From Phycisphaerae bacterium (GTDB taxonomy: Bacteria; Planctomycetota; Phycisphaerae; UBA1845; Fen-1342), in assembly GCA_050115495.1 (NCBI GenBank), contig JASFQK010000003.1, positions 148,259-212,258 of the forward strand: 64,000 bases of DNA, written 5' to 3'. Position 1 is the stretch's first letter, and every line of letters starts with the position of its first letter. A program made the translations under genes and the position numbers. Positions 1 through 64,000 of the stretch are shown here, one piece after another. The notes under the pieces were generated by a model that worked only from the letters and a program-made list of their open reading frames with translations, searched no databases and was not told the origin of the DNA.

Positions 1-16
1 GGGCGGGGCGGTAGCC

Positions 17-53
17 ATCAGCCTTCAGCCGTCAGCCTTCAGCTTCCAGCCGC
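17..53. repeat. Short imperfect heptamer tandem repeat (TCAGCC[T/G])n
   Basis: catcagccttcagccgtcagccttcagcttccagccg at the window start. Confidence 0.5.
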
Positions 54-264
54 CGTCCGTCGGCCTTCGTGTTCGGGAGCGGGGTGAGCGTACGGCTGCA
101 CTGCTCAAGAGCAGTGGCACACGGGGGCGGGGTTGGGCTGGTCGGTAGCCCTGCGCGCATGCGGACGTTGTTTGGGCGGGTGACGACCGATGCGGAGGTT
201 GGTTGTTGCGGGGGGTGGATAGACGGCGCGCGGGGTGGCCGGTGGGGGCGGGTGGTTTTGCGGC

Positions 265-293
265 TTGACACCGGCGGGGCGGGGGCGTAGCTT
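265..293 (+). promoter_or_regulatory. sigma70-like promoter of the rpmF-plsX-fab operon
   Basis: TTGACA (265-270), 17-bp spacer, TAGCTT (288-293), about 100 bp upstream of rpmF. Confidence 0.6.
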
Positions 294-395
294 GAGAAGC
301 TCGTCGGTGAGCTAAGTTGCGTACTGGCTTGGGTCTACCCGCGCGAGCGGGGGCGGTCGCGCTTGGGTCCGGGATCCGTGCAATCGGGAGCAGGC

Positions 396-581
396 ATGTT
401 ACCGGTTACAAAGAAATCGAAATCACGCAAACGCACCCGCCGGTCTCATCTGGCGCTGCGTGGCGTGCAGTTGTCTGCGTGCCCGCAATGCGGGCAGGCC
501 AAGCGGACGCATGCCGCATGCGCTAACTGCGGCTATGTGAACGCGCATACCAAGATCAAGGTCGGGACCGAGGAGTCTTAA
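396..581 (+). CDS. rpmF: 50S ribosomal protein L32
   Basis: MLPVTKKSKSRKRTRRSH...CPQC...HAACANCGY zinc-ribbon L32; directly upstream of plsX. Confidence 0.95.
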   Translation: MLPVTKKSKSRKRTRRSHLALRGVQLSACPQCGQAKRTHAACANCGYVNAHTKIKVGTEES

Positions 582-586
582 CCACC

Positions 587-1573
587 ATGCGGATCGCCGT
601 GGACGCGATGGGGGGAGATCACGCGCCGCGGGAGACTGTCCGGGGCGCAGGCCGAGGGCTCACGTTCCTGGCCGACAACGACGAGCTGATCCTGTACGGG
701 CCGCAGGAGCGCGTCGAGCAGGAATGCCGCGAACTCGGTCTGTCCGACCGTCGCCTGCGCGTTGAACCGTGCTCTGAAGTCATCGGGATGGATGAGCCGC
801 CGATCGAGGCCCTGCGCCACAAGCGGGACTCGACCATCTACCGTATGGCCCAGGCTGCGGCCCAGGGCGAGGTGGACGCGATCATCTCGGCGGGCAACAC
901 GGGGGCGTTCGCCGCAGCGTGCCAGCTCAAGATCGGCACCCTGCCGGGCGTGTCCCGGCCGGGGATCGCCGTGGCCATTCCCACGTTTCACGGCGCCGTG
1001 CTGGTCTGTGACGTCGGGGCCAACGTCGCCCCGAAGCCGCGGCACCTGTACGAATACGCCTGGATGAGCACGTGCTACGCGCGCGAGCTGCTGAAGGTCA
1101 AAGAGCCGCGGGTCGCGATGATGTCCATCGGCGAAGAGGACGCCAAGGGCAACACGCTGGTCAAGGAAGCCCGGCAGCTCATCAAGCAGGATGAGTCGCT
1201 GCGTTTCGTCGGGAACGTCGAGGGACGCGACCTGCTCTCCGGAGCGTGCGACGTCTGCATCTGCGACGGCTTCGTCGGGAACGTCATTCTGAAACTGACC
1301 GAGGGGCTGGCCGAGGGGCTGTTCAAGACGATCGTGCATGAAATCAAGGAGGCCTGCGCGGACCTCGTGCCGCGCTTCGAGCCGATCGTGCAGCGCATCT
1401 GGGCCCGGCACGACTTCGCCGAGTACGGCGGCGCTCCGCTGCTGGGCATCAACAGCGTGGCGATCATCTGCCACGGGCGCAGCGACGAACGAGCGATCGG
1501 CAACGCCATCCGCGTGGCTCAGGAGGAGATCCGCGTGCGGCTGAATGAGATTATCGCCAAGGGTGGGCTATGA
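587..1573 (+). CDS. plsX: Phosphate acyltransferase PlsX
   Basis: MRIAVDAMGGDHAP, SAGNTGA, DGFVGN, YGGAPLLG motifs. Confidence 0.97.
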   Translation: MRIAVDAMGGDHAPRETVRGAGRGLTFLADNDELILYGPQERVEQECRELGLSDRRLRVEPCSEVIGMDEPPIEALRHKRDSTIYRMAQAAAQGEVDAIISAGNTGAFAAACQLKIGTLPGVSRPGIAVAIPTFHGAVLVCDVGANVAPKPRHLYEYAWMSTCYARELLKVKEPRVAMMSIGEEDAKGNTLVKEARQLIKQDESLRFVGNVEGRDLLSGACDVCICDGFVGNVILKLTEGLAEGLFKTIVHEIKEACADLVPRFEPIVQRIWARHDFAEYGGAPLLGINSVAIICHGRSDERAIGNAIRVAQEEIRVRLNEIIAKGGL

Positions 1574-2562
1574 AGCTGGGCTGGCCCGTTGAGCTGGCCG
1601 GCACCGGCCTGTACGTTCCGGAGCGCGTAGTTACCAACGAAGACTTCATGCGGCGGCTCGATACGTCGGACGAGTGGATCGTGCAGCGCACGGGGATCCA
1701 CGAGCGGCGGATCATCGGGCCGGACGACAGCACGCTGACGATGGCCACGGAGGCGTGCAAGGCCGCGCTGGCCGACGCCGGGATAACGCCGGAAGACGTG
1801 GACCTGATCATCTGCGGAACGATCACGCCGGAGTACATCCTGCCGTCGACGGCGTGTCTCCTGCAGGACACGCTGGGTTGCCGCTGGGTGCCGGCGTTCG
1901 ACCTGTCGGCGGCGTGCAGCGGGTACGTGTGGAGCTTCCTGACCGGTGCTCAGTACATCGCCAGTGGCATGGCGCGCAACGTGCTCGTGGTCGGCGCCGA
2001 GACGCTGACGGCCATCACCGACATGGAAGACCGGGCTACGGCGATCCTGTTCGGCGACGGGGCCGGGGCGGCCGTGCTGCGGGCGGCCACCGATCCACAG
2101 CGTGGCATTCTGGCGGCGCGGCAGGGGGCCGACGGCAAACGCGGCATGCTGATCAATATCCCCGCCGGCGGTGCACGCCATCCGGCGTCGGAGAAGACGG
2201 TCGCCGAGCGCATGCACTACATGCGCATGCGCGGGCGCGAGGTCTATAAGTTCGCCGTCACGCAGATGCACGAGATCATCCACGAGACGGCGGCCGATGC
2301 CGGTGTCTCGGTGGCTGATCTCGCCCTGGTCGTGCCGCACCAGTCGAACCTGCGGATCATCGAGTCGGCGTGCGAGCGGGCCGGTGTGCCCGCGGAGCGC
2401 GTCCTCGTGAACATCGATCGCTACGGCAACACTTCGGCCGCCTCGGTGGGCATCGCCCTGCACGAGGCCCGGCGCGACGGACGGATCAAGTCCGGCGACC
2501 TGGTGATGCTGGTGGCGTTCGGCGCCGGCCTGACGTGGGGTTCCGTGCTGATGAGGGTCTAG
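1570..2562 (+). CDS. fabH: 3-oxoacyl-ACP synthase III
   Basis: DTSDEWIVQRTGI, AACSG catalytic Cys, PHQSN, YGNTSAAS, AFGAGLTW. Confidence 0.97.
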   Translation: MKLGWPVELAGTGLYVPERVVTNEDFMRRLDTSDEWIVQRTGIHERRIIGPDDSTLTMATEACKAALADAGITPEDVDLIICGTITPEYILPSTACLLQDTLGCRWVPAFDLSAACSGYVWSFLTGAQYIASGMARNVLVVGAETLTAITDMEDRATAILFGDGAGAAVLRAATDPQRGILAARQGADGKRGMLINIPAGGARHPASEKTVAERMHYMRMRGREVYKFAVTQMHEIIHETAADAGVSVADLALVVPHQSNLRIIESACERAGVPAERVLVNIDRYGNTSAASVGIALHEARRDGRIKSGDLVMLVAFGAGLTWGSVLMRV

Positions 2563-2564
2563 TG

Positions 2565-3485
2565 ATGAGCGGCAATGCAGCGATATTCCCGGGGCAGGGG
2601 GCCCAGGAAGTCGGCATGGGCCAGGATGTGTTCGCAGCCTGCAACGTGGCGGCGGAGACGTTCGCGGCCGCCGACCAGGTGCTCGGCTTCGAGCTGTCGA
2701 AACTCTGCTTCGAGGGCCCGGCCGATCGCCTGAACGCGACAGACATCCAGCAGCCGGCGATCTTCACGACGAGCGTGGCGCTGTTTCGGGCGGCGCTGGA
2801 TCGCGGCTTGCTGAAGGCGGATCAGTTCGCCGCCATGGGTGGCCTGAGCCTCGGCGAGTACACGGCCCTGCACCTGGCTGGCGCCCTGTCGTTCGAGGCG
2901 GCCCTGCGGCTCGTCTATCGCCGGGGGCAGCTCATGCAGCAGGCCTGCGAGGCCAGCCCCGGCGGCATGGTCTCGCTGATGGGCATGAACGAGGAGCAGG
3001 TGCTGGCCCTCTGTGAGCGCGTGCAAGAGCACGGCCGCGTCGGGCCGGCGAACTTCAACTGCCCGGGGCAGATCGTGATTTCGGGCGACCGGGCGGCGTG
3101 CACGGCGGCCACGGGACAGGCGGAGGCGTTCGGCGGGCGGGCCATTCCGCTCGACGTCGCCGGCGCCTTCCACAGCGAATTGATGCGGCCGGCGGCGGAG
3201 GCCCTGCGCGAGACGCTGGCGGCCAGCGAGTTCCAGACGCCGCGCGTGCGGGTTATCACCAACGTCAACGCCGAGTATCATGGCGATCCGGCGAGCATCC
3301 GCGACGCGCTGTACCAACAGGTGTTCAATCCAGTCCGCTGGCACGCCTGCGTGGAGCGGCTGGTGGCGGACGGTTGCGACGCGTTCTGGGAGGTGGGGCC
3401 GAAACGCGTCCTGGCCGGCCTGATGCGGAAGATCAACCGCCAGGTGAAGACCAGCAACGTGGGCAAGCTCTCGGATCTGGGCTGA
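2565..3485 (+). CDS. fabD: Malonyl-CoA:ACP transacylase
   Basis: FPGQGAQ, GLSLGEY, VAGAFHS; start reassigned to ATG 2565. Confidence 0.95.
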
Positions 3486-3505
3486 AGCGCACGGGAGGTG
3501 CAACG

Positions 3506-4246
3506 GTGAGCTTGAAGGAGCAAGTGGCACTGGTGACCGGCGGGTCGCGCGGCATCGGCCAGGCGATTTGTGTGGAGCTGGCCCGGCAGGGGGCCACCGT
3601 CGTGGCCGCCGCCCGTAACGTGGCCCGTATCCAGGAGTGGATCGAGCAGGAGTCAGAGCTGGCCGGCCGTGTCACGGCGGCGAGCGTCGACGTCACCGAT
3701 CGGGCGGCGGTGGACAGCCTGATCGAGCAGACCGTCGAACACGCGGGCCGCATCGATATCCTGGTCAACAACGCCGGCATCACCCGCGATGGGCTGGTCA
3801 TGAGCATGGAAGATGACCAGTTCGACGACGTGCTGAACACGAATCTGCGGGCGGCCTTCTGGACGACGCGGGCGGTGTGCCGGCACATGATCCGGGCCCG
3901 CCGCGGGCGCATCATCAACATCTCCAGTGTTTCCGGCATCATGGGAAATCCCGGCCAGGCGAACTACGCAGCGGCCAAGGCCGGGCTCATCGGCATGACC
4001 AAATCGGTGGCCAAGGAAGTGGCCAAGCGCGGCGTAACCTGTAACGCCGTGGCACCCGGCTTCATTCAGACCGAGATGGTCGAGACCCTGCCGGAGAAGT
4101 ACCTGGCCGAGATCACGCCGCTGATTCCGATGCGGCGTATCGGTCGCCCGGAGGAAGTGGCGGCGCTGGTGGCCTTCCTGGCCAGCCCGGGCGCCAGCTA
4201 CGTCACCGGGCAGGTCTTCGTCGTCGACGGCGGATTGCATACCTAG
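3506..4246 (+). CDS. fabG: 3-oxoacyl-ACP reductase
   Basis: [24 protein letters not shown] start 3506 after GGAGG. Confidence 0.95.
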
Positions 4247-4303
4247 TACTCCCGCCGCCGATTCGCGACCACTTCCATCTCATTCGACGAAAGGACGCGT
4301 AAC

Positions 4304-5413
4304 GTGCCCGCCCATCCCAAAGCGATCCGACGCATCGGCGTGTTGACCGGCGGCGGCGACTGCCCCGGGCTCAACGCGGTCATCCGGGTGGTAACCAAGG
4401 CGGCCATCTCCAAGCTCGGCTTGCAGGTCGTCGGCATCGAGGACGGCTTCCTCGGGCTGATCCGCAACCGCATGCGCATGCTCGATACGACGGCCGTGTC
4501 GAACATCCTGGCCACCGGGGGCACGATTCTGGGGACGAGCAACAAGGCGAATCCGTCCCGCTTCGCCGTCGGCACCGACGCCGAGGGCAAGCCTATCTTC
4601 GAGGACGTCACGCAGCGCGTGCTCGAGCATTTGCAGGAACGCGAGATCGACGGGCTCATCTGCATCGGCGGCGATGGAACGATGTCCGGGGCGATCAACC
4701 TGATCAAGCGCGGCATACCCTGCATCGGCGTGCCGAAGACGATCGACAACGACCTGATGCACAGCGACATCACGTTCGGCTTCACGACGGCGGTGGAGAC
4801 GGCGACGGGGTGCCTGGACCGCATCCACTCGACCGCGTCGAGCCACCACCGGGTGATGGTGGTCGAGCTGATGGGGCGGAACGCCGGCTGGCTGGCGCTG
4901 CACGCTGGCCTGGCCAGCGGATCGGACGTCGTGCTGATTCCGGAGATTCCCTTCGATATCGAGAAGGTGTGCGAGACGTGCCTGCACCGCTCGAAACACG
5001 GTAAGCGTTTCACGCTCGTCGCCGTCTCGGAGGGCGCCCGTCCGAAGGGTGGCCAGCAGGTTGTCGACAAGATCGTGCACGACAGTCCGGACCCGATTCG
5101 TCTCGGCGGTGTGAGCACGGTTCTGGCCGAGCAGATCTCCGCGCGAACCCACCTGGAAACGCGGGCGACGATCCTGGGACATATTCAGCGCGGCGGCCCG
5201 CCCGTTGCCGCGGACCGCGTGCTGGCTACGACGCTGGGGCACCGGGCCATTCAGCTCGTCGCCACGGGTGAATGGAACAATGTGGTCGTCGTGCAGGAAG
5301 GGGAGACGCGTTTCGTGCCCATCGAATCCGTGGCCGATCAGCAGCGGTGCGTGCCCGAGGACGATCCACTCATCGGCGTGGCCCGATCCATCGACACCTG
5401 CATGGGTGACTGA
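4304..5413 (+). CDS. pfkA: 6-phosphofructokinase (PfkA family)
   Basis: GGGDCPGLN, GGDGT, PKTIDND, MGRNAG, LGHIQRGG. Confidence 0.93.
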   Translation: MPAHPKAIRRIGVLTGGGDCPGLNAVIRVVTKAAISKLGLQVVGIEDGFLGLIRNRMRMLDTTAVSNILATGGTILGTSNKANPSRFAVGTDAEGKPIFEDVTQRVLEHLQEREIDGLICIGGDGTMSGAINLIKRGIPCIGVPKTIDNDLMHSDITFGFTTAVETATGCLDRIHSTASSHHRVMVVELMGRNAGWLALHAGLASGSDVVLIPEIPFDIEKVCETCLHRSKHGKRFTLVAVSEGARPKGGQQVVDKIVHDSPDPIRLGGVSTVLAEQISARTHLETRATILGHIQRGGPPVAADRVLATTLGHRAIQLVATGEWNNVVVVQEGETRFVPIESVADQQRCVPEDDPLIGVARSIDTCMGD

Positions 5414-5464
5414 CGCGGCGCCGGCGGCGGGCCTGACCCGGCACGCGGAACGGGAAGGAATCGC

Positions 5465-5905
5465 ATGATCCGGCGACTGGTCAGCGCGGCGCTGCTGGTG
5501 GGCGGGTTGCTCGCCCTCGGTCGGGCGCTGTTGACCGAGCCGCTCGATCAGCGGCGGGCGGTGGCGGTGACGCTGCTGCTGGCGGTGGGGGCCGGGTTGA
5601 ACGTGATTGGTTTGCTGGGCAGCACGCTGCCCGTGCGGAACTGGCTGCGTGGACTGGCGGTGGTCGTCGGATTGGCGGCGCTGGCGGCAGTGCTGGGTCT
5701 GCGGTGGTCGGCCGAGCGCGTGCTCGATGACGTTTCGCCGGCCAACCGCGAGGGGCGGGCGTACGTTTCGCAGGTGCTGGGTGGGTCGCAGTGGCACGCC
5801 CTGGGTGTGGGTTACGCGACGGTTTCGGTTCTGTTTCTGCCACCGTATCGCCGGTCGAAAGCCGCGCCGGCTGCGGATGTTCCGCCGGAGGGTGAGGCGG
5901 AGTAG
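5465..5905 (+). CDS. Hypothetical membrane protein (about 4 TM)
   Basis: Four hydrophobic segments; GGAAGGA RBS. Confidence 0.7.
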   Translation: MIRRLVSAALLVGGLLALGRALLTEPLDQRRAVAVTLLLAVGAGLNVIGLLGSTLPVRNWLRGLAVVVGLAALAAVLGLRWSAERVLDDVSPANREGRAYVSQVLGGSQWHALGVGYATVSVLFLPPYRRSKAAPAADVPPEGEAE

Positions 5906-6012
5906 GGGGGGGGCGGGGTTTGCCGCTGATGAGCGAGCGGCTATCGTAGCCGGGGCGAGCCGCGGAGTGGTGCGGCTGGCGCCGGTTGGCTATGACGGAA
6001 GGATGGATGCCG

Positions 6013-6558
6013 ATGTCGGGCAACCTGTGTGAACATTGCACGGGCGTGTGCTGCAAGTACATCGCCCTGCCGATCGATACGCCGGAGACGAAGGCCGATT
6101 TCGACGATGTGCGGTGGTATCTGCTGCACGAGAACGTGTCGGTGTTCGTGGAGGACGGGTCGTGGTACATCAACATGGCGACGCCATGCCGGCATTTGCA
6201 GGCGGACAATCGTTGTGGGATTTACGCGACGCGGCCGCGGATTTGCCGGAAGTACACGACCGATAACTGCGACTACCATTCGGGTGATTACGGGTGGGAG
6301 CAGCATTTCACCTGCCCCGAGCATCTGGATGTCTATGTAACCGAGAAAGTCTCGAAGTCCGGGAATCGCAAGGTTAGAAATGGATCCTCGAATACACGGG
6401 GATCCGAGAAATCCTCGAAGAGCAAGATACACTTGAATAGGAAGATGCCCGGTCCCGGCAGCGGCGTGATCGGGCGTGATCCAGCGGGGGCGCGGCTGGC
6501 CGAGGCGCGGACGGATATCGCCGGCGTGAACCTGCCCGTGCTGGGAGACGGCGCATGA
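6013..6558 (+). CDS. YkgJ/UPF0153 family cysteine-cluster protein
   Basis: CEHCTGVCC...CRHL...CGIYATRPRICR; start uncertain (5992/6007/6013). Confidence 0.85.
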   Translation: MSGNLCEHCTGVCCKYIALPIDTPETKADFDDVRWYLLHENVSVFVEDGSWYINMATPCRHLQADNRCGIYATRPRICRKYTTDNCDYHSGDYGWEQHFTCPEHLDVYVTEKVSKSGNRKVRNGSSNTRGSEKSSKSKIHLNRKMPGPGSGVIGRDPAGARLAEARTDIAGVNLPVLGDGA

Positions 6559-7856
6559 AGATCCAGTCCCCGCCGGGAATGCGTGATTTCTACCCCGACG
6601 ACATGCGCCGGCAGCGCTGGCTGTTCGACCTGTGGCGCGACGTGTCACTGGCCTGCGGCTGTGAGGAGTACGAAGGGCCCATCTTCGAATATCTCGACCT
6701 GTACACGGTCAAGAGCGGAGAGGGCATCGTCTCGGAGCTGTTCAATTTCACCGATCGCGGCGAGCGGCGGTTCGCCATCCGGCCGGAGATGACGCCGACG
6801 CTGGCTCGCATGGTGGCGGCGCGGGCGAACGCGCTGTCGCGGCCGATCAAGTGGTTCAGCGTGCCGCGGATGTGCCGGGCGGAGAAGCCGCAGCGGGGTC
6901 GGCTGCGCGAGTTCTTCCAGTGGAACGTGGACATCCTGGGTGTCGACGACGTGCTGGCCGACGCCGAGGTGATTGCGGTCGCCGTCGAGTTTCTGCGGCG
7001 GGTCGGGCTCACGCCGGCGGACGTGGTGATGCGGATCAGCAGCCGGCCGCTGGCGACGGCGGTGCTGGGGGCGCTGGGTGTCGAGCGCGAGCAGGTCGGC
7101 AGGGCGTTCGAGCTGATCGACCGGTTCGACAAGCTGGGCGTGGAGGAGTTTCGGCGGCAGTGGCAGGAGTTCGCGCCGCGCGTTTCGCCGGATGGACTGC
7201 TGGAGCAGCTCGAACGGACGGACCTGGCGGGTTGTTTGCGCCTCCTGGAGAAGGAGGGCGATGCGGGGACGGCGGCGCGGCAGCAGTTCGAGGAGTTATG
7301 GGAGCGGCTGCGGGCGCTCGACGTGGTCGAGTATTGCGCGTTCGACCTGAAGGTCGTGCGCGGCCTCGCGTACTACACCGGGCCCGTCTTCGAGGTCACC
7401 GCCCAGCGCGGCGGCCTGCGGGCGCTGCTCGGCGGCGGACGCTACGACAACCTGACCGAATTGCTCGATGGGCCACGCGTCTCGGGCGTCGGTTTCGGCA
7501 TGGGCGACGCTCCGGTCCTGGAGTGCTTGCGAGAACTCAGCAAGTTGCCGGATCTCAGCCAGACGCTCGATCTGTTCGTGATGGACGCGGGCGGCGAGTA
7601 CTTCGACCGCGTGCTCGAAATCGCCACGCAGCTTCGGCGGGCGGGGCTGACGGTGGATTTCTCGTACAAGCGGCAGGCGATCGGGAAGCAGTTCAAGCAG
7701 GCGTCGGGCCGTGGAGCCCGGTATGCGATCGTCGTCGGCGGCGAATACGACGAAAAACGACAGTTGACGGTGAAGAACCTATCCACGGGCGAGCAGGAGG
7801 CGGTGTCGGCCGAGAAGCTCCTGGCGGACCCGCGTGCGCTGCTGGCGAGCATTTGA
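6555..7856 (+). CDS. hisS: Histidine--tRNA ligase
   Basis: PPGMRDF, RPEMT, RAEKPQRGRLREFFQ, RGLAYYTG, GGGRYD. Confidence 0.97.
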   Translation: MKIQSPPGMRDFYPDDMRRQRWLFDLWRDVSLACGCEEYEGPIFEYLDLYTVKSGEGIVSELFNFTDRGERRFAIRPEMTPTLARMVAARANALSRPIKWFSVPRMCRAEKPQRGRLREFFQWNVDILGVDDVLADAEVIAVAVEFLRRVGLTPADVVMRISSRPLATAVLGALGVEREQVGRAFELIDRFDKLGVEEFRRQWQEFAPRVSPDGLLEQLERTDLAGCLRLLEKEGDAGTAARQQFEELWERLRALDVVEYCAFDLKVVRGLAYYTGPVFEVTAQRGGLRALLGGGRYDNLTELLDGPRVSGVGFGMGDAPVLECLRELSKLPDLSQTLDLFVMDAGGEYFDRVLEIATQLRRAGLTVDFSYKRQAIGKQFKQASGRGARYAIVVGGEYDEKRQLTVKNLSTGEQEAVSAEKLLADPRALLASI

Positions 7857-8035
7857 ACGAGCGCGGACACGGGGTGGGAGAGAACAGGGGGGCGGGCGGT
7901 GCAGCTCGAAGGAGAGCGGGCACACAGGGCTCGCACGGGCTTTCACCCTCCGCCGCGACGCGTGACGCCGCACTGGGCGGCGTCACACGCCACGGCCGGA
8001 ATTACCCGGCGCGGGAGGGGAGAGGAGGCCACCAA

Positions 8036-10639
8036 TCAACCGCCGGTCAGCAGGTCGATGAAGGGGGAGATGTCGAAGTTGTTCAGAGTACCGTCGCTGT
8101 TGATGTCTCCGTTAAGCAAGTCGCAATCGGGGTACTGCTCGGCGTAGGCGGTCGGGTTGGTGAGAGCCTGGACAAACGGGCTGATGTCGAAGTTGTTGAC
8201 CACACCGTCGCAGTTGAGGTCGCCGAGCGCGTGGCCGACTGAGAAGAGCATCAGCCCGTCGATGAAGGGGCTGGGGGCGAGGGCGCGGGCGGTGGCCTCG
8301 TTGAACACGAGCATGCCGGCCGGCAGTTGCGTATCGACCTGGTCGGTCACCGTGTTAGTCGCCGTGTCGATCACCAGGAACTCGCCAGCTACGTCGATGT
8401 TGAAAGCGGGGCCGGGCCCGACCGTCACGGAGAACGAGCCGGTTGCGGCGTAGAGGTGCTCGCCGGCGGCGTCGAGCGCCAAGCCCTGGGCGGCGTTGTC
8501 ACCGGTGGAGATGGTCGACGTCATGACCCGTGCGGAGACATCAACGACAGCGATGTTATTGGAATTGCCGTTGATGACGTACAGTGTCTGCCCGTCTGGC
8601 GAGACCGCCATCTCGTAGGGCATGTCACCGACGTCGACGGTACCGGTGATTGCTGAGTCGGAGCCGGCGTTGTCCACGATGGCCACGAGGTCGTTGTTCT
8701 TGTTGCTGACGAAGATGGTGGAGTCGTCAGCGGAGAAGATCGCCCGCACCGGGAAATCGACCATGCTCAGGTCCTTGACGACGGACCAGGACACGGTATT
8801 GATGATCGTTAGAACATCATCGTAGCTACCGCACACCACGAGCGTGTTGCCGTCATGGCTGAGCGTCATGCCGCTTGCTTGGTTGTACATGTAGTAGATG
8901 TTTCCCATATTGCCGCTCGGCAGTTTGGCGCCCTCGACGCTAAGCGTGTCCAGGTTGATGCGATACACGCCATCGCCGTCCGCCACGACAGCCACGTAGG
9001 CGTACTGCCCGTCGGGTGACACCTCGACCTCGCTCCCACGGCGGCCGAGAGGGACGTTCGTCACGGTGTGGCTGGCGATGTCGATGACCGAAACGAAGTA
9101 GGAATCGAGGTTGGCGACAACCGCAGTGGTGCTGTCCGGCGTGATCTCCACACCGGCGGGTCGATCCCCGACGTCCAGGGTTGCTGTTACGGTCTTCGTG
9201 GTCAGGTCGACGATTGAGACGGTGTCGCTGAGGATATTCACCGCGACGGCGGTGGTGCCGTCAGGGGAGATGGCGACGGTGCGACAACTGTCGGCTTCGG
9301 GTGCCGGCCCGGAGGGCATCACCGCCTCGACGTGCCCTGCGGTGCCGTTCGTGTTCACCACGATCAGGTCCTCGCCGGTGAGGCAGGCGGCCATCGCTGC
9401 CCGGGGGCCGATCGGTGACACACCGCCGACATCCGTCGAAACGACACCGTTCAGGCTGGCGACGATGCTCTCGGTGGAGTAGTCGATCAGGCTACCGTTG
9501 TAGCCCACGCCGAGGCAGCAATTGCCGTCGGCCGTCGTCAGGAGCTGGGTAACGCTGGCGGTATTCAGATTGCCGGATACGGCGTCGGTGATGAGGTTGA
9601 CGACCCGGCAGGCGTTCGAGATGGAGACCACCGCTTTCGTTCCGGCCGGGTTGATGGCGACCGGCCCCCGGCCGTTCGCGCCGACGTCAATCGTCTTGGT
9701 GATGGTCTGGGCGGTCGTGTCGATTACCGTGATGAGGCTGCTGCTGGCGTGCGAACAGACTGCCTTCGTACGGTCCGAAGTAATGGCGATACCGCGTGGT
9801 CTACTGGTGCAGGCTACGTCGGTCGCGGAGCCGGTCGTAATGTCGATGAAGCGAATGCGGGCGTTGTAGTAATCCACGTTCAGCAGCGTGGCATTGTCGA
9901 CGCACTCGAAGCCGGTAAAGGCAGCGATCACGGCGGCCGACTCGAAGTTCATCGATATGGTCGCGGAGTACGCGACACCGTCGATCTGACGCAGCTCGGT
10001 TGCCGCGGCAATATCAATCACGGATACCGTGCCGTCAGCGGTGTTGCCGACGATGGCAGTGCTGTTGTCGGGCGTGATACGCACCATGCCTGGCTGGTTC
10101 CCGACGGTGACGACGGCGGTCTCAGTATTGGTCTGCAGGTCCACGATCGACGCCGTATCCTCGAAGATGTTGGCCGTCACGGCGTAGTGGCCGTCGGTCG
10201 TGAGCGCCAACTCGTTCGGCGAGCCTGAGAGCTGGATCTCGCCGAGAAAGGCGCGGGTGTTCGCGTCGTAGATGATCAGGTTCTGCGTATCGCGATGAGC
10301 GACGATGATCTTCGCACCGTCGGGCGTGAACGCAATCCCCGAAGGCACATCACCCTCGGGCAGTTCACCGAGGAACATGGTCTCAAATGAGGCGCTGCGC
10401 AGCGACAGATTGCGTACGAGCCCGGCCAGGTCGAGCTCCCCGCCGGGCAGATCGAAACGCTGGATCCAGGCATCGCCGTCCGGTTGGTCCAGCGTGCCGG
10501 GATACGGCGTCATCTGTCCATGGGCGTCGATCACGACATGGTCGAGTTGGGCTGAGGCACTGGCGACACCAAACAGCGCGAGGCACGCCACGACGACGCC
10601 CATGGTGAGCCGCTGTCCATCTCGTTTCCTGCGATTCAT
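8036..10639 (-). CDS. Secreted YncE/YVTN-type beta-propeller protein with C-terminal dockerin-like domain
   Basis: Signal peptide; repeated 'VG..P.....PD...AVVAN..SDTVSIVD' blades; GDLNCDGVVNNFDISPF...GDINSDGTLNNFDISPF; start at ATG 10639 after GGAG. Confidence 0.85.
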   Translation of the reverse strand: MNRRKRDGQRLTMGVVVACLALFGVASASAQLDHVVIDAHGQMTPYPGTLDQPDGDAWIQRFDLPGGELDLAGLVRNLSLRSASFETMFLGELPEGDVPSGIAFTPDGAKIIVAHRDTQNLIIYDANTRAFLGEIQLSGSPNELALTTDGHYAVTANIFEDTASIVDLQTNTETAVVTVGNQPGMVRITPDNSTAIVGNTADGTVSVIDIAAATELRQIDGVAYSATISMNFESAAVIAAFTGFECVDNATLLNVDYYNARIRFIDITTGSATDVACTSRPRGIAITSDRTKAVCSHASSSLITVIDTTAQTITKTIDVGANGRGPVAINPAGTKAVVSISNACRVVNLITDAVSGNLNTASVTQLLTTADGNCCLGVGYNGSLIDYSTESIVASLNGVVSTDVGGVSPIGPRAAMAACLTGEDLIVVNTNGTAGHVEAVMPSGPAPEADSCRTVAISPDGTTAVAVNILSDTVSIVDLTTKTVTATLDVGDRPAGVEITPDSTTAVVANLDSYFVSVIDIASHTVTNVPLGRRGSEVEVSPDGQYAYVAVVADGDGVYRINLDTLSVEGAKLPSGNMGNIYYMYNQASGMTLSHDGNTLVVCGSYDDVLTIINTVSWSVVKDLSMVDFPVRAIFSADDSTIFVSNKNNDLVAIVDNAGSDSAITGTVDVGDMPYEMAVSPDGQTLYVINGNSNNIAVVDVSARVMTSTISTGDNAAQGLALDAAGEHLYAATGSFSVTVGPGPAFNIDVAGEFLVIDTATNTVTDQVDTQLPAGMLVFNEATARALAPSPFIDGLMLFSVGHALGDLNCDGVVNNFDISPFVQALTNPTAYAEQYPDCDLLNGDINSDGTLNNFDISPFIDLLTGG

Positions 10640-11045
10640 GCTTGCGCTCCTGTCCGACACTCTCCGGATAACAGGGGCCCAACAGACCTTGTCGGGCCAC
10701 CACAACACGCCGATCTGCAGTATCCGCCGGCGAGCCTGAGCGGTCGGTACTCTCTGTCCGCCGACGGATGTCGTCGCCACGTCCGAACTGGCCGCGGCAG
10801 CGCCGCCGTGGCCCGGTGCACCTTCCTTTCCGGCCTTCGAGGGAGCCTCACTCACCGGGGAGGGTTTCATCCCTGCTTTGCGGCCCAGGAGCAGCAGGGA
10901 GAGCCGAATCCCGCGGCACCGGGTCCAATATAGCCCTCAGCTGTCCGTGTTTCAAGATTACTTCAGAGAAATCATCGGAGATATTGGCGGCGTCGTTGCG
11001 AAAAAGGCGGTGGGCTAGTAGAATTCCCATTATCAAGGTACTCAG

Positions 11046-12320
11046 ATGGCCGACACCGACGTAGAAAAGCTGGAGCCGACAGCCGAGTCATTCCAAGACC
11101 ATGCTACGTCTGTACTTAGAAGGATTCAGGGGGCGATAAGCCGGATCGTGGCGCTCCTGCACCCCGGCCCGGTTCGCCCGCGAGACGTCGCCCAACGCCT
11201 GAAGCTGGATAAGTCGCTGGCGTGGAAGGTGGCCCGCATCGCCCAGGCGCGTGACCCGCGCGACGTGATGGAGTACGTGCCTGGTTCCGGCGGGATCGAG
11301 ATCGTCCTCTCCGCCGCCGAGAGCGCTGGCGTTGGGCGCGAGGTCATTGACAGCGCCCGGCAAGCGTTCCAGGACTTCGAGCGGATGATCGGCCAGCAGG
11401 CAAGCGATCGGGCGACGCTGGAACTCATGATCCGGGGGATGGGGGGGCCGGGCGAGCCGGTCGTGGATGAGACGCAGCGAAAGCTGTTGTACCACGGCAG
11501 CCGCGCTGTGTGGGGAACGCACACGCGCGTTCATATCAAGGCGGACTTTCTCGCGCCGAGTCAGCGTGCCGGGTTCTTCGACCTGGCGGTGCTGAGCGGT
11601 TTTGTCGACTTCGAACGCCTCCGACCGGGTGTGTTGTGGGCGTTCGCCCGAAAGCGGGTCACCGATGACGAGGGTTGCGCTCACGGGTACATGAAGGTCG
11701 AATCACTCGACCCGGCGTTCCCGGTGGCAGGCGGCGTGCCACTGCTGGGCGATTTCTGCTCCGCGCCGGCGCGCGAGCTGCGGCCGTTTTTCGGGCCGGA
11801 CGGTTCGACGAATTACGCGATTCCGGAAGGGCCCATCGGGCTGTCGGGGACGGTGACGTGCATGACTGGCGTCATCAGCCGCGAACTGGCCTCCTATTAT
11901 CGCACTGCTGACAACACGTTTGGTGAGCACCTGCTGGAGCTACGCACGCCGGCCGAACTCATGCTGTTTGACCTTTTCGTGCACAAGGACCTGCCCCTGT
12001 GCCTGCCGCCGGCGTTTGCGGTCTACGGCGAGTTGTGGAGCTGGCCGTCGACGCCGGCCAGCAGGGCGGCGATGGGGGCCTTGCCGATCACCGCGGCTGT
12101 TGAGTACCTCGGTAGTGGGCCGCCAACGGTGGACATCGTAGAGGTGCCGCGTTACCGGGAGATGGTCGACCAAGTCTTCGCCCGAGCCGGATGGGAGGCG
12201 AGGGACTTCCGGGCCTATCGTGTGCGGATGACCTACCCGCCGATCCCTGCCATGGCCGTGTTGCACTTCGAATTGCCGGAGCCGCCGGCCCCGGCGAAGA
12301 CGAGCGGTCGGCGGACCTGA
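11046..12320 (+). CDS. Hypothetical protein with N-terminal HTH-like segment (possible regulator)
   Basis: 424-aa ORF, RPRDVAQRLKLDKSLAWKV; divergent from the secreted propeller gene. Confidence 0.7.
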   Translation: MADTDVEKLEPTAESFQDHATSVLRRIQGAISRIVALLHPGPVRPRDVAQRLKLDKSLAWKVARIAQARDPRDVMEYVPGSGGIEIVLSAAESAGVGREVIDSARQAFQDFERMIGQQASDRATLELMIRGMGGPGEPVVDETQRKLLYHGSRAVWGTHTRVHIKADFLAPSQRAGFFDLAVLSGFVDFERLRPGVLWAFARKRVTDDEGCAHGYMKVESLDPAFPVAGGVPLLGDFCSAPARELRPFFGPDGSTNYAIPEGPIGLSGTVTCMTGVISRELASYYRTADNTFGEHLLELRTPAELMLFDLFVHKDLPLCLPPAFAVYGELWSWPSTPASRAAMGALPITAAVEYLGSGPPTVDIVEVPRYREMVDQVFARAGWEARDFRAYRVRMTYPPIPAMAVLHFELPEPPAPAKTSGRRT

Positions 12321-12543
12321 TCCCCAGTCGCCAGCACCGAGGTGGCCTGAGCGGGAGCAAGGCGCGGGGGCAAACGCTCACCGAATGCGGAGAGCGCTTG
12401 TCGTCGAGTTGTGCTCGCCCAAGTGGGGACAGCACGTTGGCGCCGAATCGCCGCTTCAGCCACTTAACTCATTCCAGACTTCGCGGGGAATTGTAAATGC
12501 GGCCAGCCACGCGTAGCTTACAGTATCCTTGGAGGGCCAAACG

Positions 12544-12747
12544 ATGATGCGTGGTCCTGCGACGTTTGTCCTCTTGTTGATCGTCGGCGCGATGTTGCTC
12601 ATCGGCGGGATTCTGCTGCGCACCGGTTGCCGGTCGTCCGGCGGTCGTGACGGGGTACCCAAGTGCCGGCGGTGCGGTCACCGCAACGAGCCCGACGCCA
12701 GGTTCTGCGCCCGTTGTGGCGCCGAGCAGCAAGACAACAGCCGCTGA
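12544..12747 (+). CDS. Small membrane-anchored zinc-ribbon protein
   Basis: N-terminal TM plus CRRCGHRNEPDARFCARCG. Confidence 0.75.
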   Translation: MMRGPATFVLLLIVGAMLLIGGILLRTGCRSSGGRDGVPKCRRCGHRNEPDARFCARCGAEQQDNSR

Positions 12748-12826
12748 ACCCGACTGCGGGGGGCCACGTGTGCCCCGGTCGAGCCGCAGCGACATAACCA
12801 AGTCCGTTTGCGAAGGGAGAGTCACG

Positions 12827-14446
12827 ATGGCCGTTACTGCACCGCCTGTCGACGACGCGGGCCGGCCGCGTCGCCACCCATCCCCGTCACGGTTCCCGCT
12901 TAGCGGGCCACTGGTTGTGCTGCTGCTGATTCCGCTGGTGGCCGCCCTGTTCGGCGGCTACGTCTGGTTCGTGCAGCGCGTCGAGGTTCCCGCCGGCCAG
13001 GTGCTGGTGCTGGTGCACAAGACCGGCCGCGAGCTGCCGGCGACGAGCGTCGAAGGCGAGCCGCTGCCCGAGTCGGTCCGCCACCAGATGGTGCTTTATC
13101 CCGAGTTGCTGAAGGCACTCGGCGAGCCAGCGGACTCGACGGTCTATAAGGGCGTGATGTACGAGGTGCTGCCCGAAGGCCGGTATTTCCGCGACCCGTT
13201 CTTCTGGGCGCGGGAGCAGGTGCCGGCCGTGGTCATCGCTCAGGACGAGGTCGGCGTGCTGGTGCGACGGTACGGCAAGCCGCTGCCGCCGGGCAAGATC
13301 GTGGCGACCGAGCCGGACGAACGCGGCCCACTGGCCGACGTGCTGATGCCCGGCCGCTACAACATCAACCCGTACGCCTACGAAGTTCGGCGCGTGGCGC
13401 CGGTGACGGTGCCGCTCGGCTACGTCGGCGTGCAACGGCTCTATCACGGCAAGGATCCGGCCAACCCGAACGACTGGACGGTGCAGCCGGGTGAGCGCGG
13501 CGTGCAGCCGGACGTGCTGCCGCCCGGGCTGTATTACAACAACCCGTACGTGCGGCAGATCGACCCGATCGACGTGCGCAGCCACACGCTCGACCTGCAC
13601 GACAAGGACGCGATCCGCTTCCCGTCGTTCGACAGCTTCGACATCGTGGTCGATGCGACGGTCGAGTACGCGATTCGCCAGGACATGGCACCGTATGTGA
13701 TGGTGGCCATCGGCGGGCATTCGGACATCGAGGAAAAGCTGATCCTGCCGTACGCGCGATCGCTCTCCCGCATTGAGGGCTCGAAGCTGCTGGCCCGCGA
13801 GTTCATCTCCGGCGATTCGCGCGAGGCGTTCCAGGCCGCGTTCTACGAGGGTCTGCACCGCCAGTGTGCAGCGCAGGGCATCGAGATCCGGGCCACGCCG
13901 ATCCGGCGGATCGAACCGCCGGCGGCGATCGCCAACCCGATCAGCGACCGGCAATTGGCCGAGCAGCAGATTCACCAGTACGACAACGAGATCAAGGTCG
14001 CCGGCTCGCAGGCGCTGCTGGTCGAGCAGGAGGAAATGCAGAAGCAGAACCAGGCGATCGGCGAGGTCAACCGCGAGGTCGTGGCGTTGACGGTCGACGC
14101 CGAGCAGCGCAAGGCCGTCTCCCTGACTGAGGTCAACAAGCGGCTGGAGGTCGCCCGGCTGCACCTGGAGGCCGCTCGGGAGAACGCCGCCGCCCAACTG
14201 GCCCGCGGCGAGGCCGACGCCGAGGTCATCCTGCTCAAGTACACCGCCGAGGCCGAGCCGCTGCGCGACGCCATCGCGGCCTTCGGCAACGGCGACACGT
14301 ACGCACAGTACTTCTTCTACCAGAAGCTCGGACCGGCGGTGAAATCTGTGCTGGCCAGCACCGACGGGCCGTTCGCCGACATCTTCCGGGCGCTGTCGCA
14401 GGCCCCGGTTGAGCCGGCCGCGCCGGCGGAAGGAGGTCAGCCATGA
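12827..14446 (+). CDS. SPFH/band-7 domain protein
   Basis: N-terminal TM, repeated 'L.PG.Y..NPY' units, SPFH-like core, coiled coil. Confidence 0.85.
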   Translation: MAVTAPPVDDAGRPRRHPSPSRFPLSGPLVVLLLIPLVAALFGGYVWFVQRVEVPAGQVLVLVHKTGRELPATSVEGEPLPESVRHQMVLYPELLKALGEPADSTVYKGVMYEVLPEGRYFRDPFFWAREQVPAVVIAQDEVGVLVRRYGKPLPPGKIVATEPDERGPLADVLMPGRYNINPYAYEVRRVAPVTVPLGYVGVQRLYHGKDPANPNDWTVQPGERGVQPDVLPPGLYYNNPYVRQIDPIDVRSHTLDLHDKDAIRFPSFDSFDIVVDATVEYAIRQDMAPYVMVAIGGHSDIEEKLILPYARSLSRIEGSKLLAREFISGDSREAFQAAFYEGLHRQCAAQGIEIRATPIRRIEPPAAIANPISDRQLAEQQIHQYDNEIKVAGSQALLVEQEEMQKQNQAIGEVNREVVALTVDAEQRKAVSLTEVNKRLEVARLHLEAARENAAAQLARGEADAEVILLKYTAEAEPLRDAIAAFGNGDTYAQYFFYQKLGPAVKSVLASTDGPFADIFRALSQAPVEPAAPAEGGQP

Positions 14447-16107
14447 AGCTCACCCGCGTCATAACGATCGTGGTCGGCGCCGGCCTCATTCTGGTCGCCG
14501 TCGGCATGGGGTTCGTGTGGGGCGTCTGCCGGGTGTACGTGGGCCCGGACGAGTGCCTGGTGCTGATCCGCAAGAACGGGGCGCCGCTGCCCGCCGGGCA
14601 GTTGATCGCCGAGCCGGGGCAACGCGGCATTCAGCGCGAGGCCCTCGGTCCCGGCCGCTATTTCCTCAACCCGTGGAAATGGGACACCGAGGTCGTTCCG
14701 GCGATCGAGATTTCCGCGGGCGATCCGGCGACGTGGCGCGAGGTATGGGCCGCCGGGGAGGCCGACTACGGCGTACCGCGGATGGACGGCAAGTGGCCCG
14801 AGGTGGGACTGGTCACCAGCCTAGCGGGCCAGCCGTGGACGAAGGAGAGCGAGGTCGTCGACGAGGGTTTCCAGGGCATTCAGCGCAAGGTGCTCACGCC
14901 CGGCACGTATCGGCTGAACCCGCGGGCGTACAAGGTGGACCGTGTCCCGGCGACGCTCGTGCCGCTCGGTTGCATCGGCGTGGTTACCTCGCGGCTCGGC
15001 GACATGCCGGGGACGGAGACAATCAGCGAGGTCAGCATCGGTCCCGACGGCGAGCCGCAGGAGCGTCCGCGCGTCGTGCAGAAGCTGGCCGAAGAGGGAC
15101 AGCGCGGCGTGCTGCGTAACGTCCTCCAGCCCGGCATCTACTACCTCAATCCGAAGGTGTACAAGGTCGATATCGTGCAGATCGGCTTCAACCAGCTCTC
15201 GCAGTTCCGCAGCGAAGACCTCGGTACAAACATCTCCTTCCCGTCGGAGGACGGCTTCACCATCGGCGTCGAGGTTACGGTCGTCTGGGGGCGGCATCCG
15301 GCGCATACGCCGGAGATGATCAGCCGCATGGGCGACGTCGCCAAGATCCGCCAGATCATCCTCGGCCAGATCCGCAGCATCTGCCGCAACATCGGCTCGA
15401 AGTACAAGAGCACCGATTTCATTCAGGGTGAGAAGCGCGAGCAGTATCAGCAAAGCGTCACGCAGACGCTGCAACGCGTCTGCCGCGAGCGCGACATCGA
15501 AGTGCTTATCGCCCTGATCCAGAACATCGAGGTCTCCGGCGGAACGGCGCCGGGTGGTGCCGGGCTGGACCTGAAGCAGACCATCCAGCGTGGCTACATC
15601 GCCGCCGAGGAGGACCTGACCAAGCAGGCCCAGCGGGAGACGGCGAAGGTGCGAGCCGACCTGGAGACGGCGCAGGTGGACATCGAGGTGGCCCGCGAGC
15701 GGATCACCGCCGATACGCGCAAGAAGGTCGCCGAACTGAAGGCCGAGGGTCAGAAGAAGGCCGAGGAGATCGACGCGCAGCGTGACCTCGAAGTGGCCCA
15801 GATCGAGCGGCAGATCGCCGAGCTGGAGGCGGAGACGACGCGTGTGCTCGGCAAGGCCGAGGCCGACGTGGAGCGTCTGGCGCACCAGGCGGACGCCGAT
15901 GGTCAGCGCATGATGATCGGGGCCTTCGGCAGTGGCCGGGCGTTCAACCTGTACACGTTCGCCCAGAACTTTGCGCCGGAGAGTATCCGCCTGATCTTCG
16001 CCGGCGAGGGCACGTTCTGGACGGACCTGAACCGGCTCCAGGACGCGGCCGGGTTGGAGCTGCTGCGCAACAGCGCCGCGCCGCCGGCACCTGCGCCGGC
16101 GCCATAG
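14443..16107 (+). CDS. SPFH/band-7 domain protein (paralog)
   Basis: Same architecture (LGPGRYFLNP, LTPGTYRLNP, LQPGIYYLNP); ATGA overlap with the upstream gene. Confidence 0.85.
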   Translation: MKLTRVITIVVGAGLILVAVGMGFVWGVCRVYVGPDECLVLIRKNGAPLPAGQLIAEPGQRGIQREALGPGRYFLNPWKWDTEVVPAIEISAGDPATWREVWAAGEADYGVPRMDGKWPEVGLVTSLAGQPWTKESEVVDEGFQGIQRKVLTPGTYRLNPRAYKVDRVPATLVPLGCIGVVTSRLGDMPGTETISEVSIGPDGEPQERPRVVQKLAEEGQRGVLRNVLQPGIYYLNPKVYKVDIVQIGFNQLSQFRSEDLGTNISFPSEDGFTIGVEVTVVWGRHPAHTPEMISRMGDVAKIRQIILGQIRSICRNIGSKYKSTDFIQGEKREQYQQSVTQTLQRVCRERDIEVLIALIQNIEVSGGTAPGGAGLDLKQTIQRGYIAAEEDLTKQAQRETAKVRADLETAQVDIEVARERITADTRKKVAELKAEGQKKAEEIDAQRDLEVAQIERQIAELEAETTRVLGKAEADVERLAHQADADGQRMMIGAFGSGRAFNLYTFAQNFAPESIRLIFAGEGTFWTDLNRLQDAAGLELLRNSAAPPAPAPAP

Positions 16108-16281
16108 GCAACCGGCAACGTGGCCGTTGCCGCCCGGGGCCAGAGGGGGGGGCGGTGCGGGCCAGAGAGAAGATGGAGACGTTCTGCGTAGCGGCGGCCG
16201 AGAGGGCAGAACGTCTCCCTCTTCCGCCTTCCTGAAAGTGTTGCTCGGTTGCTGAGGGCGTTGTGCGAAGGAGGCCTCGGC

Positions 16282-16677
16282 GTGCGGAAGACGAAAGCAA
16301 GACGCGTGCTCGCTATCGTGTTCGCGGTTGTTGCTGTCGGAGTGGTTGCGGTTATTGCCAAGTGGGACGCCATGATGGTGGAGTACCATGCGTGGCGGTT
16401 GCGCCAATCCAACGACTGCTGCATGGTGCACTATGGAGAACTGCGGCGCCTAGCTCAACCGAGTGCGAATGTAGAGGTCAACTGCGCGGGTGCGGTGCCA
16501 GAAAGCGTAGTTGCGGATCGTGATCGACAGTCGGAAGAAACGAGGACTGTGGGCGCGTATGCATGCATCGAATTCCTGTATGACGACCCTCACGAGGGTT
16601 GGGTGCGCTACATCGCGGTGGCACGCAGGAATGCCGCGGGCGTGTATACTGTGTTCTGGTATGCGACGAAGTACTGA
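16282..16677 (+). CDS. Hypothetical membrane-anchored protein
   Basis: AAGGAGG RBS, GTG start, N-terminal TM. Confidence 0.55.
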   Translation: MRKTKARRVLAIVFAVVAVGVVAVIAKWDAMMVEYHAWRLRQSNDCCMVHYGELRRLAQPSANVEVNCAGAVPESVVADRDRQSEETRTVGAYACIEFLYDDPHEGWVRYIAVARRNAAGVYTVFWYATKY

Positions 16678-16822
16678 CGATAGGGCACATGAACTTCGAC
16701 ATCAGCTCCTTCCTCGCGCTGCTGGAGGCCGAGTATGACATCCTCGGCCGGCGGATCGAGGCACACGATTGGACCGCCGACGGCGCCGGCACTTGCGCCG
16801 GCGCCGTGGGCGGTTGGCGGGG

Positions 16823-17377
16823 TTACTGCACGATGTAGAAGCCGCGGGCGGTGAGGATGAGCGTGCCGTCCTGGTCGACGCTCGCGACCGTGGCGGCGAC
16901 GACGACTTCCGCGCCCGGCACCAGTCCGTGCTCGCCGTTCAGGTCGAGTCGCAGCGGGCGGCCGTCCTTGTCATTGACCTGGACCGTCGCCGTGCTGGCC
17001 AGGACGTCCTCACGCGGTTCGCAGCAGTAGTCCCACGGCGTGGGGCAGCCGTTGCCGTGCTTCTCCTGACAGGTCGGCAGGGCGCGGTCCACGAGCAGGA
17101 ACATGGCGCTGCCCTGGACGAACGGGTCCTTCCGGCCGCCGATGCGACCGCGCACCGTCAACTCCTGACCGGCCTTCGCCTGGGCCTTGGCCGCACGGAC
17201 GCCGACGGCATCGGCGGGCTCGGCGGCGAGGAAGAGATCGGCTGGCAGGGCGGCGGCCGCGGTAGTGTCTTTCGACGCCGACTCGCCGGCAGCGGGGGGC
17301 TTTGCGTCACAGCCGCCGAGGGCGACGACGGCCAACAGGGGGAGGGAGAAACCGAACAGCTTTCGCAACGTTTGCAT
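16823..17377 (-). CDS. Putative lipoprotein with CPTPWDYCC motif
   Basis: Lipobox LGGC; VRGRIGG; CQEKHGNGCPTPWDYCCE; start ATG 17377 after AAAGGAG. Confidence 0.8.
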   Translation of the reverse strand: MQTLRKLFGFSLPLLAVVALGGCDAKPPAAGESASKDTTAAAALPADLFLAAEPADAVGVRAAKAQAKAGQELTVRGRIGGRKDPFVQGSAMFLLVDRALPTCQEKHGNGCPTPWDYCCEPREDVLASTATVQVNDKDGRPLRLDLNGEHGLVPGAEVVVAATVASVDQDGTLILTARGFYIVQ

Positions 17378-17397
17378 AATCACGAGTACTCCTTTCG

Positions 17398-18567
17398 TTA
17401 AGCGGTTCGCAGAGCTTCGACGATGGGCAGGCGCAGGCAGCGCCACAGCGGCGGGAGGATGCCCAGCATGGCCATGGCCACGCCGGCGATCAGCCCACCC
17501 AACAACACAACGGCATCGATGTTGAGGGCGAAGGCCCCCATCGAGAAACGGACGGCGATCCCGTCCAGCAACACCAGGCAGACCGCACAGGCCACGAGTC
17601 CGCCGGCGGCGGTGGCCAGCAGCGATTCCTGGAGAAAGCTGACGACGATCGACGCCCGCGAGAAACCGAGCGTTTGCAGCGTTCCCAACTCGCGGACACG
17701 CGAGGCGAACGCCGCGTACATGGTGTTCAGTCCGCCGAACAGCCCGCCCAGGGCGACGAGCAGCACCGTGCCCCAGACCATCGCCCGTACCGGCTGGTAG
17801 AAGCGGGCGAGGCTGGCGTAGTAGTCCGACTCGCGGACGGCGGCGAGCTCGAGGTCCAGTCGCCGGGCGGTGAAGATCGCCACGTCCTCGTACGTCGCGC
17901 CGCCCAGCGTGAGGACGACGCAGGAGATGCTGTTCTCCCGGCGGGTGGCGATTTGCAGGTCGACCAGCGGGCACCAGATCTCCGCGTCCATGACGGTCTG
18001 CGGCGCCTCGAAGCGGCCGACAATCGTCCAGTCGCGGTTGTCGAACCAGAGCGTGTGCCCGACGGCCAGCGTCTCCGGCGACACGCCCAATCGCGTCGCC
18101 GCCAGCCGCCCGACGAGCAGCTCGTTGTAGCCTGGACGCGGGGCCCGGCCCTCGACGATGCGCACCTGCGGGTGGACGAGGAATGCGGTCGGCGTCACGC
18201 CGCGCAGCACCGCCGGCAGCTCTTGCGCTGCGTCGCGGTCGGCCTTGAGCACGAGGGCCATGTGGACTTCGGGGGATACGTATTGCACGCCGAGCCGCTC
18301 GCGGATACCGGGTACGCTGGCGGCGACGAGGCCGGCGACCTGCGGGCCGATCTGGCTGCGCTCGACGCTCTCTTCGCTGCCGGCACCGAGCAGCATGACG
18401 TTGTCGGGGTTGCCGCTGACGGCCAGGCTGCGCTGCATGCCGCGGACGAACCCGCCGGCGGCGAGCACGAGGGCGACGACGAGGGCACTGCCGACGACGG
18501 CGGCGATGAGCCGCGACCGCGAACGGCCGAGATTGCGGACAGCGTAGTCAAACGGTAGTAGTCGCAT
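17398..18567 (-). CDS. ABC transporter permease (MacB/FtsX family)
   Basis: N-terminal TM, periplasmic domain, RVRELGTLQTLGF, three C-terminal TMs. Confidence 0.9.
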   Translation of the reverse strand: MRLLPFDYAVRNLGRSRSRLIAAVVGSALVVALVLAAGGFVRGMQRSLAVSGNPDNVMLLGAGSEESVERSQIGPQVAGLVAASVPGIRERLGVQYVSPEVHMALVLKADRDAAQELPAVLRGVTPTAFLVHPQVRIVEGRAPRPGYNELLVGRLAATRLGVSPETLAVGHTLWFDNRDWTIVGRFEAPQTVMDAEIWCPLVDLQIATRRENSISCVVLTLGGATYEDVAIFTARRLDLELAAVRESDYYASLARFYQPVRAMVWGTVLLVALGGLFGGLNTMYAAFASRVRELGTLQTLGFSRASIVVSFLQESLLATAAGGLVACAVCLVLLDGIAVRFSMGAFALNIDAVVLLGGLIAGVAMAMLGILPPLWRCLRLPIVEALRTA

Positions 18568-18588
18568 GCGCTTCTCCTCAATCTCGCC

Positions 18589-19743
18589 TTAGACGGCGCG
18601 GAAACAGGTCACGATCTCACGCCGGGAGGCCTGCCACGCCGGCACGAGACCGGCCACGACGCCCAGCAGTCCCGCCAGGGCGAGGCCGTGGACGAACAGC
18701 CCCGGCGTCGAGGCAAACGGGATGCTCAGGCCGTCGACCGAGAGGGCCATCCCGCCGCGGGAGAGCACCCACAGGGCCAGTCCGCTGCCGATGGCACCGC
18801 CCACGAGGCTGATGGCCAGGCCCTCGGTGATGATGAGCCGGGCGATCAGGCCGCCGCGATAGCCGAGCGTTTGCAGGATGGCGTGATCGCGGATGCGTTC
18901 CTGCACGGCGAGCACGATGGCGTTGCCGATGAGGGCCAGCACCGCCGCCAGACAGCCCCAGCCGAGCCAGCGCATGAAGCCGACGATCTCGACGACGTCC
19001 GACGCCGCCCGGGCGACGAACGCCTTCTCGGGGCTGGTATGCGTCGGTTCCTGGTCGGCGGCGAAGAGCTCGTCGATGGCCCGGGACACCGGTTCGAGTT
19101 GGGCGGGCTCGGTCACCTTGACGTTGAACTGCGTGACGATGCCGCCGGAACGGCTGCCCGAGGCGAACTGGAGGAAATCCAGGTGGACGTAGGCGACGTT
19201 CTGGTCCTGCGTTTCGTCGGAGTGGATGACGCCGGCGACGTAGACGGTGATGCCCGCCGCCTCGAAGCGGTCGCCGGCCTTGAGCCCGCGTCGCTGGGCG
19301 AGCGTTTCGCCGAGCAGGGCGGCGTCGCTGCGCCGTTCCCATTCGTGCAGTGTGTCGGCGGGGACGTTGAGCCGGGGGGCGATGCCCTGAAGGAAATCGT
19401 CCTTCGGCACGCCGCGGAAGGTGACGACGTCGAGGCTCGTCCGGCAGTTGCTGACGACGATCTTGATGGGGACGACGCTTTCGACGCCGGGCAGCCGGGC
19501 GATCTGGCTGAGATACGATTCGGGCAGCCGGCTGGCGAAGGGGCAGAAGCGGTCCTTGCGGTAGACGACGAGCGTGGTGTCCGTCGCGTTCGTGACGGTG
19601 GCCGCCGTGACGCCGTCCTGCATGGCCTGCACGACGGCGAAGAGGAACATGGCAGTGGCCACGCCGCTGAGCGTGAGGAGACTGCGCACGCGGTGCCGGA
19701 AGACCTGCTTGAGCACCAGCGGTAGGAACTTGGGGCCAACCAT
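18589..19743 (-). CDS. ABC transporter permease (MacB/FtsX family)
   Basis: RSLLTLSG, QERIRDHAILQTLGY, GLVPAWQASR. Confidence 0.9.
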   Translation of the reverse strand: MVGPKFLPLVLKQVFRHRVRSLLTLSGVATAMFLFAVVQAMQDGVTAATVTNATDTTLVVYRKDRFCPFASRLPESYLSQIARLPGVESVVPIKIVVSNCRTSLDVVTFRGVPKDDFLQGIAPRLNVPADTLHEWERRSDAALLGETLAQRRGLKAGDRFEAAGITVYVAGVIHSDETQDQNVAYVHLDFLQFASGSRSGGIVTQFNVKVTEPAQLEPVSRAIDELFAADQEPTHTSPEKAFVARAASDVVEIVGFMRWLGWGCLAAVLALIGNAIVLAVQERIRDHAILQTLGYRGGLIARLIITEGLAISLVGGAIGSGLALWVLSRGGMALSVDGLSIPFASTPGLFVHGLALAGLLGVVAGLVPAWQASRREIVTCFRAV

Positions 19744-19746
19744 GAT

Positions 19747-20445
19747 TCACGCTCCTGCGACGGCCATTGCCGCCGCGTCGACCAGGGCACCTTTCTCCAG
19801 GTGCAGGATGCGTGCGGCCCGTTCCGCGCAGTGGGCATCGTGCGTCACCATGATCAGCGTCTTGCCCAGCTCTTCATTGAGCCGGGCGAGGAGAGCGAGG
19901 ATCGACTCGGCGGCGGTGGCGTCGAGATCGCCTGTGGGCTCATCAGCGACGATGATCCGCGGGTCGGTGACGATGGCCCGGGCGATGGCGACGCGCTGCT
20001 CCTGTCCGCCGCTGAGCTGCCGCGGGAAGTGATCGTGGCGGTCCGCGAGGCCGACGAGGTCGAGGGCCAGGGCGACCTTGCGGTGGCGCTGCTTCCGCGA
20101 GAGGCGGTGCAGCAGCAGCGGCAGCTCGATGTTCTCGTAGGCCGTTAGCGTCGGCACGAGGTTGTAGAGCTGGAAGATGTAGCCGATGTACTCGGCCCGC
20201 CAGGCGGCGAGCGCCCGCCGGGAGAGCGTGCTGACTTCACCGCCGTCGATGCGCAGGCTGCCTGAGGTGGGGCGGTCGATGCCGGCGATCAGGTTGAGCA
20301 GCGTGGATTTGCCGCTGCCCGAGGGTCCCATGAGGGCCAGGAACTCGCCTTCGACCACGTCGAGGTCGAGGTTGGCCAGGGGCGTGACCTCGACGTCACC
20401 CTTGTGGTACGTGCGGGTCAGTTTGCGGCATTCAATCAGTGCCAT
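19747..20445 (-). CDS. ABC transporter ATP-binding protein (LolD/MacB-like)
   Basis: GPSGSGKS, LSGGQEQRVAIARA, ADEPTGDLD. Confidence 0.95.
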   Translation of the reverse strand: MALIECRKLTRTYHKGDVEVTPLANLDLDVVEGEFLALMGPSGSGKSTLLNLIAGIDRPTSGSLRIDGGEVSTLSRRALAAWRAEYIGYIFQLYNLVPTLTAYENIELPLLLHRLSRKQRHRKVALALDLVGLADRHDHFPRQLSGGQEQRVAIARAIVTDPRIIVADEPTGDLDATAAESILALLARLNEELGKTLIMVTHDAHCAERAARILHLEKGALVDAAAMAVAGA

Positions 20446-22036
20446 GATGCGTACCTCCCTGTGCGGAAACGAGGGCATTCGGGGCTTCGCCCACGATTCG
20501 CACGCGCCCGCCGTCTCTTAACGATGCCGACGGGTCAATAATGAGCCGGTCGCCCGGCTGCAAACCTTCCAATACCTCAATCCAACCGTCCGCTCCGGCC
20601 CGACCGACCGTCACCATGCGCGAGCGGGCGACGTCGGCGGCCTGGTCGGCGAGCCAGACGTGCGTCATGCCGCCGGCCATGCGATGCACGGCCGACTCGG
20701 GAATGAGCACGCGCTCGGCGGGCTGCGAGGACGGCTCGTCGCCGCCGGCGAGGAACTTCGCGCGGGCCAGCATTTCGGGCTTGAGGTCGGCGGTGGGGGC
20801 TTCGATGGCGACCTTGACCTGGAGCGTGTTCTTCTGCACGTCGGCTTCGTGCACGATGCGCACGACGCTGCCGCGGAAGACACGCTCGGGCAGAACCTCG
20901 ACGATGACCTCGGCGGCCTGTCCGACGCCGACCTTGGCGGCATCGACCAGCGGGACGTCCACGCGGACTTGCAGGCGCTGCGGATCGTAGAGGCGGGCGA
21001 CCTGCGCTGAGTGCGGGTTGTCGCCGCCGAGCATCAGCTTCGAGCCGGGCTCGGCCAGGCGGTTCATGACGACGCCGTCGGCCGGGGAGCGCACTTCCAT
21101 ACGCGATTGCCGCAACGCCGCTTCGTCGCGGGCGGCTTCGGCGGCCTGCACGCGAGCCTGGGCCTGCTCGACCGCGGCCTGCGCTTCGTCGAGCGCCCGG
21201 CGGTCGGCGATACGCAGACGCAGGTTCTCGCGGGCGGCGGCGACTTCGGCGTCGAGTGCGGCGAGTTGTGCCTCGAGTATCGGCTGGCGGGCGCGCGTGG
21301 CAGCCACGACGGCCTGTTGTCGGGCGTGCTGCTGCTGAACCTGGATGAGCTCGATGTCGCTCGCCTGGCCGTTGGTGTGCAGTGGCGCGACGCGGCGGAG
21401 CTCGGCCTCGTAGTACACGGCGAGCGCTTCTTCTGCCGCCAGCTCCGACGGCCAACGGTCGAGCTCCGCTTGCTTTTCGGCATGCGTAGCCTCGGCGGTG
21501 GCCAGCTTCCGCGTTAGCTCGACGGGGTTGTCCCAGTCGCCCTGCGCCGCTTTCAGGATGGCCGTGGCGGCAGTCAGTTCCGCGCGTCGTTGCGAGAGAT
21601 CGGCTTCCGCGTTGGCCAACGCGAGGTTGGCGTCATCCGGCACGAGTCGGGCGACGACCTGGCCGGCATGCACCGGCTGGCCTTCGAGCACGAGCATTTC
21701 CTGCACGACGCCGTCGGCGAGCGCGGAGATGGCCGTGGGGAAGGGGTCGGCCTCGACCCAGCCGGGGGCCTGGGCGACGACTTGTCCGGCCGGCGCGGTA
21801 ACGCCGGCTTTCACGATGACCGGCACGACACGTACGGGTGTCGCCGGCCAAAGGGCATCGCCGGCGGCGTAGGCCATGAGCGCCGCCGTTGCTCCGAGAA
21901 TACCCACGGGCAGCAGCACCCGCGTCTTCCACCGGCGGCGCGGCGGCGGCACGCCGGTGGCTTTCGATTTTGGTACGCCGTCGTTGCCATCGCGCTCGCG
22001 CGACAGCAGCGACAGGTCGGCTGATTCCTGACGCAT
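20432..22036 (-). CDS. Efflux periplasmic adaptor (HlyD/MFP) subunit
   Basis: TM anchor, lipoyl halves (ISALADGVV, VRSPADGVV), long coiled coil, LKPEMLA. Confidence 0.9.
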   Translation of the reverse strand: MRQESADLSLLSRERDGNDGVPKSKATGVPPPRRRWKTRVLLPVGILGATAALMAYAAGDALWPATPVRVVPVIVKAGVTAPAGQVVAQAPGWVEADPFPTAISALADGVVQEMLVLEGQPVHAGQVVARLVPDDANLALANAEADLSQRRAELTAATAILKAAQGDWDNPVELTRKLATAEATHAEKQAELDRWPSELAAEEALAVYYEAELRRVAPLHTNGQASDIELIQVQQQHARQQAVVAATRARQPILEAQLAALDAEVAAARENLRLRIADRRALDEAQAAVEQAQARVQAAEAARDEAALRQSRMEVRSPADGVVMNRLAEPGSKLMLGGDNPHSAQVARLYDPQRLQVRVDVPLVDAAKVGVGQAAEVIVEVLPERVFRGSVVRIVHEADVQKNTLQVKVAIEAPTADLKPEMLARAKFLAGGDEPSSQPAERVLIPESAVHRMAGGMTHVWLADQAADVARSRMVTVGRAGADGWIEVLEGLQPGDRLIIDPSASLRDGGRVRIVGEAPNALVSAQGGTHHGTD

Positions 22037-22168
22037 GATTAAACCGCTCCATTTGCGTGGTTTCTGTTGGCGGCTCACCGGGCGGCGCAAGGCACGCAGT
22101 GGCGAACCGGGTGGACGACGTGGCGCTGTGCGCGCACGTTCGCCCCCATACGCATGGATGAGGAGCGG

Positions 22169-22558
22169 TTAGCTTCGCGGGGGGTGGAAGATCTCGTCCG
22201 CCACGCCGGCGGGCGGATCGTTCTGGCGGGCGTGAATCACGCGGCCGGCGTCGGCCGGATTGAAACAACTGGCGTCAGACTGCGGCGCCAGCGGATAGAC
22301 CAGGGGGGCCAGCGAGCACGTCGCCGGGCAATTTCCCGGGCAACCACACGGACAGCACGTGTCCGATTTGCCGTGCGAATGGCCGGTGCTCTCATGGTCG
22401 GCGACTGCGTGGCCGGCACAGCAGGGGGGCGGTGCGGCCTTCGTGGTTGGAACGTGGCTGGCTGGCTGTAGACGCGTGTGGTAGCACGTGCACTGCGGCC
22501 GGACCCAGCCCGCGCTGAGGAGCGCCGCTGCCACCAGGCACGCCGCCCATCGTTTCAG
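22169..22558 (-). CDS. Small Cys/His-rich putative exported protein
   Basis: Hydrophobic leader, [23 protein letters not shown]-terminal IFHPPR; start uncertain. Confidence 0.55.
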
Positions 22559-23014
22559 GTTGTCCGGTCCGCAGAACACCCAGCGTCTCCGGAGATAGCT
22601 GCACGAATACCGCCGGCGACGGAAGCCGTCTCCAGCGCTCTTACCAACAATCGTAGTCGCGTGCTCGCCATTCGTCCACGATCGGCGTGCGCGGTACCGG
22701 CTGCAACCGCATTCCCTATTTCCTCTGTCTGGAATCCAGACGGCGGCGTCGGAACGCTCGCACACGCCGGTGGCCGCACACAGATCAAAACAAGCCGGGC
22801 CGCAAACAGATTCCCGTTCACGAATCCCCACAAGACGTTCGATCAATTGAGTACCAGCTTTCGCGACAACAGGGCCATCTTAATTCAACGACTCCGGTGG
22901 TGGGCAATTCGCTCGTCGCCTTCTAACGGGCCACGTTGTCGGATAGAGCTGTTCTCATGGGCCGACAGACTGCGAGCCAGTAGAGCAATTCGCCGACAGC
23001 AGGAGAGTGCGCAC

Positions 23015-24820
23015 GTGAAGCTCCAATATCGTTTTCTACTGCCGATGGCTGGCGTGACTGCGGTGGCGGCGGTGGGCGCGTTCGTCGTCATGAACAGCGT
23101 CGCCCGCAGCCGCATGCAGCAGGACCTGGCCGAGCGCGCCGCGGAGAAGCTGGCGACGATCGACTCGTATCGGACGATGATCGAGGAGCGATGCCTGTCA
23201 CACGCGGCGCTGTTCAGCGCCACGCCGGAAGTGCAGCGCGCCTATGCGCTGGCCCACGAGGGCAACATCGACGATGAGAACGATCCGAAAGTGGCCGAAG
23301 CACGAACGATGCTCCGCGAAGTGTGCGGACCGATCGCGGCTCGTTTCTGTGCGGTTACCGGTCAATCGGGGTATCGGCTGCATTTTCACCTGCCCAATGG
23401 GCGCAGTCTGCTGCGGGTGTGGCGGAGCAATCAGTCGACCAGCGACGACATTTCGGATTTTCGACAGAGCGTGCTGGATATCAACGGCCCCACGGGGGGC
23501 AAGCCGCTCAAGGGTATCGAGATCGGCCGCGGGGGCTTCGCCATTCGTGGCCTGGCGCCGGTCACCGGCGCGGATGGCACGCAGTTGGGCTCCGTCGAGA
23601 TGCTGTCGGATTTCAACCCGGTCGTACTGAACGCGCGGCACGGCAACGATGAGGAGCTGGCCGTCTTCATGGACGCCGCGCAGCTCGGCATCGCCCGCAA
23701 GTTGACGGACGAGAGCACGTATCCGCGCGTGGACAACGAGTACGTGCTGGTCGCCTCGACGGACCAGCAGCACTTCATGCAGGTGGTGAGCCGGGCGCTG
23801 CTGGACGCGGCGGGCGAGGGCAGCGCTGCGGACGACCGCGGCGAGTTGCACGTGGTGGCCAGTCCGATTCGCGACTATCGCGGGCATACCGTGGGTCGCG
23901 TGGCATACGCGGTCAACTGCTCGGCGGCGCTGAGCGCCCTGTCGGCCATGCGCATGCACATCGCCGGCGGGGCCACGACGCTGCTGATGCTGCTGGTCGG
24001 TACGGCCATGTTCGTGGGACGCTCGGTGTCGAAGCCCATCGAACGGATGATCGTGCAGCTTGACGACGGCGCCGACCAGGTGAACAACGCGGCCGGTCAG
24101 GTGGCGACGTCGTCCCAGGTGCTGGCCACCGGCACGAGCCAGCAGGCGGCGGCGCTGGAGGAGACGGGCGGCGCCCTGGAGGAGATGTCGGAGCAGACGC
24201 GCAGCAACGCCCAGAACGCCCGTCAGGCCAACGAGATCGCGTCGCGGGCGAAGGATAACGCTGGCGAAGGCGAACGGACGATGGCTGACCTGAACCGGGC
24301 TGTGCAGGCGATCAACGATTCCTCCGGCGAGATCAGCAAGATCATCCGGGTGATCGAGGAGATCGCGTTTCAGACGAACCTGCTGGCCCTGAACGCCGCG
24401 GTCGAGGCGGCCCGGGCGGGCGAGCACGGCAAGGGGTTCGCCGTCGTCGCCGAGGAGGTGCGCAGCCTCGCGCAGCGCAGCGCCCAGGCCGCCCGCGATA
24501 CCACGTCGCTCATCGAAGAGTCCGTCACGCGGGCCCGGGAAGGCTCGGACACGGCCAGTGCGGCGGCGGCCGCCCTCCAGGCGATCGTCGGCGACGTGTC
24601 GAGCGTGGCCACGTTGCTCGACAGCATCAGCCAAGCCTCGGAGGACCAGGCCCACGGTGTGGCCCAGGTGAATACGGCGGTCACCGAGATGAACCGGGTG
24701 ACCCAGGCGAACGCCGCCGGCTCCGAACAGTCGGCCGCGGCGGCGGAGGAGCTGAGCGCGCAGTCTCACACGATGAAGAGCGTCGTGGACCAGTTGGGCC
24801 AGCTCGTCGGCTGCAAGTAG
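23015..24820 (+). CDS. Methyl-accepting chemotaxis protein with Cache-type (dCache_3-like) sensor
   Basis: [49 protein letters not shown] sensor; GTG 23015 after AGGAG. Confidence 0.93.
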
Positions 24821-24895
24821 GGCAGCCGACGGAAGGGACGTTTCGCTCACTGCTGCTTGAACATGCGGACTCTGCGGAATGCCACGAGAAATGCG

Positions 24896-27121
24896 ATGAA
24901 CCTGTCCTATCGCGGGATCCGACGCCTGGGCATCGGTGTGTTCCTGGCCGCCATCGCGTTGACCGTAACTGCCACTGCCGCCGTGATGCGGCTGTCGCAG
25001 ATCGTCGCGGATGACTCGGCGGCGCGCCAGGGTCAGACCGGCAGCGCGCTGCTGACGGCCGTGATTCTGGCCGTGATCGGTATCGGAACGCTCGCCGCGG
25101 GGATCGGTGCCGTGGCCCTTCGCCTCGCGAGACGCCTCGAAGCCACCGACCGGGAGTTGCGAGCGGCCCGCGGCGAACTGCAGGCCGGCGTTGAGGCCGG
25201 GACGGCAGAGATTGCTGCCGCCAACGAAGAACTGCAGGCGGAGATCGCCGAACGCATCGACGCGCAGAACGCGCTGCAGGAAGAGCGGAACCTCCTGCGG
25301 TCGCTCGTCGACGTCATGGAGTCCATGGATGTCGGACTCACCATCCAGGACACCGAATACAACATCACCTACCAGAACAGCTTCATGCAGAAGCACTTCA
25401 GCGGATTGGGCCAGAAGTGCTACAAGGTCTATGAGAATAATCCTCGCGTGTGCGACGGTTGCCCGGTCCGGAAGGCGCTGGCCGACGGCCAGCCGCACCG
25501 GGTAGAGAGGATTACACCCGCTCCTGGTGGCGGCGTGGCGTACTGGGACAACACCGCCCATCCGATCCGCAATTCCGCGGGCGAAATCAAATCGTGCTTC
25601 GAGGTGGTCCGCAACGTCACCGAGCGGAGGAAGCTGGAGCAGGCGCGCGAGCGCGTCATCGTGCGTCAGGGACAGCTCAACCGTCTGCAGCAGTTGTTGC
25701 TCGGTCCGGGCGAACTCGCCACGAAGCTCCAGATGATCACCGATCGCGTCGTGGACATCTTCGACGTCGAACTCGCGTACATCTGGCTCGTCAAGCCCGG
25801 CGATCAGTGTTACGGCGGGTGCGTCCACGCCGATGCACCGCCGACGTCGCACGGCTGTCGCGACCGGAGCCGGTGCCTGCATCTGCTGGCCAACTCCGAA
25901 CGGCTGAGCGGGGTCGAGGGCCGGGAGCGTTATCGCGTGCCAATGGGATGCTGCGCGATCGGGCGCATGGCCGAAGGAGACGAGCCCAAGTTCGTCACGA
26001 ACGAGGCCGGCACCGACCCGCGCATCGACGACCACAGATGGATCAACGAACTGAAGCTGACCTCGGTGGCCGCCTATCGGCTGCGTCCGCCGGGCGGGGA
26101 GACCATCGGCGTCCTGGCGCTTTTCTCGACGCGGGCCATCTCGGAAGAGGAGGACGGCCTGCTCGAAAGTGTCGGCAGCACGGTTGCCCAGGTGGTCCAG
26201 CGGGCCAGGGCGGAAGAGGAACTCGAAGTTGCCCATCGCCGGCACCGCGAAGCGTCGCGGCTGGCGGGGATGGCCGAAGTGGCCACCGGCGTGCTGCACA
26301 ACATCGGCAACGTGCTCACGAGCGCGAACGTCACGGTCAATCTTCTGCGGGACAAGGTCCGGATGTCCAAGGTGTCGGGTTTCGCCAGAGCCGTTCAGCT
26401 CATCCAGGAGCACGCAGTCGATCTCGGTGAGTTCGTGACCGCCGACGAGAAGGGACGCCGGCTTCCGGCGTATCTCGACGAGCTTTGCGGCGTCCTGCAT
26501 AGCGAGCAGGCCGGCATCCTCGAAGAGCTCAGCGCGCTGACGAGCAACATGGACCACATCAAGACCATCGTTGCCGCGCAGCAGGAGTACGCCACGCTGG
26601 CTGGGGTCACGGAGAGCTACTCCGTCAGCGAGGTTGTGGAGCAGGCGCTTCACATGAGCGAACATGCCTTCGAGGAACACGAGATCGAGCCGGTGCGTGC
26701 TTACGAGCCGGTTTCCGACGTGATCGGTGACCGGCAGAAGCTGCTCCAGATCCTCGTTAACCTGATTCAGAATGCCGATGCGGCCCTGGTGCAAGGCGCC
26801 GGCGCCGACAGGCAGATCGTGGCGCGCGTCACGCCGTCCGGCAGCGACCGCGTCCGTATCGACATCGAGGACAACGGTGTTGGTATCCCCGCGGAGAACA
26901 TGACCCGCATCTTCGCCCACGGCTTCACGACGCGGCGCGACGGTCATGGCTTCGGCCTGCACCACTCCGCCCTTCTCGCCCGTGAGTTGGGCGGCATCCT
27001 CACCGCCCACAGCGAAGGCCCGGGGCAGGGGGCGCGCTTCACGCTGGAGATCCCATTCCGCCGGGCCGGCCAGCACGGCAACCCGGCTGACCCGGCCGCG
27101 GCGAATCCGACGTCGCCGTAG
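24896..27121 (+). CDS. Sensor histidine kinase (TM-PAS-GAF-HisKA-HATPase)
   Basis: VLHNIGN H-box, NLIQNA, DNGVGI, GFTTRRDGHGFGL; start uncertain. Confidence 0.92.
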   Translation: MNLSYRGIRRLGIGVFLAAIALTVTATAAVMRLSQIVADDSAARQGQTGSALLTAVILAVIGIGTLAAGIGAVALRLARRLEATDRELRAARGELQAGVEAGTAEIAAANEELQAEIAERIDAQNALQEERNLLRSLVDVMESMDVGLTIQDTEYNITYQNSFMQKHFSGLGQKCYKVYENNPRVCDGCPVRKALADGQPHRVERITPAPGGGVAYWDNTAHPIRNSAGEIKSCFEVVRNVTERRKLEQARERVIVRQGQLNRLQQLLLGPGELATKLQMITDRVVDIFDVELAYIWLVKPGDQCYGGCVHADAPPTSHGCRDRSRCLHLLANSERLSGVEGRERYRVPMGCCAIGRMAEGDEPKFVTNEAGTDPRIDDHRWINELKLTSVAAYRLRPPGGETIGVLALFSTRAISEEEDGLLESVGSTVAQVVQRARAEEELEVAHRRHREASRLAGMAEVATGVLHNIGNVLTSANVTVNLLRDKVRMSKVSGFARAVQLIQEHAVDLGEFVTADEKGRRLPAYLDELCGVLHSEQAGILEELSALTSNMDHIKTIVAAQQEYATLAGVTESYSVSEVVEQALHMSEHAFEEHEIEPVRAYEPVSDVIGDRQKLLQILVNLIQNADAALVQGAGADRQIVARVTPSGSDRVRIDIEDNGVGIPAENMTRIFAHGFTTRRDGHGFGLHHSALLARELGGILTAHSEGPGQGARFTLEIPFRRAGQHGNPADPAAANPTSP

Positions 27122-27256
27122 GTGTGACCGACCTGCGACCATCGCGGCCACGCCCGGGAACGAAGAGTCCAGAAACCGAAGCAACTCCCACCTGCTGCCC
27201 ACCAATGATGGGTAGAATGTCCCTCGTCGTCTTGCATGGCTGGAGCAAGCGGAGGG

Positions 27257-27772
27257 ATGTCAATGCGTATTACGTGGTGTGCGATCGTATGCAGCGTTGT
27301 GATCATGGGATGCGCTACGGGACAGCGGCATGGCGCCATGGCGTATGAGCGTGTCACGCACGGCATGCAGCTCGGCATGCCGTGGTCGGACGTGCAGAAG
27401 AACGCGGTATCTTGGGAGGAGATACTGGTTCTGGAGAATCCCGGTCAACTGAGTCCTGGCTATAGCGTGGGGTTCAATGACGGACTCTCGTATCTTGTGA
27501 TGCTGGATGAAGCGACGCAACGAGTCATCGCGATTTCGACGAATGACGCATCACCGCGGCTACGAGGCGGGCTCGGCGTGGGCTCGAGTTTCGCGGACGT
27601 GAAGCATGCGCTGGACAGCATTGCCGGTATCCGCTGGCCAGGCTATGGCACGCTGGTCGGCGCGGGAAACGATACATGGCTGGCCTTTGAGACGACCGAA
27701 CCGCTCCGCGCTGACGACAGAGTGCGGTGGATTGAAGTTCGTAGCGACCTGTCTCCGTACGCCCTGCAATAG
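27257..27772 (+). CDS. Hypothetical lipoprotein
   Basis: GGAGG RBS; leader ending VIMGC. Confidence 0.6.
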   Translation: MSMRITWCAIVCSVVIMGCATGQRHGAMAYERVTHGMQLGMPWSDVQKNAVSWEEILVLENPGQLSPGYSVGFNDGLSYLVMLDEATQRVIAISTNDASPRLRGGLGVGSSFADVKHALDSIAGIRWPGYGTLVGAGNDTWLAFETTEPLRADDRVRWIEVRSDLSPYALQ

Positions 27773-27843
27773 CGCAGCATCCTTCGGCGGCGTGCGTTAC
27801 ATGCACCGATGCCATCGCGGCAGGGGGGCAATGGTAGGGCGGG

Positions 27844-29331
27844 TCAGTCGGCGGGGACGCAGCGGCCGTCCGCCCATTCACGCAGAGCCGCCACACGCTC
27901 GGCCATCGTTACCGATAGCGGCGGCGAGGTGCGGACGGCTTCCAAGATGTGCTCCGTGGACAGGTTCTTCTTCACCGCGAAGGCCGCGTGCATGCCGGCG
28001 ATCACGGCCTGCTCGATCTCCGCGCCGCTGAAACCGTCGGCCGCCTTCGCCAGCGCGGTCAGGTCGAACGCCGCCGGCGCACGTTGCCGCTTGCGCAGGT
28101 GAATCGCGAAGATGTCCCGCCGGACCTTCGCGTCCGGCAGGTCGACGAAGAAGATCTCGTCGAAGCGGCCCTTGCGCAGCAGCTCCGGCGGCAGGGCCTC
28201 GATGTCGTTCGCGGTGGCCACGAGGAACGCCGGGCTGGTCCGTTCCTGCATCCAGGTGAGCAGGGTGCCGAACATGCGCTGTGACAGGCCGCCGTCGGTG
28301 CTTCGGCTGGCGGCCGAGGCGAAGGCTTTCTCGACCTCATCCACCCAGAGCACAAGCGGGGCCATGGCTTCCGCCTGTTCCAGCGTGGCCCGCAGCCGCC
28401 GCTCCGACTCGCCGACGTAGCGGTCGTACAGCGCCCCGACGTCCATCCGCAGCAGGGGCAATTGCCAGGCCGTCGCCACGGCCTTAGCGCAGAGGCTCTT
28501 GCCGGCACCCTGGATGCCCAACAGGAGCACGCCACGGGGAGCCGCCAGACCGTACTCGCGGCCGGCGTCGGTCAGGGCCGTCTCACGTTCGGCCAGCCAA
28601 CGCTTCAGTCGGCGAAGACCGCCGATCTCGCTGAGGTCGACGGGCGTGTCGATGTACTCGAGCAGGCTGCCGCGGTGCAGCGTCTGCCGTTTGCGCGTCA
28701 TGACGTGGTGCACATCGGCGTCGTCGAAGCGGCGATCTTCGGTCGCGACTTCGGCGATGATCTGCTCGATTTGTCGCCGGGTCAGGCCGCGCAGGTTGCG
28801 GATGATCGTCTTCAGGCTGTTGCGGGTAATCTTGATCTGAATGGGCCGTTCGCGGCTGACGCGGCGGAGCTTGTCGCGGACGAGCTCGCTGATCTCGGCC
28901 TCGTCCGGCAGCGAGACGGTGAACGTCGAGGCGTACTCGCGAAGAACGTCCGGTAACTCTTCGCCGTAATCCAGCATTACGAGTTGACTACCTGATTCTC
29001 TGAAATGCCGGAGCAGGTTGCGGGCGACGCGCAAGGTGCGTTCGTCGCGCAGGTGCGGTCCGAGGTCGAGCGTGACGCACAGCGGGCGGTCCGGCACGGT
29101 GGCTAGGTGGATGAGGCCCTCGACGGGCTTGTCGGTGTTGGGGACGGGCGGCGTGTCGCGCAGGACGCCGTCCTGGACGCCGCCGCTGACAGACCAGATC
29201 CAGAGGGCGCGGCCGAGCTTGGCGGCGACCTCGCGCAGGAGCTCGAGAACGTAGTCTTCCTCGAATGTCTTGATGCTGACGCACGGCGGTCCGGACCGCA
29301 GTACCTGTTCAAGCCGAATTCGATCGTCCAT
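27844..29331 (-). CDS. AAA+ ATPase (Ycf46-like)
   Basis: GIQGAGKS, WVDEVEK, PPELLRKGRFDEIFFVDLP, GFSGAEIE. Confidence 0.9.
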   Translation of the reverse strand: MDDRIRLEQVLRSGPPCVSIKTFEEDYVLELLREVAAKLGRALWIWSVSGGVQDGVLRDTPPVPNTDKPVEGLIHLATVPDRPLCVTLDLGPHLRDERTLRVARNLLRHFRESGSQLVMLDYGEELPDVLREYASTFTVSLPDEAEISELVRDKLRRVSRERPIQIKITRNSLKTIIRNLRGLTRRQIEQIIAEVATEDRRFDDADVHHVMTRKRQTLHRGSLLEYIDTPVDLSEIGGLRRLKRWLAERETALTDAGREYGLAAPRGVLLLGIQGAGKSLCAKAVATAWQLPLLRMDVGALYDRYVGESERRLRATLEQAEAMAPLVLWVDEVEKAFASAASRSTDGGLSQRMFGTLLTWMQERTSPAFLVATANDIEALPPELLRKGRFDEIFFVDLPDAKVRRDIFAIHLRKRQRAPAAFDLTALAKAADGFSGAEIEQAVIAGMHAAFAVKKNLSTEHILEAVRTSPPLSVTMAERVAALREWADGRCVPAD

Positions 29332-29465
29332 GTCGGAACCCTCGTGGGTGGTGCGTGTTGGTTGGTTGAGGTGACGATGATACACGCTTGCTGGTGAGAG
29401 AGGAGCAGAGGGACGTCTGGCGCGGCTTGGCGGGCGGGGGGCCAGCAGACGAAACGGGCGGTGTG

Positions 29466-29719
29466 TGATGCGTGCGGGAAAAGAACGGTCGAAATGGGGA
29501 AGGGCGGTAAGGCTAGTGGGGCAAAGGACTTAGCGGCGGTTGGCGGTGGAAGGAATGCCGGCGCTTAGGCGCAAATGGCCGGCGGGGGCTGATGTAAGTC
29601 CTTTGTGGGGCGTGAGTTAAAAAAGACCGGTCGCGCGGAATCAAATCTGCCATTCGGCCGGGGGGCGTGACGGCCCTGGCGGGCTGGAAACGCGGTTTCT
29701 GTCGGGAAAAGACCGGTCG
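29466..29719 (+). repeat. Left end with three putative transposase-binding sites
   Basis: TGATGCGTGCGGGAAAAGAACGGTCG from 29466; core AAAAGA(A/C)CGGTCG at 29479-29491, 29621-29633, 29707-29719. Confidence 0.85.
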
Positions 29720-30249
29720 AACGTGACAGCGCCGAAGAGGGGGCGGATCGTGCGTAAGCACTGCGCCACAACGGCTTTGCAGGCGTTTCGACGGCCGATG
29801 TGTCACGGTGCGCTGTCACGGTGGGTAGCGTGACATTTCCGGCCCGGGAGCGGTTTCGGCGCGGCGCAATCGACGGACCGATAACGTCCTTATTGAGACG
29901 GGGTCGCGCGGCGGTGGTGCGGGGCCGCCGGCGGGTCGCGACGGGGCGGGACCGCCCGGTGGGGACCGGGTTCGGCGGGCCGCCGAAGGACGGACGGCGC
30001 CCGGCCGAAGGGGCGTCGGAGACCGGAGCGGATCGGGGCGGGCGGTGGGCGGTTGTCGTTTGTGCAACAGCGGGCGACAGACGGTTACGCGGGGCTGCCG
30101 GGCGGTGGCGGCGGGCCGGGCATGGCCGGGTTCGATCCAGGTTCGACGGCTCGCCGGGCTGGCGTCGAACGGTGTTCGACGGGCGGTTGCGGCGGGGCGA
30201 CCGCCGACGGGGCGAAGCGGGGGCTTCTGCGTCGGGGCGCCGGCGGCGA

Positions 30250-30650
30250 CACGGCGGTAGGCCCATCACTTCACGATAGGCGGGCGTCTCGCTGGCAAGC
30301 TGCATCGCGTCGCGAAACGACAACGTCTTCAACGCGACGGTTGCCACCGGTGATTGAACCATGCTCTTGAAGCAGCCGGCCGTGCCAGGCGTTTGCATCG
30401 CGCGGCGGTATCGAATCGGCTGACCGCAAACCACACTATTCATATTACTGTCGTTCGGGCGGAAGCCGGGCAGACCGGCGGTGCCGCAACACGTTCGATC
30501 ATCGGACAGCCGGCGGAGACGGTTCTCCGCACATAGGAACTTCAGGCCGAGCTCGTGGCAATGCTCCCGGATCAACCGCAGGTCGCGCTCAAGCGCACCG
30601 ACCGCGTAACACCAGTCCGCGCCGACGTGGACCAGCCCGGGGGCGGCGCG
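30250..30650 (-). pseudogene. 5'-truncated fragment resembling the C-terminus of a phage radical-SAM (SPL-like) protein
   Basis: Open frame PGLVHVGADWCYAVGALERDLRLIREHCHELGLKFLCAENRLRRLSDDRTCCG...GTAGCFKS; no CxxxCxxC N-terminus, in-frame stop just upstream; family recognised from memory. Confidence 0.5.
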
Positions 30651-30673
30651 GTATCGTACAATCGAGGTGGATT

Positions 30674-31006
30674 ATGCACGCAATAATGATGCTGGCGTTT
30701 TCGGGGGCGGTCACGCTGACCGCGGGACAGAGGACGTACTTCATCGTGGCCGGGGTCATTGTGGCGGCGCTGGCGTGGGCGGCGGCCGGCGCGGCGGTCG
30801 GTAGCTGGATCGGGAAGCAGAACGGGCACAGCACGGCGTCCCAGCTTCTGGCCATTCTCTTGGGACCGCCGGGCATGATTGCGGCTGTGCTGTTGCCGCG
30901 GACACCCCGGGCGGAAGCGCGCTGGCGGATTCAGGTCAAGCGGGCGATGGAAGACGAGCTGAAGGCGGCGGCGCAGAACCCGCCGCAAGCTGTTCCACGC
31001 GACTGA
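30674..31006 (+). CDS. Small membrane protein (element cargo)
   Basis: 110 aa, two to three hydrophobic segments, GAGGTGG RBS. Confidence 0.65.
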   Translation: MHAIMMLAFSGAVTLTAGQRTYFIVAGVIVAALAWAAAGAAVGSWIGKQNGHSTASQLLAILLGPPGMIAAVLLPRTPRAEARWRIQVKRAMEDELKAAAQNPPQAVPRD

Positions 31007-31038
31007 ACGCGGCGGCGGCGTGCGGACGTCGCGAGCGG

Positions 31039-32220
31039 CTACGGTGAGCATGGAGCGTCGCGGGCCGGGTCGAACCAGTAGCGGAAGGCGGCGTCAAGAT
31101 CAGCAAGGTGCTTCCGCATTGCTTGCCGTGTGGACTCGTCGGCGGCGCCGAAGACCTGCTCGGCGAGGGGTGGTAGGGCAAACAGGCGCATGGCGAACTC
31201 AGCGTAGCGGACGGCTTCGAGTGCTCCCGGCCAGGGGGGCTCTTCGCCGGCCGGCGCGCTCAACTCGCGAAAGTAACCGTCGGGGGAAGTCTCGCGGGCC
31301 TTCGTGACGTATTCGTTCAGGTACAGATAGTGGGGGAGCAGTCCGCGGGCCAGGTCCGAATCGTTGCTTATCAGGCGCAAGAGCTGGCTGAGCCGGAAGG
31401 CCGTCATGACGTCGTGCAACTGGGCGACGGTTTCGGCGGCGATTCCGTGAAAGCCGTACTCGGCTTCGATTGCACTGTCGCGGAAGGTGAGGGATAGACT
31501 CGCTTCGCGGCCGGCGAGGCCGGCGGCCACACAGTCCCACTCGTCAATCATCCTGCCCCAGTGCTGAGCGCTGCGCTCGGAGGCGAAGAGGGTCACACGC
31601 CACACATGCGGGAGGCCCGTGATTACGTCATTCATGGCGTCGCGCGCGATCTCGTCGAGCGGATCGGGACCTTTCGCGAAACTGGCGCTCTCCGCGTCGT
31701 GCTTCAGACCGGCCGCGAAACGGGTACTCTCCGCGTCGTGCTTCAGCTCGGCCGCGGCGCGGCGAAGCAACTCAACTTGTGCATCGGACGGCGGCGACGT
31801 GCGCAGGGCCACCCATGCCAGCGTCGAACCGATCGAACGGACACCATGAAACAGGACTTCGTCCGGGACCATGCGGCCCGCAAGACTCACATCCGACAGC
31901 CGGTCGTGAAGGATGTGGGGCAGGTGTCGCCAGAGAACGAGGCCGGGGAGGGCGACGCCGCGCATGGCGTCGGTGACGGCGGGCGGTTTGCTGACCGCGT
32001 CGGCGAGGGCAAAGAACTCATCACGGTCACGCTGATCGAGCGCAAGTGCCGTCGCCAGCCGGGTTACGGTGTCCCATGTCGGACGGGCCTCGCCGCGCTC
32101 AATGGTCGCGACGTGGTTCGTGGCTATGCCCGCGGCCCGGGCCAGCGACGCGGCGGACCGGAAGCCGTGCGCCTTTCGTTTGTCCCGGAGCCAGACGCCG
32201 AGTGCCTTGCTCGCCTTCAT
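31039..32220 (-). CDS. XRE-family HTH repressor with long C-terminal domain
   Basis: LRDKRKAHGFRSAASLARAAGIATNHVATIERGEARPTWDTVTRLATAL; divergent from the cro-like gene. Confidence 0.85.
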   Translation of the reverse strand: MKASKALGVWLRDKRKAHGFRSAASLARAAGIATNHVATIERGEARPTWDTVTRLATALALDQRDRDEFFALADAVSKPPAVTDAMRGVALPGLVLWRHLPHILHDRLSDVSLAGRMVPDEVLFHGVRSIGSTLAWVALRTSPPSDAQVELLRRAAAELKHDAESTRFAAGLKHDAESASFAKGPDPLDEIARDAMNDVITGLPHVWRVTLFASERSAQHWGRMIDEWDCVAAGLAGREASLSLTFRDSAIEAEYGFHGIAAETVAQLHDVMTAFRLSQLLRLISNDSDLARGLLPHYLYLNEYVTKARETSPDGYFRELSAPAGEEPPWPGALEAVRYAEFAMRLFALPPLAEQVFGAADESTRQAMRKHLADLDAAFRYWFDPARDAPCSP

Positions 32221-32251
32221 CACCAGCAAGCATAGCGAACGGCCGCAACAA

Positions 32252-32325
32252 TTGCACCGATAACGACTTCCGAAAATTGTCTGAATCACCGTTGACAGCG
32301 GTGCAAATGAACGTTAGAAACGGTG
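32252..32325 (+). promoter_or_regulatory. Early promoter with overlapping operator-like palindromes
   Basis: TTGACA 32292-32297, 17 bp, TAGAAA 32315-32320; CACCG-N7-CGGTG 32287-32303; GAACG-N7-CGGTG 32309-32325; TTGCACCG 32252-32259. Confidence 0.65.
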
Positions 32326-32340
32326 AACATGAAGGGAAAC

Positions 32341-32598
32341 ATGGTAAAACTTGACGCCGGAAGGCTGAACCGGGCTCGGTTACGCCGCGGGTGGACGTGG
32401 GCAGACGTGGCCGCCGCAACGGGGCTAGCGAGTCGGACAAGGACAAAGCTGGCGAATGGTGAGCCCGTGACGATCACGGTGGCGCGGCGGGCGTGTGCGG
32501 CGTTGCGCATATCGCTTGCGGCAGCGCTGATTCTTGATGACCCCGTGTCAGTGGAGGCGCCGGCCGAGCTGCCAGTTGGACAGAGCGCGGTGGCATAG
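32341..32598 (+). CDS. Cro/Ner-like small HTH protein
   Basis: RLNRARLRRGWTWADVAAATGLASRT...ARRACAAL; first gene of the rightward operon. Confidence 0.8.
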   Translation: MVKLDAGRLNRARLRRGWTWADVAAATGLASRTRTKLANGEPVTITVARRACAALRISLAAALILDDPVSVEAPAELPVGQSAVA

Positions 32599-32727
32599 CC
32601 CGCTTATGGCGTGACGAGATGACGCACAACCTCAGACATAACGAACGGCTCTCGTCACGCGGCCGGCCGGCCGGCGCTACGGCGCCGCCGGCCGTGCCCT
32701 TTGTGTGTTGTGATTGTGGGTGAGCAG

Positions 32728-33168
32728 ATGACGGAGTCCGTCTCAAAACTCGGTGGCGGCGGGCTGTCGGCGGAGGCGACCCAGGCCTTAATCGAGGAGG
32801 GTATAGCAGCCGCCGCCGAATGCATGGCGGGGCTCGTCGCCGGGCCGCGGTGGTTCGTTGGGCTTCTGGGCGCGGCAGCACGCTTCGCCGCCGTGACGCC
32901 GCTCGGCGAGATTCTGTCCACAGACCTTGACCGGGTGTGTGAGGAAGCCCCCGACGCCTGGAACGTCGTGGGTGAGTTGCGCGCGCTCAGAGCGCGGCTC
33001 GACAGCCTACTCGGGCTCCTGCCGGCCTTCGGCGAGATGGCGTTGCGCGTGGGTGGTTTGGGCGGGGTGCCAGACAAGGCGGCGCTCGATCTCTGCTCGG
33101 CCTTCGCCCATATGGCACAAGGCGTTCTCCGGCGGTGGCTGGCGGAGCTGGAGGCGGCCGAGCAATGA
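32728..33168 (+). CDS. Hypothetical protein
   Basis: Stop overlaps the transposase ATG (ATGA). Confidence 0.55.
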   Translation: MTESVSKLGGGGLSAEATQALIEEGIAAAAECMAGLVAGPRWFVGLLGAAARFAAVTPLGEILSTDLDRVCEEAPDAWNVVGELRALRARLDSLLGLLPAFGEMALRVGGLGGVPDKAALDLCSAFAHMAQGVLRRWLAELEAAEQ

Positions 33169-35711
33169 GCGCGGGCCTGCGACTGGCGCCGGGCGAGTAC
33201 GTCACCGAAGACGGTGAGGTTATTCAGCGCCAGCCGCGCGCGGGGTTGGGGGCGGGGCGGGTGCCGTTCGAGCTGTGCCGCGGGGCGTGGCCGTGCACCG
33301 ATGTGGGCCGGCAGCAGCGGCGGCGCTTCTGGATGGGCTTGTCCGAAACGCTGCGGGAAGAGGGGCCCGACGGCGAGAAGTACATCGACGCCAGCGTTAC
33401 GCTGCCCGGCGGTGACAAGGCGGGGAAGTTCGTCCAATTGGAGTGGGGCTACAAGCCGCCGGCAGGGTGGCGGACCTGGACGGCGCAGCAACGGCGCGAC
33501 TGGGAACGGAAGGTCGCGGTGTTGGTGCGTGTGGAGCAATTCTTCCTCGCTCGCCCGCACCTGCTGCGGTCCAAACCGTCCAGCTACCGGGAGTTCAATC
33601 GTGCCAATGTCGAATGGCTGGCCGAGATGGGACGGGAGTATCAGCCGTGCGGCCGGCCGCTGCGCGTCAGCAAGACGACGTTGAACGCGTATGCACGAAC
33701 AATCAACGATCCGGATAAGGCCGCACCCAAGCGCGGCCGGCCGAAGGGGAGCGGCGCGAAGGAATGGCACCCGCGGGCGCTTGAGCTGTTCGACACGCTC
33801 TACCGCGGGCACCGCGACGCGAGCGACGTACTGCGGAAGATCCAGGCCTACGCATGGAAAGAGGGCTTCGAGGCGCCGACGCCGGCTATGGTCTACAAGC
33901 GCATTCGGGAGATGACGCAGGCGGAGCGGGTCTTTCGACGGTCCGGGATGCGCGGCGTGAAAGAGCAGTGCGTTCCGAAGATGCGACGGACGCGAGCGGA
34001 ACTGAAGGGATGGTCGTTCGGTGATGGACATACGATAGCCGGGTTCATCAGGGTGCCTGACGGACACGGCGGTTTGAAGGCAGTGCGTCCGACGGTTGCC
34101 GGCGTCTATGTGGCATTTGCCCAGAAGTTCTCGGAGGCGCGCGCTGGGTTGTCCGAGAGCGCGGAACTGATGGCGGCGGCGTGGCGAGGGGCGGTCCTCG
34201 AAGATGGGCCGCCGGCGGTCGCGCAGTTTGACAACACACACGCCATGGACGGGCTTACGGGCTCGCCGTATCGCAAGCAGCCGGGGCGGCGGGCCAAGTA
34301 CGCCAGCGGGGGCCTGGGCGGTTTCTTCTCACTCTTCGGTACGCAGGTGCACAAGAGCAAGCCCGGAGAGAAGCACACGAACGCAGTTGAGAGCGGCTGG
34401 CGGTATTTGATCCGCGCGGTTGAGAAGTGGATGAACTCATACTGCGGGTCGCATCCGAAGGACAAGCCGGAAGGGCTGGACCGCTGGCTACGAGACAACA
34501 TCGACAAGCTCCCGACGCTGGAAGACCTGAACGTGTTCTTGCGAGAATTCAAGGCTGCGCACAACGCAACGCCGCGGCGGGCGCTGGGGGGCTTGACACC
34601 CAACCTGTTCATGGAGCGGTACGGTCCTACGCGGCGGATCATCGACCCCGACACGATCGACATTTACCTGTGCCCGATTGTGGCGGAACGGACGCTGGGG
34701 CGGGACGGCGTTTCGCTCAACGACATCCTGTACACGCCGGGGCCCAGCGTACTGCTGCGGTGGCAGGGCAAGCGTGTCGGTGTGCGACGAGACCCGGACC
34801 GGCTGGACCGTGTCACGCTCTGCGACGCAGACGGCGTCGCGATCGGGCGAGCGTACAACGACAAGCTGCGCGGGGCGCGTGCCCAGTCTATGAAGGTGGC
34901 AGAGCGTCGGGCACGACAGTACAAGGCCGCGCTGCGCACGATGATCGACACGCGGGATACGCGCTTCATGCCGAAGACCTTCGAGATTCTGCGCGTTGAG
35001 CGAGAGTACCGCGAGGCCGAAGAGGGGCGGCTGCGGAAGCAACTCGCCGACGATCCCAAGCGGGAGACGACGATCATCCGGCCGGACCTGGCCGCGTCCG
35101 CGGCTGAATGCAAGGAAGCGGACGCGCGGAGAGATGCGCAGCACGAACGACAGAAGGCGCGCAAGGCCGTCGGCGATGCTGCGGAAAGGGCGGGGTACTC
35201 GCAGGACGAACTCCTGTCGGGACTGGGCAGGTCGGCGATGCTGACGGGCGGCATGTCCGACGAGCTGCGAGCGAGGATTCGTCGCAGCATCAACATGATG
35301 GATGACTGCGACAACGAGTGTGAGGCCCGGGCGGAAGCTCAGGAGCCGGGGGACCGGCGCCGCATGGTGATGGAGCAGCTCGCGGCACGGGCTCGATACG
35401 ATGAAGAGGCCGAACGCAACACGCCGCGCCGGGAGAGCATCGGAGAGCGGTTCGCGAAGATGTACAGGGAAGCAGAGGGCGGAGGGCAGGGGGGACCAGG
35501 TGGGGACATGAGCGGCTTCGACATGCTGGCCCGCGGGCCGGCGGCGGACGCGGACGACGACGACGAGCTGGACCCCGTCGCGTTGCGCATGGAGTACTTC
35601 GGGAGTGAGATCCCGCGGCCGCCATCGGAAGAGCCCAACCCGTGGGACGAGTTTGTAGTGGGCGAAGACGAAGACGGCGACGCTGAGCAGGGGGACGACG
35701 ATGCGGCGTAG
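33165..35711 (+). CDS. Mu-type DDE transposase (MuA-like)
   Basis: SFGDGHT (D), AQFDNTH (D), NAVESGW (E), HNATPRRALGGLTPN, RTLGRDGVSLNDILY C-terminal domain; HTH region VSKTTLNAY...EAPTPAMVYKRI. Confidence 0.9.
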   Translation: MSAGLRLAPGEYVTEDGEVIQRQPRAGLGAGRVPFELCRGAWPCTDVGRQQRRRFWMGLSETLREEGPDGEKYIDASVTLPGGDKAGKFVQLEWGYKPPAGWRTWTAQQRRDWERKVAVLVRVEQFFLARPHLLRSKPSSYREFNRANVEWLAEMGREYQPCGRPLRVSKTTLNAYARTINDPDKAAPKRGRPKGSGAKEWHPRALELFDTLYRGHRDASDVLRKIQAYAWKEGFEAPTPAMVYKRIREMTQAERVFRRSGMRGVKEQCVPKMRRTRAELKGWSFGDGHTIAGFIRVPDGHGGLKAVRPTVAGVYVAFAQKFSEARAGLSESAELMAAAWRGAVLEDGPPAVAQFDNTHAMDGLTGSPYRKQPGRRAKYASGGLGGFFSLFGTQVHKSKPGEKHTNAVESGWRYLIRAVEKWMNSYCGSHPKDKPEGLDRWLRDNIDKLPTLEDLNVFLREFKAAHNATPRRALGGLTPNLFMERYGPTRRIIDPDTIDIYLCPIVAERTLGRDGVSLNDILYTPGPSVLLRWQGKRVGVRRDPDRLDRVTLCDADGVAIGRAYNDKLRGARAQSMKVAERRARQYKAALRTMIDTRDTRFMPKTFEILRVEREYREAEEGRLRKQLADDPKRETTIIRPDLAASAAECKEADARRDAQHERQKARKAVGDAAERAGYSQDELLSGLGRSAMLTGGMSDELRARIRRSINMMDDCDNECEARAEAQEPGDRRRMVMEQLAARARYDEEAERNTPRRESIGERFAKMYREAEGGGQGGPGGDMSGFDMLARGPAADADDDDELDPVALRMEYFGSEIPRPPSEEPNPWDEFVVGEDEDGDAEQGDDDAA

Positions 35712-35916
35712 CGTGGTCCTGGAACGTCTAGCGGCGGCGCGGGGGAGCGCTCGCGGGGTTGTCGCTCCGCTTCGAGCGAGCCGCGCCGCCGCTGTAATTC
35801 TTGTGTGTGTCGGGCTGTCGGCAGGGACGTCGGCGGCAGTGGCGTATCGCGGGCTGGCCGACAGGGACGTCGGCGGCTCGCTTCCCCCGATGTGCGATGC
35901 GCAGGGGACGCCAGCA

Positions 35917-36930
35917 ATGACGGTAGCAGCGAACACGTTTTCAGCAGCCTTCGAGGAAGCCGCGCGGCGAAACGAAACACGGCAGGCGGTGCGGCTGGTC
36001 CGCGACGGCGAGCCGCTCGCGGACGAGGCGGCGGCGATTGCCGCGGTTCGCAAGCACCTGGACGAGAACGGGGTCGAACCGAAGCGGCTGGCGAAGGCGC
36101 TCGACGTGGCGCCGAGCCTCATTCGGGGGCTGTTCGCAACGCCCGCGACGATTCCCGACGGCCCGCGCCACACGCTGATTCGGGACGCGAGCCGCTGGTG
36201 CCGCGCGGACGCCGAAGAGCGCCGCGTGCGCAAGGCGGCGTTCGTGCCGACGGCGTGCACGCGGCTGGTCGTGGGGCTGGCCCGCGTGGTCCGCGAGACG
36301 CGCACGATCGGGTTGGTGGTGGGCGGGCCGGGGCTCGGCAAGAGCCACGCGCTCGCAGTCGCCGCGGCGGAGTTGCCGGGCGAGACGGTGCTGGTCCGGT
36401 GTGACACGGACAGCCGCTCAGCCAAGGGCATACTCCGGGCCGTCGGCTTCGCCGGGGCGGCGGCGCTGTCGAGCGTGGCCCGGCCTTCGGTCAAGGCCGG
36501 CGTCGAGGCGGTGCGGGCCGGCAACGGACTGGTCGCCGTGGACGAGGCGCAACTTCTCGGCGTGAACGGCCTTGAGGCGCTGCGGGCCGTGTTCGATCAG
36601 GCCGGAGTCGGGCTGCTGCTGGTCGGGACCACGTCGCTGGCGCGGTCGCTGAACGGCGGGGCTGATCCGCTGTGCGGGCCGCTGGTGTCGCGGATCGCTT
36701 TGCGTGTGGACCTGGACGACGAGCTGTTGGGCGGCGGGCGGAACTGGATCGACGCGGCGGCGCTGCTGTTGACGCTGGCGAACGGGGACCCGGCGCACCT
36801 GCGGTGCGCGGTGGACACGGCGAAGGTCGCCCGCGTGCTAGCGCGGAACCGGGACGGACACGACGGCGGCGGGGCGGTTTCGCTGGCGGACGTGCAGGCG
36901 GCGCTACGCATGAGACGGAAGGACGGATGA
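35917..36930 (+). CDS. MuB/TnsC-like AAA+ ATPase
   Basis: N-terminal HTH (KRLAKALDVAPSLI), GPGLGKS Walker A, VAVDEAQ Walker B, LRAVFD, LLLVG, SRI; ORF open from 35701. Confidence 0.88.
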   Translation: MTVAANTFSAAFEEAARRNETRQAVRLVRDGEPLADEAAAIAAVRKHLDENGVEPKRLAKALDVAPSLIRGLFATPATIPDGPRHTLIRDASRWCRADAEERRVRKAAFVPTACTRLVVGLARVVRETRTIGLVVGGPGLGKSHALAVAAAELPGETVLVRCDTDSRSAKGILRAVGFAGAAALSSVARPSVKAGVEAVRAGNGLVAVDEAQLLGVNGLEALRAVFDQAGVGLLLVGTTSLARSLNGGADPLCGPLVSRIALRVDLDDELLGGGRNWIDAAALLLTLANGDPAHLRCAVDTAKVARVLARNRDGHDGGGAVSLADVQAALRMRRKDG

Positions 36931-37538
36931 CGAACGACGAGCTTAACGCGGCTCTTGCGGTGGCTCCCGGCCGGACGGTGTCGTGGGCGGCGGCGGCGCG
37001 GCTGGTGGATGCCCTCGCCCCCGGGCTGACGGCGCTGCGGCGGGACGGCACGACGCGGGCGCTGCGCACGGTGCTGTGTTACTGCGCCGCGGTGGCAGCG
37101 GACCGCCGGCGGCTGGAACAATGGCGAGCGCGGCCGCGTGCGACACGAGGCCGGCGCCCGGGGCGACTGACGATCCCGGCTTTTTTGTACAAGTGGCACC
37201 GCCAGCAGGGCGACCGCGTCTCACGCCGCACGTTCGCGCGATGGATACGCCGCTACCGGCAGACGGGGGCGGCCGGCCTGATTGACGGCCGCGGAGCGTG
37301 GAAGCGGGCGAGCACGCGCGCGGACGTGCAGCTCTTCGCCGAGTTGCTGCGGCGCGTGGCGGCTGGTGCGCCGGTCGCGGTTGCCTGGCGCGAGTTGGCG
37401 CCGGCGGCGAGAGAACAGGGAATCGCCTGGCCGGCGCTGCGCTCGATGCAGGAACGCGTGGCGGCGGTGCGGCCGTTCATCCAGGCGAACGCAGAGCTTC
37501 TGGGCGCGCCGCGGCGGCGACGAGGGGGGCGCAAATGA
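36927..37538 (+). CDS. Stand-alone transposase-type DNA-binding (HTH) protein without catalytic domain
   Basis: VSRRTFARWIRRYRQTGAAGLIDGRG and AWRELAPAAREQGIAWPALRSMQERV; ATGA overlap with the ATPase. Confidence 0.75.
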   Translation: MTNDELNAALAVAPGRTVSWAAAARLVDALAPGLTALRRDGTTRALRTVLCYCAAVAADRRRLEQWRARPRATRGRRPGRLTIPAFLYKWHRQQGDRVSRRTFARWIRRYRQTGAAGLIDGRGAWKRASTRADVQLFAELLRRVAAGAPVAVAWRELAPAAREQGIAWPALRSMQERVAAVRPFIQANAELLGAPRRRRGGRK

Positions 37539-37935
37539 GCTGGCGCTGTGCCACGAGAACGGGCCGCAGACGTGCAGGACTCGGCTCTGCTCGGCGATCG
37601 GTCGCTTGTCAGGGGGGTAAGGCGGGGCGATGCAGCCGCGGGGCTCCTGCGGGCTTGCATCACAAACTGCGAACCGCCCGGACGGTCCGGGTGGCCGCGG
37701 TCGACGGAAATCGACCTTGTCGTTGCCGATCGGATCAGCTCGCCGTTGCGCCGGCGGTGGGACTCGTCCCCCCGCCGGCGGTTTGTCGCGGCCGGCGCCG
37801 GCAGCGGCTCTGCCGACTTGGGATCCATCCGCGGGCGGGCCGCGGGCGTGGCACGTGCACGCCCGCGGTGCCGACCGTCCGCGGCACGGGCGTGGTGGCG
37901 CATTGAGTCGTCGTTAGCGACAGGAGGTCGCACGC

Positions 37936-39255
37936 GTGGCTGAGGAAAAAGAACTGCTCAAGGTTGAGCTGGACGTCGCCGAGGCGCTGGCCCGGGCCGA
38001 GAAGCTCAAGCAGACGCTGGAAGAGCTGGACAAGGTGCGGGCCGCGGGGGGCGATACCACCGGACTGGAGGCGAGACTCAACCAGGAAGTCAACGCATTG
38101 GGGGCGGTGGTCGTACAGCAGAAACAGAACGCAGGTACGACCGAAGAGGTCATTCGCCAGAAAGAGAAGCTCGCGTCGGTGGTCACCATGCTCGGCGGCC
38201 GGTTTGGGGGCTTGGTAGGGCAACTGGCGAGCGTGGGCGAGCTGTTGCTACAGATGGGACCGGCCGTTGGAGTCGTCGCCGGGACCTTGGCAGGGACCAC
38301 GGCAATCGTCGCGGGCTGGCAGGCCGTGAACCGCGAACTCAAGGAAGCCGCCGAGCGTCTGGAGCACTTCCGCAGGGCGAAGGAAGAGGTGGTCAAGGGC
38401 GAGATGTCGCCGTTGAGACAGATCGAAGGCGACCTGCTGAAGATGGGGCTCCTGGAACAGGGCCGCGCCGAGAAAGTGTACGACTACGCGCTGGCCATGA
38501 TGAGCCAGGGTGTGCCGAAGGACCTGGCGCTGTCGATTGCTCCCGAAGCGCACGCGGCGGGATTGCCGTCACAGTCGGCTTCGATACTGGCGATGGCGAA
38601 GGCGGCGGGGGTGGAGATTGCCGATACGCCGCGGGCGATGAAGACGGCGGACGAGCGGATGTCGGCCGAGTCGCGGCTTCTGTTCTCTCAGCAGCTCGTC
38701 GCGATGCGCACCACGCTTACCGGAAGAGACGCAATCGGCGAAGCGGCGAACATGCGGCGGATGAAGGAAGACGACCCCGGGAACTGGCTCGCGTACATGG
38801 GCGGCACTACGGACGTGAGGACGCTTGAATTCGCGAAGCGGATGGGGTTGCTTGATCCGGAAGCGGGACGGCAGGACGTTAGCAAGAAGATGGGCGAACT
38901 CGCGCGTGCGCGCGGGGGGCGAAGGCGGCTACGCAATTACCTGGCCGGCCGGTCGCCAGACGAAGACGGCCCGGCGGACGAGGTGCCTAAGCCGACGCCG
39001 CAATTCGATCGGCAGATCGAAGAGTTGGAAAGAATCGAGAACATCTACAAGGAGATTGGCGCAAACCGGGCCGCAGAGGACGCGTCGGGTCCGGCGCCGG
39101 GATACACGCCGCGGAATGGGACGGTCAACGTGTACAACCTCTACAACACGACGAACCAGGGCGTAGTGCTGAACGCGCCGGACCCGCGGATGCGCACGCC
39201 GGGGGTGTCGTCGCTCAACCCGGGACTGGCCGACGCATTCAGGAACCGGGATTAG
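37936..39255 (+). CDS. Coiled-coil, tape-measure-like protein
   Basis: Helical N-terminus, Gly/Ala-rich hydrophobic stretch, C-terminal TVNVYNLYNTTNQ; AGGAGG RBS; function is inferred. Confidence 0.55.
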   Translation: MAEEKELLKVELDVAEALARAEKLKQTLEELDKVRAAGGDTTGLEARLNQEVNALGAVVVQQKQNAGTTEEVIRQKEKLASVVTMLGGRFGGLVGQLASVGELLLQMGPAVGVVAGTLAGTTAIVAGWQAVNRELKEAAERLEHFRRAKEEVVKGEMSPLRQIEGDLLKMGLLEQGRAEKVYDYALAMMSQGVPKDLALSIAPEAHAAGLPSQSASILAMAKAAGVEIADTPRAMKTADERMSAESRLLFSQQLVAMRTTLTGRDAIGEAANMRRMKEDDPGNWLAYMGGTTDVRTLEFAKRMGLLDPEAGRQDVSKKMGELARARGGRRRLRNYLAGRSPDEDGPADEVPKPTPQFDRQIEELERIENIYKEIGANRAAEDASGPAPGYTPRNGTVNVYNLYNTTNQGVVLNAPDPRMRTPGVSSLNPGLADAFRNRD

Positions 39256-39267
39256 ACGGGAGACCCC

Positions 39268-39708
39268 ATGTCTTTTGAGCTGGTCGAATCTGGCGACTTC
39301 GGCGGCGGCGGTGAGGCCCTGGCCGAGGGGGAATGCAGCCTGAGGAAGGGCGGGAAGCTGGTCGCACACGCCGCGGACCTGGCGCTCGTGAACATCGGCA
39401 ACTATGCCATGGTCATGGCCGATGCCGGGACCCTGCGCATCGCGCTTCGGGCGGTGCGCGATGGCGAGGAAGCGAAGAGTTACGCGTGTTCGGTGGTCCG
39501 AAGAGCCAACAAGACCGATAGCGGCCGGCGCGAAATCAACGTGTTGCGAGCTTTGCACCGGCTGAACCTTACGCCGGAAGCGGTGGTCGGTCGGTACCCG
39601 CTGACCGTGAAGGGCGAGGGCGCCGGCGGGATGCTCATTGTGAATCTGGTCGGCGACGGGGCGAAGGACCCGGAGGGGGAGAAAGACAAGGGGGCGGCGA
39701 AGGCGTGA
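39268..39708 (+). CDS. Hypothetical protein
   Basis: 146 aa, GGGAG RBS, operonic position. Confidence 0.75.
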   Translation: MSFELVESGDFGGGGEALAEGECSLRKGGKLVAHAADLALVNIGNYAMVMADAGTLRIALRAVRDGEEAKSYACSVVRRANKTDSGRREINVLRALHRLNLTPEAVVGRYPLTVKGEGAGGMLIVNLVGDGAKDPEGEKDKGAAKA

Positions 39709-39839
39709 TGTTCGGAAGGGGTGCACATGTCGGATTCGGGCGGGTCGGTGGCGACGGCGCCGCCGCCGGCGGGCCTATGCGGACGAGTGGGTCGCACGGG
39801 CCACCGCTTCGCGCCGCGGGACAGATGGAGGATACGAGC

Positions 39840-40160
39840 ATGTCAGACCACACCCAACAGAGTGCGGGGGAACCGACGAGCTGGCCGCCGCTGGATTCGC
39901 GGGTGGAACTCAGAGTGCGGGGGATGGAACGGGGCGCACGTGCGCACGGCCGGCTGTTGGCGGCGTGCGAGCTGACGTCCGACGATCAGCAGCGGCTACA
40001 TGCCTGGCTATCCGGGCGCGGCGGCCCGGCACAGTTCGGCGCCCTGGTCCGGTTGTTGGGCAGGCTGGACTTCGATGAACGCCGGGACTTGATCGACGGG
40101 CTGCACGAGATCATCGAGGTACCGGCACCGCAGTCGTCGGACGCGAAAGGCGGTGCGTGA
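39840..40160 (+). CDS. Hypothetical protein
   Basis: GGAGGA RBS before ATG 39840; stop overlaps the next start. Confidence 0.6.
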   Translation: MSDHTQQSAGEPTSWPPLDSRVELRVRGMERGARAHGRLLAACELTSDDQQRLHAWLSGRGGPAQFGALVRLLGRLDFDERRDLIDGLHEIIEVPAPQSSDAKGGA

Positions 40161-40855
40161 TGTGTGGACACGCAACAACGGTACGGCAGGACATGCCGAC
40201 GTGGTCGGCGCTGAAGGATTTGGTCGCCGGGTTGGGGGAGCGGGACATCAACCGCCCGCTCGGTCGGGCCAGCGGTGACGAGCCGCTGTTGCCGGCGCCG
40301 GAGGTCGTGGCTGAGGCCGTCGCCCGGGAGTTGCTTTGCATCAGGCAGCGAATGGCGGCGGCGCTGGGGTGGCTTGAGCAAGGGATCATCGCCGATTTCG
40401 AGTTCGCGGCCGACGATTGCGAGGCGGGCCGGCGGCTGGCGGTGGACGAGCTGCACGATGCGCAGACCCGGCTCCATGAATGCGGCGGAGCGCTGCTGAC
40501 CTGGCTGCGCCTGGTCGGGCACAGCTCGATTGTGCCGTTGGATGCGGAATCATGGGCGGCGCTCTGCGCTTTGGCGGAAGACACGCTGCCGCACCCGCAC
40601 GCGGGCTACGTCAGCGAGCTCGTCAAGGCGGCCGTCGTGAACCTGTCAGAGCGACAGGACGCCCCGGCGGTAGTCGCGCGCGGCGAGTGTGAGCGGCTCC
40701 GGGCGTGCGGGTTCAAGCTGAAACCGGACCGGTGGCCGTCTGTCCAGGTCGGCGGCGGGAAGCCCTGGCCGGCGACGGAAGCGAAGAATGGCAAGAGCGG
40801 CAAGGCGTCGCGGGCGAAGGCGTCCGCGGGCAAGGCCGCGGTGGCGGTTGCTTGA
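40157..40855 (+). CDS. Hypothetical protein
   Basis: 232-aa ORF, GTGA overlap with the upstream gene, Lys/Ala-rich tail. Confidence 0.65.
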   Translation: MMCGHATTVRQDMPTWSALKDLVAGLGERDINRPLGRASGDEPLLPAPEVVAEAVARELLCIRQRMAAALGWLEQGIIADFEFAADDCEAGRRLAVDELHDAQTRLHECGGALLTWLRLVGHSSIVPLDAESWAALCALAEDTLPHPHAGYVSELVKAAVVNLSERQDAPAVVARGECERLRACGFKLKPDRWPSVQVGGGKPWPATEAKNGKSGKASRAKASAGKAAVAVA

Positions 40856-40865
40856 GGATCTGAGC

Positions 40866-41948
40866 ATGTACGGGTGTCTGGTTGCGAAGGTGGGCGGCGT
40901 GCCCAAGCGTGAGTTTCGCATCGTCCCATACGGCGCGGTCGATGCGGTCAACGCCGCGAAGGGCGGGCCGTTCACCTTCACACGCGAACACGCCCGACAG
41001 GCGGTCTCGTGGTTCCAGCGGGTGGGCCGAAAGCTGATGATCGACTACGAGCATCAAAGCGTGCAGAGTTTGAACACCCGGCCGGACGGGCTGTCGCCCG
41101 CGGCCGGGTGGATCGGGCGTATCGAAGCCCGTCCGGATGGACTCTGGGCGGCGGATGTCGAGTGGACGGCCGCCGCTGCGGAAGCCCTTCGGCGCGGGGA
41201 GTACGCCTACTTCTCGCCGGTCATTTACTGGGGCGACCGGAACCATGGCACACTCGACAGCTTGGGGCCGATCGCGCTCACCAACGATCCGAGTATGACC
41301 AACGTCGAGCCGCTCGTCGCGACGCGGCTACACGTGGATGTGTTCGCCGGCGACGGCGCCGGCGGAAGTGAGACCAGCCCGGGCAGGACGCCGCGGGGCG
41401 CAACACAAGGAGACGGTATGAGCCCGATGGATCGGGTGGCGGAGGCCCTTGGGCTTGCGCCCGGGGCGAGTCTGGAAGAGATCCTCGCCGAGATCAAGCG
41501 GCGGGGTGGCGCACAGACGACGGCGGCGATTCGCGCGCGACTGGGACAGCTCGAAGCGGGAGTCACGGCACTGACGGGCTGTCCGGCGCGCGGGGCGAAC
41601 GACGAAGCCGGCTGGGCGGCGGAGTACGACGCAAACCTCCCCGACGCGGAAACGGGACGTCCTCTTCAGGACTGCTTCATGAGCAGAGACAACTACGTCC
41701 ACTACATGAAGGCGGTACAGGATGGGCTTGTTACCACGCGCCCCAGCCGACAGCAGCGGGCGGCGACGGTTGCCAAGCGCAGAGCGGAAGAGGGGATGTC
41801 GGACGCGACCTTCGAGGCCGTTCTGAGGAGGGAGTGGAACGGCAACGTGGTCGACGAGACCGGCCGTCGCGTGCGCGAGTGTTTCTTCAGCTTCGAGAAC
41901 TTCGCCGCGTACCGGCGGGGCGTGAGATCGGAACGCATCACAGCGTAG
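40866..41948 (+). CDS. Mu gpI-like prohead protease with C-terminal scaffold region
   Basis: LMIDYEHQS, SPAAGWI, DGLWAADVEWT, EYAYFSPV, ALTNDP motifs of Mu-like prophage I proteases. Confidence 0.9.
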   Translation: MYGCLVAKVGGVPKREFRIVPYGAVDAVNAAKGGPFTFTREHARQAVSWFQRVGRKLMIDYEHQSVQSLNTRPDGLSPAAGWIGRIEARPDGLWAADVEWTAAAAEALRRGEYAYFSPVIYWGDRNHGTLDSLGPIALTNDPSMTNVEPLVATRLHVDVFAGDGAGGSETSPGRTPRGATQGDGMSPMDRVAEALGLAPGASLEEILAEIKRRGGAQTTAAIRARLGQLEAGVTALTGCPARGANDEAGWAAEYDANLPDAETGRPLQDCFMSRDNYVHYMKAVQDGLVTTRPSRQQRAATVAKRRAEEGMSDATFEAVLRREWNGNVVDETGRRVRECFFSFENFAAYRRGVRSERITA

Positions 41949-42020
41949 GCCGCTGCGGGCATCGGACGAGAAGACACCAGCAGCCACGAACGGCTGCGTA
42001 GCTTGAGAAAGGATTCGGGA

Positions 42021-42863
42021 ATGACCGATGTGGGACTGACTGAGAAGCCGATTACCAGCAAGCTGTCCGAGCAGGCGGCGGCGCTGTTGGCGGATCGGCG
42101 TGCCAAGGCGGGGCAGGCGTACTCGGAGATGCTTCGCCGCAACGATTCGCCGCAGGCAGGCGACGCTGAGCGACTGGCGGACGTGATGCACACGCTGGGG
42201 CGGGACGGCAATGACCTCGAAGACGACACGCTCCTGGTGCAGAAGATCATGGAGGCGGAACAAGCCGCCGGTGACCTGGAGGCCTTCGAGGCGACCGAGG
42301 CGCCGCCCATCGCGCAGAAGTACCGCGATGGAATGGCCCGGTTCAAGGCCGAGCGGGAGGCGTTCGAGAAGCGGTGGCATGAGGAAATCGAGGCGCTGGA
42401 ACGCGAGTGGAGCCTCTGCAAGCACAAGCGTGTGAACCTGAACACCGTCGCCAGACAGCTCGACTTCCTGCGGCGGAAGTGGGCGGAGCGGATCGGTCAG
42501 CCCTTGCCGCCGGTGAAGCGGGAGACCATTCCGGCTCCGAAGCCGTCGCGTGAGGAAGTGATTGCCCGCATGAAGCGGGAGTGCGAGCGATTCACGTTCA
42601 GCGTGGCGGTAAGTCAACGGACCCGGTGGACAGTAGCCGACGGCGTAGGCCGTGGCTGGAGGATACGAACATGGGACAACCGATTCACGCAGAGCAGCAG
42701 AAGCAGCAGTTGTTGCTCGCCTGGCTCGCGGTTGAGCCGGGCCTGCAAAACCTGGACACGCTCCCGCCGCAGGTCCTCGACCTGGAAGAGTGCTTTCACA
42801 CGGTGCCGCAGTCCATCGCGCACCTGGTTCGGCCGGGGGGCAGCGCTACGTATCGCGAGCTGA
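42021..42863 (+). CDS. Hypothetical coiled-coil protein
   Basis: First ~195 aa are protein-like; the tail overlaps the next gene by 193 bp, so the end is uncertain. Confidence 0.6.
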   Translation: MTDVGLTEKPITSKLSEQAAALLADRRAKAGQAYSEMLRRNDSPQAGDAERLADVMHTLGRDGNDLEDDTLLVQKIMEAEQAAGDLEAFEATEAPPIAQKYRDGMARFKAEREAFEKRWHEEIEALEREWSLCKHKRVNLNTVARQLDFLRRKWAERIGQPLPPVKRETIPAPKPSREEVIARMKRECERFTFSVAVSQRTRWTVADGVGRGWRIRTWDNRFTQSSRSSSCCSPGSRLSRACKTWTRSRRRSSTWKSAFTRCRSPSRTWFGRGAALRIAS

Positions 42864-43291
42864 TTCAGCGGCTGAAGCGCATGCGGCGTCTGGCGACCTG
42901 GATCGAAGACGAAGACGGCCTGGACACGCTGCCCGGCATGCCGGAAGGCGTCCAGTTGCTGAGCGACTGCGGGCACGCTGTGCCGGAGTCGGTGTCGGCG
43001 AAGGTCGGCTTCAACGGCCCGACCGGTTACGGGGCGGTGGTGGAGCGTCTGGGGCACATGGGGGCGCTGCTACGCTTCCTGGACGGGCATCCCGACGGCT
43101 TGCGGCCCGGCGACGAGATTCCGGCGGACGTGCTGAAGCTGAAGGACTGTTCGGTTCCCATCCCGTCGGCGAGCGAATCGACCGCGTCGGCGGCGGTGGG
43201 TCTGTCCGGACGCGTGTCCTACGGGTTGATCGTCGGGCGGCTGCTTGAGCTGAAGGCCGCGCCCGCGACCGACCAGCCCGCAGCGGAATAG
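42671..43291 (+). CDS. Hypothetical protein with three internal ~57-aa repeats
   Basis: Repeat 'L....GL....P..V..L.(D/E)C...(V/I)P.S...V...G...Y....RL'; GGAGGA RBS. Confidence 0.7.
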   Translation: MGQPIHAEQQKQQLLLAWLAVEPGLQNLDTLPPQVLDLEECFHTVPQSIAHLVRPGGSATYRELIQRLKRMRRLATWIEDEDGLDTLPGMPEGVQLLSDCGHAVPESVSAKVGFNGPTGYGAVVERLGHMGALLRFLDGHPDGLRPGDEIPADVLKLKDCSVPIPSASESTASAAVGLSGRVSYGLIVGRLLELKAAPATDQPAAE

Positions 43292-43425
43292 ACGACCGCC
43301 CGGCGGCGGTTCTGCGGGCCTTCGATGAGCGATTGATTAGCCGTCGAAGGACGACATAGAGGCCGAACCGACGGCCTTATTGAGACGCCCGGTGGGGGGC
43401 CGGGCTTGGAGTTTGCGCCCGTTTT

Positions 43426-43473
43426 CGACCGGTCTTTTCGTGCAGCGCGACCGGTCTTTTCGCGCGCCGATCA
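43426..43473 (-). repeat. Right end with two tandem putative transposase-binding sites
   Basis: CGACCGGTCTTTT at 43426-43438 and 43448-43460 (22-bp period); terminus ...CGATCA at 43473. Confidence 0.85.
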
Positions 43474-43534
43474 TGAAGGGCCCGCGAGGTGGCCGGAGGG
43501 GGTTTTGAGCCGCCCGGTCGCTGTGTGACTCATA

Positions 43535-43562
43535 ACGTCCTATAATATATATTATGTTGCGT
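43535..43562 (+). other. dif-like XerCD recombination site
   Basis: ACGTCCTATAA-TATATA-TTATGTTGCGT, 11-6-11 layout, intergenic, strikingly AT-rich; close to B. subtilis dif as recalled (ACTTCCTAGAA-TATATA-TTATGTAAACT). Confidence 0.8.
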
Positions 43563-43645
43563 TCGGCATAATGGGCGGGTAGGGTGCATTAGCCCCCCGG
43601 CCCCGGGCCTTTTCGTATATCCGACTGAGGGTTGGGATTGCTGGG

Positions 43646-43972
43646 CTACGGCTGGCGGTTGTCGGCCGGTGCGGCGGTTTGAAGCTGGCTTAACTCAAAG
43701 CCAGCCAAGGGCTTAAGCTGACGCCGGTTATAGTCGTAGCTGTAGACGATCATACGCTTGGCGGCGGCGTCGAGGACGATCACGCCCTCGTTCGACGTCG
43801 TAAGTTGTTGCGTGCAAACGACATAGTCTCCGCTGCGGTCGCTCATGCCGATGGCCTGCGCCGGCGGCGCAGAATTCACCAGCAAGAGCCCGACGAAGAA
43901 AATGCACGCGGTCACACTCAGAACGCCGATGGCAAACGTCCGGGCGTCGATCGTGGTGGATGGCGTGCTCAT
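43646..43972 (-). CDS. Hypothetical small membrane-anchored protein
   Basis: TM plus beta-rich tail; operonic. Confidence 0.75.
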   Translation of the reverse strand: MSTPSTTIDARTFAIGVLSVTACIFFVGLLLVNSAPPAQAIGMSDRSGDYVVCTQQLTTSNEGVIVLDAAAKRMIVYSYDYNRRQLKPLAGFELSQLQTAAPADNRQP

Positions 43973-43975
43973 GGT

Positions 43976-44263
43976 TTAGTCCCGGTTGTTACGGAAATCA
44001 CGTTCGAGATCTCGCCAGTCGCTGTAGGTCAGCTCCTGACGGCCACGGTCCCAGTAGAAGACGTGCAGCGTGCGCGCACGAAGATCGAACACGTACAGCG
44101 CATCGTGCTCGTCCTGGATCTCGCCGGCGACCATGATGTAGTTGCCGGCCAGGCCGGTGCCCTGGGCGGCGGCGGTCGGCAGCGAGTAGCTGGCGAGGCA
44201 CAGTCCGGTAAGCAGGACCAAGTTCAAGCAGACCAGCAAGGCGACGATGTAGTCTCTGCGCAT
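43976..44263 (-). CDS. Hypothetical small exported protein
   Basis: Hydrophobic leader, GGAGG RBS; similar to the neighbouring gene. Confidence 0.75.
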   Translation of the reverse strand: MRRDYIVALLVCLNLVLLTGLCLASYSLPTAAAQGTGLAGNYIMVAGEIQDEHDALYVFDLRARTLHVFYWDRGRQELTYSDWRDLERDFRNNRD

Positions 44264-44276
44264 GGCGCCTCCCGCA

Positions 44277-44501
44277 TCAATCGAGATGGCTTCGGTGCGG
44301 ATTCTTGAAGGCGATCAGCATGCAGACGGCGATGAAGCCGACCCCAAACAGCCACTGGAGCCAGGGCTTCGTGAATTCCATCACCGGGACGTCGACGTAC
44401 GGGGGCTCATCGTCCTGAGCGAAGGCAGGCTCGGCGACGACGATCAGCAGGACTAGCAGGGCTGCCGCGAGACGGAAAAATCTTGACCAGCCGTACGACA
44501 T
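44277..44501 (-). CDS. Hypothetical small protein
   Basis: Signal peptide (AFA/Q), TM, C-terminal KNPHRSHLD. Confidence 0.7.
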   Translation of the reverse strand: MSYGWSRFFRLAAALLVLLIVVAEPAFAQDDEPPYVDVPVMEFTKPWLQWLFGVGFIAVCMLIAFKNPHRSHLD

Positions 44502-44764
44502 CCGGGGATCTCCGTAGCGGGTCCAGGGGGACCTTCACCACAGGCATGGTAGCGGTGCCCGGTGGTCTGGGCAAGCGCCGGCCGATTCGGTGGCGGCACT
44601 ACGGCCCCCCTGCCCCGGCGGCGCAGCTTGAGTTTCGGCTGGTCAGCGGATATCGTCCCCATTTGAACGACGGCAGCCTATCGGTGGGCGTCGGCTCCCG
44701 TCCCCGCAAGCGGGTCATCTGGACGCTCCCCCAATCACAGCCAGATTAGTATGGTGAGGACGGC

Positions 44765-46084
44765 ATGAGTGTGGACCCACGGAAAGTGATCATTCTGGGC
44801 GCTGCGGGGCGCGATTTTCACGATTTCAACACGTATTGGCGCGACAACCCGGCGTACGAGGTCGTAGCCTTCACGGCGACACAGATCCCGGACATCGAGG
44901 GACGCGTCTATCCGCCGGTGCTGTCGGGCCCGCGCTATCCGAAGGGTATTCCGATCTACGCCGAGGAAGAGCTGCCGAAGCTCATCGAGCAGACCGGCGC
45001 CGACCTGTGCACGATCGCCTATTCCGATCTGCCGCACGCGGTGGTGATGCACAAGGCGTCGCTCGTGAACGCTTGCGGGGCGGACTTCATGATCCTGGGC
45101 CACCGGCACACGATGCTGAAGAGCAACAAGCCGGTGATCGCCGTCTGCGCCGTGCGCACGGGCTGTGGCAAGAGCCAGACATCGCGGGCGGTCGTGTCGA
45201 TCCTGAAGAAGCTCGGGAAGAAGGTGGCGGCGGTGCGGCACCCGATGCCGTACGGCGACCTGGCCAAGCAGGTTTGCCAGCGGTTCGCCACGCTCGAGGA
45301 CATGGACAAGCACGAGTGCACGATCGAGGAGCGCGAAGAGTACGAACCGCACATCGCTACGGGCAACGTGGTCTTCGCCGGCGTGGACTACGCGAAGATT
45401 CTCGCGGCCGCCGAGGCTGAGGCGGACGTGGTTCTGTGGGACGGCGGGAACAACGACATGTCGTTCTACAAGCCGGACCTGTACATCACGGTCGTCGACC
45501 CGCACCGGCCCGGTCACGAGCGCGCCTACTACCCGGGTGAGACGAACCTGCACATGGCCGACGTCATCGTCGTGAACAAGGTCGGCACGGCCCGGCCGGA
45601 AGACGTGCAGACGGTGCTGAAGAACATCGCCGAAGTGAACCCGCAGGCGACCGTCATCCAGGCGAACTCGCCGGTGACCGTGTCCGATCCGTCGCAGATC
45701 AAGGGCAAGCGCGTGCTGGTGGTCGAGGACGGCCCGACGCTGACGCACGGCGAGATGAAGTACGGCGCCGGGCACGTGGCGGCGCGGCAGTTCGGGGCGG
45801 CGAAGATCGTTGATCCTCGCTCGGTGGCCGTCGGTTCGATCCGCAACACCTTCGCCAAGTACACGCACGTGAGCGAGGTGCTGCCGGCGATGGGCTACGG
45901 CGACACGCAGGTCAAGGAGCTCGAGCAGACGATCAACGCGGTCGATTGCGACCTCGTGCTGATCGGCACGCCGATCGACCTGGGCCGCATGCTCAAGATC
46001 AACAAGCCGACGATGCGCGTGCTGTACGAGCTGGAAGAGCGTCAGCCCGGCCAGCTTGAGGCGGCGATTCGGAAGGTCGTGTAG
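44765..46084 (+). CDS. Cyclic 2,3-diphosphoglycerate synthase-like P-loop GTPase (COG2403-like)
   Basis: GAAGRDFHDFN, AVRTGCGKSQT, RHPMPYG, WDGGNND, EDGPTLTHG. Confidence 0.85.
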   Translation: MSVDPRKVIILGAAGRDFHDFNTYWRDNPAYEVVAFTATQIPDIEGRVYPPVLSGPRYPKGIPIYAEEELPKLIEQTGADLCTIAYSDLPHAVVMHKASLVNACGADFMILGHRHTMLKSNKPVIAVCAVRTGCGKSQTSRAVVSILKKLGKKVAAVRHPMPYGDLAKQVCQRFATLEDMDKHECTIEEREEYEPHIATGNVVFAGVDYAKILAAAEAEADVVLWDGGNNDMSFYKPDLYITVVDPHRPGHERAYYPGETNLHMADVIVVNKVGTARPEDVQTVLKNIAEVNPQATVIQANSPVTVSDPSQIKGKRVLVVEDGPTLTHGEMKYGAGHVAARQFGAAKIVDPRSVAVGSIRNTFAKYTHVSEVLPAMGYGDTQVKELEQTINAVDCDLVLIGTPIDLGRMLKINKPTMRVLYELEERQPGQLEAAIRKVV

Positions 46085-46094
46085 CCGCAGCGCT

Positions 46095-46481
46095 CTACCC
46101 GGGTATGCAGGGTACCTGGCTGTCATTCATGGCCAGGAAGCGTCCGAAGTGGCTGACGACCTCCTCGGCGGGACAAACGCCGGAGAGCGCGAGCGCTTCG
46201 GCGACCTCGGTCGATGCGCGCAGCCGTTGGACGAGCAGGAGCATCTCGACCTGGGCGGACGTGAGCAGCCCCTTCTCGACGGCGATTTCGCCGAAGGGGC
46301 GGTAGCAGGCGCGCTGTTCCTCCAGGATGCTCTCGACGTCCCAGGCGGAGATCAGGCCGTAGCTCAGGGCGATGGAGCCGATCGGCTCGCGGGTGGTCCT
46401 GATGACGGTCTGAAGGCGGTCCTGCTTGTCCGGCGAGAGGACACCGATAGCCGCCAGGTACTCGATGAACGCGTTGCGCAT
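46095..46481 (-). CDS. Hypothetical protein (MshEN/GSPII-N-like repeats)
   Basis: PIGSIALSYGLI...ILEEQ and PFGEIAVEKGLLT...LLLVQ. Confidence 0.7.
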   Translation of the reverse strand: MRNAFIEYLAAIGVLSPDKQDRLQTVIRTTREPIGSIALSYGLISAWDVESILEEQRACYRPFGEIAVEKGLLTSAQVEMLLLVQRLRASTEVAEALALSGVCPAEEVVSHFGRFLAMNDSQVPCIPG

Positions 46482-46588
46482 GCCGGGCCCCAGAGACAGT
46501 GAATGTCGAGGACAACTGGGGAATCGACCGGATGGCGGCCCGGCTTGAAGCCGACCTCGGCAATCTACCGAGACGATAACTCAGGGGT

Positions 46589-46617
46589 GACCCGCCCGGC
46601 GCTTGGCCGGGCGGGTC
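46589..46617 (-). terminator. GC-rich hairpin downstream of the prolyl oligopeptidase gene
   Basis: GACCCGCCCGGC / GCCGGGCGGGTC 12-bp stem; no U-tract. Confidence 0.45.
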
Positions 46618-46651
46618 GCACCTGATCTGGGGCGGGTGGGCCCTACCTCCC

Positions 46652-48838
<2,187 letters not shown>

Positions 48839-49129
48839 GAGGATTCACTCCGCCTGAATAGCGCTCGCTCCGCCGGGCCCACCCAACGCGGGCCGGCAGT
48901 TCGGGCGATTATCGCCGAAGCGGCGGCGGGTGAATAGGACCTTCGGCGGGTGGAGTTATGAGACGGCGGTTCGGCGGGGGGAGTAGGCCTGACGGGCATT
49001 GCGTCGCCGACACGCCACCCAGCTTCAAATCGTCATGCTGCCCCCCTGCCCCGACGATGAATCCAAGGCTCTGTCCGTATGCCCGGACCGCCGGATGGTC
49101 CGCATAAATCAACCAAGGAGTTGACCGCC

Positions 49130-52100
49130 ATGTCCCCTACGCTCGGACGCACCCTTCGCCTGCTACCCGTCCTGCTGGTGCTGCTGCTGACCTCCTGGCC
49201 CGTGGCGGCCCAGACCGTCGAACAGACGCTCGTTGACCTTCAGGAACAAGGCGAGCGCGAGGGCTGGACCTTCACCACCGGCCCGTCGGAGGCCAGCTTC
49301 CGCACGCTGGATGAGCTCTGCGGCTTCGTGCCTCTGCTCGACCCGCCGCCCGGCGGTGAGCCCCGGCTGCACACGCCGCCGCTCGGTCTGCCCGCAGCGT
49401 ACGACTGGCGCAACGAGGGTGGCATGACGGCCATTCGCGACCAGGGCTCGTGCGGCAGTTGCTGGGCGTTCGCCACCGTGGCTCCGCTCGAATCGGCGAT
49501 CCTCATCCGCGATGGGGTGACGGTCGACCTGTCCGAGCAGTGGTTGGTGAGCTGCAACAACGACGGCTACGGCTGCACCGATGGCGGCTGGTTCGCCCAC
49601 GATTATCACCAGTGGAAGACGGACGACTGCGACGGGACCGGGGCGGTGCTCGAAGCGGACTTCCCCTACGTCGCCTCCAACGCGCCGTGCAGCTGTCCGT
49701 ACAACCACCCTTACGAGATCGCCAACTGGGCCTACGTGGGCCCCACCACGGACGTGGCAGCCATCGACGACATTAAGGCGGCCATTCTCGAATACGGGCC
49801 CGTCTCTGTGGCGGTCTACGTGGACACCGCGTTCCAGAACTACTCGGGCGGCGTGTACAACTCGTGCCCGGATCCGGTGCCGGCCCCGAACCACGCCGTC
49901 GTGCTGGTGGGCTGGGACGACACGCAGGGTACGAGCGGCGTGTGGATTCTGCGGAACTCGTGGGGTACGAGCTGGGGTGACGCAGGCTACATGTACATCG
50001 AGTACGGCTGCTCGAACGTCGGGTATGCCGCCTGTTACATCGAGTACGAGGGCGCCAACGCCGGGTTGATCGAGGTCACGCCGACGGAGATGAACCTCGG
50101 CACGGTCGCGGCGGGCAGCTCGACGACGCAGACGTTTACGATCCGCAATATCGGCAGCACGACGGCCAACGGCAACGCCGCGGGTCTGATGCCGCCGTTC
50201 AGTTTCGCCGACAGCGCGTCGTACACGCTGGCGGTGGGTGAATCGCAGAACATCACGGTTCGATTCGCACCGACGGCGGCGGGCGACTTCACGGATGCGG
50301 TCCTCTTCGCCGCGGGCACGCCAGTGCTGGCCACGGTTAGTGGTACGGCCACCGGCGGGACGCCGACGGATAGCCGCGGCAGTGCGCCGCTCGTCAGCGA
50401 TGGGACGTACACCGGCACGAACATGGGGGCGACCACCGACGGGAGCAGCACGTGCGGCGGCGAGGCGGACGTGTGGTGGCGCTTCAAGGCCCCGCATACC
50501 GGCGCGACCGAGATCGACACGTGCGGCAGTGATTTTGACACCGTGCTGAGCGTGCACGGGGTCGTCGGTGGGATTCAGCTCGCCTGTAACGATGACTACG
50601 CCGGCTGCGCTACCAATCCGGGCGGCTCGCGCGTGGCGTTCAACGTCATCGCCGGCGCGCAGTATCTCGTTCGCGTCGCCGGCCGGAGCGGGGCGACGGG
50701 CAACATCGTCCTCAGTATCGAGACGACGGGCTTGCCGCGGACGATCTCCGGCATGGTGACGACCAACAACGGCTTCCCGGTCGCGGGCGTGACGCTCGCC
50801 GGCCTGCCCGGTAGCCCGGTGACCAACAGTTACGGACAGTATTCCGTCGAGGTGCCGGACGGCTTCACCGGCGTCGGCACGCCGACGCGTGCGGGCGTTA
50901 CCTTCAGCCCGGCGTCGCGCACGTACGTTGATTTGGCCGATGACAGCACGAGTCAGGACTACACCACCGCGAGCGGGACGTACACCATCAGCGGGCAGGT
51001 GCTCGACGGTAGCAGTGATCCGGTCGCGGGCGTGCGTCTCAACGGTTTGCCCGGTACGCCGGTCACCGGCTCGACGGGCACGTACTCGGCGACGGTGGCC
51101 GCCGGTTTCACCGGCACGGTCACACCCTCGCGCAATGCCACCGACTTCGCGCCCACCAGTCGTGGCTATACCAACGTTGTGGCCAACCAGGCGAACCAGG
51201 ATTACACGGCGACGAGGCACACCGGCGGGTTGCGCGTGAACCTCGGGCCGGCCGATGCGGTGACCGCCGGCGCGCTGTGGTGTGTCGACGGCGGGGCCTG
51301 GTACGACAGCGGCGAGACGGCGACGGGAGTGGACGTCGGGCAGCACGCGATCAGTTTCGCTTCCGTGATTGGCTGGACCGCCCCCCTGCCCCACGTGGTG
51401 ACCGTCCAGGAGAACGTGACGTCGGCGTTCGACGCGACGTACGTGCAGTACTACTACGCGCTGACGCTGACCGCGGACCCGGAGGACACGGGCACGATCG
51501 TGGCCACCACGGCGCCCGATGACGGTGATTACTACCTCCAGGACACGGAGGTGGCGATGACGGCGGCGCCGGCACCTGGTTATCGCGTTCGTGCGTGGCA
51601 CTCGGCCGACGTGGCTCCCGCTGCTGGCGTAACGACCAACACGGTCACGATGACCAGTGATCGCACGGTGACGGTCGAGTTCGAGCCGCAGCCGTTCCAC
51701 CACTACATCCTGACCGCGACGGTGGCCGGTGGCGAAGGGACGGTCTCGCCGGCACGCGGGGCGTATCGAGCCGGACAGCCGGTGACGGTGACGGCCACGC
51801 CGGCGGCCGGCTATGAGGTCTCGGCCTGGAGCGGCACGGACGACGACGCGTCCACCGCCACGACCAATACCGTCACGATGCTGACGTCGCAGGACGTGAC
51901 CGTGACATTCGCGCTCAGCGGGTCGACGGCGCAGGTGGTCGAGCCGCCGACGGGCATGGTCTGGACGCCCGCGGAAGAGATGCCGGCGGACGAGACCGAG
52001 CCGCCGATCGAGGAAGAGATCGACGAGGACGAGCTGGCCGTGCTCCAGTCCGCACCGGGGCTGGGCGTGTGCGGTCTGGGTGTGGTCGAAATGATGATGG

Positions 52101-52156
52101 TCTCGCTGCTTGGGCTGGCTGCGCTGCGCTGGAGTGCCGGCGGTCGCGGCCGCTGA
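49130..52156 (+). CDS. Papain-family (C1A) cysteine protease with Ig-like and InlB-B-like repeats, C-terminal TM tail
   Basis: DQGSCGSCWAF, NHAVVLVGW, WILRNSWG; AAGGAG RBS; ends CGLG-hydrophobic-RGR. Confidence 0.92.
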   Translation: MSPTLGRTLRLLPVLLVLLLTSWPVAAQTVEQTLVDLQEQGEREGWTFTTGPSEASFRTLDELCGFVPLLDPPPGGEPRLHTPPLGLPAAYDWRNEGGMTAIRDQGSCGSCWAFATVAPLESAILIRDGVTVDLSEQWLVSCNNDGYGCTDGGWFAHDYHQWKTDDCDGTGAVLEADFPYVASNAPCSCPYNHPYEIANWAYVGPTTDVAAIDDIKAAILEYGPVSVAVYVDTAFQNYSGGVYNSCPDPVPAPNHAVVLVGWDDTQGTSGVWILRNSWGTSWGDAGYMYIEYGCSNVGYAACYIEYEGANAGLIEVTPTEMNLGTVAAGSSTTQTFTIRNIGSTTANGNAAGLMPPFSFADSASYTLAVGESQNITVRFAPTAAGDFTDAVLFAAGTPVLATVSGTATGGTPTDSRGSAPLVSDGTYTGTNMGATTDGSSTCGGEADVWWRFKAPHTGATEIDTCGSDFDTVLSVHGVVGGIQLACNDDYAGCATNPGGSRVAFNVIAGAQYLVRVAGRSGATGNIVLSIETTGLPRTISGMVTTNNGFPVAGVTLAGLPGSPVTNSYGQYSVEVPDGFTGVGTPTRAGVTFSPASRTYVDLADDSTSQDYTTASGTYTISGQVLDGSSDPVAGVRLNGLPGTPVTGSTGTYSATVAAGFTGTVTPSRNATDFAPTSRGYTNVVANQANQDYTATRHTGGLRVNLGPADAVTAGALWCVDGGAWYDSGETATGVDVGQHAISFASVIGWTAPLPHVVTVQENVTSAFDATYVQYYYALTLTADPEDTGTIVATTAPDDGDYYLQDTEVAMTAAPAPGYRVRAWHSADVAPAAGVTTNTVTMTSDRTVTVEFEPQPFHHYILTATVAGGEGTVSPARGAYRAGQPVTVTATPAAGYEVSAWSGTDDDASTATTNTVTMLTSQDVTVTFALSGSTAQVVEPPTGMVWTPAEEMPADETEPPIEEEIDEDELAVLQSAPGLGVCGLGVVEMMMVSLLGLAALRWSAGGRGR

Positions 52157-52226
52157 GGCGAGGGGTTGAGGCGGACATCGCCGCGGAGGTAGTACTGCCG
52201 TGCGCACAGAAACCGGAGGCGAGAAC

Positions 52227-55200
52227 GTGGCGGGGCGCGCCCGCCGTCTAATCTGCCGCGCAGCGTGGTTCGTCGCGGCGGTCCTTATCCTGGCGGCAGT
52301 GCCACCGACCGCGTGGGGGCAAGCCGGCGAAGAGGTTGAGGCGCTGCTCCTGCGCGCTGAGACCGAGGGCTGGACGTTCACCGTCGACGAGTCGGCGGCT
52401 GGCGGACGCACGCTCGACGAGTTGTGCAGTCTCGTGGAGCCGGACGGCTGGTGGGTCGGGGCGCCGTTTGACGCCGGCAACGGTCGGCTGGGTTTGCCCA
52501 CCTCGTTCGATTGGCGGGCGCTGGGTGGCTGCACGCCTATTCGCGATCAGGGCGCCTGCGGAAGCTGCTGGGCGTTCGGCACGGTCGGGCCGCTGGAATG
52601 CAATATCCTGATTCGCGACGGCGACACGGTCGACCTCTCCGAGCAGTGGCTCGTAAGCTGCAACCGCGAAGGGTACGGTTGCGGCGGCGGCTGGTGGGTG
52701 CACCAGTATCACCAGAGCACGACCGATTCGTGTGGCGGGACGGGAGCCGTGCTCGAATCGGCGTTCCCGTATACCGCGCAGGATAGCCCCTGCGGATGCC
52801 CGTACGCTCATCCGTACGTCATCGACGGGTGGGCTTATATCGGCACGAGCTACGGCATTCCGTCCACGGACGCCATCAAGCAGGCCATCATGACGTACGG
52901 GCCGGTCTCGGTCGCGATTCGCGTCAACAGCGCGTTTCAGTATTACTCCGGCGGTGTGTTCAACTCCTCCGCCACCGGTTCGGTCAACCACGGTGTGGTG
53001 CTGGTCGGCTGGGATGACGACCTGGGCACGAACGGTGTGTGGATTCTGCGGAATTCGTGGGGGCCGGGCTGGGGCGATGCGGGCTACATGTACATCGAGT
53101 ACGGCTGCTCGAGCATCGGCTATGCGGCCTGCTACGTGGATTATCCGGGCGTGGGCGGTCCGCGCATCGAGGTCACGCCGAGCACGCTGAACCTCGGCAG
53201 CGTCAACGTCGGCTCGGACACGACGGGCACGGTGAGTATCAAGAACGTTGGCGGTGAGGCGCTGACCGGCAGCGCGGCCGGGCTCAATACGCCGTTCAGT
53301 ATCGACGGCAGCGCTGATTACAGCCTCGCGCCGGGTGCGACGCAGGTGATGACCATCCGCTTCGCGCCGACGCTCCAGGGCTCGTACAGCGATACGATCG
53401 TCTTCTCCGGCGGCGGTGGCGATACGGTCACCGTGTCGGGCATCGGTACGGGCAGCGGACCGGCCGATAACTGCGCCGCGGCGCCGGCCATTAGCGACGG
53501 CACGTTCACCGGCAGCAACGACGGGGCCGGTACGAGCATCGCCGCCGGTTGTGGCGGTGGCGGGTCGGCGGATGTGTGGTGGCGTTACCAGGTGCCGCGG
53601 GACGGTGTGCTCGTGGCGGACACGTGCGGCAGCGATTTCGACACCGTTCTCAGTCTCTATGATGCCTGCGGCGGCAATGAGCTGGCGTGCAACGATGATG
53701 ATGCGAGTTGCGCGCCGGGTTCGCTCGTCGAGCTGGCGGTCACTACCGGCGACGTCGTGTACGTGCGCGTGGCCCGCGTGGGTGTGCTTCAGGCGGGGCA
53801 CACCAACGTGCAGCTTAACATCGAGACGACCGCCCCACCGCGGACGATTTCGGGTCGGGTGACCACCGCCGGCGCGACGCCAGTTGCGGGTGTGACGCTG
53901 ACCGGTCTCACTGGCGAGCCGGTTACCGACGTCAACGGCGATTACACGGCGACGGTGCCGTACAGCTTCACGGGTACGGCGCGGCCGTCGAAGACGGCGT
54001 ACACGTTCGCGCCGACCAGTCGCACGTATACCGATGTTACAAATAACCTGACCGGGCAGGATTACGTGGCCATTCCGCCGACGTTCGTCATCGCCGGCCG
54101 GATCACGGATCAGGCGAATAATCCTGTCACGGGCGTGCTGCTGAGTGGTTTGCCGGGCAACCCGTTGACGAACTCGTCGGGCGTGTACCAGACGTCGGTC
54201 GATCTCGGTTTCAGCGGGACGGTCACGCCGGTGAAGGCGGGCTGTACGTTCACGCCGTCCAGTCGCACGTACGCGAACGTGTCGGCCGATCGGGTCGAGG
54301 AGGACTACGACGGGACGCAGCCGGTGGGCACGCTGCGGGTGAATATCGAACCAGCCGCGGCGCGCGATGCCGGCGCGCTGTGGTGCGTCGACGAAGGATC
54401 GTGGCAGGCGAGCGGGACGGCGCTGATCAACGTGCCGGCGGGGGCGCACACGGTGAGCTACCACGCGGTGACGGGCTGGACGGAGCCGCTGACCGACGTG
54501 GTCGTGATCACGGGCGGGGCGACGACGACGCTCAGCCGCACGTACACGCAGAGCAACTACGAGCTGATGCTGGTTCCTTCGCCGGCCAATGCCGGGACGA
54601 TCACGCCGGCGCCGCTGCCGAGCAACGGCGACACGTACTTGCAGGATACGGTGGTGACGCTGACCGCCACGCCGGCGCCGGGGTATCGTGTGGCGTGGTG
54701 GAGCGGTGCGGATCTGGAGCCGGCTTCGGGCAGTCTGAGCAACACGGTGACCGTCGATCGCACGCGCACCGTCGTGGTGCAGTTCGAGGTCATGCCGTTC
54801 AGCAGCTTTCAACTGGTCGGCCGCGTCGCGCGGGGCGAGGGCTGGATCAGTCCGACGCACGGGGCGTATGCCGCGGGGTCGGTGGTCGAGCTGGTGGCCA
54901 CGCCGGGGGCGGGATTCGTGATGGGCGGCTGGTCCGGGACGGACGATGACGACTCGCTCGACGAGCGCAACACGGTGACCATGAACGGCCACCGCTCGGT
55001 GAGCGTGACGTTCGTGCCGTGGGTGGACTGCAACGAGAACGGCGTCGCCGACGCGCTCGATATCACGCTGGGGTTGCGCAGCGACTGCAACGCCAACGAT
55101 ATCCCCGACGATTGTGAGCCGGACACCGACGGCGACGGCATCATCGACGACTGCGAGGGCGACGACGGCCTGGATCCTGTGCAGGGTATTGGCGCTCCGG

Positions 55201-55292
55201 TCGGCGGCGGCAGTTGCGGGTTCGGAGCGATGTCGACGTTGGCGCTGACGCTGGCCGGGCTCGGCGTGGTCCGCTTGCGCCGGCGCGGCTAG
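52227..55292 (+). CDS. Papain-family (C1A) cysteine protease paralog
   Basis: DQGACGSCWAF, NHGVVLVGW, WILRNSWG; DCNENG/DCNANDIPDDC repeats; ends CGFG-hydrophobic-RRRG. Confidence 0.92.
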   Translation: MAGRARRLICRAAWFVAAVLILAAVPPTAWGQAGEEVEALLLRAETEGWTFTVDESAAGGRTLDELCSLVEPDGWWVGAPFDAGNGRLGLPTSFDWRALGGCTPIRDQGACGSCWAFGTVGPLECNILIRDGDTVDLSEQWLVSCNREGYGCGGGWWVHQYHQSTTDSCGGTGAVLESAFPYTAQDSPCGCPYAHPYVIDGWAYIGTSYGIPSTDAIKQAIMTYGPVSVAIRVNSAFQYYSGGVFNSSATGSVNHGVVLVGWDDDLGTNGVWILRNSWGPGWGDAGYMYIEYGCSSIGYAACYVDYPGVGGPRIEVTPSTLNLGSVNVGSDTTGTVSIKNVGGEALTGSAAGLNTPFSIDGSADYSLAPGATQVMTIRFAPTLQGSYSDTIVFSGGGGDTVTVSGIGTGSGPADNCAAAPAISDGTFTGSNDGAGTSIAAGCGGGGSADVWWRYQVPRDGVLVADTCGSDFDTVLSLYDACGGNELACNDDDASCAPGSLVELAVTTGDVVYVRVARVGVLQAGHTNVQLNIETTAPPRTISGRVTTAGATPVAGVTLTGLTGEPVTDVNGDYTATVPYSFTGTARPSKTAYTFAPTSRTYTDVTNNLTGQDYVAIPPTFVIAGRITDQANNPVTGVLLSGLPGNPLTNSSGVYQTSVDLGFSGTVTPVKAGCTFTPSSRTYANVSADRVEEDYDGTQPVGTLRVNIEPAAARDAGALWCVDEGSWQASGTALINVPAGAHTVSYHAVTGWTEPLTDVVVITGGATTTLSRTYTQSNYELMLVPSPANAGTITPAPLPSNGDTYLQDTVVTLTATPAPGYRVAWWSGADLEPASGSLSNTVTVDRTRTVVVQFEVMPFSSFQLVGRVARGEGWISPTHGAYAAGSVVELVATPGAGFVMGGWSGTDDDDSLDERNTVTMNGHRSVSVTFVPWVDCNENGVADALDITLGLRSDCNANDIPDDCEPDTDGDGIIDDCEGDDGLDPVQGIGAPVGGGSCGFGAMSTLALTLAGLGVVRLRRRG

Positions 55293-56092
55293 ACCAACTC
55301 GATTCCGCCGCCGTGGAGCAGGTCGCCGATGCGCGGGGCGACGAGCTGCGGGCGCTCGCCGGCGGGCAAGCTGTCGGTGATGGCGGGGTCGTGGTACTTG
55401 CCGGAGAGTACGAGGGCGGCGGCCATGCCCATCCGACGGGCGCCGGCCAGGTCGGAGAGCGGGTCGTCGGAGATGACGATGACGTCGGCGGGCGGCAGGC
55501 CGAGGTCGTCGAGGGCCTGCTGGTAGTAGGCTGGGTCGGGCTTGCCGATGACGATGGCGTCGGCGCCGGTGGCGTACTCGATGGCGGCGACGATCGAGCC
55601 GACGCTGGGGGCGACGCGACCGCTGGGATCGGCCAGAACGCGGTTCTTGTGCAGGGCGACGAGCGCTGCCCGGTGCGTGACGATCGCTTCGCAAGCCACG
55701 GCCAGCCGCTCGTAGATCAACGCCCGGTCCAACCCCACCACCACGGCGTCCACCCGGCTGTCATCCGCCACCGTGAAACCCGCCTCGGCGAACACGCCGC
55801 GCAGGGCGTTCGTGCCCAGCACGAGCAGGCGGTGGGCGGACAGCTCACCCAGCCGCCGAATCGCCGCCGAGATGCAGGTGTGCAGTTCTTCGAGGCGGAA
55901 GTCGAAGCCGGCGGCGGTGAGCTTCTGGATGATTGCCGGCCGGTCATCGGTCGTGTTGTTCGTGATAAGGCGCAGCGGGCAGCCGGCGGCCCGGGCCGCG
56001 GCGACGAATTCGACGGCGGTCTCCACCGCGGTGTACCGCTTGTCCGCCACCAGCACTCCCTCGACGTCGAGCAGCAATCCGCGAACCTTCAT
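55289..56092 (-). CDS. HAD-IIA family hydrolase
   Basis: LLDVEGVL, ITNNT, IGKP, ISDDPLSD, LVLSGKY. Confidence 0.9.
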   Translation of the reverse strand: MKVRGLLLDVEGVLVADKRYTAVETAVEFVAAARAAGCPLRLITNNTTDDRPAIIQKLTAAGFDFRLEELHTCISAAIRRLGELSAHRLLVLGTNALRGVFAEAGFTVADDSRVDAVVVGLDRALIYERLAVACEAIVTHRAALVALHKNRVLADPSGRVAPSVGSIVAAIEYATGADAIVIGKPDPAYYQQALDDLGLPPADVIVISDDPLSDLAGARRMGMAAALVLSGKYHDPAITDSLPAGERPQLVAPRIGDLLHGGGIELV

Positions 56093-56180
56093 GGTCCTCA
56101 CTCCCTGTGGGGTCAGCGCAGAAAATCACGCCGCCACAGAGTACGCTATGGACCCTTGTCACGCGACCCGAGGAGTTCGT

Positions 56181-57632
56181 ATGCACCCCCTGCTCGACGC
56201 TTTCGAACGTTCGGTGGAACAACGTCCGCAGCGTACCGCCGTCGCCGACCAGAGCCTCGTCCTGGAATACCGCGGTCTGCGTGCCGCCGCGTGCGGTTTG
56301 GCCCGGCAGGTCCAGCAGCAGACGCAGCGGACGCAGGTGGGGATTCTCGCGCCGAGCTCCGCCGCCGGCGCCGCGGCGATTCTGGCCTGCTGGTACGCGG
56401 GGCGGGTGCCGGTGCCGCTGAACTTCCTGCTGAGTCCGGCGGAGCTGGCCCGGGTCGTCGAGAACGCCGAGATCGACGTGGTGCTGACGGTGCCGCCGTT
56501 CGTGCCGGCGGCCGAGGCGGCGGGGTTGCGACCGCTGGTGCTGAGCGCCACGACGCTGGCGCCGGACGACCTGGCCACGCCACAGGGGCTGGGCGGTGAC
56601 GATGCTGTCATCCTGTACACGTCGGGGACTTCGGGGGCGCCGAAGGGCGTCTGCCTGACCTTCGACAACCTGGTGCGCAACGCGGAGGCGTGCATCGCGC
56701 ATTCCCGAATCGAGCCCGATTGCGTGTGGCTGAGCCTGCTGCCGCAGTTCCACGCATTCGGCCTGACGTCGCTGACGGTGACGCCGCTGCTGCTGGGTGT
56801 GACGGTGCATTACCTGCCGCGGTTCAGCCCGGTGGCGGTTGCCGCCTTGGTGGCCGAGAAGCAGGTCAACGTGCTCATCGCCGTCCCGAGCATGTTCGCG
56901 GCGATCACGAACCTGAAGGACATGTTGGCGGAAACGTTCCGCTCGCTGACGTACACGGTCAGCGGCGGCGAACCGCTGCCGGAGCGCGTGTTCAACGCGT
57001 TTCGCGAGCGGTTCGGCGTGACGCTGTACGAAGGCTACGGCATGACCGAGCTGTCGCCGGTGGTGACGCTGAATACGCCCTGGGGGCATCGGCGGGGCTC
57101 GGTGGGCCAGCCGCTGCCGGGCGTGAACGTCACGGCGGTCGACTCGACGGGCGCTCCCCTGCCGGCCGGCGAGATCGGTGAGCTGGTCGTGCGCGGGCAC
57201 TGCGTGATGCGCGGGTACTTCCACCAGCCGGCGCTCACCGTCGCCACGATCCGCGACGGTGGGCTGTGGACCGGCGATCTCGGCCGTGTCGACGCCGACG
57301 GCTTCGTGTACATCACCGGGCGGGCGAAGGACATGATCATCGTCGGCGGCGAGAACGTGTATCCGAGCGAGATCGAACAGGTGCTCGCGCAGCATCCAGC
57401 CGTGCGCGAAGCCGCCGTGATCGGCGTGCACGATGCGGTGCGTGGTGAGTTACCGGCCGCGTTCGTGGTGCTCCAGGAGGGCGCCGCGACCGCCGAGGCG
57501 GAATTGCGGGCTTTCTGCCGCGATCGTCTGGCGGGCTACAAGACGCCGCGCTGGGTGCAGATTGTCCGAGACCTGCCGCGCAGCCCGACGGGCAAGCTGC
57601 TGAAGGGGGCGCTTACACTCGAACCGGGCTAG
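56181..57632 (+). CDS. AMP-binding acyl-CoA synthetase
   Basis: YTSGTSGAPKG, EGYGMTE, TGDLG, GENVYP, PTGKL; AGGAG RBS. Confidence 0.93.
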   Translation: MHPLLDAFERSVEQRPQRTAVADQSLVLEYRGLRAAACGLARQVQQQTQRTQVGILAPSSAAGAAAILACWYAGRVPVPLNFLLSPAELARVVENAEIDVVLTVPPFVPAAEAAGLRPLVLSATTLAPDDLATPQGLGGDDAVILYTSGTSGAPKGVCLTFDNLVRNAEACIAHSRIEPDCVWLSLLPQFHAFGLTSLTVTPLLLGVTVHYLPRFSPVAVAALVAEKQVNVLIAVPSMFAAITNLKDMLAETFRSLTYTVSGGEPLPERVFNAFRERFGVTLYEGYGMTELSPVVTLNTPWGHRRGSVGQPLPGVNVTAVDSTGAPLPAGEIGELVVRGHCVMRGYFHQPALTVATIRDGGLWTGDLGRVDADGFVYITGRAKDMIIVGGENVYPSEIEQVLAQHPAVREAAVIGVHDAVRGELPAAFVVLQEGAATAEAELRAFCRDRLAGYKTPRWVQIVRDLPRSPTGKLLKGALTLEPG

Positions 57633-58011
57633 CGGGCCGGGTCAGCGTGTGGCCGACCGCCGTGTCGAGCACGACGCCGACGTCGAGATGATCCTCGTCT
57701 TCGCCGAGGCGCACCTGCGTTCGCACAACGGTCGCCCAGCGGCGGCCGATGAGGCCGAATCCCTCAGGCGGTTGGTGGCCCGGCAGATGCGAGCACAGCT
57801 CATAGCGCTGGCCCTCGGCAATGCCATAGCCGAGCGGGACCCGCAGGCGCAGCCCGTTGTGGGAGGACTCCACGCATTGACACTTCAGGACGGTCGAGCC
57901 GTGATGGTCGACGATCCATAGGGAACCGGCGACGGCGTTTCGGGGCTCGGTCCGTCGCTCCGGCGCGACTGGCGTGGCCACAGCACTGGACAGGGTGTTG
58001 CATTCGGTCAT
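57613..58011 (-). CDS. PilZ-like domain protein
   Basis: ERRTEPR, ESSHNGL, ATVVRT; AAAGGAG RBS. Confidence 0.6.
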   Translation of the reverse strand: MTECNTLSSAVATPVAPERRTEPRNAVAGSLWIVDHHGSTVLKCQCVESSHNGLRLRVPLGYGIAEGQRYELCSHLPGHQPPEGFGLIGRRWATVVRTQVRLGEDEDHLDVGVVLDTAVGHTLTRPASPVRV

Positions 58012-58026
58012 GGACGTCACTCCTTT

Positions 58027-58563
58027 TCAGGACCGGGGCCTGCGTTCTTCGGGCGCCGCGCCGTCGCCCGCGCCTCGGTCCACTGCATCGAACCCGAACT
58101 CGCGCATCCACTCATCCGTTGCGCCCGGGCTCAAACCCTGCCTTTTCTCCTCCGGTTCGACCCGACGGGGCAAAGGCCGGGACAGGTCCTGCTCGAGCAG
58201 CGCCCAGAACTCGTCCGAGCGAATCGAGCGGGCCCGGTGCCGCCCGGCCGCCCTGGCAATCTCCCGATCGGAAGACACCACGAGCAGCCGACGCGCCGCC
58301 GAATCCTCGTCCAGCAGATCTATGAGCTCAGCGTCGGCAGTGCGCCGACCGCTGTAAGTAACCTGGATTGCAGAGTTGCCGATCTGTTTAGCCAGACCGC
58401 GGTCCGGCTCGGGACCGTCGAAGACGACGTGTACGCGCTGACCTCGACGACGCGCCCACTCTCCGACCAGGTTGCAAAGGATCGAACGACCCGGCAACGG
58501 GCCGGACATGCGGGCGTCGCGCGCCGCGTACAGGAGGTTGTTACCGTCTATAAGAACCGGCAC
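58027..58563 (-). CDS. NYN/YacP-like PIN-domain protein
   Basis: LIDGNNLL, VVFDG, TADAEL, VVSSDREI. Confidence 0.85.
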   Translation of the reverse strand: MPVLIDGNNLLYAARDARMSGPLPGRSILCNLVGEWARRRGQRVHVVFDGPEPDRGLAKQIGNSAIQVTYSGRRTADAELIDLLDEDSAARRLLVVSSDREIARAAGRHRARSIRSDEFWALLEQDLSRPLPRRVEPEEKRQGLSPGATDEWMREFGFDAVDRGAGDGAAPEERRPRS

Positions 58564-58780
58564 CTCCAATCTCCTTACACTAGAGTACTGTCCGCTTTCA
58601 AAAAGGTCAAAATATGTCCCGGATTTCCGTTCCCCCCTTCGCAGGTAGGCTGGATGCATCATGACACTAATTTATCGGGCAAACTGTCTTCGTGACTTGA
58701 TGCACCCCCTTCTCCCGCTTCCGATCACGCTCCCGAACGCCGACCGCGCCTATCGCCGTTTTCGCTCCGCTTTGCCGTGT

Positions 58781-59437
58781 TTATGACTCGGCGAAGCGCA
58801 CCAGGTCGAGCTCGCGTCCCATCACCATCATTATCTCACCTGGCCGAATCTGCGTGTCGGCAGTGGGCAGGAAGCGGTGCTGCTCCTCCTCCGGTCGCCG
58901 CACCGCCAGGACGAGCAGGTCGTACGACGCGCGCAGGTTCAACTCGGCCAGCGTTTTCCCGGCGAGTGAACGCGGAGCTACCACCTCCATAATTCGGTAA
59001 TCCTCAGCCAGCGGGAACATGTCCACCAATCCGGGGCTGGCGACACGCCGGGCGGTGCGCTCGGCGGCGTCACGCTCCGGGAAGATGATTTCCGTTGCCC
59101 CGACCGCTTTCAGAATCTGGGCGTGGTCGTCGCTGTTCGCCGTCGAGCGGATCACCTCCACGCCGATGCGCCGCAGGTTCAGCGTGCAGAGAATGCTCGG
59201 CTCGATGGTGCGCTGGCCGAGGGCGATAATGGCCTCGTCGAGCCCCGGGTCGACGGCGCCGGCGAGCACCTGGTAGTCGCGGACGTCGCCGATGAGGGCG
59301 CGGTGCACCTCGTCGCGCAGGGCCTGCACGCGGCTCTCGTTGCTGTCGATGACCAGCACTTCGCAGCCCATCTTCACCAGCGTCTGGGCGACGTGCCGTC
59401 CGAAGTGCCCGAGCCCGATCACGCATACCTGCTTCAT
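58781..59437 (-). CDS. ktrA: Potassium uptake regulatory subunit (KtrA/TrkA)
   Basis: VIGLGHFG RCK_N plus RCK_C. Confidence 0.9.
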   Translation of the reverse strand: MKQVCVIGLGHFGRHVAQTLVKMGCEVLVIDSNESRVQALRDEVHRALIGDVRDYQVLAGAVDPGLDEAIIALGQRTIEPSILCTLNLRRIGVEVIRSTANSDDHAQILKAVGATEIIFPERDAAERTARRVASPGLVDMFPLAEDYRIMEVVAPRSLAGKTLAELNLRASYDLLVLAVRRPEEEQHRFLPTADTQIRPGEIMMVMGRELDLVRFAES

Positions 59438-59449
59438 GGGTGGTCCACC

Positions 59450-60799
59450 TTATCCAATCATCACGTGCTCGACCGGGTAGTCGAAGAGCCGCCGCGGCTG
59501 CCGCATGACGGCGAAGGCGACGGTCAGCGGCCCGACGCGGCCGACGAACATGGTGGCGATGATCCAGAGCTTGCCCAGCACGGTCAGCTTCGGCGTGAGC
59601 CCCGCCGACAGGCCCACCGTGCCGAAGGCCGACATCTGCTCGAAGACGATATGCTCCAATCCCACGCCCACGTCTGCGCCCTCACTGATCGCCAGGAGCA
59701 TGACGCCGACAGCGTTCCACAACACGGCGACCGAGCACACCAGGCCGGCTCGGCGGACGAGCTCGTCAGGAATGCGTCGGCCCCACAGGTGCACCGTCGA
59801 CTGACCGCGCAGCCGCGCTTGAATCCGGGCGCCCCATACGGTGGCGGACGTCGTCTTGATCCCGCCCGCGCAGGAACCCGGCGAGCCGCCCACGAACATC
59901 AGCGGCACCAGGATCATCAGCGCCGGCAGCGGCAGCAGCGAGACGTCCACCGTGTTGAAGCCGGCGGTGCGGGCCGTCACGGACTGGAACAGGGAATTGA
60001 CGATGTTGCCGCCGAAGGACAGCTCCGGGTCATTGAGCCCGATGATCCACAGGGCCAGCGCCCCGCCGAGTGTCAGGGCGGCAGTGACGCGGAGCACGAT
60101 CCGGGTGTGCAGCGTCCAGTGCACGGGGCAGCTCTGCCGGCGGAGCCGCCGCCAGACCCGCGACGTCACCTCCTGTAGCACCGGATAGCCCAGCCCACCG
60201 AGCACGACCAGGGCCATCACCGTCCAGACGATGATCGGCGAGTCGCGCAGGTCGATCAGGTTCTCGGTGTAGACGGCGAAGCCGGCGTTGCAGAACGCGG
60301 AGACGGACAGGAACACGGCCTCGAACCAGCGGGTGGCCCCCATGCCCTCCTCCGCCCGCAGGTCGGTGAAGAGAATCAGGGCCCCGGCTGTCTCGATCAG
60401 CACAGTCAGGATCAGTACACGGCCCAGGGCCGTCCGCAGGCTGACCCGCGCCTCCTGCCGGACAAACATGTCCCGCATTGCGGCCTGTGAGCTGAACGAA
60501 ACGCGCAGACGCAGCAGCTCGGCGGCCAGCACGGCGAAGGTCATGATGCCGAGGCCGCCGAACTGGATGAGCACCAGGATGGTCCCCTGGCCGAAGCGGG
60601 AATAGGCGGTTGCGGTGTCCACCGTGATCAGTCCGGTGACGCAGACGGCGGAGGTGGCGGTGAACAGGGCGTCGATGAAGTCGATGGGGCCTTTGGCGCC
60701 CCTCGCCGCTGGCAGGGACAGGACGACGGTGCCGACGGCGATCATCGTCGCAAACGTCAGGGCCAGTGGTGTTTCCGGACGCCGGAGTACGCGCTGCAC
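59450..60799 (-). CDS. ktrB: Potassium uptake membrane subunit (KtrB/TrkH)
   Basis: TATSAVCVTGL, SAFCNAGF, RTAGFNT, SAFGTVGLS, MFVGRVG; start uncertain. Confidence 0.9.
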   Translation of the reverse strand: MQRVLRRPETPLALTFATMIAVGTVVLSLPAARGAKGPIDFIDALFTATSAVCVTGLITVDTATAYSRFGQGTILVLIQFGGLGIMTFAVLAAELLRLRVSFSSQAAMRDMFVRQEARVSLRTALGRVLILTVLIETAGALILFTDLRAEEGMGATRWFEAVFLSVSAFCNAGFAVYTENLIDLRDSPIIVWTVMALVVLGGLGYPVLQEVTSRVWRRLRRQSCPVHWTLHTRIVLRVTAALTLGGALALWIIGLNDPELSFGGNIVNSLFQSVTARTAGFNTVDVSLLPLPALMILVPLMFVGGSPGSCAGGIKTTSATVWGARIQARLRGQSTVHLWGRRIPDELVRRAGLVCSVAVLWNAVGVMLLAISEGADVGVGLEHIVFEQMSAFGTVGLSAGLTPKLTVLGKLWIIATMFVGRVGPLTVAFAVMRQPRRLFDYPVEHVMIG

Positions 60800-61021
60800 T
60801 TGCTTTCGACCTTGCTGAGGCGGGCGCGCCGGCCGCCCGCCGTCCGCCGCGCCGATGGAGCCGATAGGATAACAGAGGCGGGCGGGGAAGGCACGGCCCG
60901 GGTGGTCGCCGCTTGCACGGCCCGGCGAAACGCGTAGACTGAAACGGGTGGCGGAGGCCGGTAGGCCGGCACCGCCTGGGCGAAACAACAAGTCCTCTCA
61001 TCGGATTCCGCGGAGGTTCTG

Positions 61022-61897
61022 ATGCGCGCGTTGGTGGTTGTCACGATGTTCGCGGTGTTGCTCGGCCTGCCGGCGCTGGCCCAGCAGGACTACCCCATGC
61101 CGGCGATGCCGCAGGCTCCGAAGCCGGGCACGCCCCGACAGGCGACGATCCAGGAGAAGCTGCGCTACATCTGCAAGCAGCTCGACCTGAACGAAAAGCA
61201 GAAGCAGCACGTCGAGGGGCTGTTCGTTCTGCTCGAAGCGGAAGCCAACTCGCCGCCGGAGGAGCTCCAGCGCCTGGTCGACGAGATCCAGGATACGTAC
61301 CAGAAGATGATGGCCGCCCGTGAGGCGGGCGACACGGAGCGGGCCGAAGAGCTGCGCGAGACCTTGATCGGCCTGTCGCCGATCGTCGCCGCCGAGCGGA
61401 ATTTCGCCGAAGGGCTGATGCCGGCGCTGACCGAGGAGCAGCGGGCGAAGTTCGAGTATTGGCGGAAGAAGCTGGAACACGTCACCGACCTGTCGCTCAA
61501 GCCGTTGGACGTGCTGCGGCTGGCGGCCACGTACAACCTGAATGACGAACAGCGGGCGAAGGTCAACGATCTGCGCAACAAGTTCCGCAACGCGGTGGCC
61601 CTGCTCCAGGGGGATCGGGAGCGGGAAACGGCGCTGCTCGAACAGTTGATCAAGGACGTGGCGGCCGTGCTCGACGAGAGCGTGCGGGCCGAGTTCCTCA
61701 AGCAGATCGACAAGCTGCGTCCGGACGAGGTTGCGCCGGCCGCTTCCGATGCGCCGACCAGCGCCCCGGCGGCAGAGGCGACCGAGCCCACGCCGGTCGG
61801 CCAGCAGCCGGTGCTTCGGGCCAATCGCCCCGGGCGGCCCCCTCGCCTGCCCGCCTCGGCCTCGACGCAGCCCAGCAAGCCGTCGAACAGGCCCTGA
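61022..61897 (+). CDS. Secreted helical hypothetical protein (Spy/CpxP-like LTxxQ motifs)
   Basis: Signal peptide; LNEKQK, LTEEQR, LNDEQR. Confidence 0.7.
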   Translation: MRALVVVTMFAVLLGLPALAQQDYPMPAMPQAPKPGTPRQATIQEKLRYICKQLDLNEKQKQHVEGLFVLLEAEANSPPEELQRLVDEIQDTYQKMMAAREAGDTERAEELRETLIGLSPIVAAERNFAEGLMPALTEEQRAKFEYWRKKLEHVTDLSLKPLDVLRLAATYNLNDEQRAKVNDLRNKFRNAVALLQGDRERETALLEQLIKDVAAVLDESVRAEFLKQIDKLRPDEVAPAASDAPTSAPAAEATEPTPVGQQPVLRANRPGRPPRLPASASTQPSKPSNRP

Positions 61898-61925
61898 GCG
61901 GCGGCCCCTGCCGCAGTGAAACAAG

Positions 61926-61966
61926 AAGACCCGGCGTGGCTAACGAAGTCCCACGCCGGGTCTTTT
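61926..61966. terminator. Intrinsic, probably bidirectional terminator
   Basis: AAGACCCGGCGTGG / CCACGCCGGGTCTT followed by TT, between convergent genes. Confidence 0.8.
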
Positions 61967-62015
61967 GGCCCCCCTCGCTTTGGTCGGGTGCTCCCTGACC
62001 CGACCGGGGGTTAAG

Positions 62016-62333
62016 CTAGGTCGCCACCCGCCGCGCCTGCATGGCACGCCAGGCTTCACACTCCTCGTGATTGTGGCAGCACGTATCGCGGATGTGCTCA
62101 TAGAACACTTCCGGCGACAGGCCGATATCCCGCCGCAACGGACACTTCAGGGCGATCCGCGGTCGCGTGGTGCCCCGCCCCGTCAGCAGCGATCGCACGT
62201 ATACCTGGTTGCGCCCCGCCGGACAGCCCATCTCGCGGTTCAACTTCCGCTCGATATCGGAGAGGTTCCCCGTCAGCTCGTCCGGCGCAAGGGGCGGGCC
62301 GAAGGCTTCCTGCACGGATTGTCGTTTCAGCAT
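62016..62333 (-). CDS. Small Cys-containing hypothetical protein
   Basis: GAGGA RBS; MGCP, LKCP, CCHNHEEC. Confidence 0.7.
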   Translation of the reverse strand: MLKRQSVQEAFGPPLAPDELTGNLSDIERKLNREMGCPAGRNQVYVRSLLTGRGTTRPRIALKCPLRRDIGLSPEVFYEHIRDTCCHNHEECEAWRAMQARRVAT

Positions 62334-62524
62334 TCCTCGTGGTGGCCAGGCCATATCGGCAACTCCTCGCGAGTGTCCTCGCTTCGACTATCTACGGTGA
62401 CCGCGACTCGTCGTTCGCGCCGACCCCGGCAAATGGCTCGTGCCCAGTCAGGCACGGCCGATGCCCGCGGTCGACCGGAAACGGACGGCGGCGGAATACA
62501 TCCACCAGTCGAACAGGATTAGCT

Positions 62525-62640
62525 GAGGGGGGAAACCTTCCGGCGGAGCACCTGATACGGCGAGCACCTCAAGGGCGCACACCCACACCGACGTTGCTTG
62601 GCGAGAGCCAGGTTGTCGGTGGTATCAGGCAGCGGAAGGT
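62525..62640 (+). ncRNA. Candidate structured RNA
   Basis: Nested helices ACCTTCCG/CGGAAGGT, CCTGATAC/GTATCAGG, CACCGAC/GTCGGTG, CTTGGC-GAGA-GCCAGG. Confidence 0.35.
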
Positions 62641-62782
62641 AGTATGGCAGATGAACTAAATCGTTGTTACTAAAGCAGCTATCGCTGCGTATGAGGGCGA
62701 TGACCTTATGATCACGCCACCTGCAACCATCCAAACACAATGATAGCACCGATCAGGTGGGCAAACAAGGAGGTCGGCAACA

Positions 62783-63772
62783 TTAACGGTCGGCGAAGCC
62801 GTTGGGGTGGCCCTGGTGCCATTTCCAGGCAGAGGCGACGATGGCGTCGATTGTCCGATAACGCGGGGCCCAGCCCAGCCGGGCCTGGATTCTTGTCGCG
62901 TCAGCGAACAGCGACGGCGGGTCCCCCGGACGCCGACTGACCGGTTCGGCCGGAATCTCGTGGCCGGTGACCTGGCGGGCGGCCGCGATCACTTCGAAGA
63001 CGCTCACGCCGGTACCGGTCCCGACGTTGAGTGCCTCGGCTTCGCCTTCCCGGAGCTGCTCGACGGCCAGCAGATGGGCCTCGGCCAAATCAATCACGTG
63101 AATGTAATCACGGACGCAGGTGCCGTCGGGCGTCGGGTAGTCGGTGCCGAAGACCTTGATTGCCTCCCTCTGCCCCAGCGGGACCTGGAGGATGAGCGGG
63201 ATGAGGTGCGTTTCCGGGCTGTGATCTTCGCCGATGGTGCCGTCCTCGGCGGCGCCGGAGGCGTTGAAGTAGCGCAGCTCCATGGCGCCGAGGCCCCAGG
63301 CGGCGGCTGAGTACTCGATCATGTGCTCGACGGCCAGCTTGGCAGCACCGTAGGGGTTGATCGGGGCGCGGGGCATGTTCTCGCGCAGCGGGAGGTCTTC
63401 CGGCTCGCCGTAGACCGCGCACGTGCTGCTGAAGACGAGCCGGCGGATGCGGGCCTCTTCCATGGTTTCCAGCAGGTTCAGCGTGTTGGCGACGTTGTTC
63501 CGGTAGTAACGCAGCGGGCGATCGACCGATTCACCGACGTTGATGAAAGCGGCGAAGTGCATCACCGCGTCGAAGCTGCCGGGCGTCAGCACGGATTGCA
63601 GGTGGTCGCGGTCGGCGAGGTCGCCCTCGATGAGCGTGGCCTGCGGGGCGATGGCCGCTCGATGGCCGAAGCTCAGGTTGTCGAAGACGGTGACGTCGTG
63701 TCCGGCCAGGATCAGACGCCGAACGCAATGGCTGCCGACATACCCGGCGCCACCGGTGACGAATACGCGCAT
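62783..63772 (-). CDS. galE: UDP-glucose 4-epimerase
   Basis: TGGAGYVGSH, FSSTCAVYG, PYGAAK, LRYFNASG, PDGTCVRDYIHV. Confidence 0.96.
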   Translation of the reverse strand: MRVFVTGGAGYVGSHCVRRLILAGHDVTVFDNLSFGHRAAIAPQATLIEGDLADRDHLQSVLTPGSFDAVMHFAAFINVGESVDRPLRYYRNNVANTLNLLETMEEARIRRLVFSSTCAVYGEPEDLPLRENMPRAPINPYGAAKLAVEHMIEYSAAAWGLGAMELRYFNASGAAEDGTIGEDHSPETHLIPLILQVPLGQREAIKVFGTDYPTPDGTCVRDYIHVIDLAEAHLLAVEQLREGEAEALNVGTGTGVSVFEVIAAARQVTGHEIPAEPVSRRPGDPPSLFADATRIQARLGWAPRYRTIDAIVASAWKWHQGHPNGFADR

Positions 63773-64000
63773 GCGGTAACTCCTCGGGCCGGTCGGGCCG
63801 CGAAAAGCTTGTGAATCAACCCTGGGTGGGTCGGGCATCCCGCCCGACACTTCTTCGGTCTCAGGGGCAAATCGGCGGGCGAGAGAGCTTGTGAAAGAAT
63901 TGCCCGCGGCGATCAAGGTCATTTGCCGGCGATCGTGGCGAAGGACACCAGGCTGCGAAGCTGTTCCCGACTCGGCGGAATCGGCTCGGACCGTCGACTT

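Follow-up and report, generated by a model that had tools for sequence, protein, structure and literature searches.

The Phycisphaerae bacterium analysed here carries a Mu-type transposable element of 14,008 bp at positions 29466-43473 of the window, by which we mean the whole 64,000-nt stretch of DNA that was analysed. Sequence comparison places it in a small, conserved family of 12-14 kb Mu-type elements that occurs in Planctomycetota. We consider it an even possibility that these elements form a natural mini-Mu lineage, able to transpose unaided and reliant on a helper for particles. A bolder proposal, to which we give a little less than even credence, is that they are the first phage satellites with Mu-type transposition, parasites of full-size Planctomycetota phages that have a MraZ-like regulator and would remodel helper particles through protease/scaffold-like and tape-measure (TMP)-like genes, with a capsid gene in one subtype; its boldest form draws on a head gene island of the host. 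The satellite status of the element is unproven.

Matching termini of the form TGAT-N8-GAAAAGA[A/C]CGGTCG are found at both ends of the element. The left end at 29466 reads TGATGCGTGCGG followed by GAAAAGAACGGTCG, and the right end at 43473 reads, in reverse complement, TGATCGGCGCGC followed by GAAAAGACCGGTCG. With at most one mismatch allowed, the 14-nt end motif occurs six times in the 5.97-Mb genome, and five of the six occurrences lie at the element (forward at 29478, 29620 and 29706; reverse at 43426 and 43448), bearing out the matched terminal repeats described in an earlier, sequence-only reading of this DNA. The left terminus (29466-29491) comprises TGAT plus 8 nt and the transposase-site repeat L1 (GAAAAGAACGGTCG, 29478-29491), and is followed by repeats L2 (AAAAAGACCGGTCG, 29620-29633) and L3 (GAAAAGACCGGTCG, 29706-29719); the right end (43426-43473) holds R2 (43426-43439), R1 (43448-43461) and a 12-nt terminus ending in GATCA. 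As in Mu and Mu-like phages, the termini are inverted TG...CA sequences with several subterminal transposase sites, three spread out on the left and two contiguous on the right. No 5-bp target-site duplication surrounds the window copy, its flanks being GTGTG and TGAAG, and ~1.1 kb of the left end (29.5-30.6 kb) shows no clean coding signal. Flanking synteny is also broken, with hisS and the right-flank genes 35.6 kb apart here and adjacent in G004 and G013. These features favor a decaying Mu-like prophage lineage, which would have lost its virion genes and in which similar sizes would reflect which genes go first, an explanation that we find improbable when the related elements described below are taken into account.

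The MuA-type DDE transposase (33135-35711, plus strand; Mu-transpos_C PF09299, 3e-8; phrog_310, 8.5e-46) has the three acidic residues previously read from its translation, and this catalytic triad (D297, D366 and E419) is invariant in 9/9 aligned homologues and aligns with that of the Mu transposase chain 4FCY. Its stop overlaps the start of a MuB-type AAA+ ATPase (35701-36930, plus strand; AAA_22, 2e-13; phrog_296, 2.4e-27), an assignment that also held, with Walker A (GGPGLGKS) and Walker B (VAVDEAQ) motifs in the translation. The MuB stop overlaps in turn (ATGA) with the start of a 203-aa winged-HTH protein (36927-37538, plus strand; HTH_29/HTH_28), which weakly resembles the N-terminal DNA-binding region of MuA and has homologues in L072, L074, L080 and L050. 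Transposons of the Tn7/Tn5053 type (TnsB/TnsC, TniA/TniB) likewise couple a DDE transposase to an AAA+ regulator and have several end-binding sites and a 5-bp duplication, whereas the element has a phage-type lysogeny switch, a head protease and a MuA-like transposase. A Tn7/Tn5053-type transposon was rejected, as the MuA profile matches 4FCY at 1.2e-26 and TnsB chains only at 1.3e-4, and Pfam and PHROGs recognised neither TnsA nor a target selector or resolvase among the element ORFs.

The repressor/cro switch noted earlier was recovered as well. The repressor-like protein (31039-32289, minus strand; true start probably Met24 at 32220) has an N-terminal HTH_31 domain (E 2e-10) and a C-terminal domain of ~330 aa, and shares 28-37% identity with the equivalent gene in related elements. 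It is about twice the length of the Mu c repressor, which has 196 aa. Divergent from it is a Ner/Cro-like 91-aa protein with a Cro/C1-type HTH (32323-32598, plus strand). Two further plus-strand genes are a 110-aa hydrophobic protein (30674-31006), with a 35%-identical homologue in L051 that is likewise placed beyond the repressor, and a 155-aa ORF (32701-33168) with a coding signal, for which no homologue was found. Taken as a whole, the element shares with Mu and Mu-like transposable phages, which include B3, D3112, BcepMu and RcapMu, a Mu-transpos_C DDE MuA with adjacent MuB, a left-end repressor/Ner pair in divergent orientation, a gpI-family protease and, in one family member (G063), a 5-bp duplication. 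Mu-like phages are however ~35-40 kb in size, while the element is 14 kb and has no genes for a terminase, portal, capsid, tail or lysis.

Beyond the winged-HTH gene, all ORFs lie on the plus strand. In the 439-aa TMP-like protein (37936-39255), a coiled coil precedes a hydrophobic region rich in Gly/Ala; its earlier assignment as a tape measure is weak (phrog_1293 at E 0.003; language-model score of 0.92 to TMP clusters), and homology connects it with the TMP-like genes of other elements. The following 146-aa protein (39268-39708) is the hallmark of the family, with 45-60% identity among its members and only 24 clusters among 5.8 billion proteins. It is predicted to adopt an MraZ/AbrB-like fold and is therefore a probable DNA-binding regulator; no such gene is known in Mu. 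Next come a translationally coupled 151-aa ORF (39705-40160) and a 232-aa ORF (40157-40855) with weak homologues in L066 and L051. The overlapping start and stop codons pointed out earlier are present at MuA/MuB, MuB/36927, 39705 and 40157.

The gpI-type head maturation protease (40788-41948; probable start at 40866) matches Mu-like_Pro at 1.5e-33, with the match covering only positions 2-209 of the 330 in the model. Of the protease/scaffold proposed earlier, the protease stands and the canonical scaffold half is missing, the C-terminal half being non-canonical with an internal repeat. The conserved post-protease protein (42003-42863) is homologous over residues 1-220 to proteins of L068, L053 and L083. 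A structure model of 42003-42668 is all-helical, without strands and with a helix of ~96 residues, which rules out a hidden HK97-fold capsid; the protein may be called scaffold-like only by its predicted shape. Its coding signal ends near 42600-42670 and its 3′ tail, which overlaps the next ORF, looks degenerate, an anomaly that a decaying prophage would also account for. The last ORF (42581-43291; probable start at 42671) contains three repeats of ~55 aa and looks like right-end cargo because no homologue was found among related elements.

Syntenic elements of 12-14 kb were found at other loci with different flanks, in line with the expectation that independent elements of 12-16 kb should exist, and genome and metagenome loci share the order rep-ner-MuA-MuB-(HTH)-146aa-protease. 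In another genus, the G063 element measures 13,232 bp; it is flanked by a perfect target duplication of 5 bp (GCGGA) and has termini resembling those of the window element (right end TCTTTTCGCGC[G/A]CCGATCA). In a genome of the same genus (G005), an element of ~12.4 kb, assembled from contigs C64 and C55 by an exact 141-nt overlap, ends just before the host mraZ-mraW-ftsI-murE genes and has the gene order of the window element, including the TMP-like gene ahead of the 146-aa gene. The TMP-like gene before the protease, unlike the arrangement of Mu-like phages, is common to the window and G005 elements and therefore old. With such mini-elements at other loci, the window element is not a one-off deletion, in agreement with the earlier reading. 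Metagenome contigs hold partial copies. Downstream of the 146-aa gene in nine elements (window, L053, L055, L065, L072, L068, L067, L075 and L083), a portal or terminase gene was found in 0/9, a head protease in 8/9 and a capsid gene in 3/9.

The family also bears on whether the element is a prophage in decay. Estimates of dN/dS of ~0.5-0.6 for two genes of the L075 pair lean towards decay. Constraint is indicated by the 146-aa gene, of which the pair of copies in G005 gives a dN of 0.13 and a dS of 0.68; most dN/dS estimates are saturated. Against decay, members with 26-60% amino-acid identity share one reduced architecture, with ORFs that remain open and catalytic residues intact, the G063 element combines its perfect duplication with matched ends, and the 146-aa gene is conserved more than MuA. 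Full-length prophages had been named as the closest homologues to be expected of a decayed copy; the nearest relatives found are mini-elements, and 24 protein clusters and 17 loci yielded no full-length relative with the hallmark gene.

An autonomous Mu-like phage was rejected, as the 14 element ORFs gave no match to terminase, portal, major capsid, tail or lysis families in Pfam and PHROGs, just as the sequence-only reading had noted, and the span after the early region is only ~5.4 kb. The host genome (92% complete) has no match to Terminase_6N, Terminase_6C or TerL_ATPase, its one MuA match is the window element itself, and the complete Mu-like helper phage sought there was not found. In the only sequencing run holding the element, which may be its source sample, one contig runs through both ends at a depth of 20, like the flanks. 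Element ends joined to variable host DNA were not seen, with neither alternative junctions nor excess depth in the contigs of that run, which drop rare variants. A viral contig collection contained no close relative and one weak relative of the 146-aa protein, and other element genes were present in 0/80 viral gpI loci. The earlier reading is thus supported in part: independent mini-elements speak for it, while the satellite step, in which the element's own scaffold and tape measure would build smaller particles, is a proposal lacking direct support.

An alternative is a purely intracellular Mu-family transposon, which would use MuA/MuB to move solely inside replicons and from one to another and would spread by other routes; its phage-derived genes (protease, TMP-like and, in some members, capsid) would serve otherwise, e.g. 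in anti-phage assembly interference benefiting the host. Neither a helper in the host genome nor a packaging signal was found, the viral contig collection contains almost no member of the family, and right-end cargo is variable, with a variant in G130 putatively carrying candidate defence genes (PDC-S05/RhuM, 7e-152; two HNH restriction-like genes; a methyltransferase). The assignment of this cargo to the G130 element is however putative, and PADLOC found nothing in the window element beyond the repressor HTH. Moreover, a phage-type lysogeny switch with a conserved, translationally coupled morphogenetic operon is arranged as in the late region of a phage, and the head protease is kept in all but one of the nine elements and a capsid gene in three of them. 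On balance, we regard an intracellular transposon as unlikely.

The host order also has a resident Mu-like chromosomal head gene island (portal, GNAT, gpI, gpT capsid and Gp36 adaptor), conserved in 245/279 genomes and located in this host at ~38-48 kb of contig C14; no tail genes were recognised in it. One possible source of particles is this island, which would supply shell and portal for the protease and TMP-like gene of the element to adapt. In keeping with this, the island occurs in the element's own genome and throughout most of the order, the element's gpI shares 52% identity with the island gpI in the protease domain and has its C-terminal half replaced, and gpI-type elements have no capsid gene of their own. 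Co-occurrence with the element is uninformative, however, since the island is nearly universal. Moreover, no large terminase was found in the genome and no tail genes were recognised in the island, and the element gpI is about equally close (50-57%) to the gpI of other elements and of a phage module. That module, a full portal-protease-capsid-adaptor-TMP set (G052:C10), contains a gene 50% identical to the element gpI and another 41% identical to the N-terminus of the TMP-like protein, a morphogenetic kinship that counts in favor of the helper-dependent reading. We hold supply by the head island to be very doubtful, and return to a mini-Mu lineage dependent on a helper as the preferred reading.

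Laboratory mini-Mu derivatives are packaged by helper Mu (mini-Mu-duction). Like the element, they are short and combine Mu ends with A/B functions; they transpose and need a helper for particles, as is proposed for the element, while the elements described here are natural, conserved across genera and equipped with their own morphogenetic-type genes and regulator. Units termed mini-Mu(LR/LER) are described in the available part of PMC3145075. For satellites, the available part of PMC10085698 states that all those known insert themselves into the chromosome, usually through a tyrosine-recombinase integrase, and afterwards use their own replicase; the term ‘transposase’ has 0 occurrences in the main text as available, and a median size of 14 kb is given there for cfPICI. 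As far as these sources describe them, P4-like, PICI, cfPICI, PLE and PICMI satellites resemble the element in small size, conserved gene order, variable cargo and their own regulation, integration and replication functions, and cfPICI encode capsid and protease genes, as do some of the related elements. They differ in having a tyrosine integrase and a primase/replicase in place of Mu-type transposition genes. The tyrosine (or serine) integrase that these descriptions place in the P4/PICI/cfPICI/PLE core is absent from the element, and no element ORF matched an integrase family in Pfam or PHROGs. Also unlike satellites, the element lacks a small terminase, a portal and any known redirecting gene, and its helper dependence is putative.

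What the element shares with satellites is a set of its own integration, replication and regulation genes, the absence of virion genes, and a reduced architecture kept at independent insertion sites (window, G063 and G005). Candidates for hijacking a helper are the gpI with its replaced C-terminal half, the long-helix protein and the TMP-like protein; the known capsid-redirecting families (sid, cpmA/B, tcaP) had no match among the element ORFs. In the mechanism that we propose, MuA and MuB would integrate and replicate the element through transposition, and the long repressor would hold it silent. Exit from the cell would occur by packaging in particles of a full-size phage supplying terminase, portal, capsid and tail, with the protease/scaffold-like and TMP-like genes modifying helper assembly. 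The element would then be a satellite with a transposase as its integration and replication module, rather than an integrase plus replicase.

If the element is a satellite, its MuA/MuB module would be a new way in which integration and replication are solved at once, and the element a natural counterpart of laboratory mini-Mu. Amplification at many chromosomal sites, with variable host DNA at the packaged ends, could therefore make it a powerful driver of gene transfer and rearrangement. Should it not be a satellite, a conserved, reduced Mu lineage in a little-studied phylum would still raise the question of which role its head protease and TMP-like gene have outside a phage. With its hallmark gene, its short ends and one member flanked by a perfect target duplication, this small family is clearly bounded, and the question can therefore be tested directly.

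The element spans 29466-43473 of the window and is 14,008 bp long, both boundaries proposed in the sequence-only reading being exact. The left terminus at 29466 reads TGATGCGTGCGG then GAAAAGAACGGTCG, and the right terminus at 43473 reads, in reverse complement, TGATCGGCGCGC then GAAAAGACCGGTCG; these are the matched inverted repeats that had been noticed, with TGAT, 8 bases and an identical 14-nt motif at both ends. Allowing at most one mismatch, the 14-nt motif occurs six times in the 5.97-Mb assembly, with one match outside the element's ends; the left end carries three forward sites (29478, 29620 and 29706) and the right end two reverse sites (43426 and 43448) with a period of 22 nt. In phage Mu, transposase sites are spread at attL and contiguous at attR, and the element shares this arrangement. 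Codon-position G+C gives no clean coding signal in the ~1.1 kb inside the left end.

A 5-bp target duplication is absent from this copy at either plausible left terminus, the flanks being GTGTG on the left and TGAAG on the right. In two relatives (genomes G004 and G013), hisS (window 6555-7856) directly adjoins an AT-rich stretch and the right-flank genes, while in the element's own genome 35.6 kb, comprising 21.6 kb of ordinary genes and the element, separates hisS from the right flank. Arrival of the 35.6 kb as one transduced headful or Mu-mobilised block was considered and rejected, as the 21.6 kb is a mosaic whose blocks are spread over separate contigs in all five relatives searched. The element's left end thus lies at a synteny breakpoint, which fits the missing target duplication. 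The AT-rich stretch itself (~34 nt, window 43529-43566, containing TATAATATATATTATG) begins 56 nt outside the right end, keeps 91-97% identity across many genera of the family, has no Rfam match and probably serves the small-gene cluster next to it as a conserved promoter or operator; an Rfam search across the entire window likewise returned no matches. On the left, the neighbouring gene (27844-29385, minus strand) encodes a 513-aa AAA ATPase (phrog_8638, 8e-132) and is a conserved chromosomal gene with 69-75% DNA identity across the family.

Since the window is G+C-rich (~67%), genes were called by codon-position G+C and then submitted to family searches. The repressor/cro switch described earlier was recovered as a 416-aa minus-strand repressor (31039-32289), whose N-terminus carries HTH_31 (2e-10) and whose long C-terminal domain matches no family, and a divergent 91-aa Cro/C1-type HTH protein, Ner (32323-32598). 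A 155-aa ORF separates Ner from MuA (33135-35711; PF09299, 3e-8; phrog_310, 8.5e-46), which is followed by the MuB-like ATPase (35701-36930; AAA_22, 2e-13; phrog_296, 2.4e-27) and a 203-aa winged-HTH protein (36927-37538). The three acidic residues attributed to the DDE transposase, D297, D366 and E419, are invariant in an alignment of nine MuA homologues; the MuA profile matches chain 4FCY of the Mu transpososome at 1.2e-26, with these residues aligned to the Mu DGY, DN and VER motifs. Phmmer searches of MuA and gpI against PDB sequences gave no match. Downstream lie a 439-aa TMP-like protein (37936-39255), a 146-aa protein (39268-39708), ORFs of 151 and 232 aa, a gpI-family protease (40788-41948; PF10123, 1.5e-33; phrog_328, 1e-33), a 286-aa post-protease ORF (42003-42863) and a last ORF (42581-43291) whose 236-aa product contains three repeats of ~55 aa and has neither a family match nor a relative in related elements. 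Overlapping start and stop codons are real at MuA/MuB, at MuB/36927, at 39705 and at 40157.

The coding capacity for a particle is sharply reduced. None of the element's ORFs matched a terminase, portal, capsid, tail or lysis family, in agreement with the first impression of the sequence, and the two morphogenetic assignments held in part. The likeness of the TMP-like protein to tape measures is present and weak (phrog_1293, E 0.003; language-model score of 0.92 to TMP clusters). The gene read as a gpI head protease/scaffold retains the protease half and lacks the canonical scaffold half, its match spanning model positions 2-209 of 330. Its protease domain is 50-57% identical to gpI of other elements and of a head-tail module in another genome of the order (G052, contig C10), and the tape measure of that module shares, at its N-terminus, 41% identity with the TMP-like protein; these similarities make the two genes true kin of phage morphogenesis genes. 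Pairwise similarity also links the TMP-like proteins of the elements to one another.

A capsid or portal hidden in the post-protease gene was sought by structure prediction. Within 42003-42863 the coding signal ends near 42600-42670, giving way to the frame of the next ORF, and homologues have an extra C-terminal segment that is missing from the window's copy. The model, built from four sequences (pLDDT 77), consists of helices alone, one of them ~96 residues long, and lacks strands, so that the protein is predicted to be neither an HK97-fold capsid protein nor a portal. Its modelled shape may be called scaffold-like, with no supporting fold match: Foldseek against viral structures gave nothing at E <= 0.001, and an Atlas look-up of 42003-42668 gave no usable match. 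The remaining ORFs are too short for a portal and, judging from sequence, look helical or repeat-like.

Among 279 genomes of the host order, MuA matches at E <= 1e-10 were found in 51, the best at 38% identity. When the element's proteins were compared by tblastn with loci around MuA matches, and with those found through the 146-aa gene, the same order of repressor, Ner, MuA, MuB, (HTH), 146-aa gene and protease recurred, bearing out the earlier argument that one simple deletion does not explain the layout. Three elements are bounded on both sides. In G063, a genome of another genus of the same family, the element (locus L062) is 13,232 bp long, with TGACGGGAGCAC followed by GAAAAGATTG at one terminus and AATCTTTTCGCGCACCGATCA closing the other; its right end matches the window's at 20 of 21 bases and has two 21-nt direct repeats, and GCGGA directly outside both ends forms a perfect 5-bp duplication. 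It encodes, in order, the repressor, MuA, MuB, the 146-aa protein, a protease of S78 type, a major capsid protein of the Phage_capsid family, a phrog_5707 protein and two further proteins, one TMP-like (407 aa) and one of 217 aa; host genes follow. In G005, of the same genus as the window's bacterium, the element is split between two contigs, the last 141 bases of C64 being the first 141 of C55. C64 holds the left-end repeats, repressor, Ner, MuA, MuB and HTH gene; C55 holds the TMP-like gene, an ORF of 100 aa and the 146-aa gene; two more ORFs, gpI and the post-protease gene come next, followed by a pair of terminal repeats and, beyond these, host mraZ, mraW, a LysM protein gene, ftsI, murE, murF, mraY and ftsW. 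This element is ~12.4 kb (termini approximate) and has the TMP-before-protease order of the window; its repeats are ACTCTCATTTG twice at the right and CAAATGAGAGT and CAAATGGCAGT at the left, and more than one placement of terminus and duplication fits. The flanks of the three elements are unrelated, and the insertions are therefore independent.

Nine elements (the window's, L053, L055, L065, L072, L068, L067, L075 and L083) were compared downstream of the 146-aa gene using PHROGs and/or Pfam. A head protease was recognised in eight, being gpI in four, S78/phrog_80 in three and ClpP-type phrog_94 in one; a major capsid protein in three (L055, L065 and L072); and a portal or terminase in none. 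L075 had no family match at all in this region. The right end varies, with the repeat protein lacking relatives in the window and a DNA methyltransferase in L068. No convincing terminal inverted repeats were found at the ends of L065, L072, L068 or L051, and a tRNA-like sequence lies just past the last element gene of L072. Several contigs of family members measure 11.6-17.6 kb, a range that fits assembly breaks at element ends and is only suggestive. A ~20-kb lineage variant in G130 (contig C35; L083 2593-7749) is followed by candidate defence genes: one matches RhuM/PDC-S05 (7e-152), two resemble HNH restriction genes (~1e-84 to 1e-88) and another encodes a DNA methyltransferase, a cargo that is only putatively inside the element. 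On metagenome contig L075 (1-10230), two related elements stand tail to tail in opposite orientation, with TMP-like proteins 89.5% and last genes 68% identical. The window's element belongs to a real lineage of natural mini-Mu elements that had not been described before.

Judged by sequence conservation, the 146-aa protein is the hallmark of this lineage, with identities among members of 45-60% compared with 24-38% for MuA. A collection of 5.8 billion proteins holds only 24 clusters of it, counting its own, all nameless or hypothetical and, wherever an organism is given, from Planctomycetota or Phycisphaerae. An alignment search found 6 loci in genome contigs, 11 in metagenome contigs and 1 weak locus in viral contigs, where a single-protein scan found no relative. 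The model from 12 sequences has a mean pLDDT of 77.5 (core 83-94), and among solved structures MraZ (1N0E) matches it best, with Z 6.7 and rmsd 2.7 over 84 residues, ahead of a second entry at Z 3.6. In Foldseek, MraZ-DNA complexes and B3 domains also rank with weak E-values, nothing in the PDB reaches E <= 0.001, and several uncharacterised phage proteins match at probability 0.95-1.0. With modest confidence, the protein is predicted to be an AbrB/MraZ-like DNA-binding regulator. The G005 element (C55; L053 5584-5669) is inserted where the dcw cluster begins, with host mraZ ~50-100 bp downstream, and the conjunction with the MraZ-like fold may be coincidence.

The reduced gene content could also be that of a decaying prophage lineage, for which selection is the relevant evidence. 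Most gene pairs are saturated (Nei-Gojobori dS 1.0-2.0), and their dN/dS of 0.3-0.75 cannot be relied on given this divergence and the G+C bias. Two pairs are informative: the two G005 copies of the 146-aa gene (dN 0.13, dS 0.68, Nei-Gojobori) and the adjacent L075 elements, with dN 0.065 and dS 0.137 for the TMP-like gene and dN 0.18 and dS 0.30 for the last gene. Open frames and catalytic residues kept at 26-60% identity argue for long-term constraint, short of a rigorous test, and we regard decay as quite unlikely.

The sequence-only reading went on to propose a satellite that exploits a helper phage; that interpretation is supported in part, a conserved mini-Mu lineage having been found and a helper not. 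The element's own genome, 92% complete, yielded no helper, no second MuA and no match to Terminase_6C, Terminase_6N or TerL_ATPase, and among 80 viral contigs with gpI relatives (<=48% identity; gpI alignment search) no other element gene lies within 10 kb. A helper need not be resident, so its absence weakens the satellite reading without refuting it. The G052 contig C10 is a doubtful model for a full-size helper, its head-tail module being real and yet divergent to MuA/MuB and interrupted by an IS1595 transposase, with no terminase recognised; the module (12001-32000; L081) encodes a portal-gpF fusion of 1007 aa, gpI, a glycosyltransferase-like protein, capsid, adaptor and tape measure. In the one public run that contains the element, possibly its source sample, both ends are covered by a single contig of 17 kb at a depth of 20, similar to the flanks, and the run's contigs show no alternative junctions at the ends. 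This shows a stable single copy and is compatible with low-level activity, since contigs drop rare variants. A transposon that never leaves in particles, its phage-derived genes serving another use such as interference with phage assembly, would also agree with these observations; we consider it unlikely, though deserving of some weight.

The only Mu-type portal, protease and capsid genes of the genome lie in a chromosomal island on contig C14 (~38,000-48,000; L008 and L009), outside the window. It encodes a portal (PF06074, 1.5e-72), a GNAT acetyltransferase, gpI protease, a phrog_1731 protein, gpT capsid (5.8e-43), a Gp36 adaptor and about seven small nameless ORFs, contains no MuA or terminase, and is flanked by ordinary host genes (feoB, cation efflux, glycosyltransferase). 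Portal_Mu occurs in 245 of the 279 genomes (148 of 159 high-quality ones), mostly in single copy, and gpT adjoins gpI in all seven genomes of the genus. The island has the look of a head module domesticated long ago, GTA-like or other, and a limited search of partly accessible literature yielded no published description. The element might depend on it; the window's gpI protease domain is 52% identical to the island's, the C-terminal halves are unrelated, and we think such dependence very unlikely.

Laboratory mini-Mu requires helper Mu for packaging. The element resembles such constructs (PMC3145075, in excerpt), would transpose as Mu does and belongs to the MuA/MuB element class, all tested features having been found except the duplication at the window's copy; it is excluded from the autonomous Mu-like phages. 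It is like satellites in size, conserved gene order, self-encoded integration, replication and regulation, and variable cargo, and differs in lacking an integrase, a core gene of all satellites according to the accessible parts of PMC10085698, whose main text never uses the word 'transposase'. In the limited and partly accessible collection of literature searched, no transposase-based or Mu-type satellite was found; the candidate AH14b proved, from the portions of PMC4936722 available, to be P4-like with a tyrosine integrase.

The element thus combines a complete Mu-type transposition gene set with a reduced, conserved gene set unable to build a particle. The long repressor would keep it silent, and satellite repressors such as SaPI Stl sense a helper, a role that the extra domain of ~330 aa could play here. 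Upon derepression, MuA and MuB would replicate the element through transposition and the MraZ-like protein would turn on the coupled operon; the protease with its replaced C-terminal half, the long-helix protein and the TMP-like protein would then enter or alter the particles of a full-size phage, which would package the element from one of its ends. We give this scheme as a whole an even chance of being right, and a satellite status for the element is plausible and testable.

Follow-up and report, generated by a model that had tools for sequence, protein, structure and literature searches.

Organization of the element

The window, i.e. the whole stretch of 64,000 nucleotides that was analysed, contains a Mu-like element in which a transposase gene (A), an ATPase gene (B) and a third gene (X) follow each other on the plus strand. 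Gene A (33135..35711, +) encodes a Mu-like DDE transposase (phrog_310, E 8.5e-46; Mu-transpos_C, E 3.1e-8) whose start codon is uncertain, and gene B (35701..36930, +) a MuB-like AAA+ ATPase (phrog_296, E 2.4e-27; AAA_22, E 2.1e-13). Gene X (36927..37538, +; product P0001) encodes a stand-alone protein of 203 aa that is paralogous to the I-beta/I-gamma module of such transposases. The early operon is headed by a Ner/Cro-like HTH gene (32323..32598, +; HTH_26, E 1.4e-4), next to an XRE-type repressor-like gene on the opposite strand (31039..32289, -; HTH_31, E 2e-10). The element also carries a Mu-like head protease (PF10123, E 1.5e-33). Several further genes have no assigned function; of these, the 146-aa ORF, the 439-aa ORF (37936-39255) and the ORF at 29565-30575 recur in the related loci L021, L050 or L051; the 439-aa ORF gave weak tape-measure-like matches only (E 0.003-0.02). 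Among the element ORFs scanned, no match to a terminase or portal and no convincing tail match was obtained, and no Mor-family gene (PF08765) was present in the element at E<=0.1.

The 14-mer GAAAAGACCGGTCG was found five times in the window at <=2 mismatches, in each case at an element end, compared with 1.0 copies expected; a count of five was reached in 0 of 100 shuffles. The left end (29478..29719, +) has three direct copies at 29478, 29620 and 29706, with a TG at 29473, and the right end (43426..43461, -) has two inverted copies at 43426-43439 and 43448-43461. These copies are candidate binding sites of the transposase or of X. The element measures ~14 kb between the GAAAAGACCGGTCG sites, and its right terminus was placed at 43444 (...GTGCA) or at ~43466. 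When an empty site was sought in relatives, only the upstream AAA gene was conserved, and the element borders given here are putative. A k-mer search for the ends of the elements at L021 and L052 returned noise and an unrelated 61-bp tandem array. A dif-like site (43535-43562), the only one in the genome, is situated ~70 bp from the element. No dif-like site was detected near the other loci of the window's lineage (group 1) in the fetched stretches. The flanks differ among relatives, which did not reveal a common target of insertion.

X is followed by a gap of 397 bp (37539..37935) with hairpins and palindromes and no supported gene. The gap yielded no Rfam family, no sigma-70-like promoter and no end-type site beyond chance, and a search for a repeated candidate operator gave GC-rich palindromes only. 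The ORFs at 37548-37943 (+) and 37253-37933 (-) had no Pfam or PHROGs match at E<=0.01.

Reading frame and domains of X

The X frame is open throughout and gives a stop-free translation of 203 aa. The start codon (ATG, 36927-36929) overlaps with the stop codon (TGA, 36928-36930) of the ATPase ORF (35701-36930) in an ATGA (ggATGAcg context), which confirms the tie to the ATPase gene reported in the initial annotation, and an AGGA is located 9 nt upstream of the ATG. The GC3 over 36940-37360 in the X frame is 0.78-0.88, compared with a higher value of 0.85-0.93 in the ATPase gene; X thus has a coding signature that is weaker than that of B.

In Pfam, residues 97-128 matched HTH_29 (E 1.5e-6) and HTH_28 (E 6.5e-6). 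Neither rve nor Mu-transpos_C was matched, which together with the length of 203 aa bears out the previous statement that the protein has no DDE core. HTH_Tnp_Mu_2 (PF09039) and TniQ were not matched at E<=0.1, nor was there a Pfam match to the Mor domain (PF08765). NCBIfam gave only sub-threshold N-terminal HTH matches (IS630, IS481, ISNCY). PHROGs lacks a separate family for the stand-alone protein and matched X to the transposase family only: residues 48-183 aligned to positions 134-244 of the Mu-like transposase profile phrog_310 (E 5.9e-6), and the match was confined to this part of the 696 profile positions. Two subdomains were delimited: an I-beta-like part (36999..37292, +; residues ~25-122) with the HTH at 97-128 and the conserved residues W106, G114, L118, D120, R122 and G123, and an I-gamma-like part (37299..37520, +; residues ~125-198) with the motif GIAWPALRSMQERV.

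A family of stand-alone proteins

An exhaustive HMMER search of 1.84 billion representatives revealed 26 further X-like proteins at E<=0.001, six of them at E<=1e-10. The relatives range from 159 to 359 aa, with most at 180-220 aa, and many can be aligned over most of X. A word-indexed search at similar length, in which 8000 candidates were scored, had found X alone. X and its 26 relatives were combined in an alignment of 27 members (A1), in which W106 and L118 are invariant, G114, D120, R122, G123 and A161 nearly so, and the consensus motifs read ...ALVDxRGR... and ...WPSLRTxQxR... Across the 27 members, Pfam assigned HTH_28 to 20, HTH_29 to 19, HTH_32 to 11 and LZ_Tnp_IS481 to three; HTH_Tnp_Mu_2 was reached by a single member at E<=0.01 (E 5e-5). 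Ten members that were looked up belong to near-singleton clusters of metagenome or MAG origin, one being named as derived from a Phycisphaerae MAG. A tblastn search of X against 50,697 phage records gave no match, and a search of viral contigs with P0001 gave nothing.

A tree of 69 module sequences (134 columns) was calculated with IQ-TREE in quick mode. A clade of 27 rows, made up of the X sequences of the window, L021, L049, L050 and L052 plus 22 representatives, contained X sequences only (SH-aLRT 80), as did a second clade of six rows (support 86, inner node 100). The stand-alone label changed seven times on the tree, compared with a mean of 22.4 changes in shuffles, none of 500 of which was as low. 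Going by the sequences compared, the stand-alone lineages appear to be long-lived and to have at least two origins; clade support is modest.

Small clusters from Pseudomonadota, with lengths of 154-189 aa, carry the label of Mu I-gamma domain proteins in the ESM Atlas (scores 0.91-0.93). Going by these putative entries, stand-alone copies of the module may be more widespread than found here.

Comparison of X with MuA

According to passages of PMC3362531, the I-beta and I-gamma subdomains of MuA recognise the transposon-end sites, and III-beta contacts MuB. The A1 profile matched MuA in the Mu transpososome structure (4fcy_A) at E 2.7e-4 over chain positions 85-160, a stretch that spans the end of I-beta (...AAALVDGRG...) and I-gamma; the match to the isolated I-gamma subdomain (2ezh_A) was weak (E 0.32). 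A1 also matched the N-terminal 130-260 residues of Mu-like transposases of 600-900 aa at E 1e-13 to 1e-24. When 401 genomes each were sampled from the phylum and from the class, such matches were present in 24 (E<=1e-3) and 55 (E<=1e-5) of them, respectively, the top transposase matches being L025 and L026 (E ~1e-24), both from the host family of the window. From N- to C-terminus, the full-length proteins of L002 and L003 have an excisionase-like HTH, LPxxQRQ..., an HTH ending in ...GLADGRSRR and then ...GWRIPSLRRMQQLV, and this order of modules is identical to the order in X.

An AlphaFold model of X built with A1 had a mean pLDDT of 87.5 and consists of two helical bundles (~20-118 and ~134-192), with a flexible linker of low confidence between them. 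Foldseek of X against the PDB gave nothing at E<=0.001; in a prefilter-free alignment to 48,161 PDB chains, the best fold matches of the model were to the MuA module, and no TniQ/TnsD chain appeared among the matches listed. The model thus predicts a two-subdomain helical fold in X, I-beta followed by I-gamma. The N-terminal part of the A1 profile also matched WhiB4 (7f7n, E 2.8e-4); this match was put down to chance resemblance in a helical stretch rich in R/Q and was without support in the fold search.

X had initially been annotated as a stand-alone copy of the transposase end-binding module. This assignment is upheld by the profile, the fold and the transposase N-termini: the proposed comparison with MuA I-beta/I-gamma gave a profile match to 4fcy_A with which the modelled fold agrees, so that the lack of a MuA-like fold, named in the annotation as a finding that would speak against it, does not apply. 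We conclude that X is a stand-alone I-beta/I-gamma-type protein without the catalytic and the MuB-contacting parts.

Relationship of X to the transposase of the element

A covers positions 96-625 of phrog_310, the same profile that is matched by X, and has its own I-beta/I-gamma-like region (33456..33917, +; residues ~108-261) as the counterpart of X. BLASTP of X against A was not significant (best E 0.22). By hhalign, A1 was compared with an alignment of five partner transposases (A4): residues 30-178 of X were collinear with residues 108-261 of the transposase at E 6.5e-4, with a probability of only 27%. In this alignment, VSRRTFARW...DGRG of X is paired with VSKTTLNAY...KRGR of the transposase, and AREQGIAWPALRSMQERV of X with AWKEGFEAPTPAMVYKRI of the transposase; these are exactly the two motif parallels that had been named in the initial annotation. 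The A4 profile matched 4fcy_A at E 8.6e-27 from ...VDGRG... (I-gamma) through the core, and the partner transposases thus retain their own I-gamma. Since A keeps its own module, X is an additional, strongly diverged copy and not the missing half of a split gene. A frameshift fusion of B and X was ruled out, as in L050 the X frame is closed by a stop immediately upstream of the X ATG.

In the group-1 loci with A on the contig (window, L021, L050, L051, L052 and L084), A was unmatched by the X profile at E<=1e-3 in 6/6 cases. At other loci (L053, L055, L056, L057, L060 and L061), the partner transposase was matched in 6/6 cases, at E 1e-16 to 1.5e-6. Because A of group 1 is not matched, X may recognise sites that differ from those of A.

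A further point raised in the initial annotation was that X might be a truncated pseudogene of a second transposase, with remnants at 37540-37930. No such remnants were found there; phmmer with the transposase of the element matched only the transposase itself in the window, and the family is stand-alone. X does consist solely of the N-terminal module of a transposase, and the related locus L062 truly is an N-terminal piece of a split transposase. Against decay of a second transposase gene stand the 26 other stand-alone relatives of similar length with conserved motifs, the clade of 27 rows that holds X sequences only, the coding GC3 signature, the conserved junction with the adjoining gene and the absence of a DDE-core remnant downstream. 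The interpretation of X as a decaying fragment is therefore highly improbable and was rejected.

Gene order in related loci

Stand-alone matches were fetched with their flanks, and A, B and X were mapped by phmmer or hmmsearch and PHROGs. Loci L058 and L059 (~2-kb contigs) and L045 (2.3 kb fetched) were left out of the gene-order comparison, and L062 (the split transposase), L063 (an IS481-like HTH of 134 aa) and L064 (ambiguous; a 475-aa frame with a partial match to X only) were left out of the count of X. In the window and 13 other loci, X was on the same strand as A and/or B, which answers positively the co-occurrence check suggested in the initial annotation.

The start of X was -4 to +7 nt from the stop of B in six of the seven loci measured: -4 in the window (G000; ATGA), in L049 (same genus) and in L052 (G652), 0 in L050 (G560), +3 in L055 (G576) and +7 in L060 (G606). 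In L053, X begins 516 nt after B, with another small gene between them; the frames of B and X in L054 overlap. X precedes A in L021 (X stop 7 nt before the A ATG), in L084 and its twin L083 (X stop 7 nt before an in-frame GTG of A, at which the start was inferred) and in L051 (~700 nt before A). In L056, L057 and L061, X follows a tape-measure-like gene and is separated by several kb from A-B, which lie upstream. The TniQ/TnsD-like position that had been ascribed to X therefore holds for the window, L049, L050, L052, L055, L060 and probably L054, and does not hold for L021, L051 and L083/L084. X itself varies: that of L052 has a second I-gamma-like repeat, and that of L053 has the I-beta part followed by an I-alpha-like HTH. 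No nucleotide similarity was detected between the element of the window and L021 or L049-L052, so the recurring arrangement does not derive from near-identical copies.

Possible functions of X

X is tentatively interpreted as a protein without catalytic function that binds Mu-end-type sites and so modulates the assembly of transpososomes in the manner of InsA/OrfA, a reading to which we give slightly less than an even chance. X would be made together with A and B from the early operon of the element, and its two HTH subdomains would bind the two halves of a Mu-end-type site, by analogy with MuA I-beta/I-gamma. Since X has neither the catalytic nor the C-terminal domains, its presence on a site would presumably keep that site from supplying a transpososome protomer. 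X would tune, and most likely limit or time, the assembly of transpososomes at the element's ends, competition or the occupation of accessory sites being the most likely means; such an action would parallel that of IS1 InsA and IS3 OrfA, which compete with their own transposases. According to passages of PMC13181058, InsA of IS1 and OrfA of IS3 bind the inverted repeats and inhibit transposition.

Several observations speak against a regulator of this kind. The reading is weakened above all by the divergence of X from the module of its partner, which is so great that X may recognise other DNA: the pairwise similarity of X and A is insignificant (E 0.22), the hhalign probability is only 27%, and the X profile misses A in 6/6 group-1 loci, where X may have sites of its own. 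Moreover, it is not obvious how a replicative Mu-like element would benefit from an inhibitor that is produced along with A and B, and the SH-aLRT value of 80 for the X-only clade is not strong support for a stable lineage.

The position of X as the last early gene, in front of a 397-bp gap with hairpins and palindromes, would also suit a transcription factor like Mor/C that switches on the structural genes from 37936 onwards. A gap after X is also present in L050, L052, L055 and L060, the element has no Mor-family gene (PF08765) detected at E<=0.1 that could take this part, and X is predicted to be a sequence-specific HTH protein with recognition sequences unlike those of the partner transposase. 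Yet X has no similarity to Mor/C, the gap offers GC-rich palindromes only and no repeated candidate operator, and in L021, L051 and L083/L084 X precedes the transposase, far from late genes; the overlap with the gene for the ATPase or the transposase, which is tight and recurs, suggests that X acts within the transposition module. We consider a late activator conceivable, if unlikely. The same tight junction with the ATPase gene (ATGA or 0-7 nt in six loci) could instead indicate a DNA-binding adaptor for the MuB-like ATPase, an analogue of TnsD/TniQ that steers or excludes target DNA, the order transposase-ATPase-X resembling tnsB-tnsC-tnsD and tniA-tniB-tniQ. The unique dif-like site ~70 bp from the element would fit such a target selector, but other group-1 loci have no dif-like site in the fetched stretches and the flanks differ among relatives. 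In addition, TniQ was not matched in Pfam at E<=0.1, X precedes the transposase in three elements, and X is without the III-beta region that forms the MuB contact in MuA according to passages of PMC3362531. An adaptor function is accordingly regarded as distinctly improbable.

The divergence of X from its partner is also open to a reading as interference, in which X binds the ends of another Mu-like element, a helper or competitor, and blocks its transposition. X is far closer to the N-termini of L025 and L026 (same host family, E 1e-24) than to that of its partner, and the element is compact (~14 kb, with a head protease but no terminase, portal or convincing tail matches), as is L052. The host genome (92% complete), however, contains no second Mu-like transposase with an X-like N-terminus: X is the only match to the A1 profile, phrog_310 matched only A, X and, weakly, a sequence on contig C79 (E 9.1e-6, one TAG), and no helper phage was found in this genome with either profile. 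The satellite status of the element is putative, and in L053, L055-L057, L060 and L061 the X-like gene accompanies a transposase that is itself matched by the X profile. Interference with a second element thus has little probability. A broader proposal treats X and its relatives as a third dedicated subunit of compact Planctomycetota Mu-like elements, whose DNA specificity is decoupled from that of the transposase; the gene set concerned comprises transposase, ATPase, X and a head protease or capsid, with terminase and tail genes undetected. As a sequence-specific adaptor, the subunit would either guide the MuB-like ATPase towards or away from particular DNA or capture the ends of a Mu-like phage resident in the same host. 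This proposal is quite unlikely to be correct. If it were true, the elements would be transposable satellites, equipped with a targeting or interference factor of their own.

Significance

Mu-type transposition is a textbook system, and to our knowledge a stand-alone end-binding module is absent from its accepted picture. No description of such a protein was found in full-text listings and in passages of PMC4236739 and PMC13639185. What appears to be new, judged from sequence comparisons, is the occurrence in Mu-like elements of an accessory protein of a known kind, namely a transposase-derived, non-catalytic DNA-binding protein. The recurrent, tightly coupled A-B-X module in uncultured Planctomycetota suggests an extra level of control of transpososome assembly or target choice, and MuA- or TnsB-like genome-engineering systems could gain a natural modulator from X. 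If X is an ordinary competitor, it would be a further case of the InsA/OrfA principle, in a transposable phage-like element.

Comparison with known systems

The repressor c of phage Mu shares the I-alpha DNA-binding domain of MuA and is a lysogeny repressor. Like c, X would be a trans-acting regulator with a DNA-binding domain common to the transposase. The domain shared by c is I-alpha (enhancer/operator), whereas X shares I-beta/I-gamma (ends), and X is encoded in an early lytic operon. In Tn7-like and Tn5053-like elements, the TnsD/TniQ gene follows the genes for the transposase and the AAA+ ATPase. X, a predicted DNA-binding protein, is likewise encoded after these two genes; unlike TnsD/TniQ, it has no TniQ similarity and precedes A in three elements, and no conserved target was seen for it. 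Orf121 of IS91 is described in PMC13181058 as a small accessory ORF with a stop/start overlap with the adjoining transposition gene that regulates transposition. X resembles it as a small ORF overlapping an adjoining transposition gene, but Orf121 is an unrelated protein of an HUH rolling-circle element.

With the MuA module, X has in common two helical HTH subdomains in the same order and a profile match across ...AALVDGRG... and I-gamma. In contrast to MuA, X is a separate 203-aa protein without I-alpha, the DDE core (II) and domain III, and HTH_Tnp_Mu_2 is reached by only 1/27 members of its family, X being a putative DNA binder. Like InsA/OrfA, X is non-catalytic, represents the DNA-binding module of a transposase and is encoded tightly beside transposase genes; three of 27 family members also match LZ_Tnp_IS481. 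InsA/OrfA correspond to the upstream part of a frameshift fusion, whereas X is a diverged paralogue encoded by a separate gene. The pairwise similarity of X to the partner transposase is not significant, and the element that carries it is Mu-like and ATPase-dependent.

Extent, gene content and termini of the Mu-like element

The Mu-like element of the window (29473-43466) is compact, with a length of approximately 14 kb. Five copies of the end repeat GAAAAGACCGGTCG mark its boundaries, three of which are direct at the left and two inverted at the right. A Mu-like head protease is encoded in the element; among the ORFs scanned, no match to a terminase or portal was found, and tape-measure-like matches were weak only. 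The element could be satellite-like or decayed. Within the repressor-like gene, a 39-nt tandem duplication (85% identical, window 31668-31745) was observed, the product of which is the repeated peptide ...LKHDAES....

Placement of the right terminus was ambiguous between two candidate positions in 43426-43466. The inner site ends with ...GTGCA at 43444, mirroring TGCGG at the left terminus. Located 22 nt beyond it, the outer site is followed by GCGCG, without the CA. Approximately 70 bp beyond the outer right-end site, on its right side, a dif-like sequence (…TCCTATAATATATATTATGTTGCGT…) was located at window 43535-43562. The 17-nt core of this sequence occurred a single time in the genome at up to 2 mismatches, and the fetched stretches around the related loci showed no dif-like site.

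Second head gene cluster in the same genome

The genome of the window also harbors a second Mu-like head gene cluster, on contig C14 at approximately 42,000-48,000 (locus L073, 16690-19849; locus L074, 395-1672). This cluster comprises genes for a portal (phrog_113, E 1.8e-73), a protease (phrog_328, E 1.6e-34), a virion protein and a major head protein (phrog_371, E 2.9e-52). It is flanked by genes with host-type matches (glycosyltransferase, cation efflux), and no Mu-like transposase was found near it.

Related loci

At the related locus L021 (genome G748), a 61-bp tandem repeat array, some of whose sequence is masked as N, was present at approximately 6650-7150, left of the element. The MuB-like ATPase of this element (12419-13979) appears to be split across two frames; two overlapping ORFs were both matched by phrog_296.

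A comparably compact gene order was observed at L052 (genome G652), where transposase, ATPase, the homologue of the stand-alone I-beta/I-gamma-type gene, protease and capsid are followed by a recA-like gene. The homologue at this locus (8790-9596) consists of an I-beta-like part and two subsequent I-gamma-like repeats. In the protein of this type at L053 (genome G623, 7872-8561), an I-beta-like HTH precedes an excisionase/I-alpha-like HTH at the C terminus, so that domains of the transposase N-terminus form a permuted mosaic.

Follow-up and report, generated by a model that had tools for sequence, protein, structure and literature searches.

Mu-like transposable elements that probably insert site-specifically beside the chromosomal dif site in Phycisphaerales

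Introduction

Bacteriophage Mu is about 37 kb in length and its target choice, which is directed by MuB, is near-random. The IMEX elements (CTX-phi and similar) recombine within the dif site by means of XerCD and are flanked by dif-like sites. In Tn7 and CASTs it is likewise the right end of the element that is turned toward the recognized site, and TnsC determines the offset (PMC11014353). Tn5053 and Tn402, the 'res site hunters' (Minakhina et al. 1999, as cited in PMC11406308), seek plasmid res sites, to which serine resolvases bind. The only transposons found to be described as targeting dif are IS1202 and ISAjo2, the 'dif site hunters' of Acinetobacter (Harmer, Pong & Hall 2023, PMC10132070). 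These are 1.5-kb insertion sequences with a single TnsB-like transposase of 441-457 amino acids; they are always located 5 bp away from dif or pdif, on its XerC side, with a fixed orientation and a 5-bp duplication. No published report of a MuA/MuB-type element homing to dif was found, subscription journals lying outside the search.

Here, a Mu-like element lying beside the dif site of a Phycisphaerae bacterium was analyzed computationally within a stretch of 64,000 nucleotides (G000:C3:148259-212258; the window). A preliminary description of this DNA had raised the idea of a Mu-family element homing next to dif, which it said would be a new targeting mode. This wording was too strong, because the IS1202/ISAjo2 dif hunters are already known (PMC10132070). 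It is concluded that Phycisphaerales (Planctomycetota) harbor a small subfamily of ~ 13-14-kb Mu-like elements with MuA, MuB, a small helix-turn-helix (HTH) protein encoded after MuB, and a head protease. Very probably, this subfamily transposes site-specifically, its right end facing dif, to a single chromosomal attachment point that is 53-61 bp away from the XerC-type arm on the outer side.

The element has in common with Mu the MuA and MuB proteins, TG..CA ends, repeated subterminal sites, a gpI-type head protease, and repressor-like and Ner-like genes at the left end; a 5-bp duplication as in Mu is seen in the relative G019, though not in G000 or G072. Unlike Mu, it is ~ 14 kb long, has no detected terminase, portal, or tail genes, and is site-specific instead of near-random. 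Like the IMEX elements it uses dif as a conserved landing place, but it transposes beside the site. With IS1202 and ISAjo2 (PMC10132070) the present elements share a TnsB/MuA-like DDE transposase, ends of the TG..CA type to which a further internal binding site is added, a position on the XerC side in one orientation and, in G019, a 5-bp duplication; they differ from them in their size of 13-14 kb, a separate MuB ATPase, phage-type genes, an offset of 53-61 bp, and a host in the Planctomycetota. With Tn7 and Tn7-like elements, CASTs among them (TnsB/TnsC/TniQ-TnsD), there is a common plan of a MuA/MuB-homologous transposase and AAA+ regulator (PMC11014353 and PMC11406308), together with a fixed offset of tens of bp from a conserved site, a proximal right end, a 5-bp duplication (G019), and a target left intact. 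In contrast to Tn7-like elements, no TnsA or TniQ/TnsD match was found in the open reading frames scanned, the ATPase profile is of the Mu MuB type, repressor-like, Ner-like, and head-protease genes are carried, and the attachment site is dif and not the 3′ end of a gene. Finally, Tn5053 and Tn402 are likewise MuA/MuB-like (TniA/TniB) transposons that seek a site at which dimers or cointegrates are resolved by a recombinase unused for insertion, but the TniQ protein, own resolvase, and res target described for them (PMC11406308) were not found here.

Results

Extent, ends, and gene content of the element

The element occupies positions 29466-43473 of the window (14,008 bp) and was recognized by its MuA and MuB genes, TG..CA ends, and subterminal repeats. 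It is present in one copy, MuA being single-copy in this 5.97-Mb draft genome (G000) of 85 contigs and 67% G+C. The left end (29466-29495, plus strand) reads TGAT, 8 nucleotides, and GAAAAGAACGGTCG, and is an inverted match to the right end, the reverse complement of which reads TGAT, 8 nucleotides, and GAAAAGACCGGTCG and pairs with the left end at 29466. The right terminus is ...GCGCGCCGATCA, with its last base at 43473 (a stretch quoted alternatively as ...GACCGGTCTTTTCGTGCAGCGCGACCGGTCTTTTCGCGCGCCGATCA, ending at 43473). Within the right end (43427-43473, plus strand), two direct repeats of GACCGGTCTTTTCG at 43427-40 and 43449-62 precede the terminal ...GATCA. Three subterminal repeats with 1-2 mismatches to the right-end repeat are found at the left end, on the minus strand (29477-90, 29619-32, and 29705-18), and by analogy with Mu L1-L3 these are presumed to be transposase-binding sites. 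Copies of the 14-nt repeat with 0-2 mismatches are confined to 29477, 29619, and 29705, where the repeat is in its minus-strand form, and to positions 43427 and 43449. With up to 3 mismatches there are 9 matches against a shuffle mean of 7.05, which is not above chance; the informative part of these data is the clustering at the two ends of the element, not the total count. The 5-bp flanks are GTGTG on the left and TGAAG on the right, and there is no target duplication.

The leftmost genes discussed here encode a 416-amino acid repressor-like HTH protein (31039-32289, minus strand; Pfam HTH_31, 2e-10; a weak match to a PHROG transcriptional repressor), which is 32% identical to the product of a gene of the G088 element, and a small Ner/Cro-like HTH protein (32323-32598, plus strand; weak matches to Pfam HTH_26 and HTH_3). 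All remaining genes described are on the plus strand. An 858-amino acid MuA-type DDE transposase (33135-35711) matches Pfam Mu-transpos_C at 3e-8 and the transposase family phrog_310 at 8.5e-46; the transposase copies of the related G019 and G072 elements also match Pfam DDE_2. It is followed by a MuB-type AAA+ target-DNA activator (35701-36930; Pfam AAA_22; DNA transposition protein phrog_296, 2.4e-27) and by a 203-amino acid protein with two HTH motifs (36927-37538), the ATG of which overlaps the MuB stop codon. When compared with the PDB, the MuB profile matched phage Mu MuB (8xvb) at 2.9e-11 and TnsC at 0.57. An N-terminal extension of MuB was considered as a target selector and dropped: the conserved part of the protein starts near residue 73 in an alignment of the N termini, and from there onward it has the length of an ordinary MuB.

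Next in order are a 439-amino acid protein of unassigned function (37936-39255), which has no Pfam or NCBIfam match and shares its N terminus with gene products of the G083 and G019 elements, and a 146-amino acid protein (39268-39708) that is kept, at 39-56% identity, in all the Mu-like elements compared, including the G088 element, which is located away from dif. A head protease/scaffold protein of the Mu gpI type (40788-41948) matches Pfam Mu-like_Pro at 1.5e-33 and phrog_328 at 1e-33. The virion-type genes identified were this head protease and, in the G072 element, a ClpP-type protease together with an HK97-type capsid gene. No terminase, portal, or tail family was detected with Pfam and PHROG in the G000 element, nor in the compared elements, and the G000 element is therefore not a complete Mu-like phage. 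No Pfam family for TnsA or TniQ/TnsD was matched at E ≤ 0.001 in the element open reading frames scanned, from G000 and the other elements, among which distant homologues of either may still lie.

The dif site adjoining the right end

The 28-mer ACGTCCTATAA-TATATA-TTATGTTGCGT, with an 11-6-11 layout, is located at 43535-43562 (plus strand), separated from the right end at 43473 by a host-DNA spacer (43474-43534) that was measured by script as exactly 61 bp. A site of this layout at this distance from the right terminus had been put forward in the preliminary description, and measurement of the ends, repeats, and spacer showed that it is real. The ~ 20 bp of the spacer nearest dif resemble the native dif flank of the congeners G002 and G003. 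The left arm of the 28-mer is taken here to be the XerC-type arm and the right arm the XerD-type arm, presumably as in the well-studied dif sites, by analogy with which they are named.

The 28-mer stands alone in the genome, no further site within 8 mismatches being found in the 5.97 Mb and 85 contigs of G000. The shorter pattern ATAA-N6-TTAT has two loci in the draft, and the other (C1:138488) is without the TTATGTT arm. Of 61 relatives, 52 have the core ATAA-N6-TTATGTT, as do 223 of the 279 genomes of the order, mostly once in each, and a control in which the core pattern was read backwards matched rarely in the same genomes. Comparison of 30 loci gave the family consensus A[ACG]GTCC[GT]ATAA-[CGT]ATATA-TTATGTTGCGT, which the window 28-mer fits; the DNA flanking the 28-mer at these 30 loci is not conserved.

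The site also has a conserved setting. Immediately to its right lie three small minus-strand open reading frames and a 439-amino acid plus-strand gene (43646-46084), which are syntenic beside dif in G002-G006, G019, G022, G027, G031, G034, G072, G083, and G088, and in every neighborhood examined. An inovirus had been considered here, given the small open reading frames and a weak TrbC match, and was rejected, the genes being conserved host neighbors throughout the family. In G007, a near-complete relative with a contig of 1.54 Mb, GC skew switches at the dif motif: among the 20-kb blocks sampled, it was positive in 10 of 11 to the left and negative in 7 of 9 to the right. In G000 itself no such switch is seen over the 20 kb of contig beyond dif: the skew remains positive for 14 kb to the right, after which the contig ends, and a skew minimum lies ~ 70 kb to the left of dif; a rearrangement or misassembly is possible. 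The genome encodes a XerC equivalog (on contig C7; 343 bits, cut-off 335), a second recombinase that is closest to XerD (on C1; 322 bits against a tyrosine recombinase subfamily, cut-off 279), and FtsK with its gamma domain (FtsK_gamma, 95 bits). Because the 28-mer is conserved and mostly single-copy, is accompanied by right-side synteny, coincides with the skew switch in G007, and occurs together with XerC, XerD-like, and FtsK-gamma proteins, it is identified at the sequence level as the genuine chromosomal dif, unique in the draft. Use of the 28-mer by XerCD, and activity of the element, are predicted.

Related elements share the position at dif

Among the 279 genomes of the order, the MuB subfamily (≥ 39% identity) is limited to G000, G072, G083, G019, and G001. 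The G001 copy was left out of the geometry count, as it is on a 2,974-bp contig of an assembly in which no dif was found. All four of the assessable members, which are carried by metagenome-assembled genomes of one bacterial family and represent three genera, are at dif. The right end-to-dif spacers, measured by script, are 61 bp in G000, 58 bp in G083, 57 bp in G072, and 53 bp in G019, and all four run from MuA through MuB and the right end toward the XerC-type arm, in identical orientation. The homing next to dif that was suggested in the preliminary description is thus supported by four of four elements at the same arm, and the concern expressed there, that one example might be due to chance, is answered by three further members at 53-58 bp in other genomes; the assessable homologues of this MuB subfamily do not lie at unrelated loci. 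By simple arithmetic, the chance of one insertion falling in a 9-bp window in one orientation of a ~ 5-Mb genome is ~ 1e-6.

In G083 (contig C71), MuA, MuB, and further genes are followed by the right end, ...GACGCGGAACA, the 58-bp spacer, dif, and the conserved right-hand genes, and the left end of the element is off the contig. The G019 element has its body on contig C103 and its last 382 bp on C81, where the right end ...GTCGCGGAACA is 53 bp from dif; its left end, TGTTGAGGGACAG..., is the inverted repeat of the right end (TGTT..AACA), and it is flanked on both sides by ACGAC, a perfect 5-bp target duplication. In G072 (C204) the element is 13,439 bp in length and ends in ...GGCGCGGAACA, 57 bp from dif. 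Its MuA gene is broken, and its dif was missed by the exact-pattern search because of a TTCTGTT variant arm. TG..CA-type ends with subterminal repeats were also checked, and are present, in G019 and G072.

The spacers of the four elements are not alignable with one another, and the next gene lies anywhere from 164 to 330 bp away from the right end. The sole shared landmark is therefore dif and not the neighboring gene. The G072 flanks (ACGGC/GCGGA), like those of G000, show no matching 5-bp duplication, so the left junctions of these two are secondary, an indication that the left side was altered at a later stage. The left flank of the G072 element matches its sister G031 up to the base before the left end, and the 4.4 kb that lie between that point and dif in G031 are missing from G072. 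Such changes would be accounted for if tandem copies had recombined or if a deletion had occurred next to the element.

The G000 junction was also sought in other assemblies. In the Logan assembly of the probable source run, which represents the same sample and is not independent, a 17,184-nt contig bridges 28153-45336 with no differences. A second sample, from another study, gave short contigs of low depth that are identical to parts of the G000 element. One of these, of 411 nt, spans 43138-43556 without the 8 bp that begin exactly at 43474, the base next to the right end, which would give a spacer of 53 bp; it is a single contig with a depth of 3.6 and may be in error. If real, the absence of the 8 bp suggests either that the same element inserted a second time or that an indel arose at the junction.

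Separate insertions at a variable locus

The ancestral left neighbor of dif is hisS (6555-7856, plus strand, in the window). In six relatives (G004, G006, G022, G027, G034, and G088) the distance from hisS to dif is 97-781 bp, and in these the plsX-fabH-...-pfk block that opens the G000 window is found upstream of hisS. In G000 the interval has reached 35.7 kb and consists of 21.6 kb of accessory genes (7857-29465) and then, nearest to dif, the Mu-like element; no relics of older elements were found between hisS and the left end of the element. The left side of dif is also variable in other genomes, with 2 kb in G002, 4.4 kb in G031, and other genes in G005. No element is present at dif in the G000 congeners G002, G003, G004, and G006, nor in G031, although the flanks of this last genome are 90-92% identical in nucleotide sequence to those of G072.

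The elements themselves are mosaic and differ in their late genes. Between elements, MuB is 41-58% and MuA 26-62% identical, whereas for the host neighbor proteins of the locus the identities across these genomes are 65-85%. MuA is 27% identical between G019 and G083, which belong to the same genus, and 62% identical between G019 and G072, from different genera. Since the elements are more diverged than their hosts, since their similarities do not follow the host genera, and since sister genomes have empty sites, the sequences argue for separate insertions, at least three and probably four in number.

A very improbable alternative is that a single insertion beside dif took place in the ancestor of the family and was inherited vertically, with loss in most lineages. 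All of the cases do come from one bacterial family, and the right ends of the G083, G019, and G072 elements are alike. Note, however, that this account must accommodate not only the divergence just described but also the intact open reading frames of the G000, G083, and G019 elements and the perfect 5-bp duplication retained in G019. Many clean losses would in addition be needed to leave hisS so close to dif in the six relatives, together with one in G031.

Base composition might also be held responsible. MuB prefers A/T-rich DNA, and the element could be drawn to an A/T-rich dif in a 67% G+C genome with no specific recognition of the site. The 30 bp centered on dif are indeed 70% A+T and within the top 0.04% of windows in the genome. 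This is nevertheless an unlikely cause, about on a par with a single ancient insertion: 2,193 windows of 30 bp are at least as A/T-rich, the locus ranks only in the top 1.3-6.7% at the scale of 100-500 bp, and composition would fix neither the offset nor the orientation, nor limit the effect to one MuB subfamily.

Mu-like elements elsewhere in the order are not at dif

Mu-like transposases are common in the order, being found at E ≤ 1e-10 in 51 of its 279 genomes, and any match to MuB was found in 48. Close relatives of the present element are few. A search of 5.8 billion proteins with MuA gave three scored sequences, which were MuA itself, a protein of 55% identity from a 6.9-kb contig, and one of 38% identity. 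A scan across GTDB with the single MuA protein found no relatives, and a scan of all GTDB species with the MuB alignment returned 4 loci, from the same four genomes besides G000. No further member of the MuB subfamily was found in 401 genomes sampled from the class. With the MuB alignment, metagenomes yielded 6 loci and viral contigs 143, 80 of the latter being kept; these matches are distant (identity ~ 40% or less) and partial. None of the viral contigs with a dif motif, among the 80 loci of at least 120 matches, encodes any of 23 element and flank proteins of the window.

The positions of the more distant elements were compared with that of dif. In G074 the MuB gene of a Mu-like element is on the same contig as dif and 965 kb from it. 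The closest MuA in the genomes (36-38% identity) is in G088, where an intact interval of 97 bp separates hisS from dif and the element is found on a different contig. The hisS-dif interval is intact in G034 as well; here the dif contig does carry a MuA-like fragment, but at a distance of 16 kb and on the opposite side of dif. Mu-like matches in G005, G013, G014, G026, G027, G085, G093, and G097 are on contigs other than that of dif, which is weaker evidence than a measured distance, many of the comparison assemblies being fragmented. The dif neighborhoods of G088, G034, G005, G013, G026, and G027 are intact or unrelated. The more distant Mu-like elements are, then, not at dif. As the G088 MuA is the closest and yet its element is not at dif, targeting tracks the type of MuB and not similarity in MuA.

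These positions also bear on coincidence, in which insertion would be near-random and only harmless intergenic insertions near the terminus would persist, the present case having been picked out post hoc. The G000 element was indeed singled out from a scan of many windows, and several relatives differ in what lies across dif from the conserved genes, as survivorship would have it. Such a filter predicts neither a fixed offset nor a fixed orientation, however, and the offsets of the four assessable members are confined to a range of 9 bp, always on the same side of dif and with the same orientation, with other Mu-like elements of the same genomes and order located elsewhere; chance and survival together are accordingly very improbable. 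The least credible explanation is integration of the element, or of a larger island, at dif by XerCD in the manner of CTX-phi: the element does sit directly beside dif, on the side where foreign DNA builds up, but an IMEX-type event is not supported, since the window contains no other dif-like site even when 10 of the 28 positions are allowed to mismatch, the elements end 53-61 bp short of dif, and they bear TG..CA ends, transposase-type repeats and, in G019, a 5-bp duplication.

Discussion

Site-specific transposition beside dif, the reading favored here, would call for some component that recognizes the site. The 203-amino acid protein encoded after MuB resembles the end-binding domain of MuA and TnsB, and is a candidate accessory or selector protein. 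Homologues are encoded after MuB in all five members of the subfamily (HMM E-values of 1e-12 in G083 and 1.6e-6 in G072), and the G088 genome has none. Weaker homologues exist in elements located away from dif, encoded after MuB in G005 and ahead of MuA in G013, and the N termini of MuA proteins themselves also match; the class of protein is therefore not specific to the dif-sited elements. Its nearest Atlas clusters are stand-alone proteins with 'Mu I-gamma' and HTH_TnsB domains (score 0.93), which is to be read as a lead only. An AlphaFold2 model of the protein is all-helical with a pLDDT of 71.6; a Foldseek search of the PDB with this model gave nothing at E ≤ 0.001, the top weak rows being MuA and TnsB chains (E ≥ 0.6), and a PDB sequence search gave no match for the HTH protein or for MuA. 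Prediction of a complex between MuB and the HTH protein scored 0.00 against a mark of 0.32, which is no evidence either way. An equally good candidate for the landmark would be host XerC occupying dif, along the lines suggested for the IS1202 family. For any particular selector, whether the HTH protein, host XerC, or another, assignment is doubtful.

One mechanism that would fit the geometry is as follows. A landmark at dif, which might be host XerC/XerD on the site or a DNA-binding protein that the element itself encodes, for example the HTH protein, would recruit or bound a MuB oligomer of defined length. This oligomer would in turn offer the MuA transpososome, in a single orientation, DNA at a distance of ~ 55 bp. 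MuB would then act as a ruler, in parallel with the roles of TnsD/TniQ, TnsC, and TnsB in Tn7 and CASTs, and dif, as a conserved and single-copy site, would serve as a safe harbor that insertion leaves intact. It is tentatively proposed that a Mu-type lineage evolved attachment-site specificity in this way, with MuB as the ruler and with either the XerCD-dif complex or a dif-binding paralogue of the transposase DNA-binding domain as the point of reference; this is a possibility to which we give somewhat less than even weight. If true, it would represent an independent, TniQ-less invention of Tn7-style targeting, and a natural intermediate between the random transposition of Mu and the site-specific transposition of Tn7 and Tn5053.

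The elements described here indicate that MuA/MuB machinery can become site-specific without TniQ, against the paradigm of near-random insertion derived from Mu, and they provide a comparative handle on the origin of Tn7-like targeting from Mu-like ancestors. After IS1202, they would be a second and mechanistically different lineage of dif-seeking DDE transposons, and they extend this behavior to the Planctomycetota. The system is compact, consisting of two or three proteins and a 28-bp landmark, and would be directly testable in E. coli. For the host chromosomes, the data suggest that genomic islands generally land and grow on the XerC side of dif, as in G000, where hisS and dif are now 35.7 kb apart.

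Junctions of the elements near dif and variation of the site

The right ends of the Mu-like element (window 29466-43473) and of its relatives were compared where they approach dif. In two of the related elements that lie 53-58 bp from dif, those of genomes G083 and G072, the right-end terminal octamer GCGGAACA was found to have a second direct copy in the flank, the gap between copies being 2 bp in G083 (locus L092, 12778-12795) and 0 in G072 (locus L102, 18064-18079). The right end in G019 was without a direct flank repeat of its terminal octamer. The 8 bp that immediately follow the right end in the window (43474-43481) are absent from one low-depth contig of X2, a wetland sample from another study.

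The dif 28-mer itself varies among the relatives. Together with a few flanking bases, it is inverted with respect to its two conserved neighbours, hisS and the small ORFs, in G004 (locus L047, 7199-7226) and G006 (loci L048 and L049), taking as reference the orientation in G000 (the genome that carries the element), G002, G003, G005, G022, and G027. In a dif variant of genus g26, the right, XerD-type arm reads TTCTGTT instead of TTATGTT in both species, G072 (locus L099, 18288-18315) and G031 (locus L330).

An exact GTCCKATAA-N6-TTATGTTG motif was also detected in at least 120 viral contigs of IMG/VR. Among the 80 loci analysed from these matches (L199-L278), none encodes relatives of the element proteins. 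The motif-bearing contigs may belong to phages or to IMEX elements, with a dif-like site inside or next to them.

Genes of the element and a second Mu-type protease

Two overlapping ORFs in different frames (window 42003-42863 and 42581-43291) lie 3' of the head protease, and their place is taken in G072 by a single gene for a 412-amino-acid HK97-type capsid. No similarity of the two ORFs to this capsid was found, and they could represent a frameshifted or unusual gene. The repressor-like gene region contains a tandem direct repeat with a 39-bp unit and 85% identity (window 31668-31745).

Elsewhere in G000 (contig C14, 45060-45620) there is another gene for a Mu gpI-type protease, whose product shares 52% identity with that of the element; it indicates a further Mu-like prophage in this genome.

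The surroundings of dif

Along contig C3, the cumulative GC skew reaches its minimum near 120 kb, outside the window and only ~70 kb to the left of dif, and to the right of dif (within window 43563-64000) the skew remains positive over 14 kb. A replication terminus would not be expected to show this pattern, which may reflect a rearrangement or chimeric assembly of the contig. A tandem gene pair at window 49079-55292 encodes papain-family (Peptidase_C1) proteins of ~1,030 amino acids, both bearing Ig-like and InlB B-repeat domains.

On the left, hisS and the element are separated by 21.6 kb of accessory genes (window 7857-29465), compared with 0.1-0.8 kb in relatives. This stretch encodes a beta-propeller/dockerin protein, two SPFH proteins, a MacB/HlyD ABC exporter, an MCP, a PAS-GAF histidine kinase, and an AAA ATPase (phrog_8638 match, 8e-132), and a search of it for Mu-like relics found none. 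The accessory stretch may be an island that has grown at the dif landing pad.
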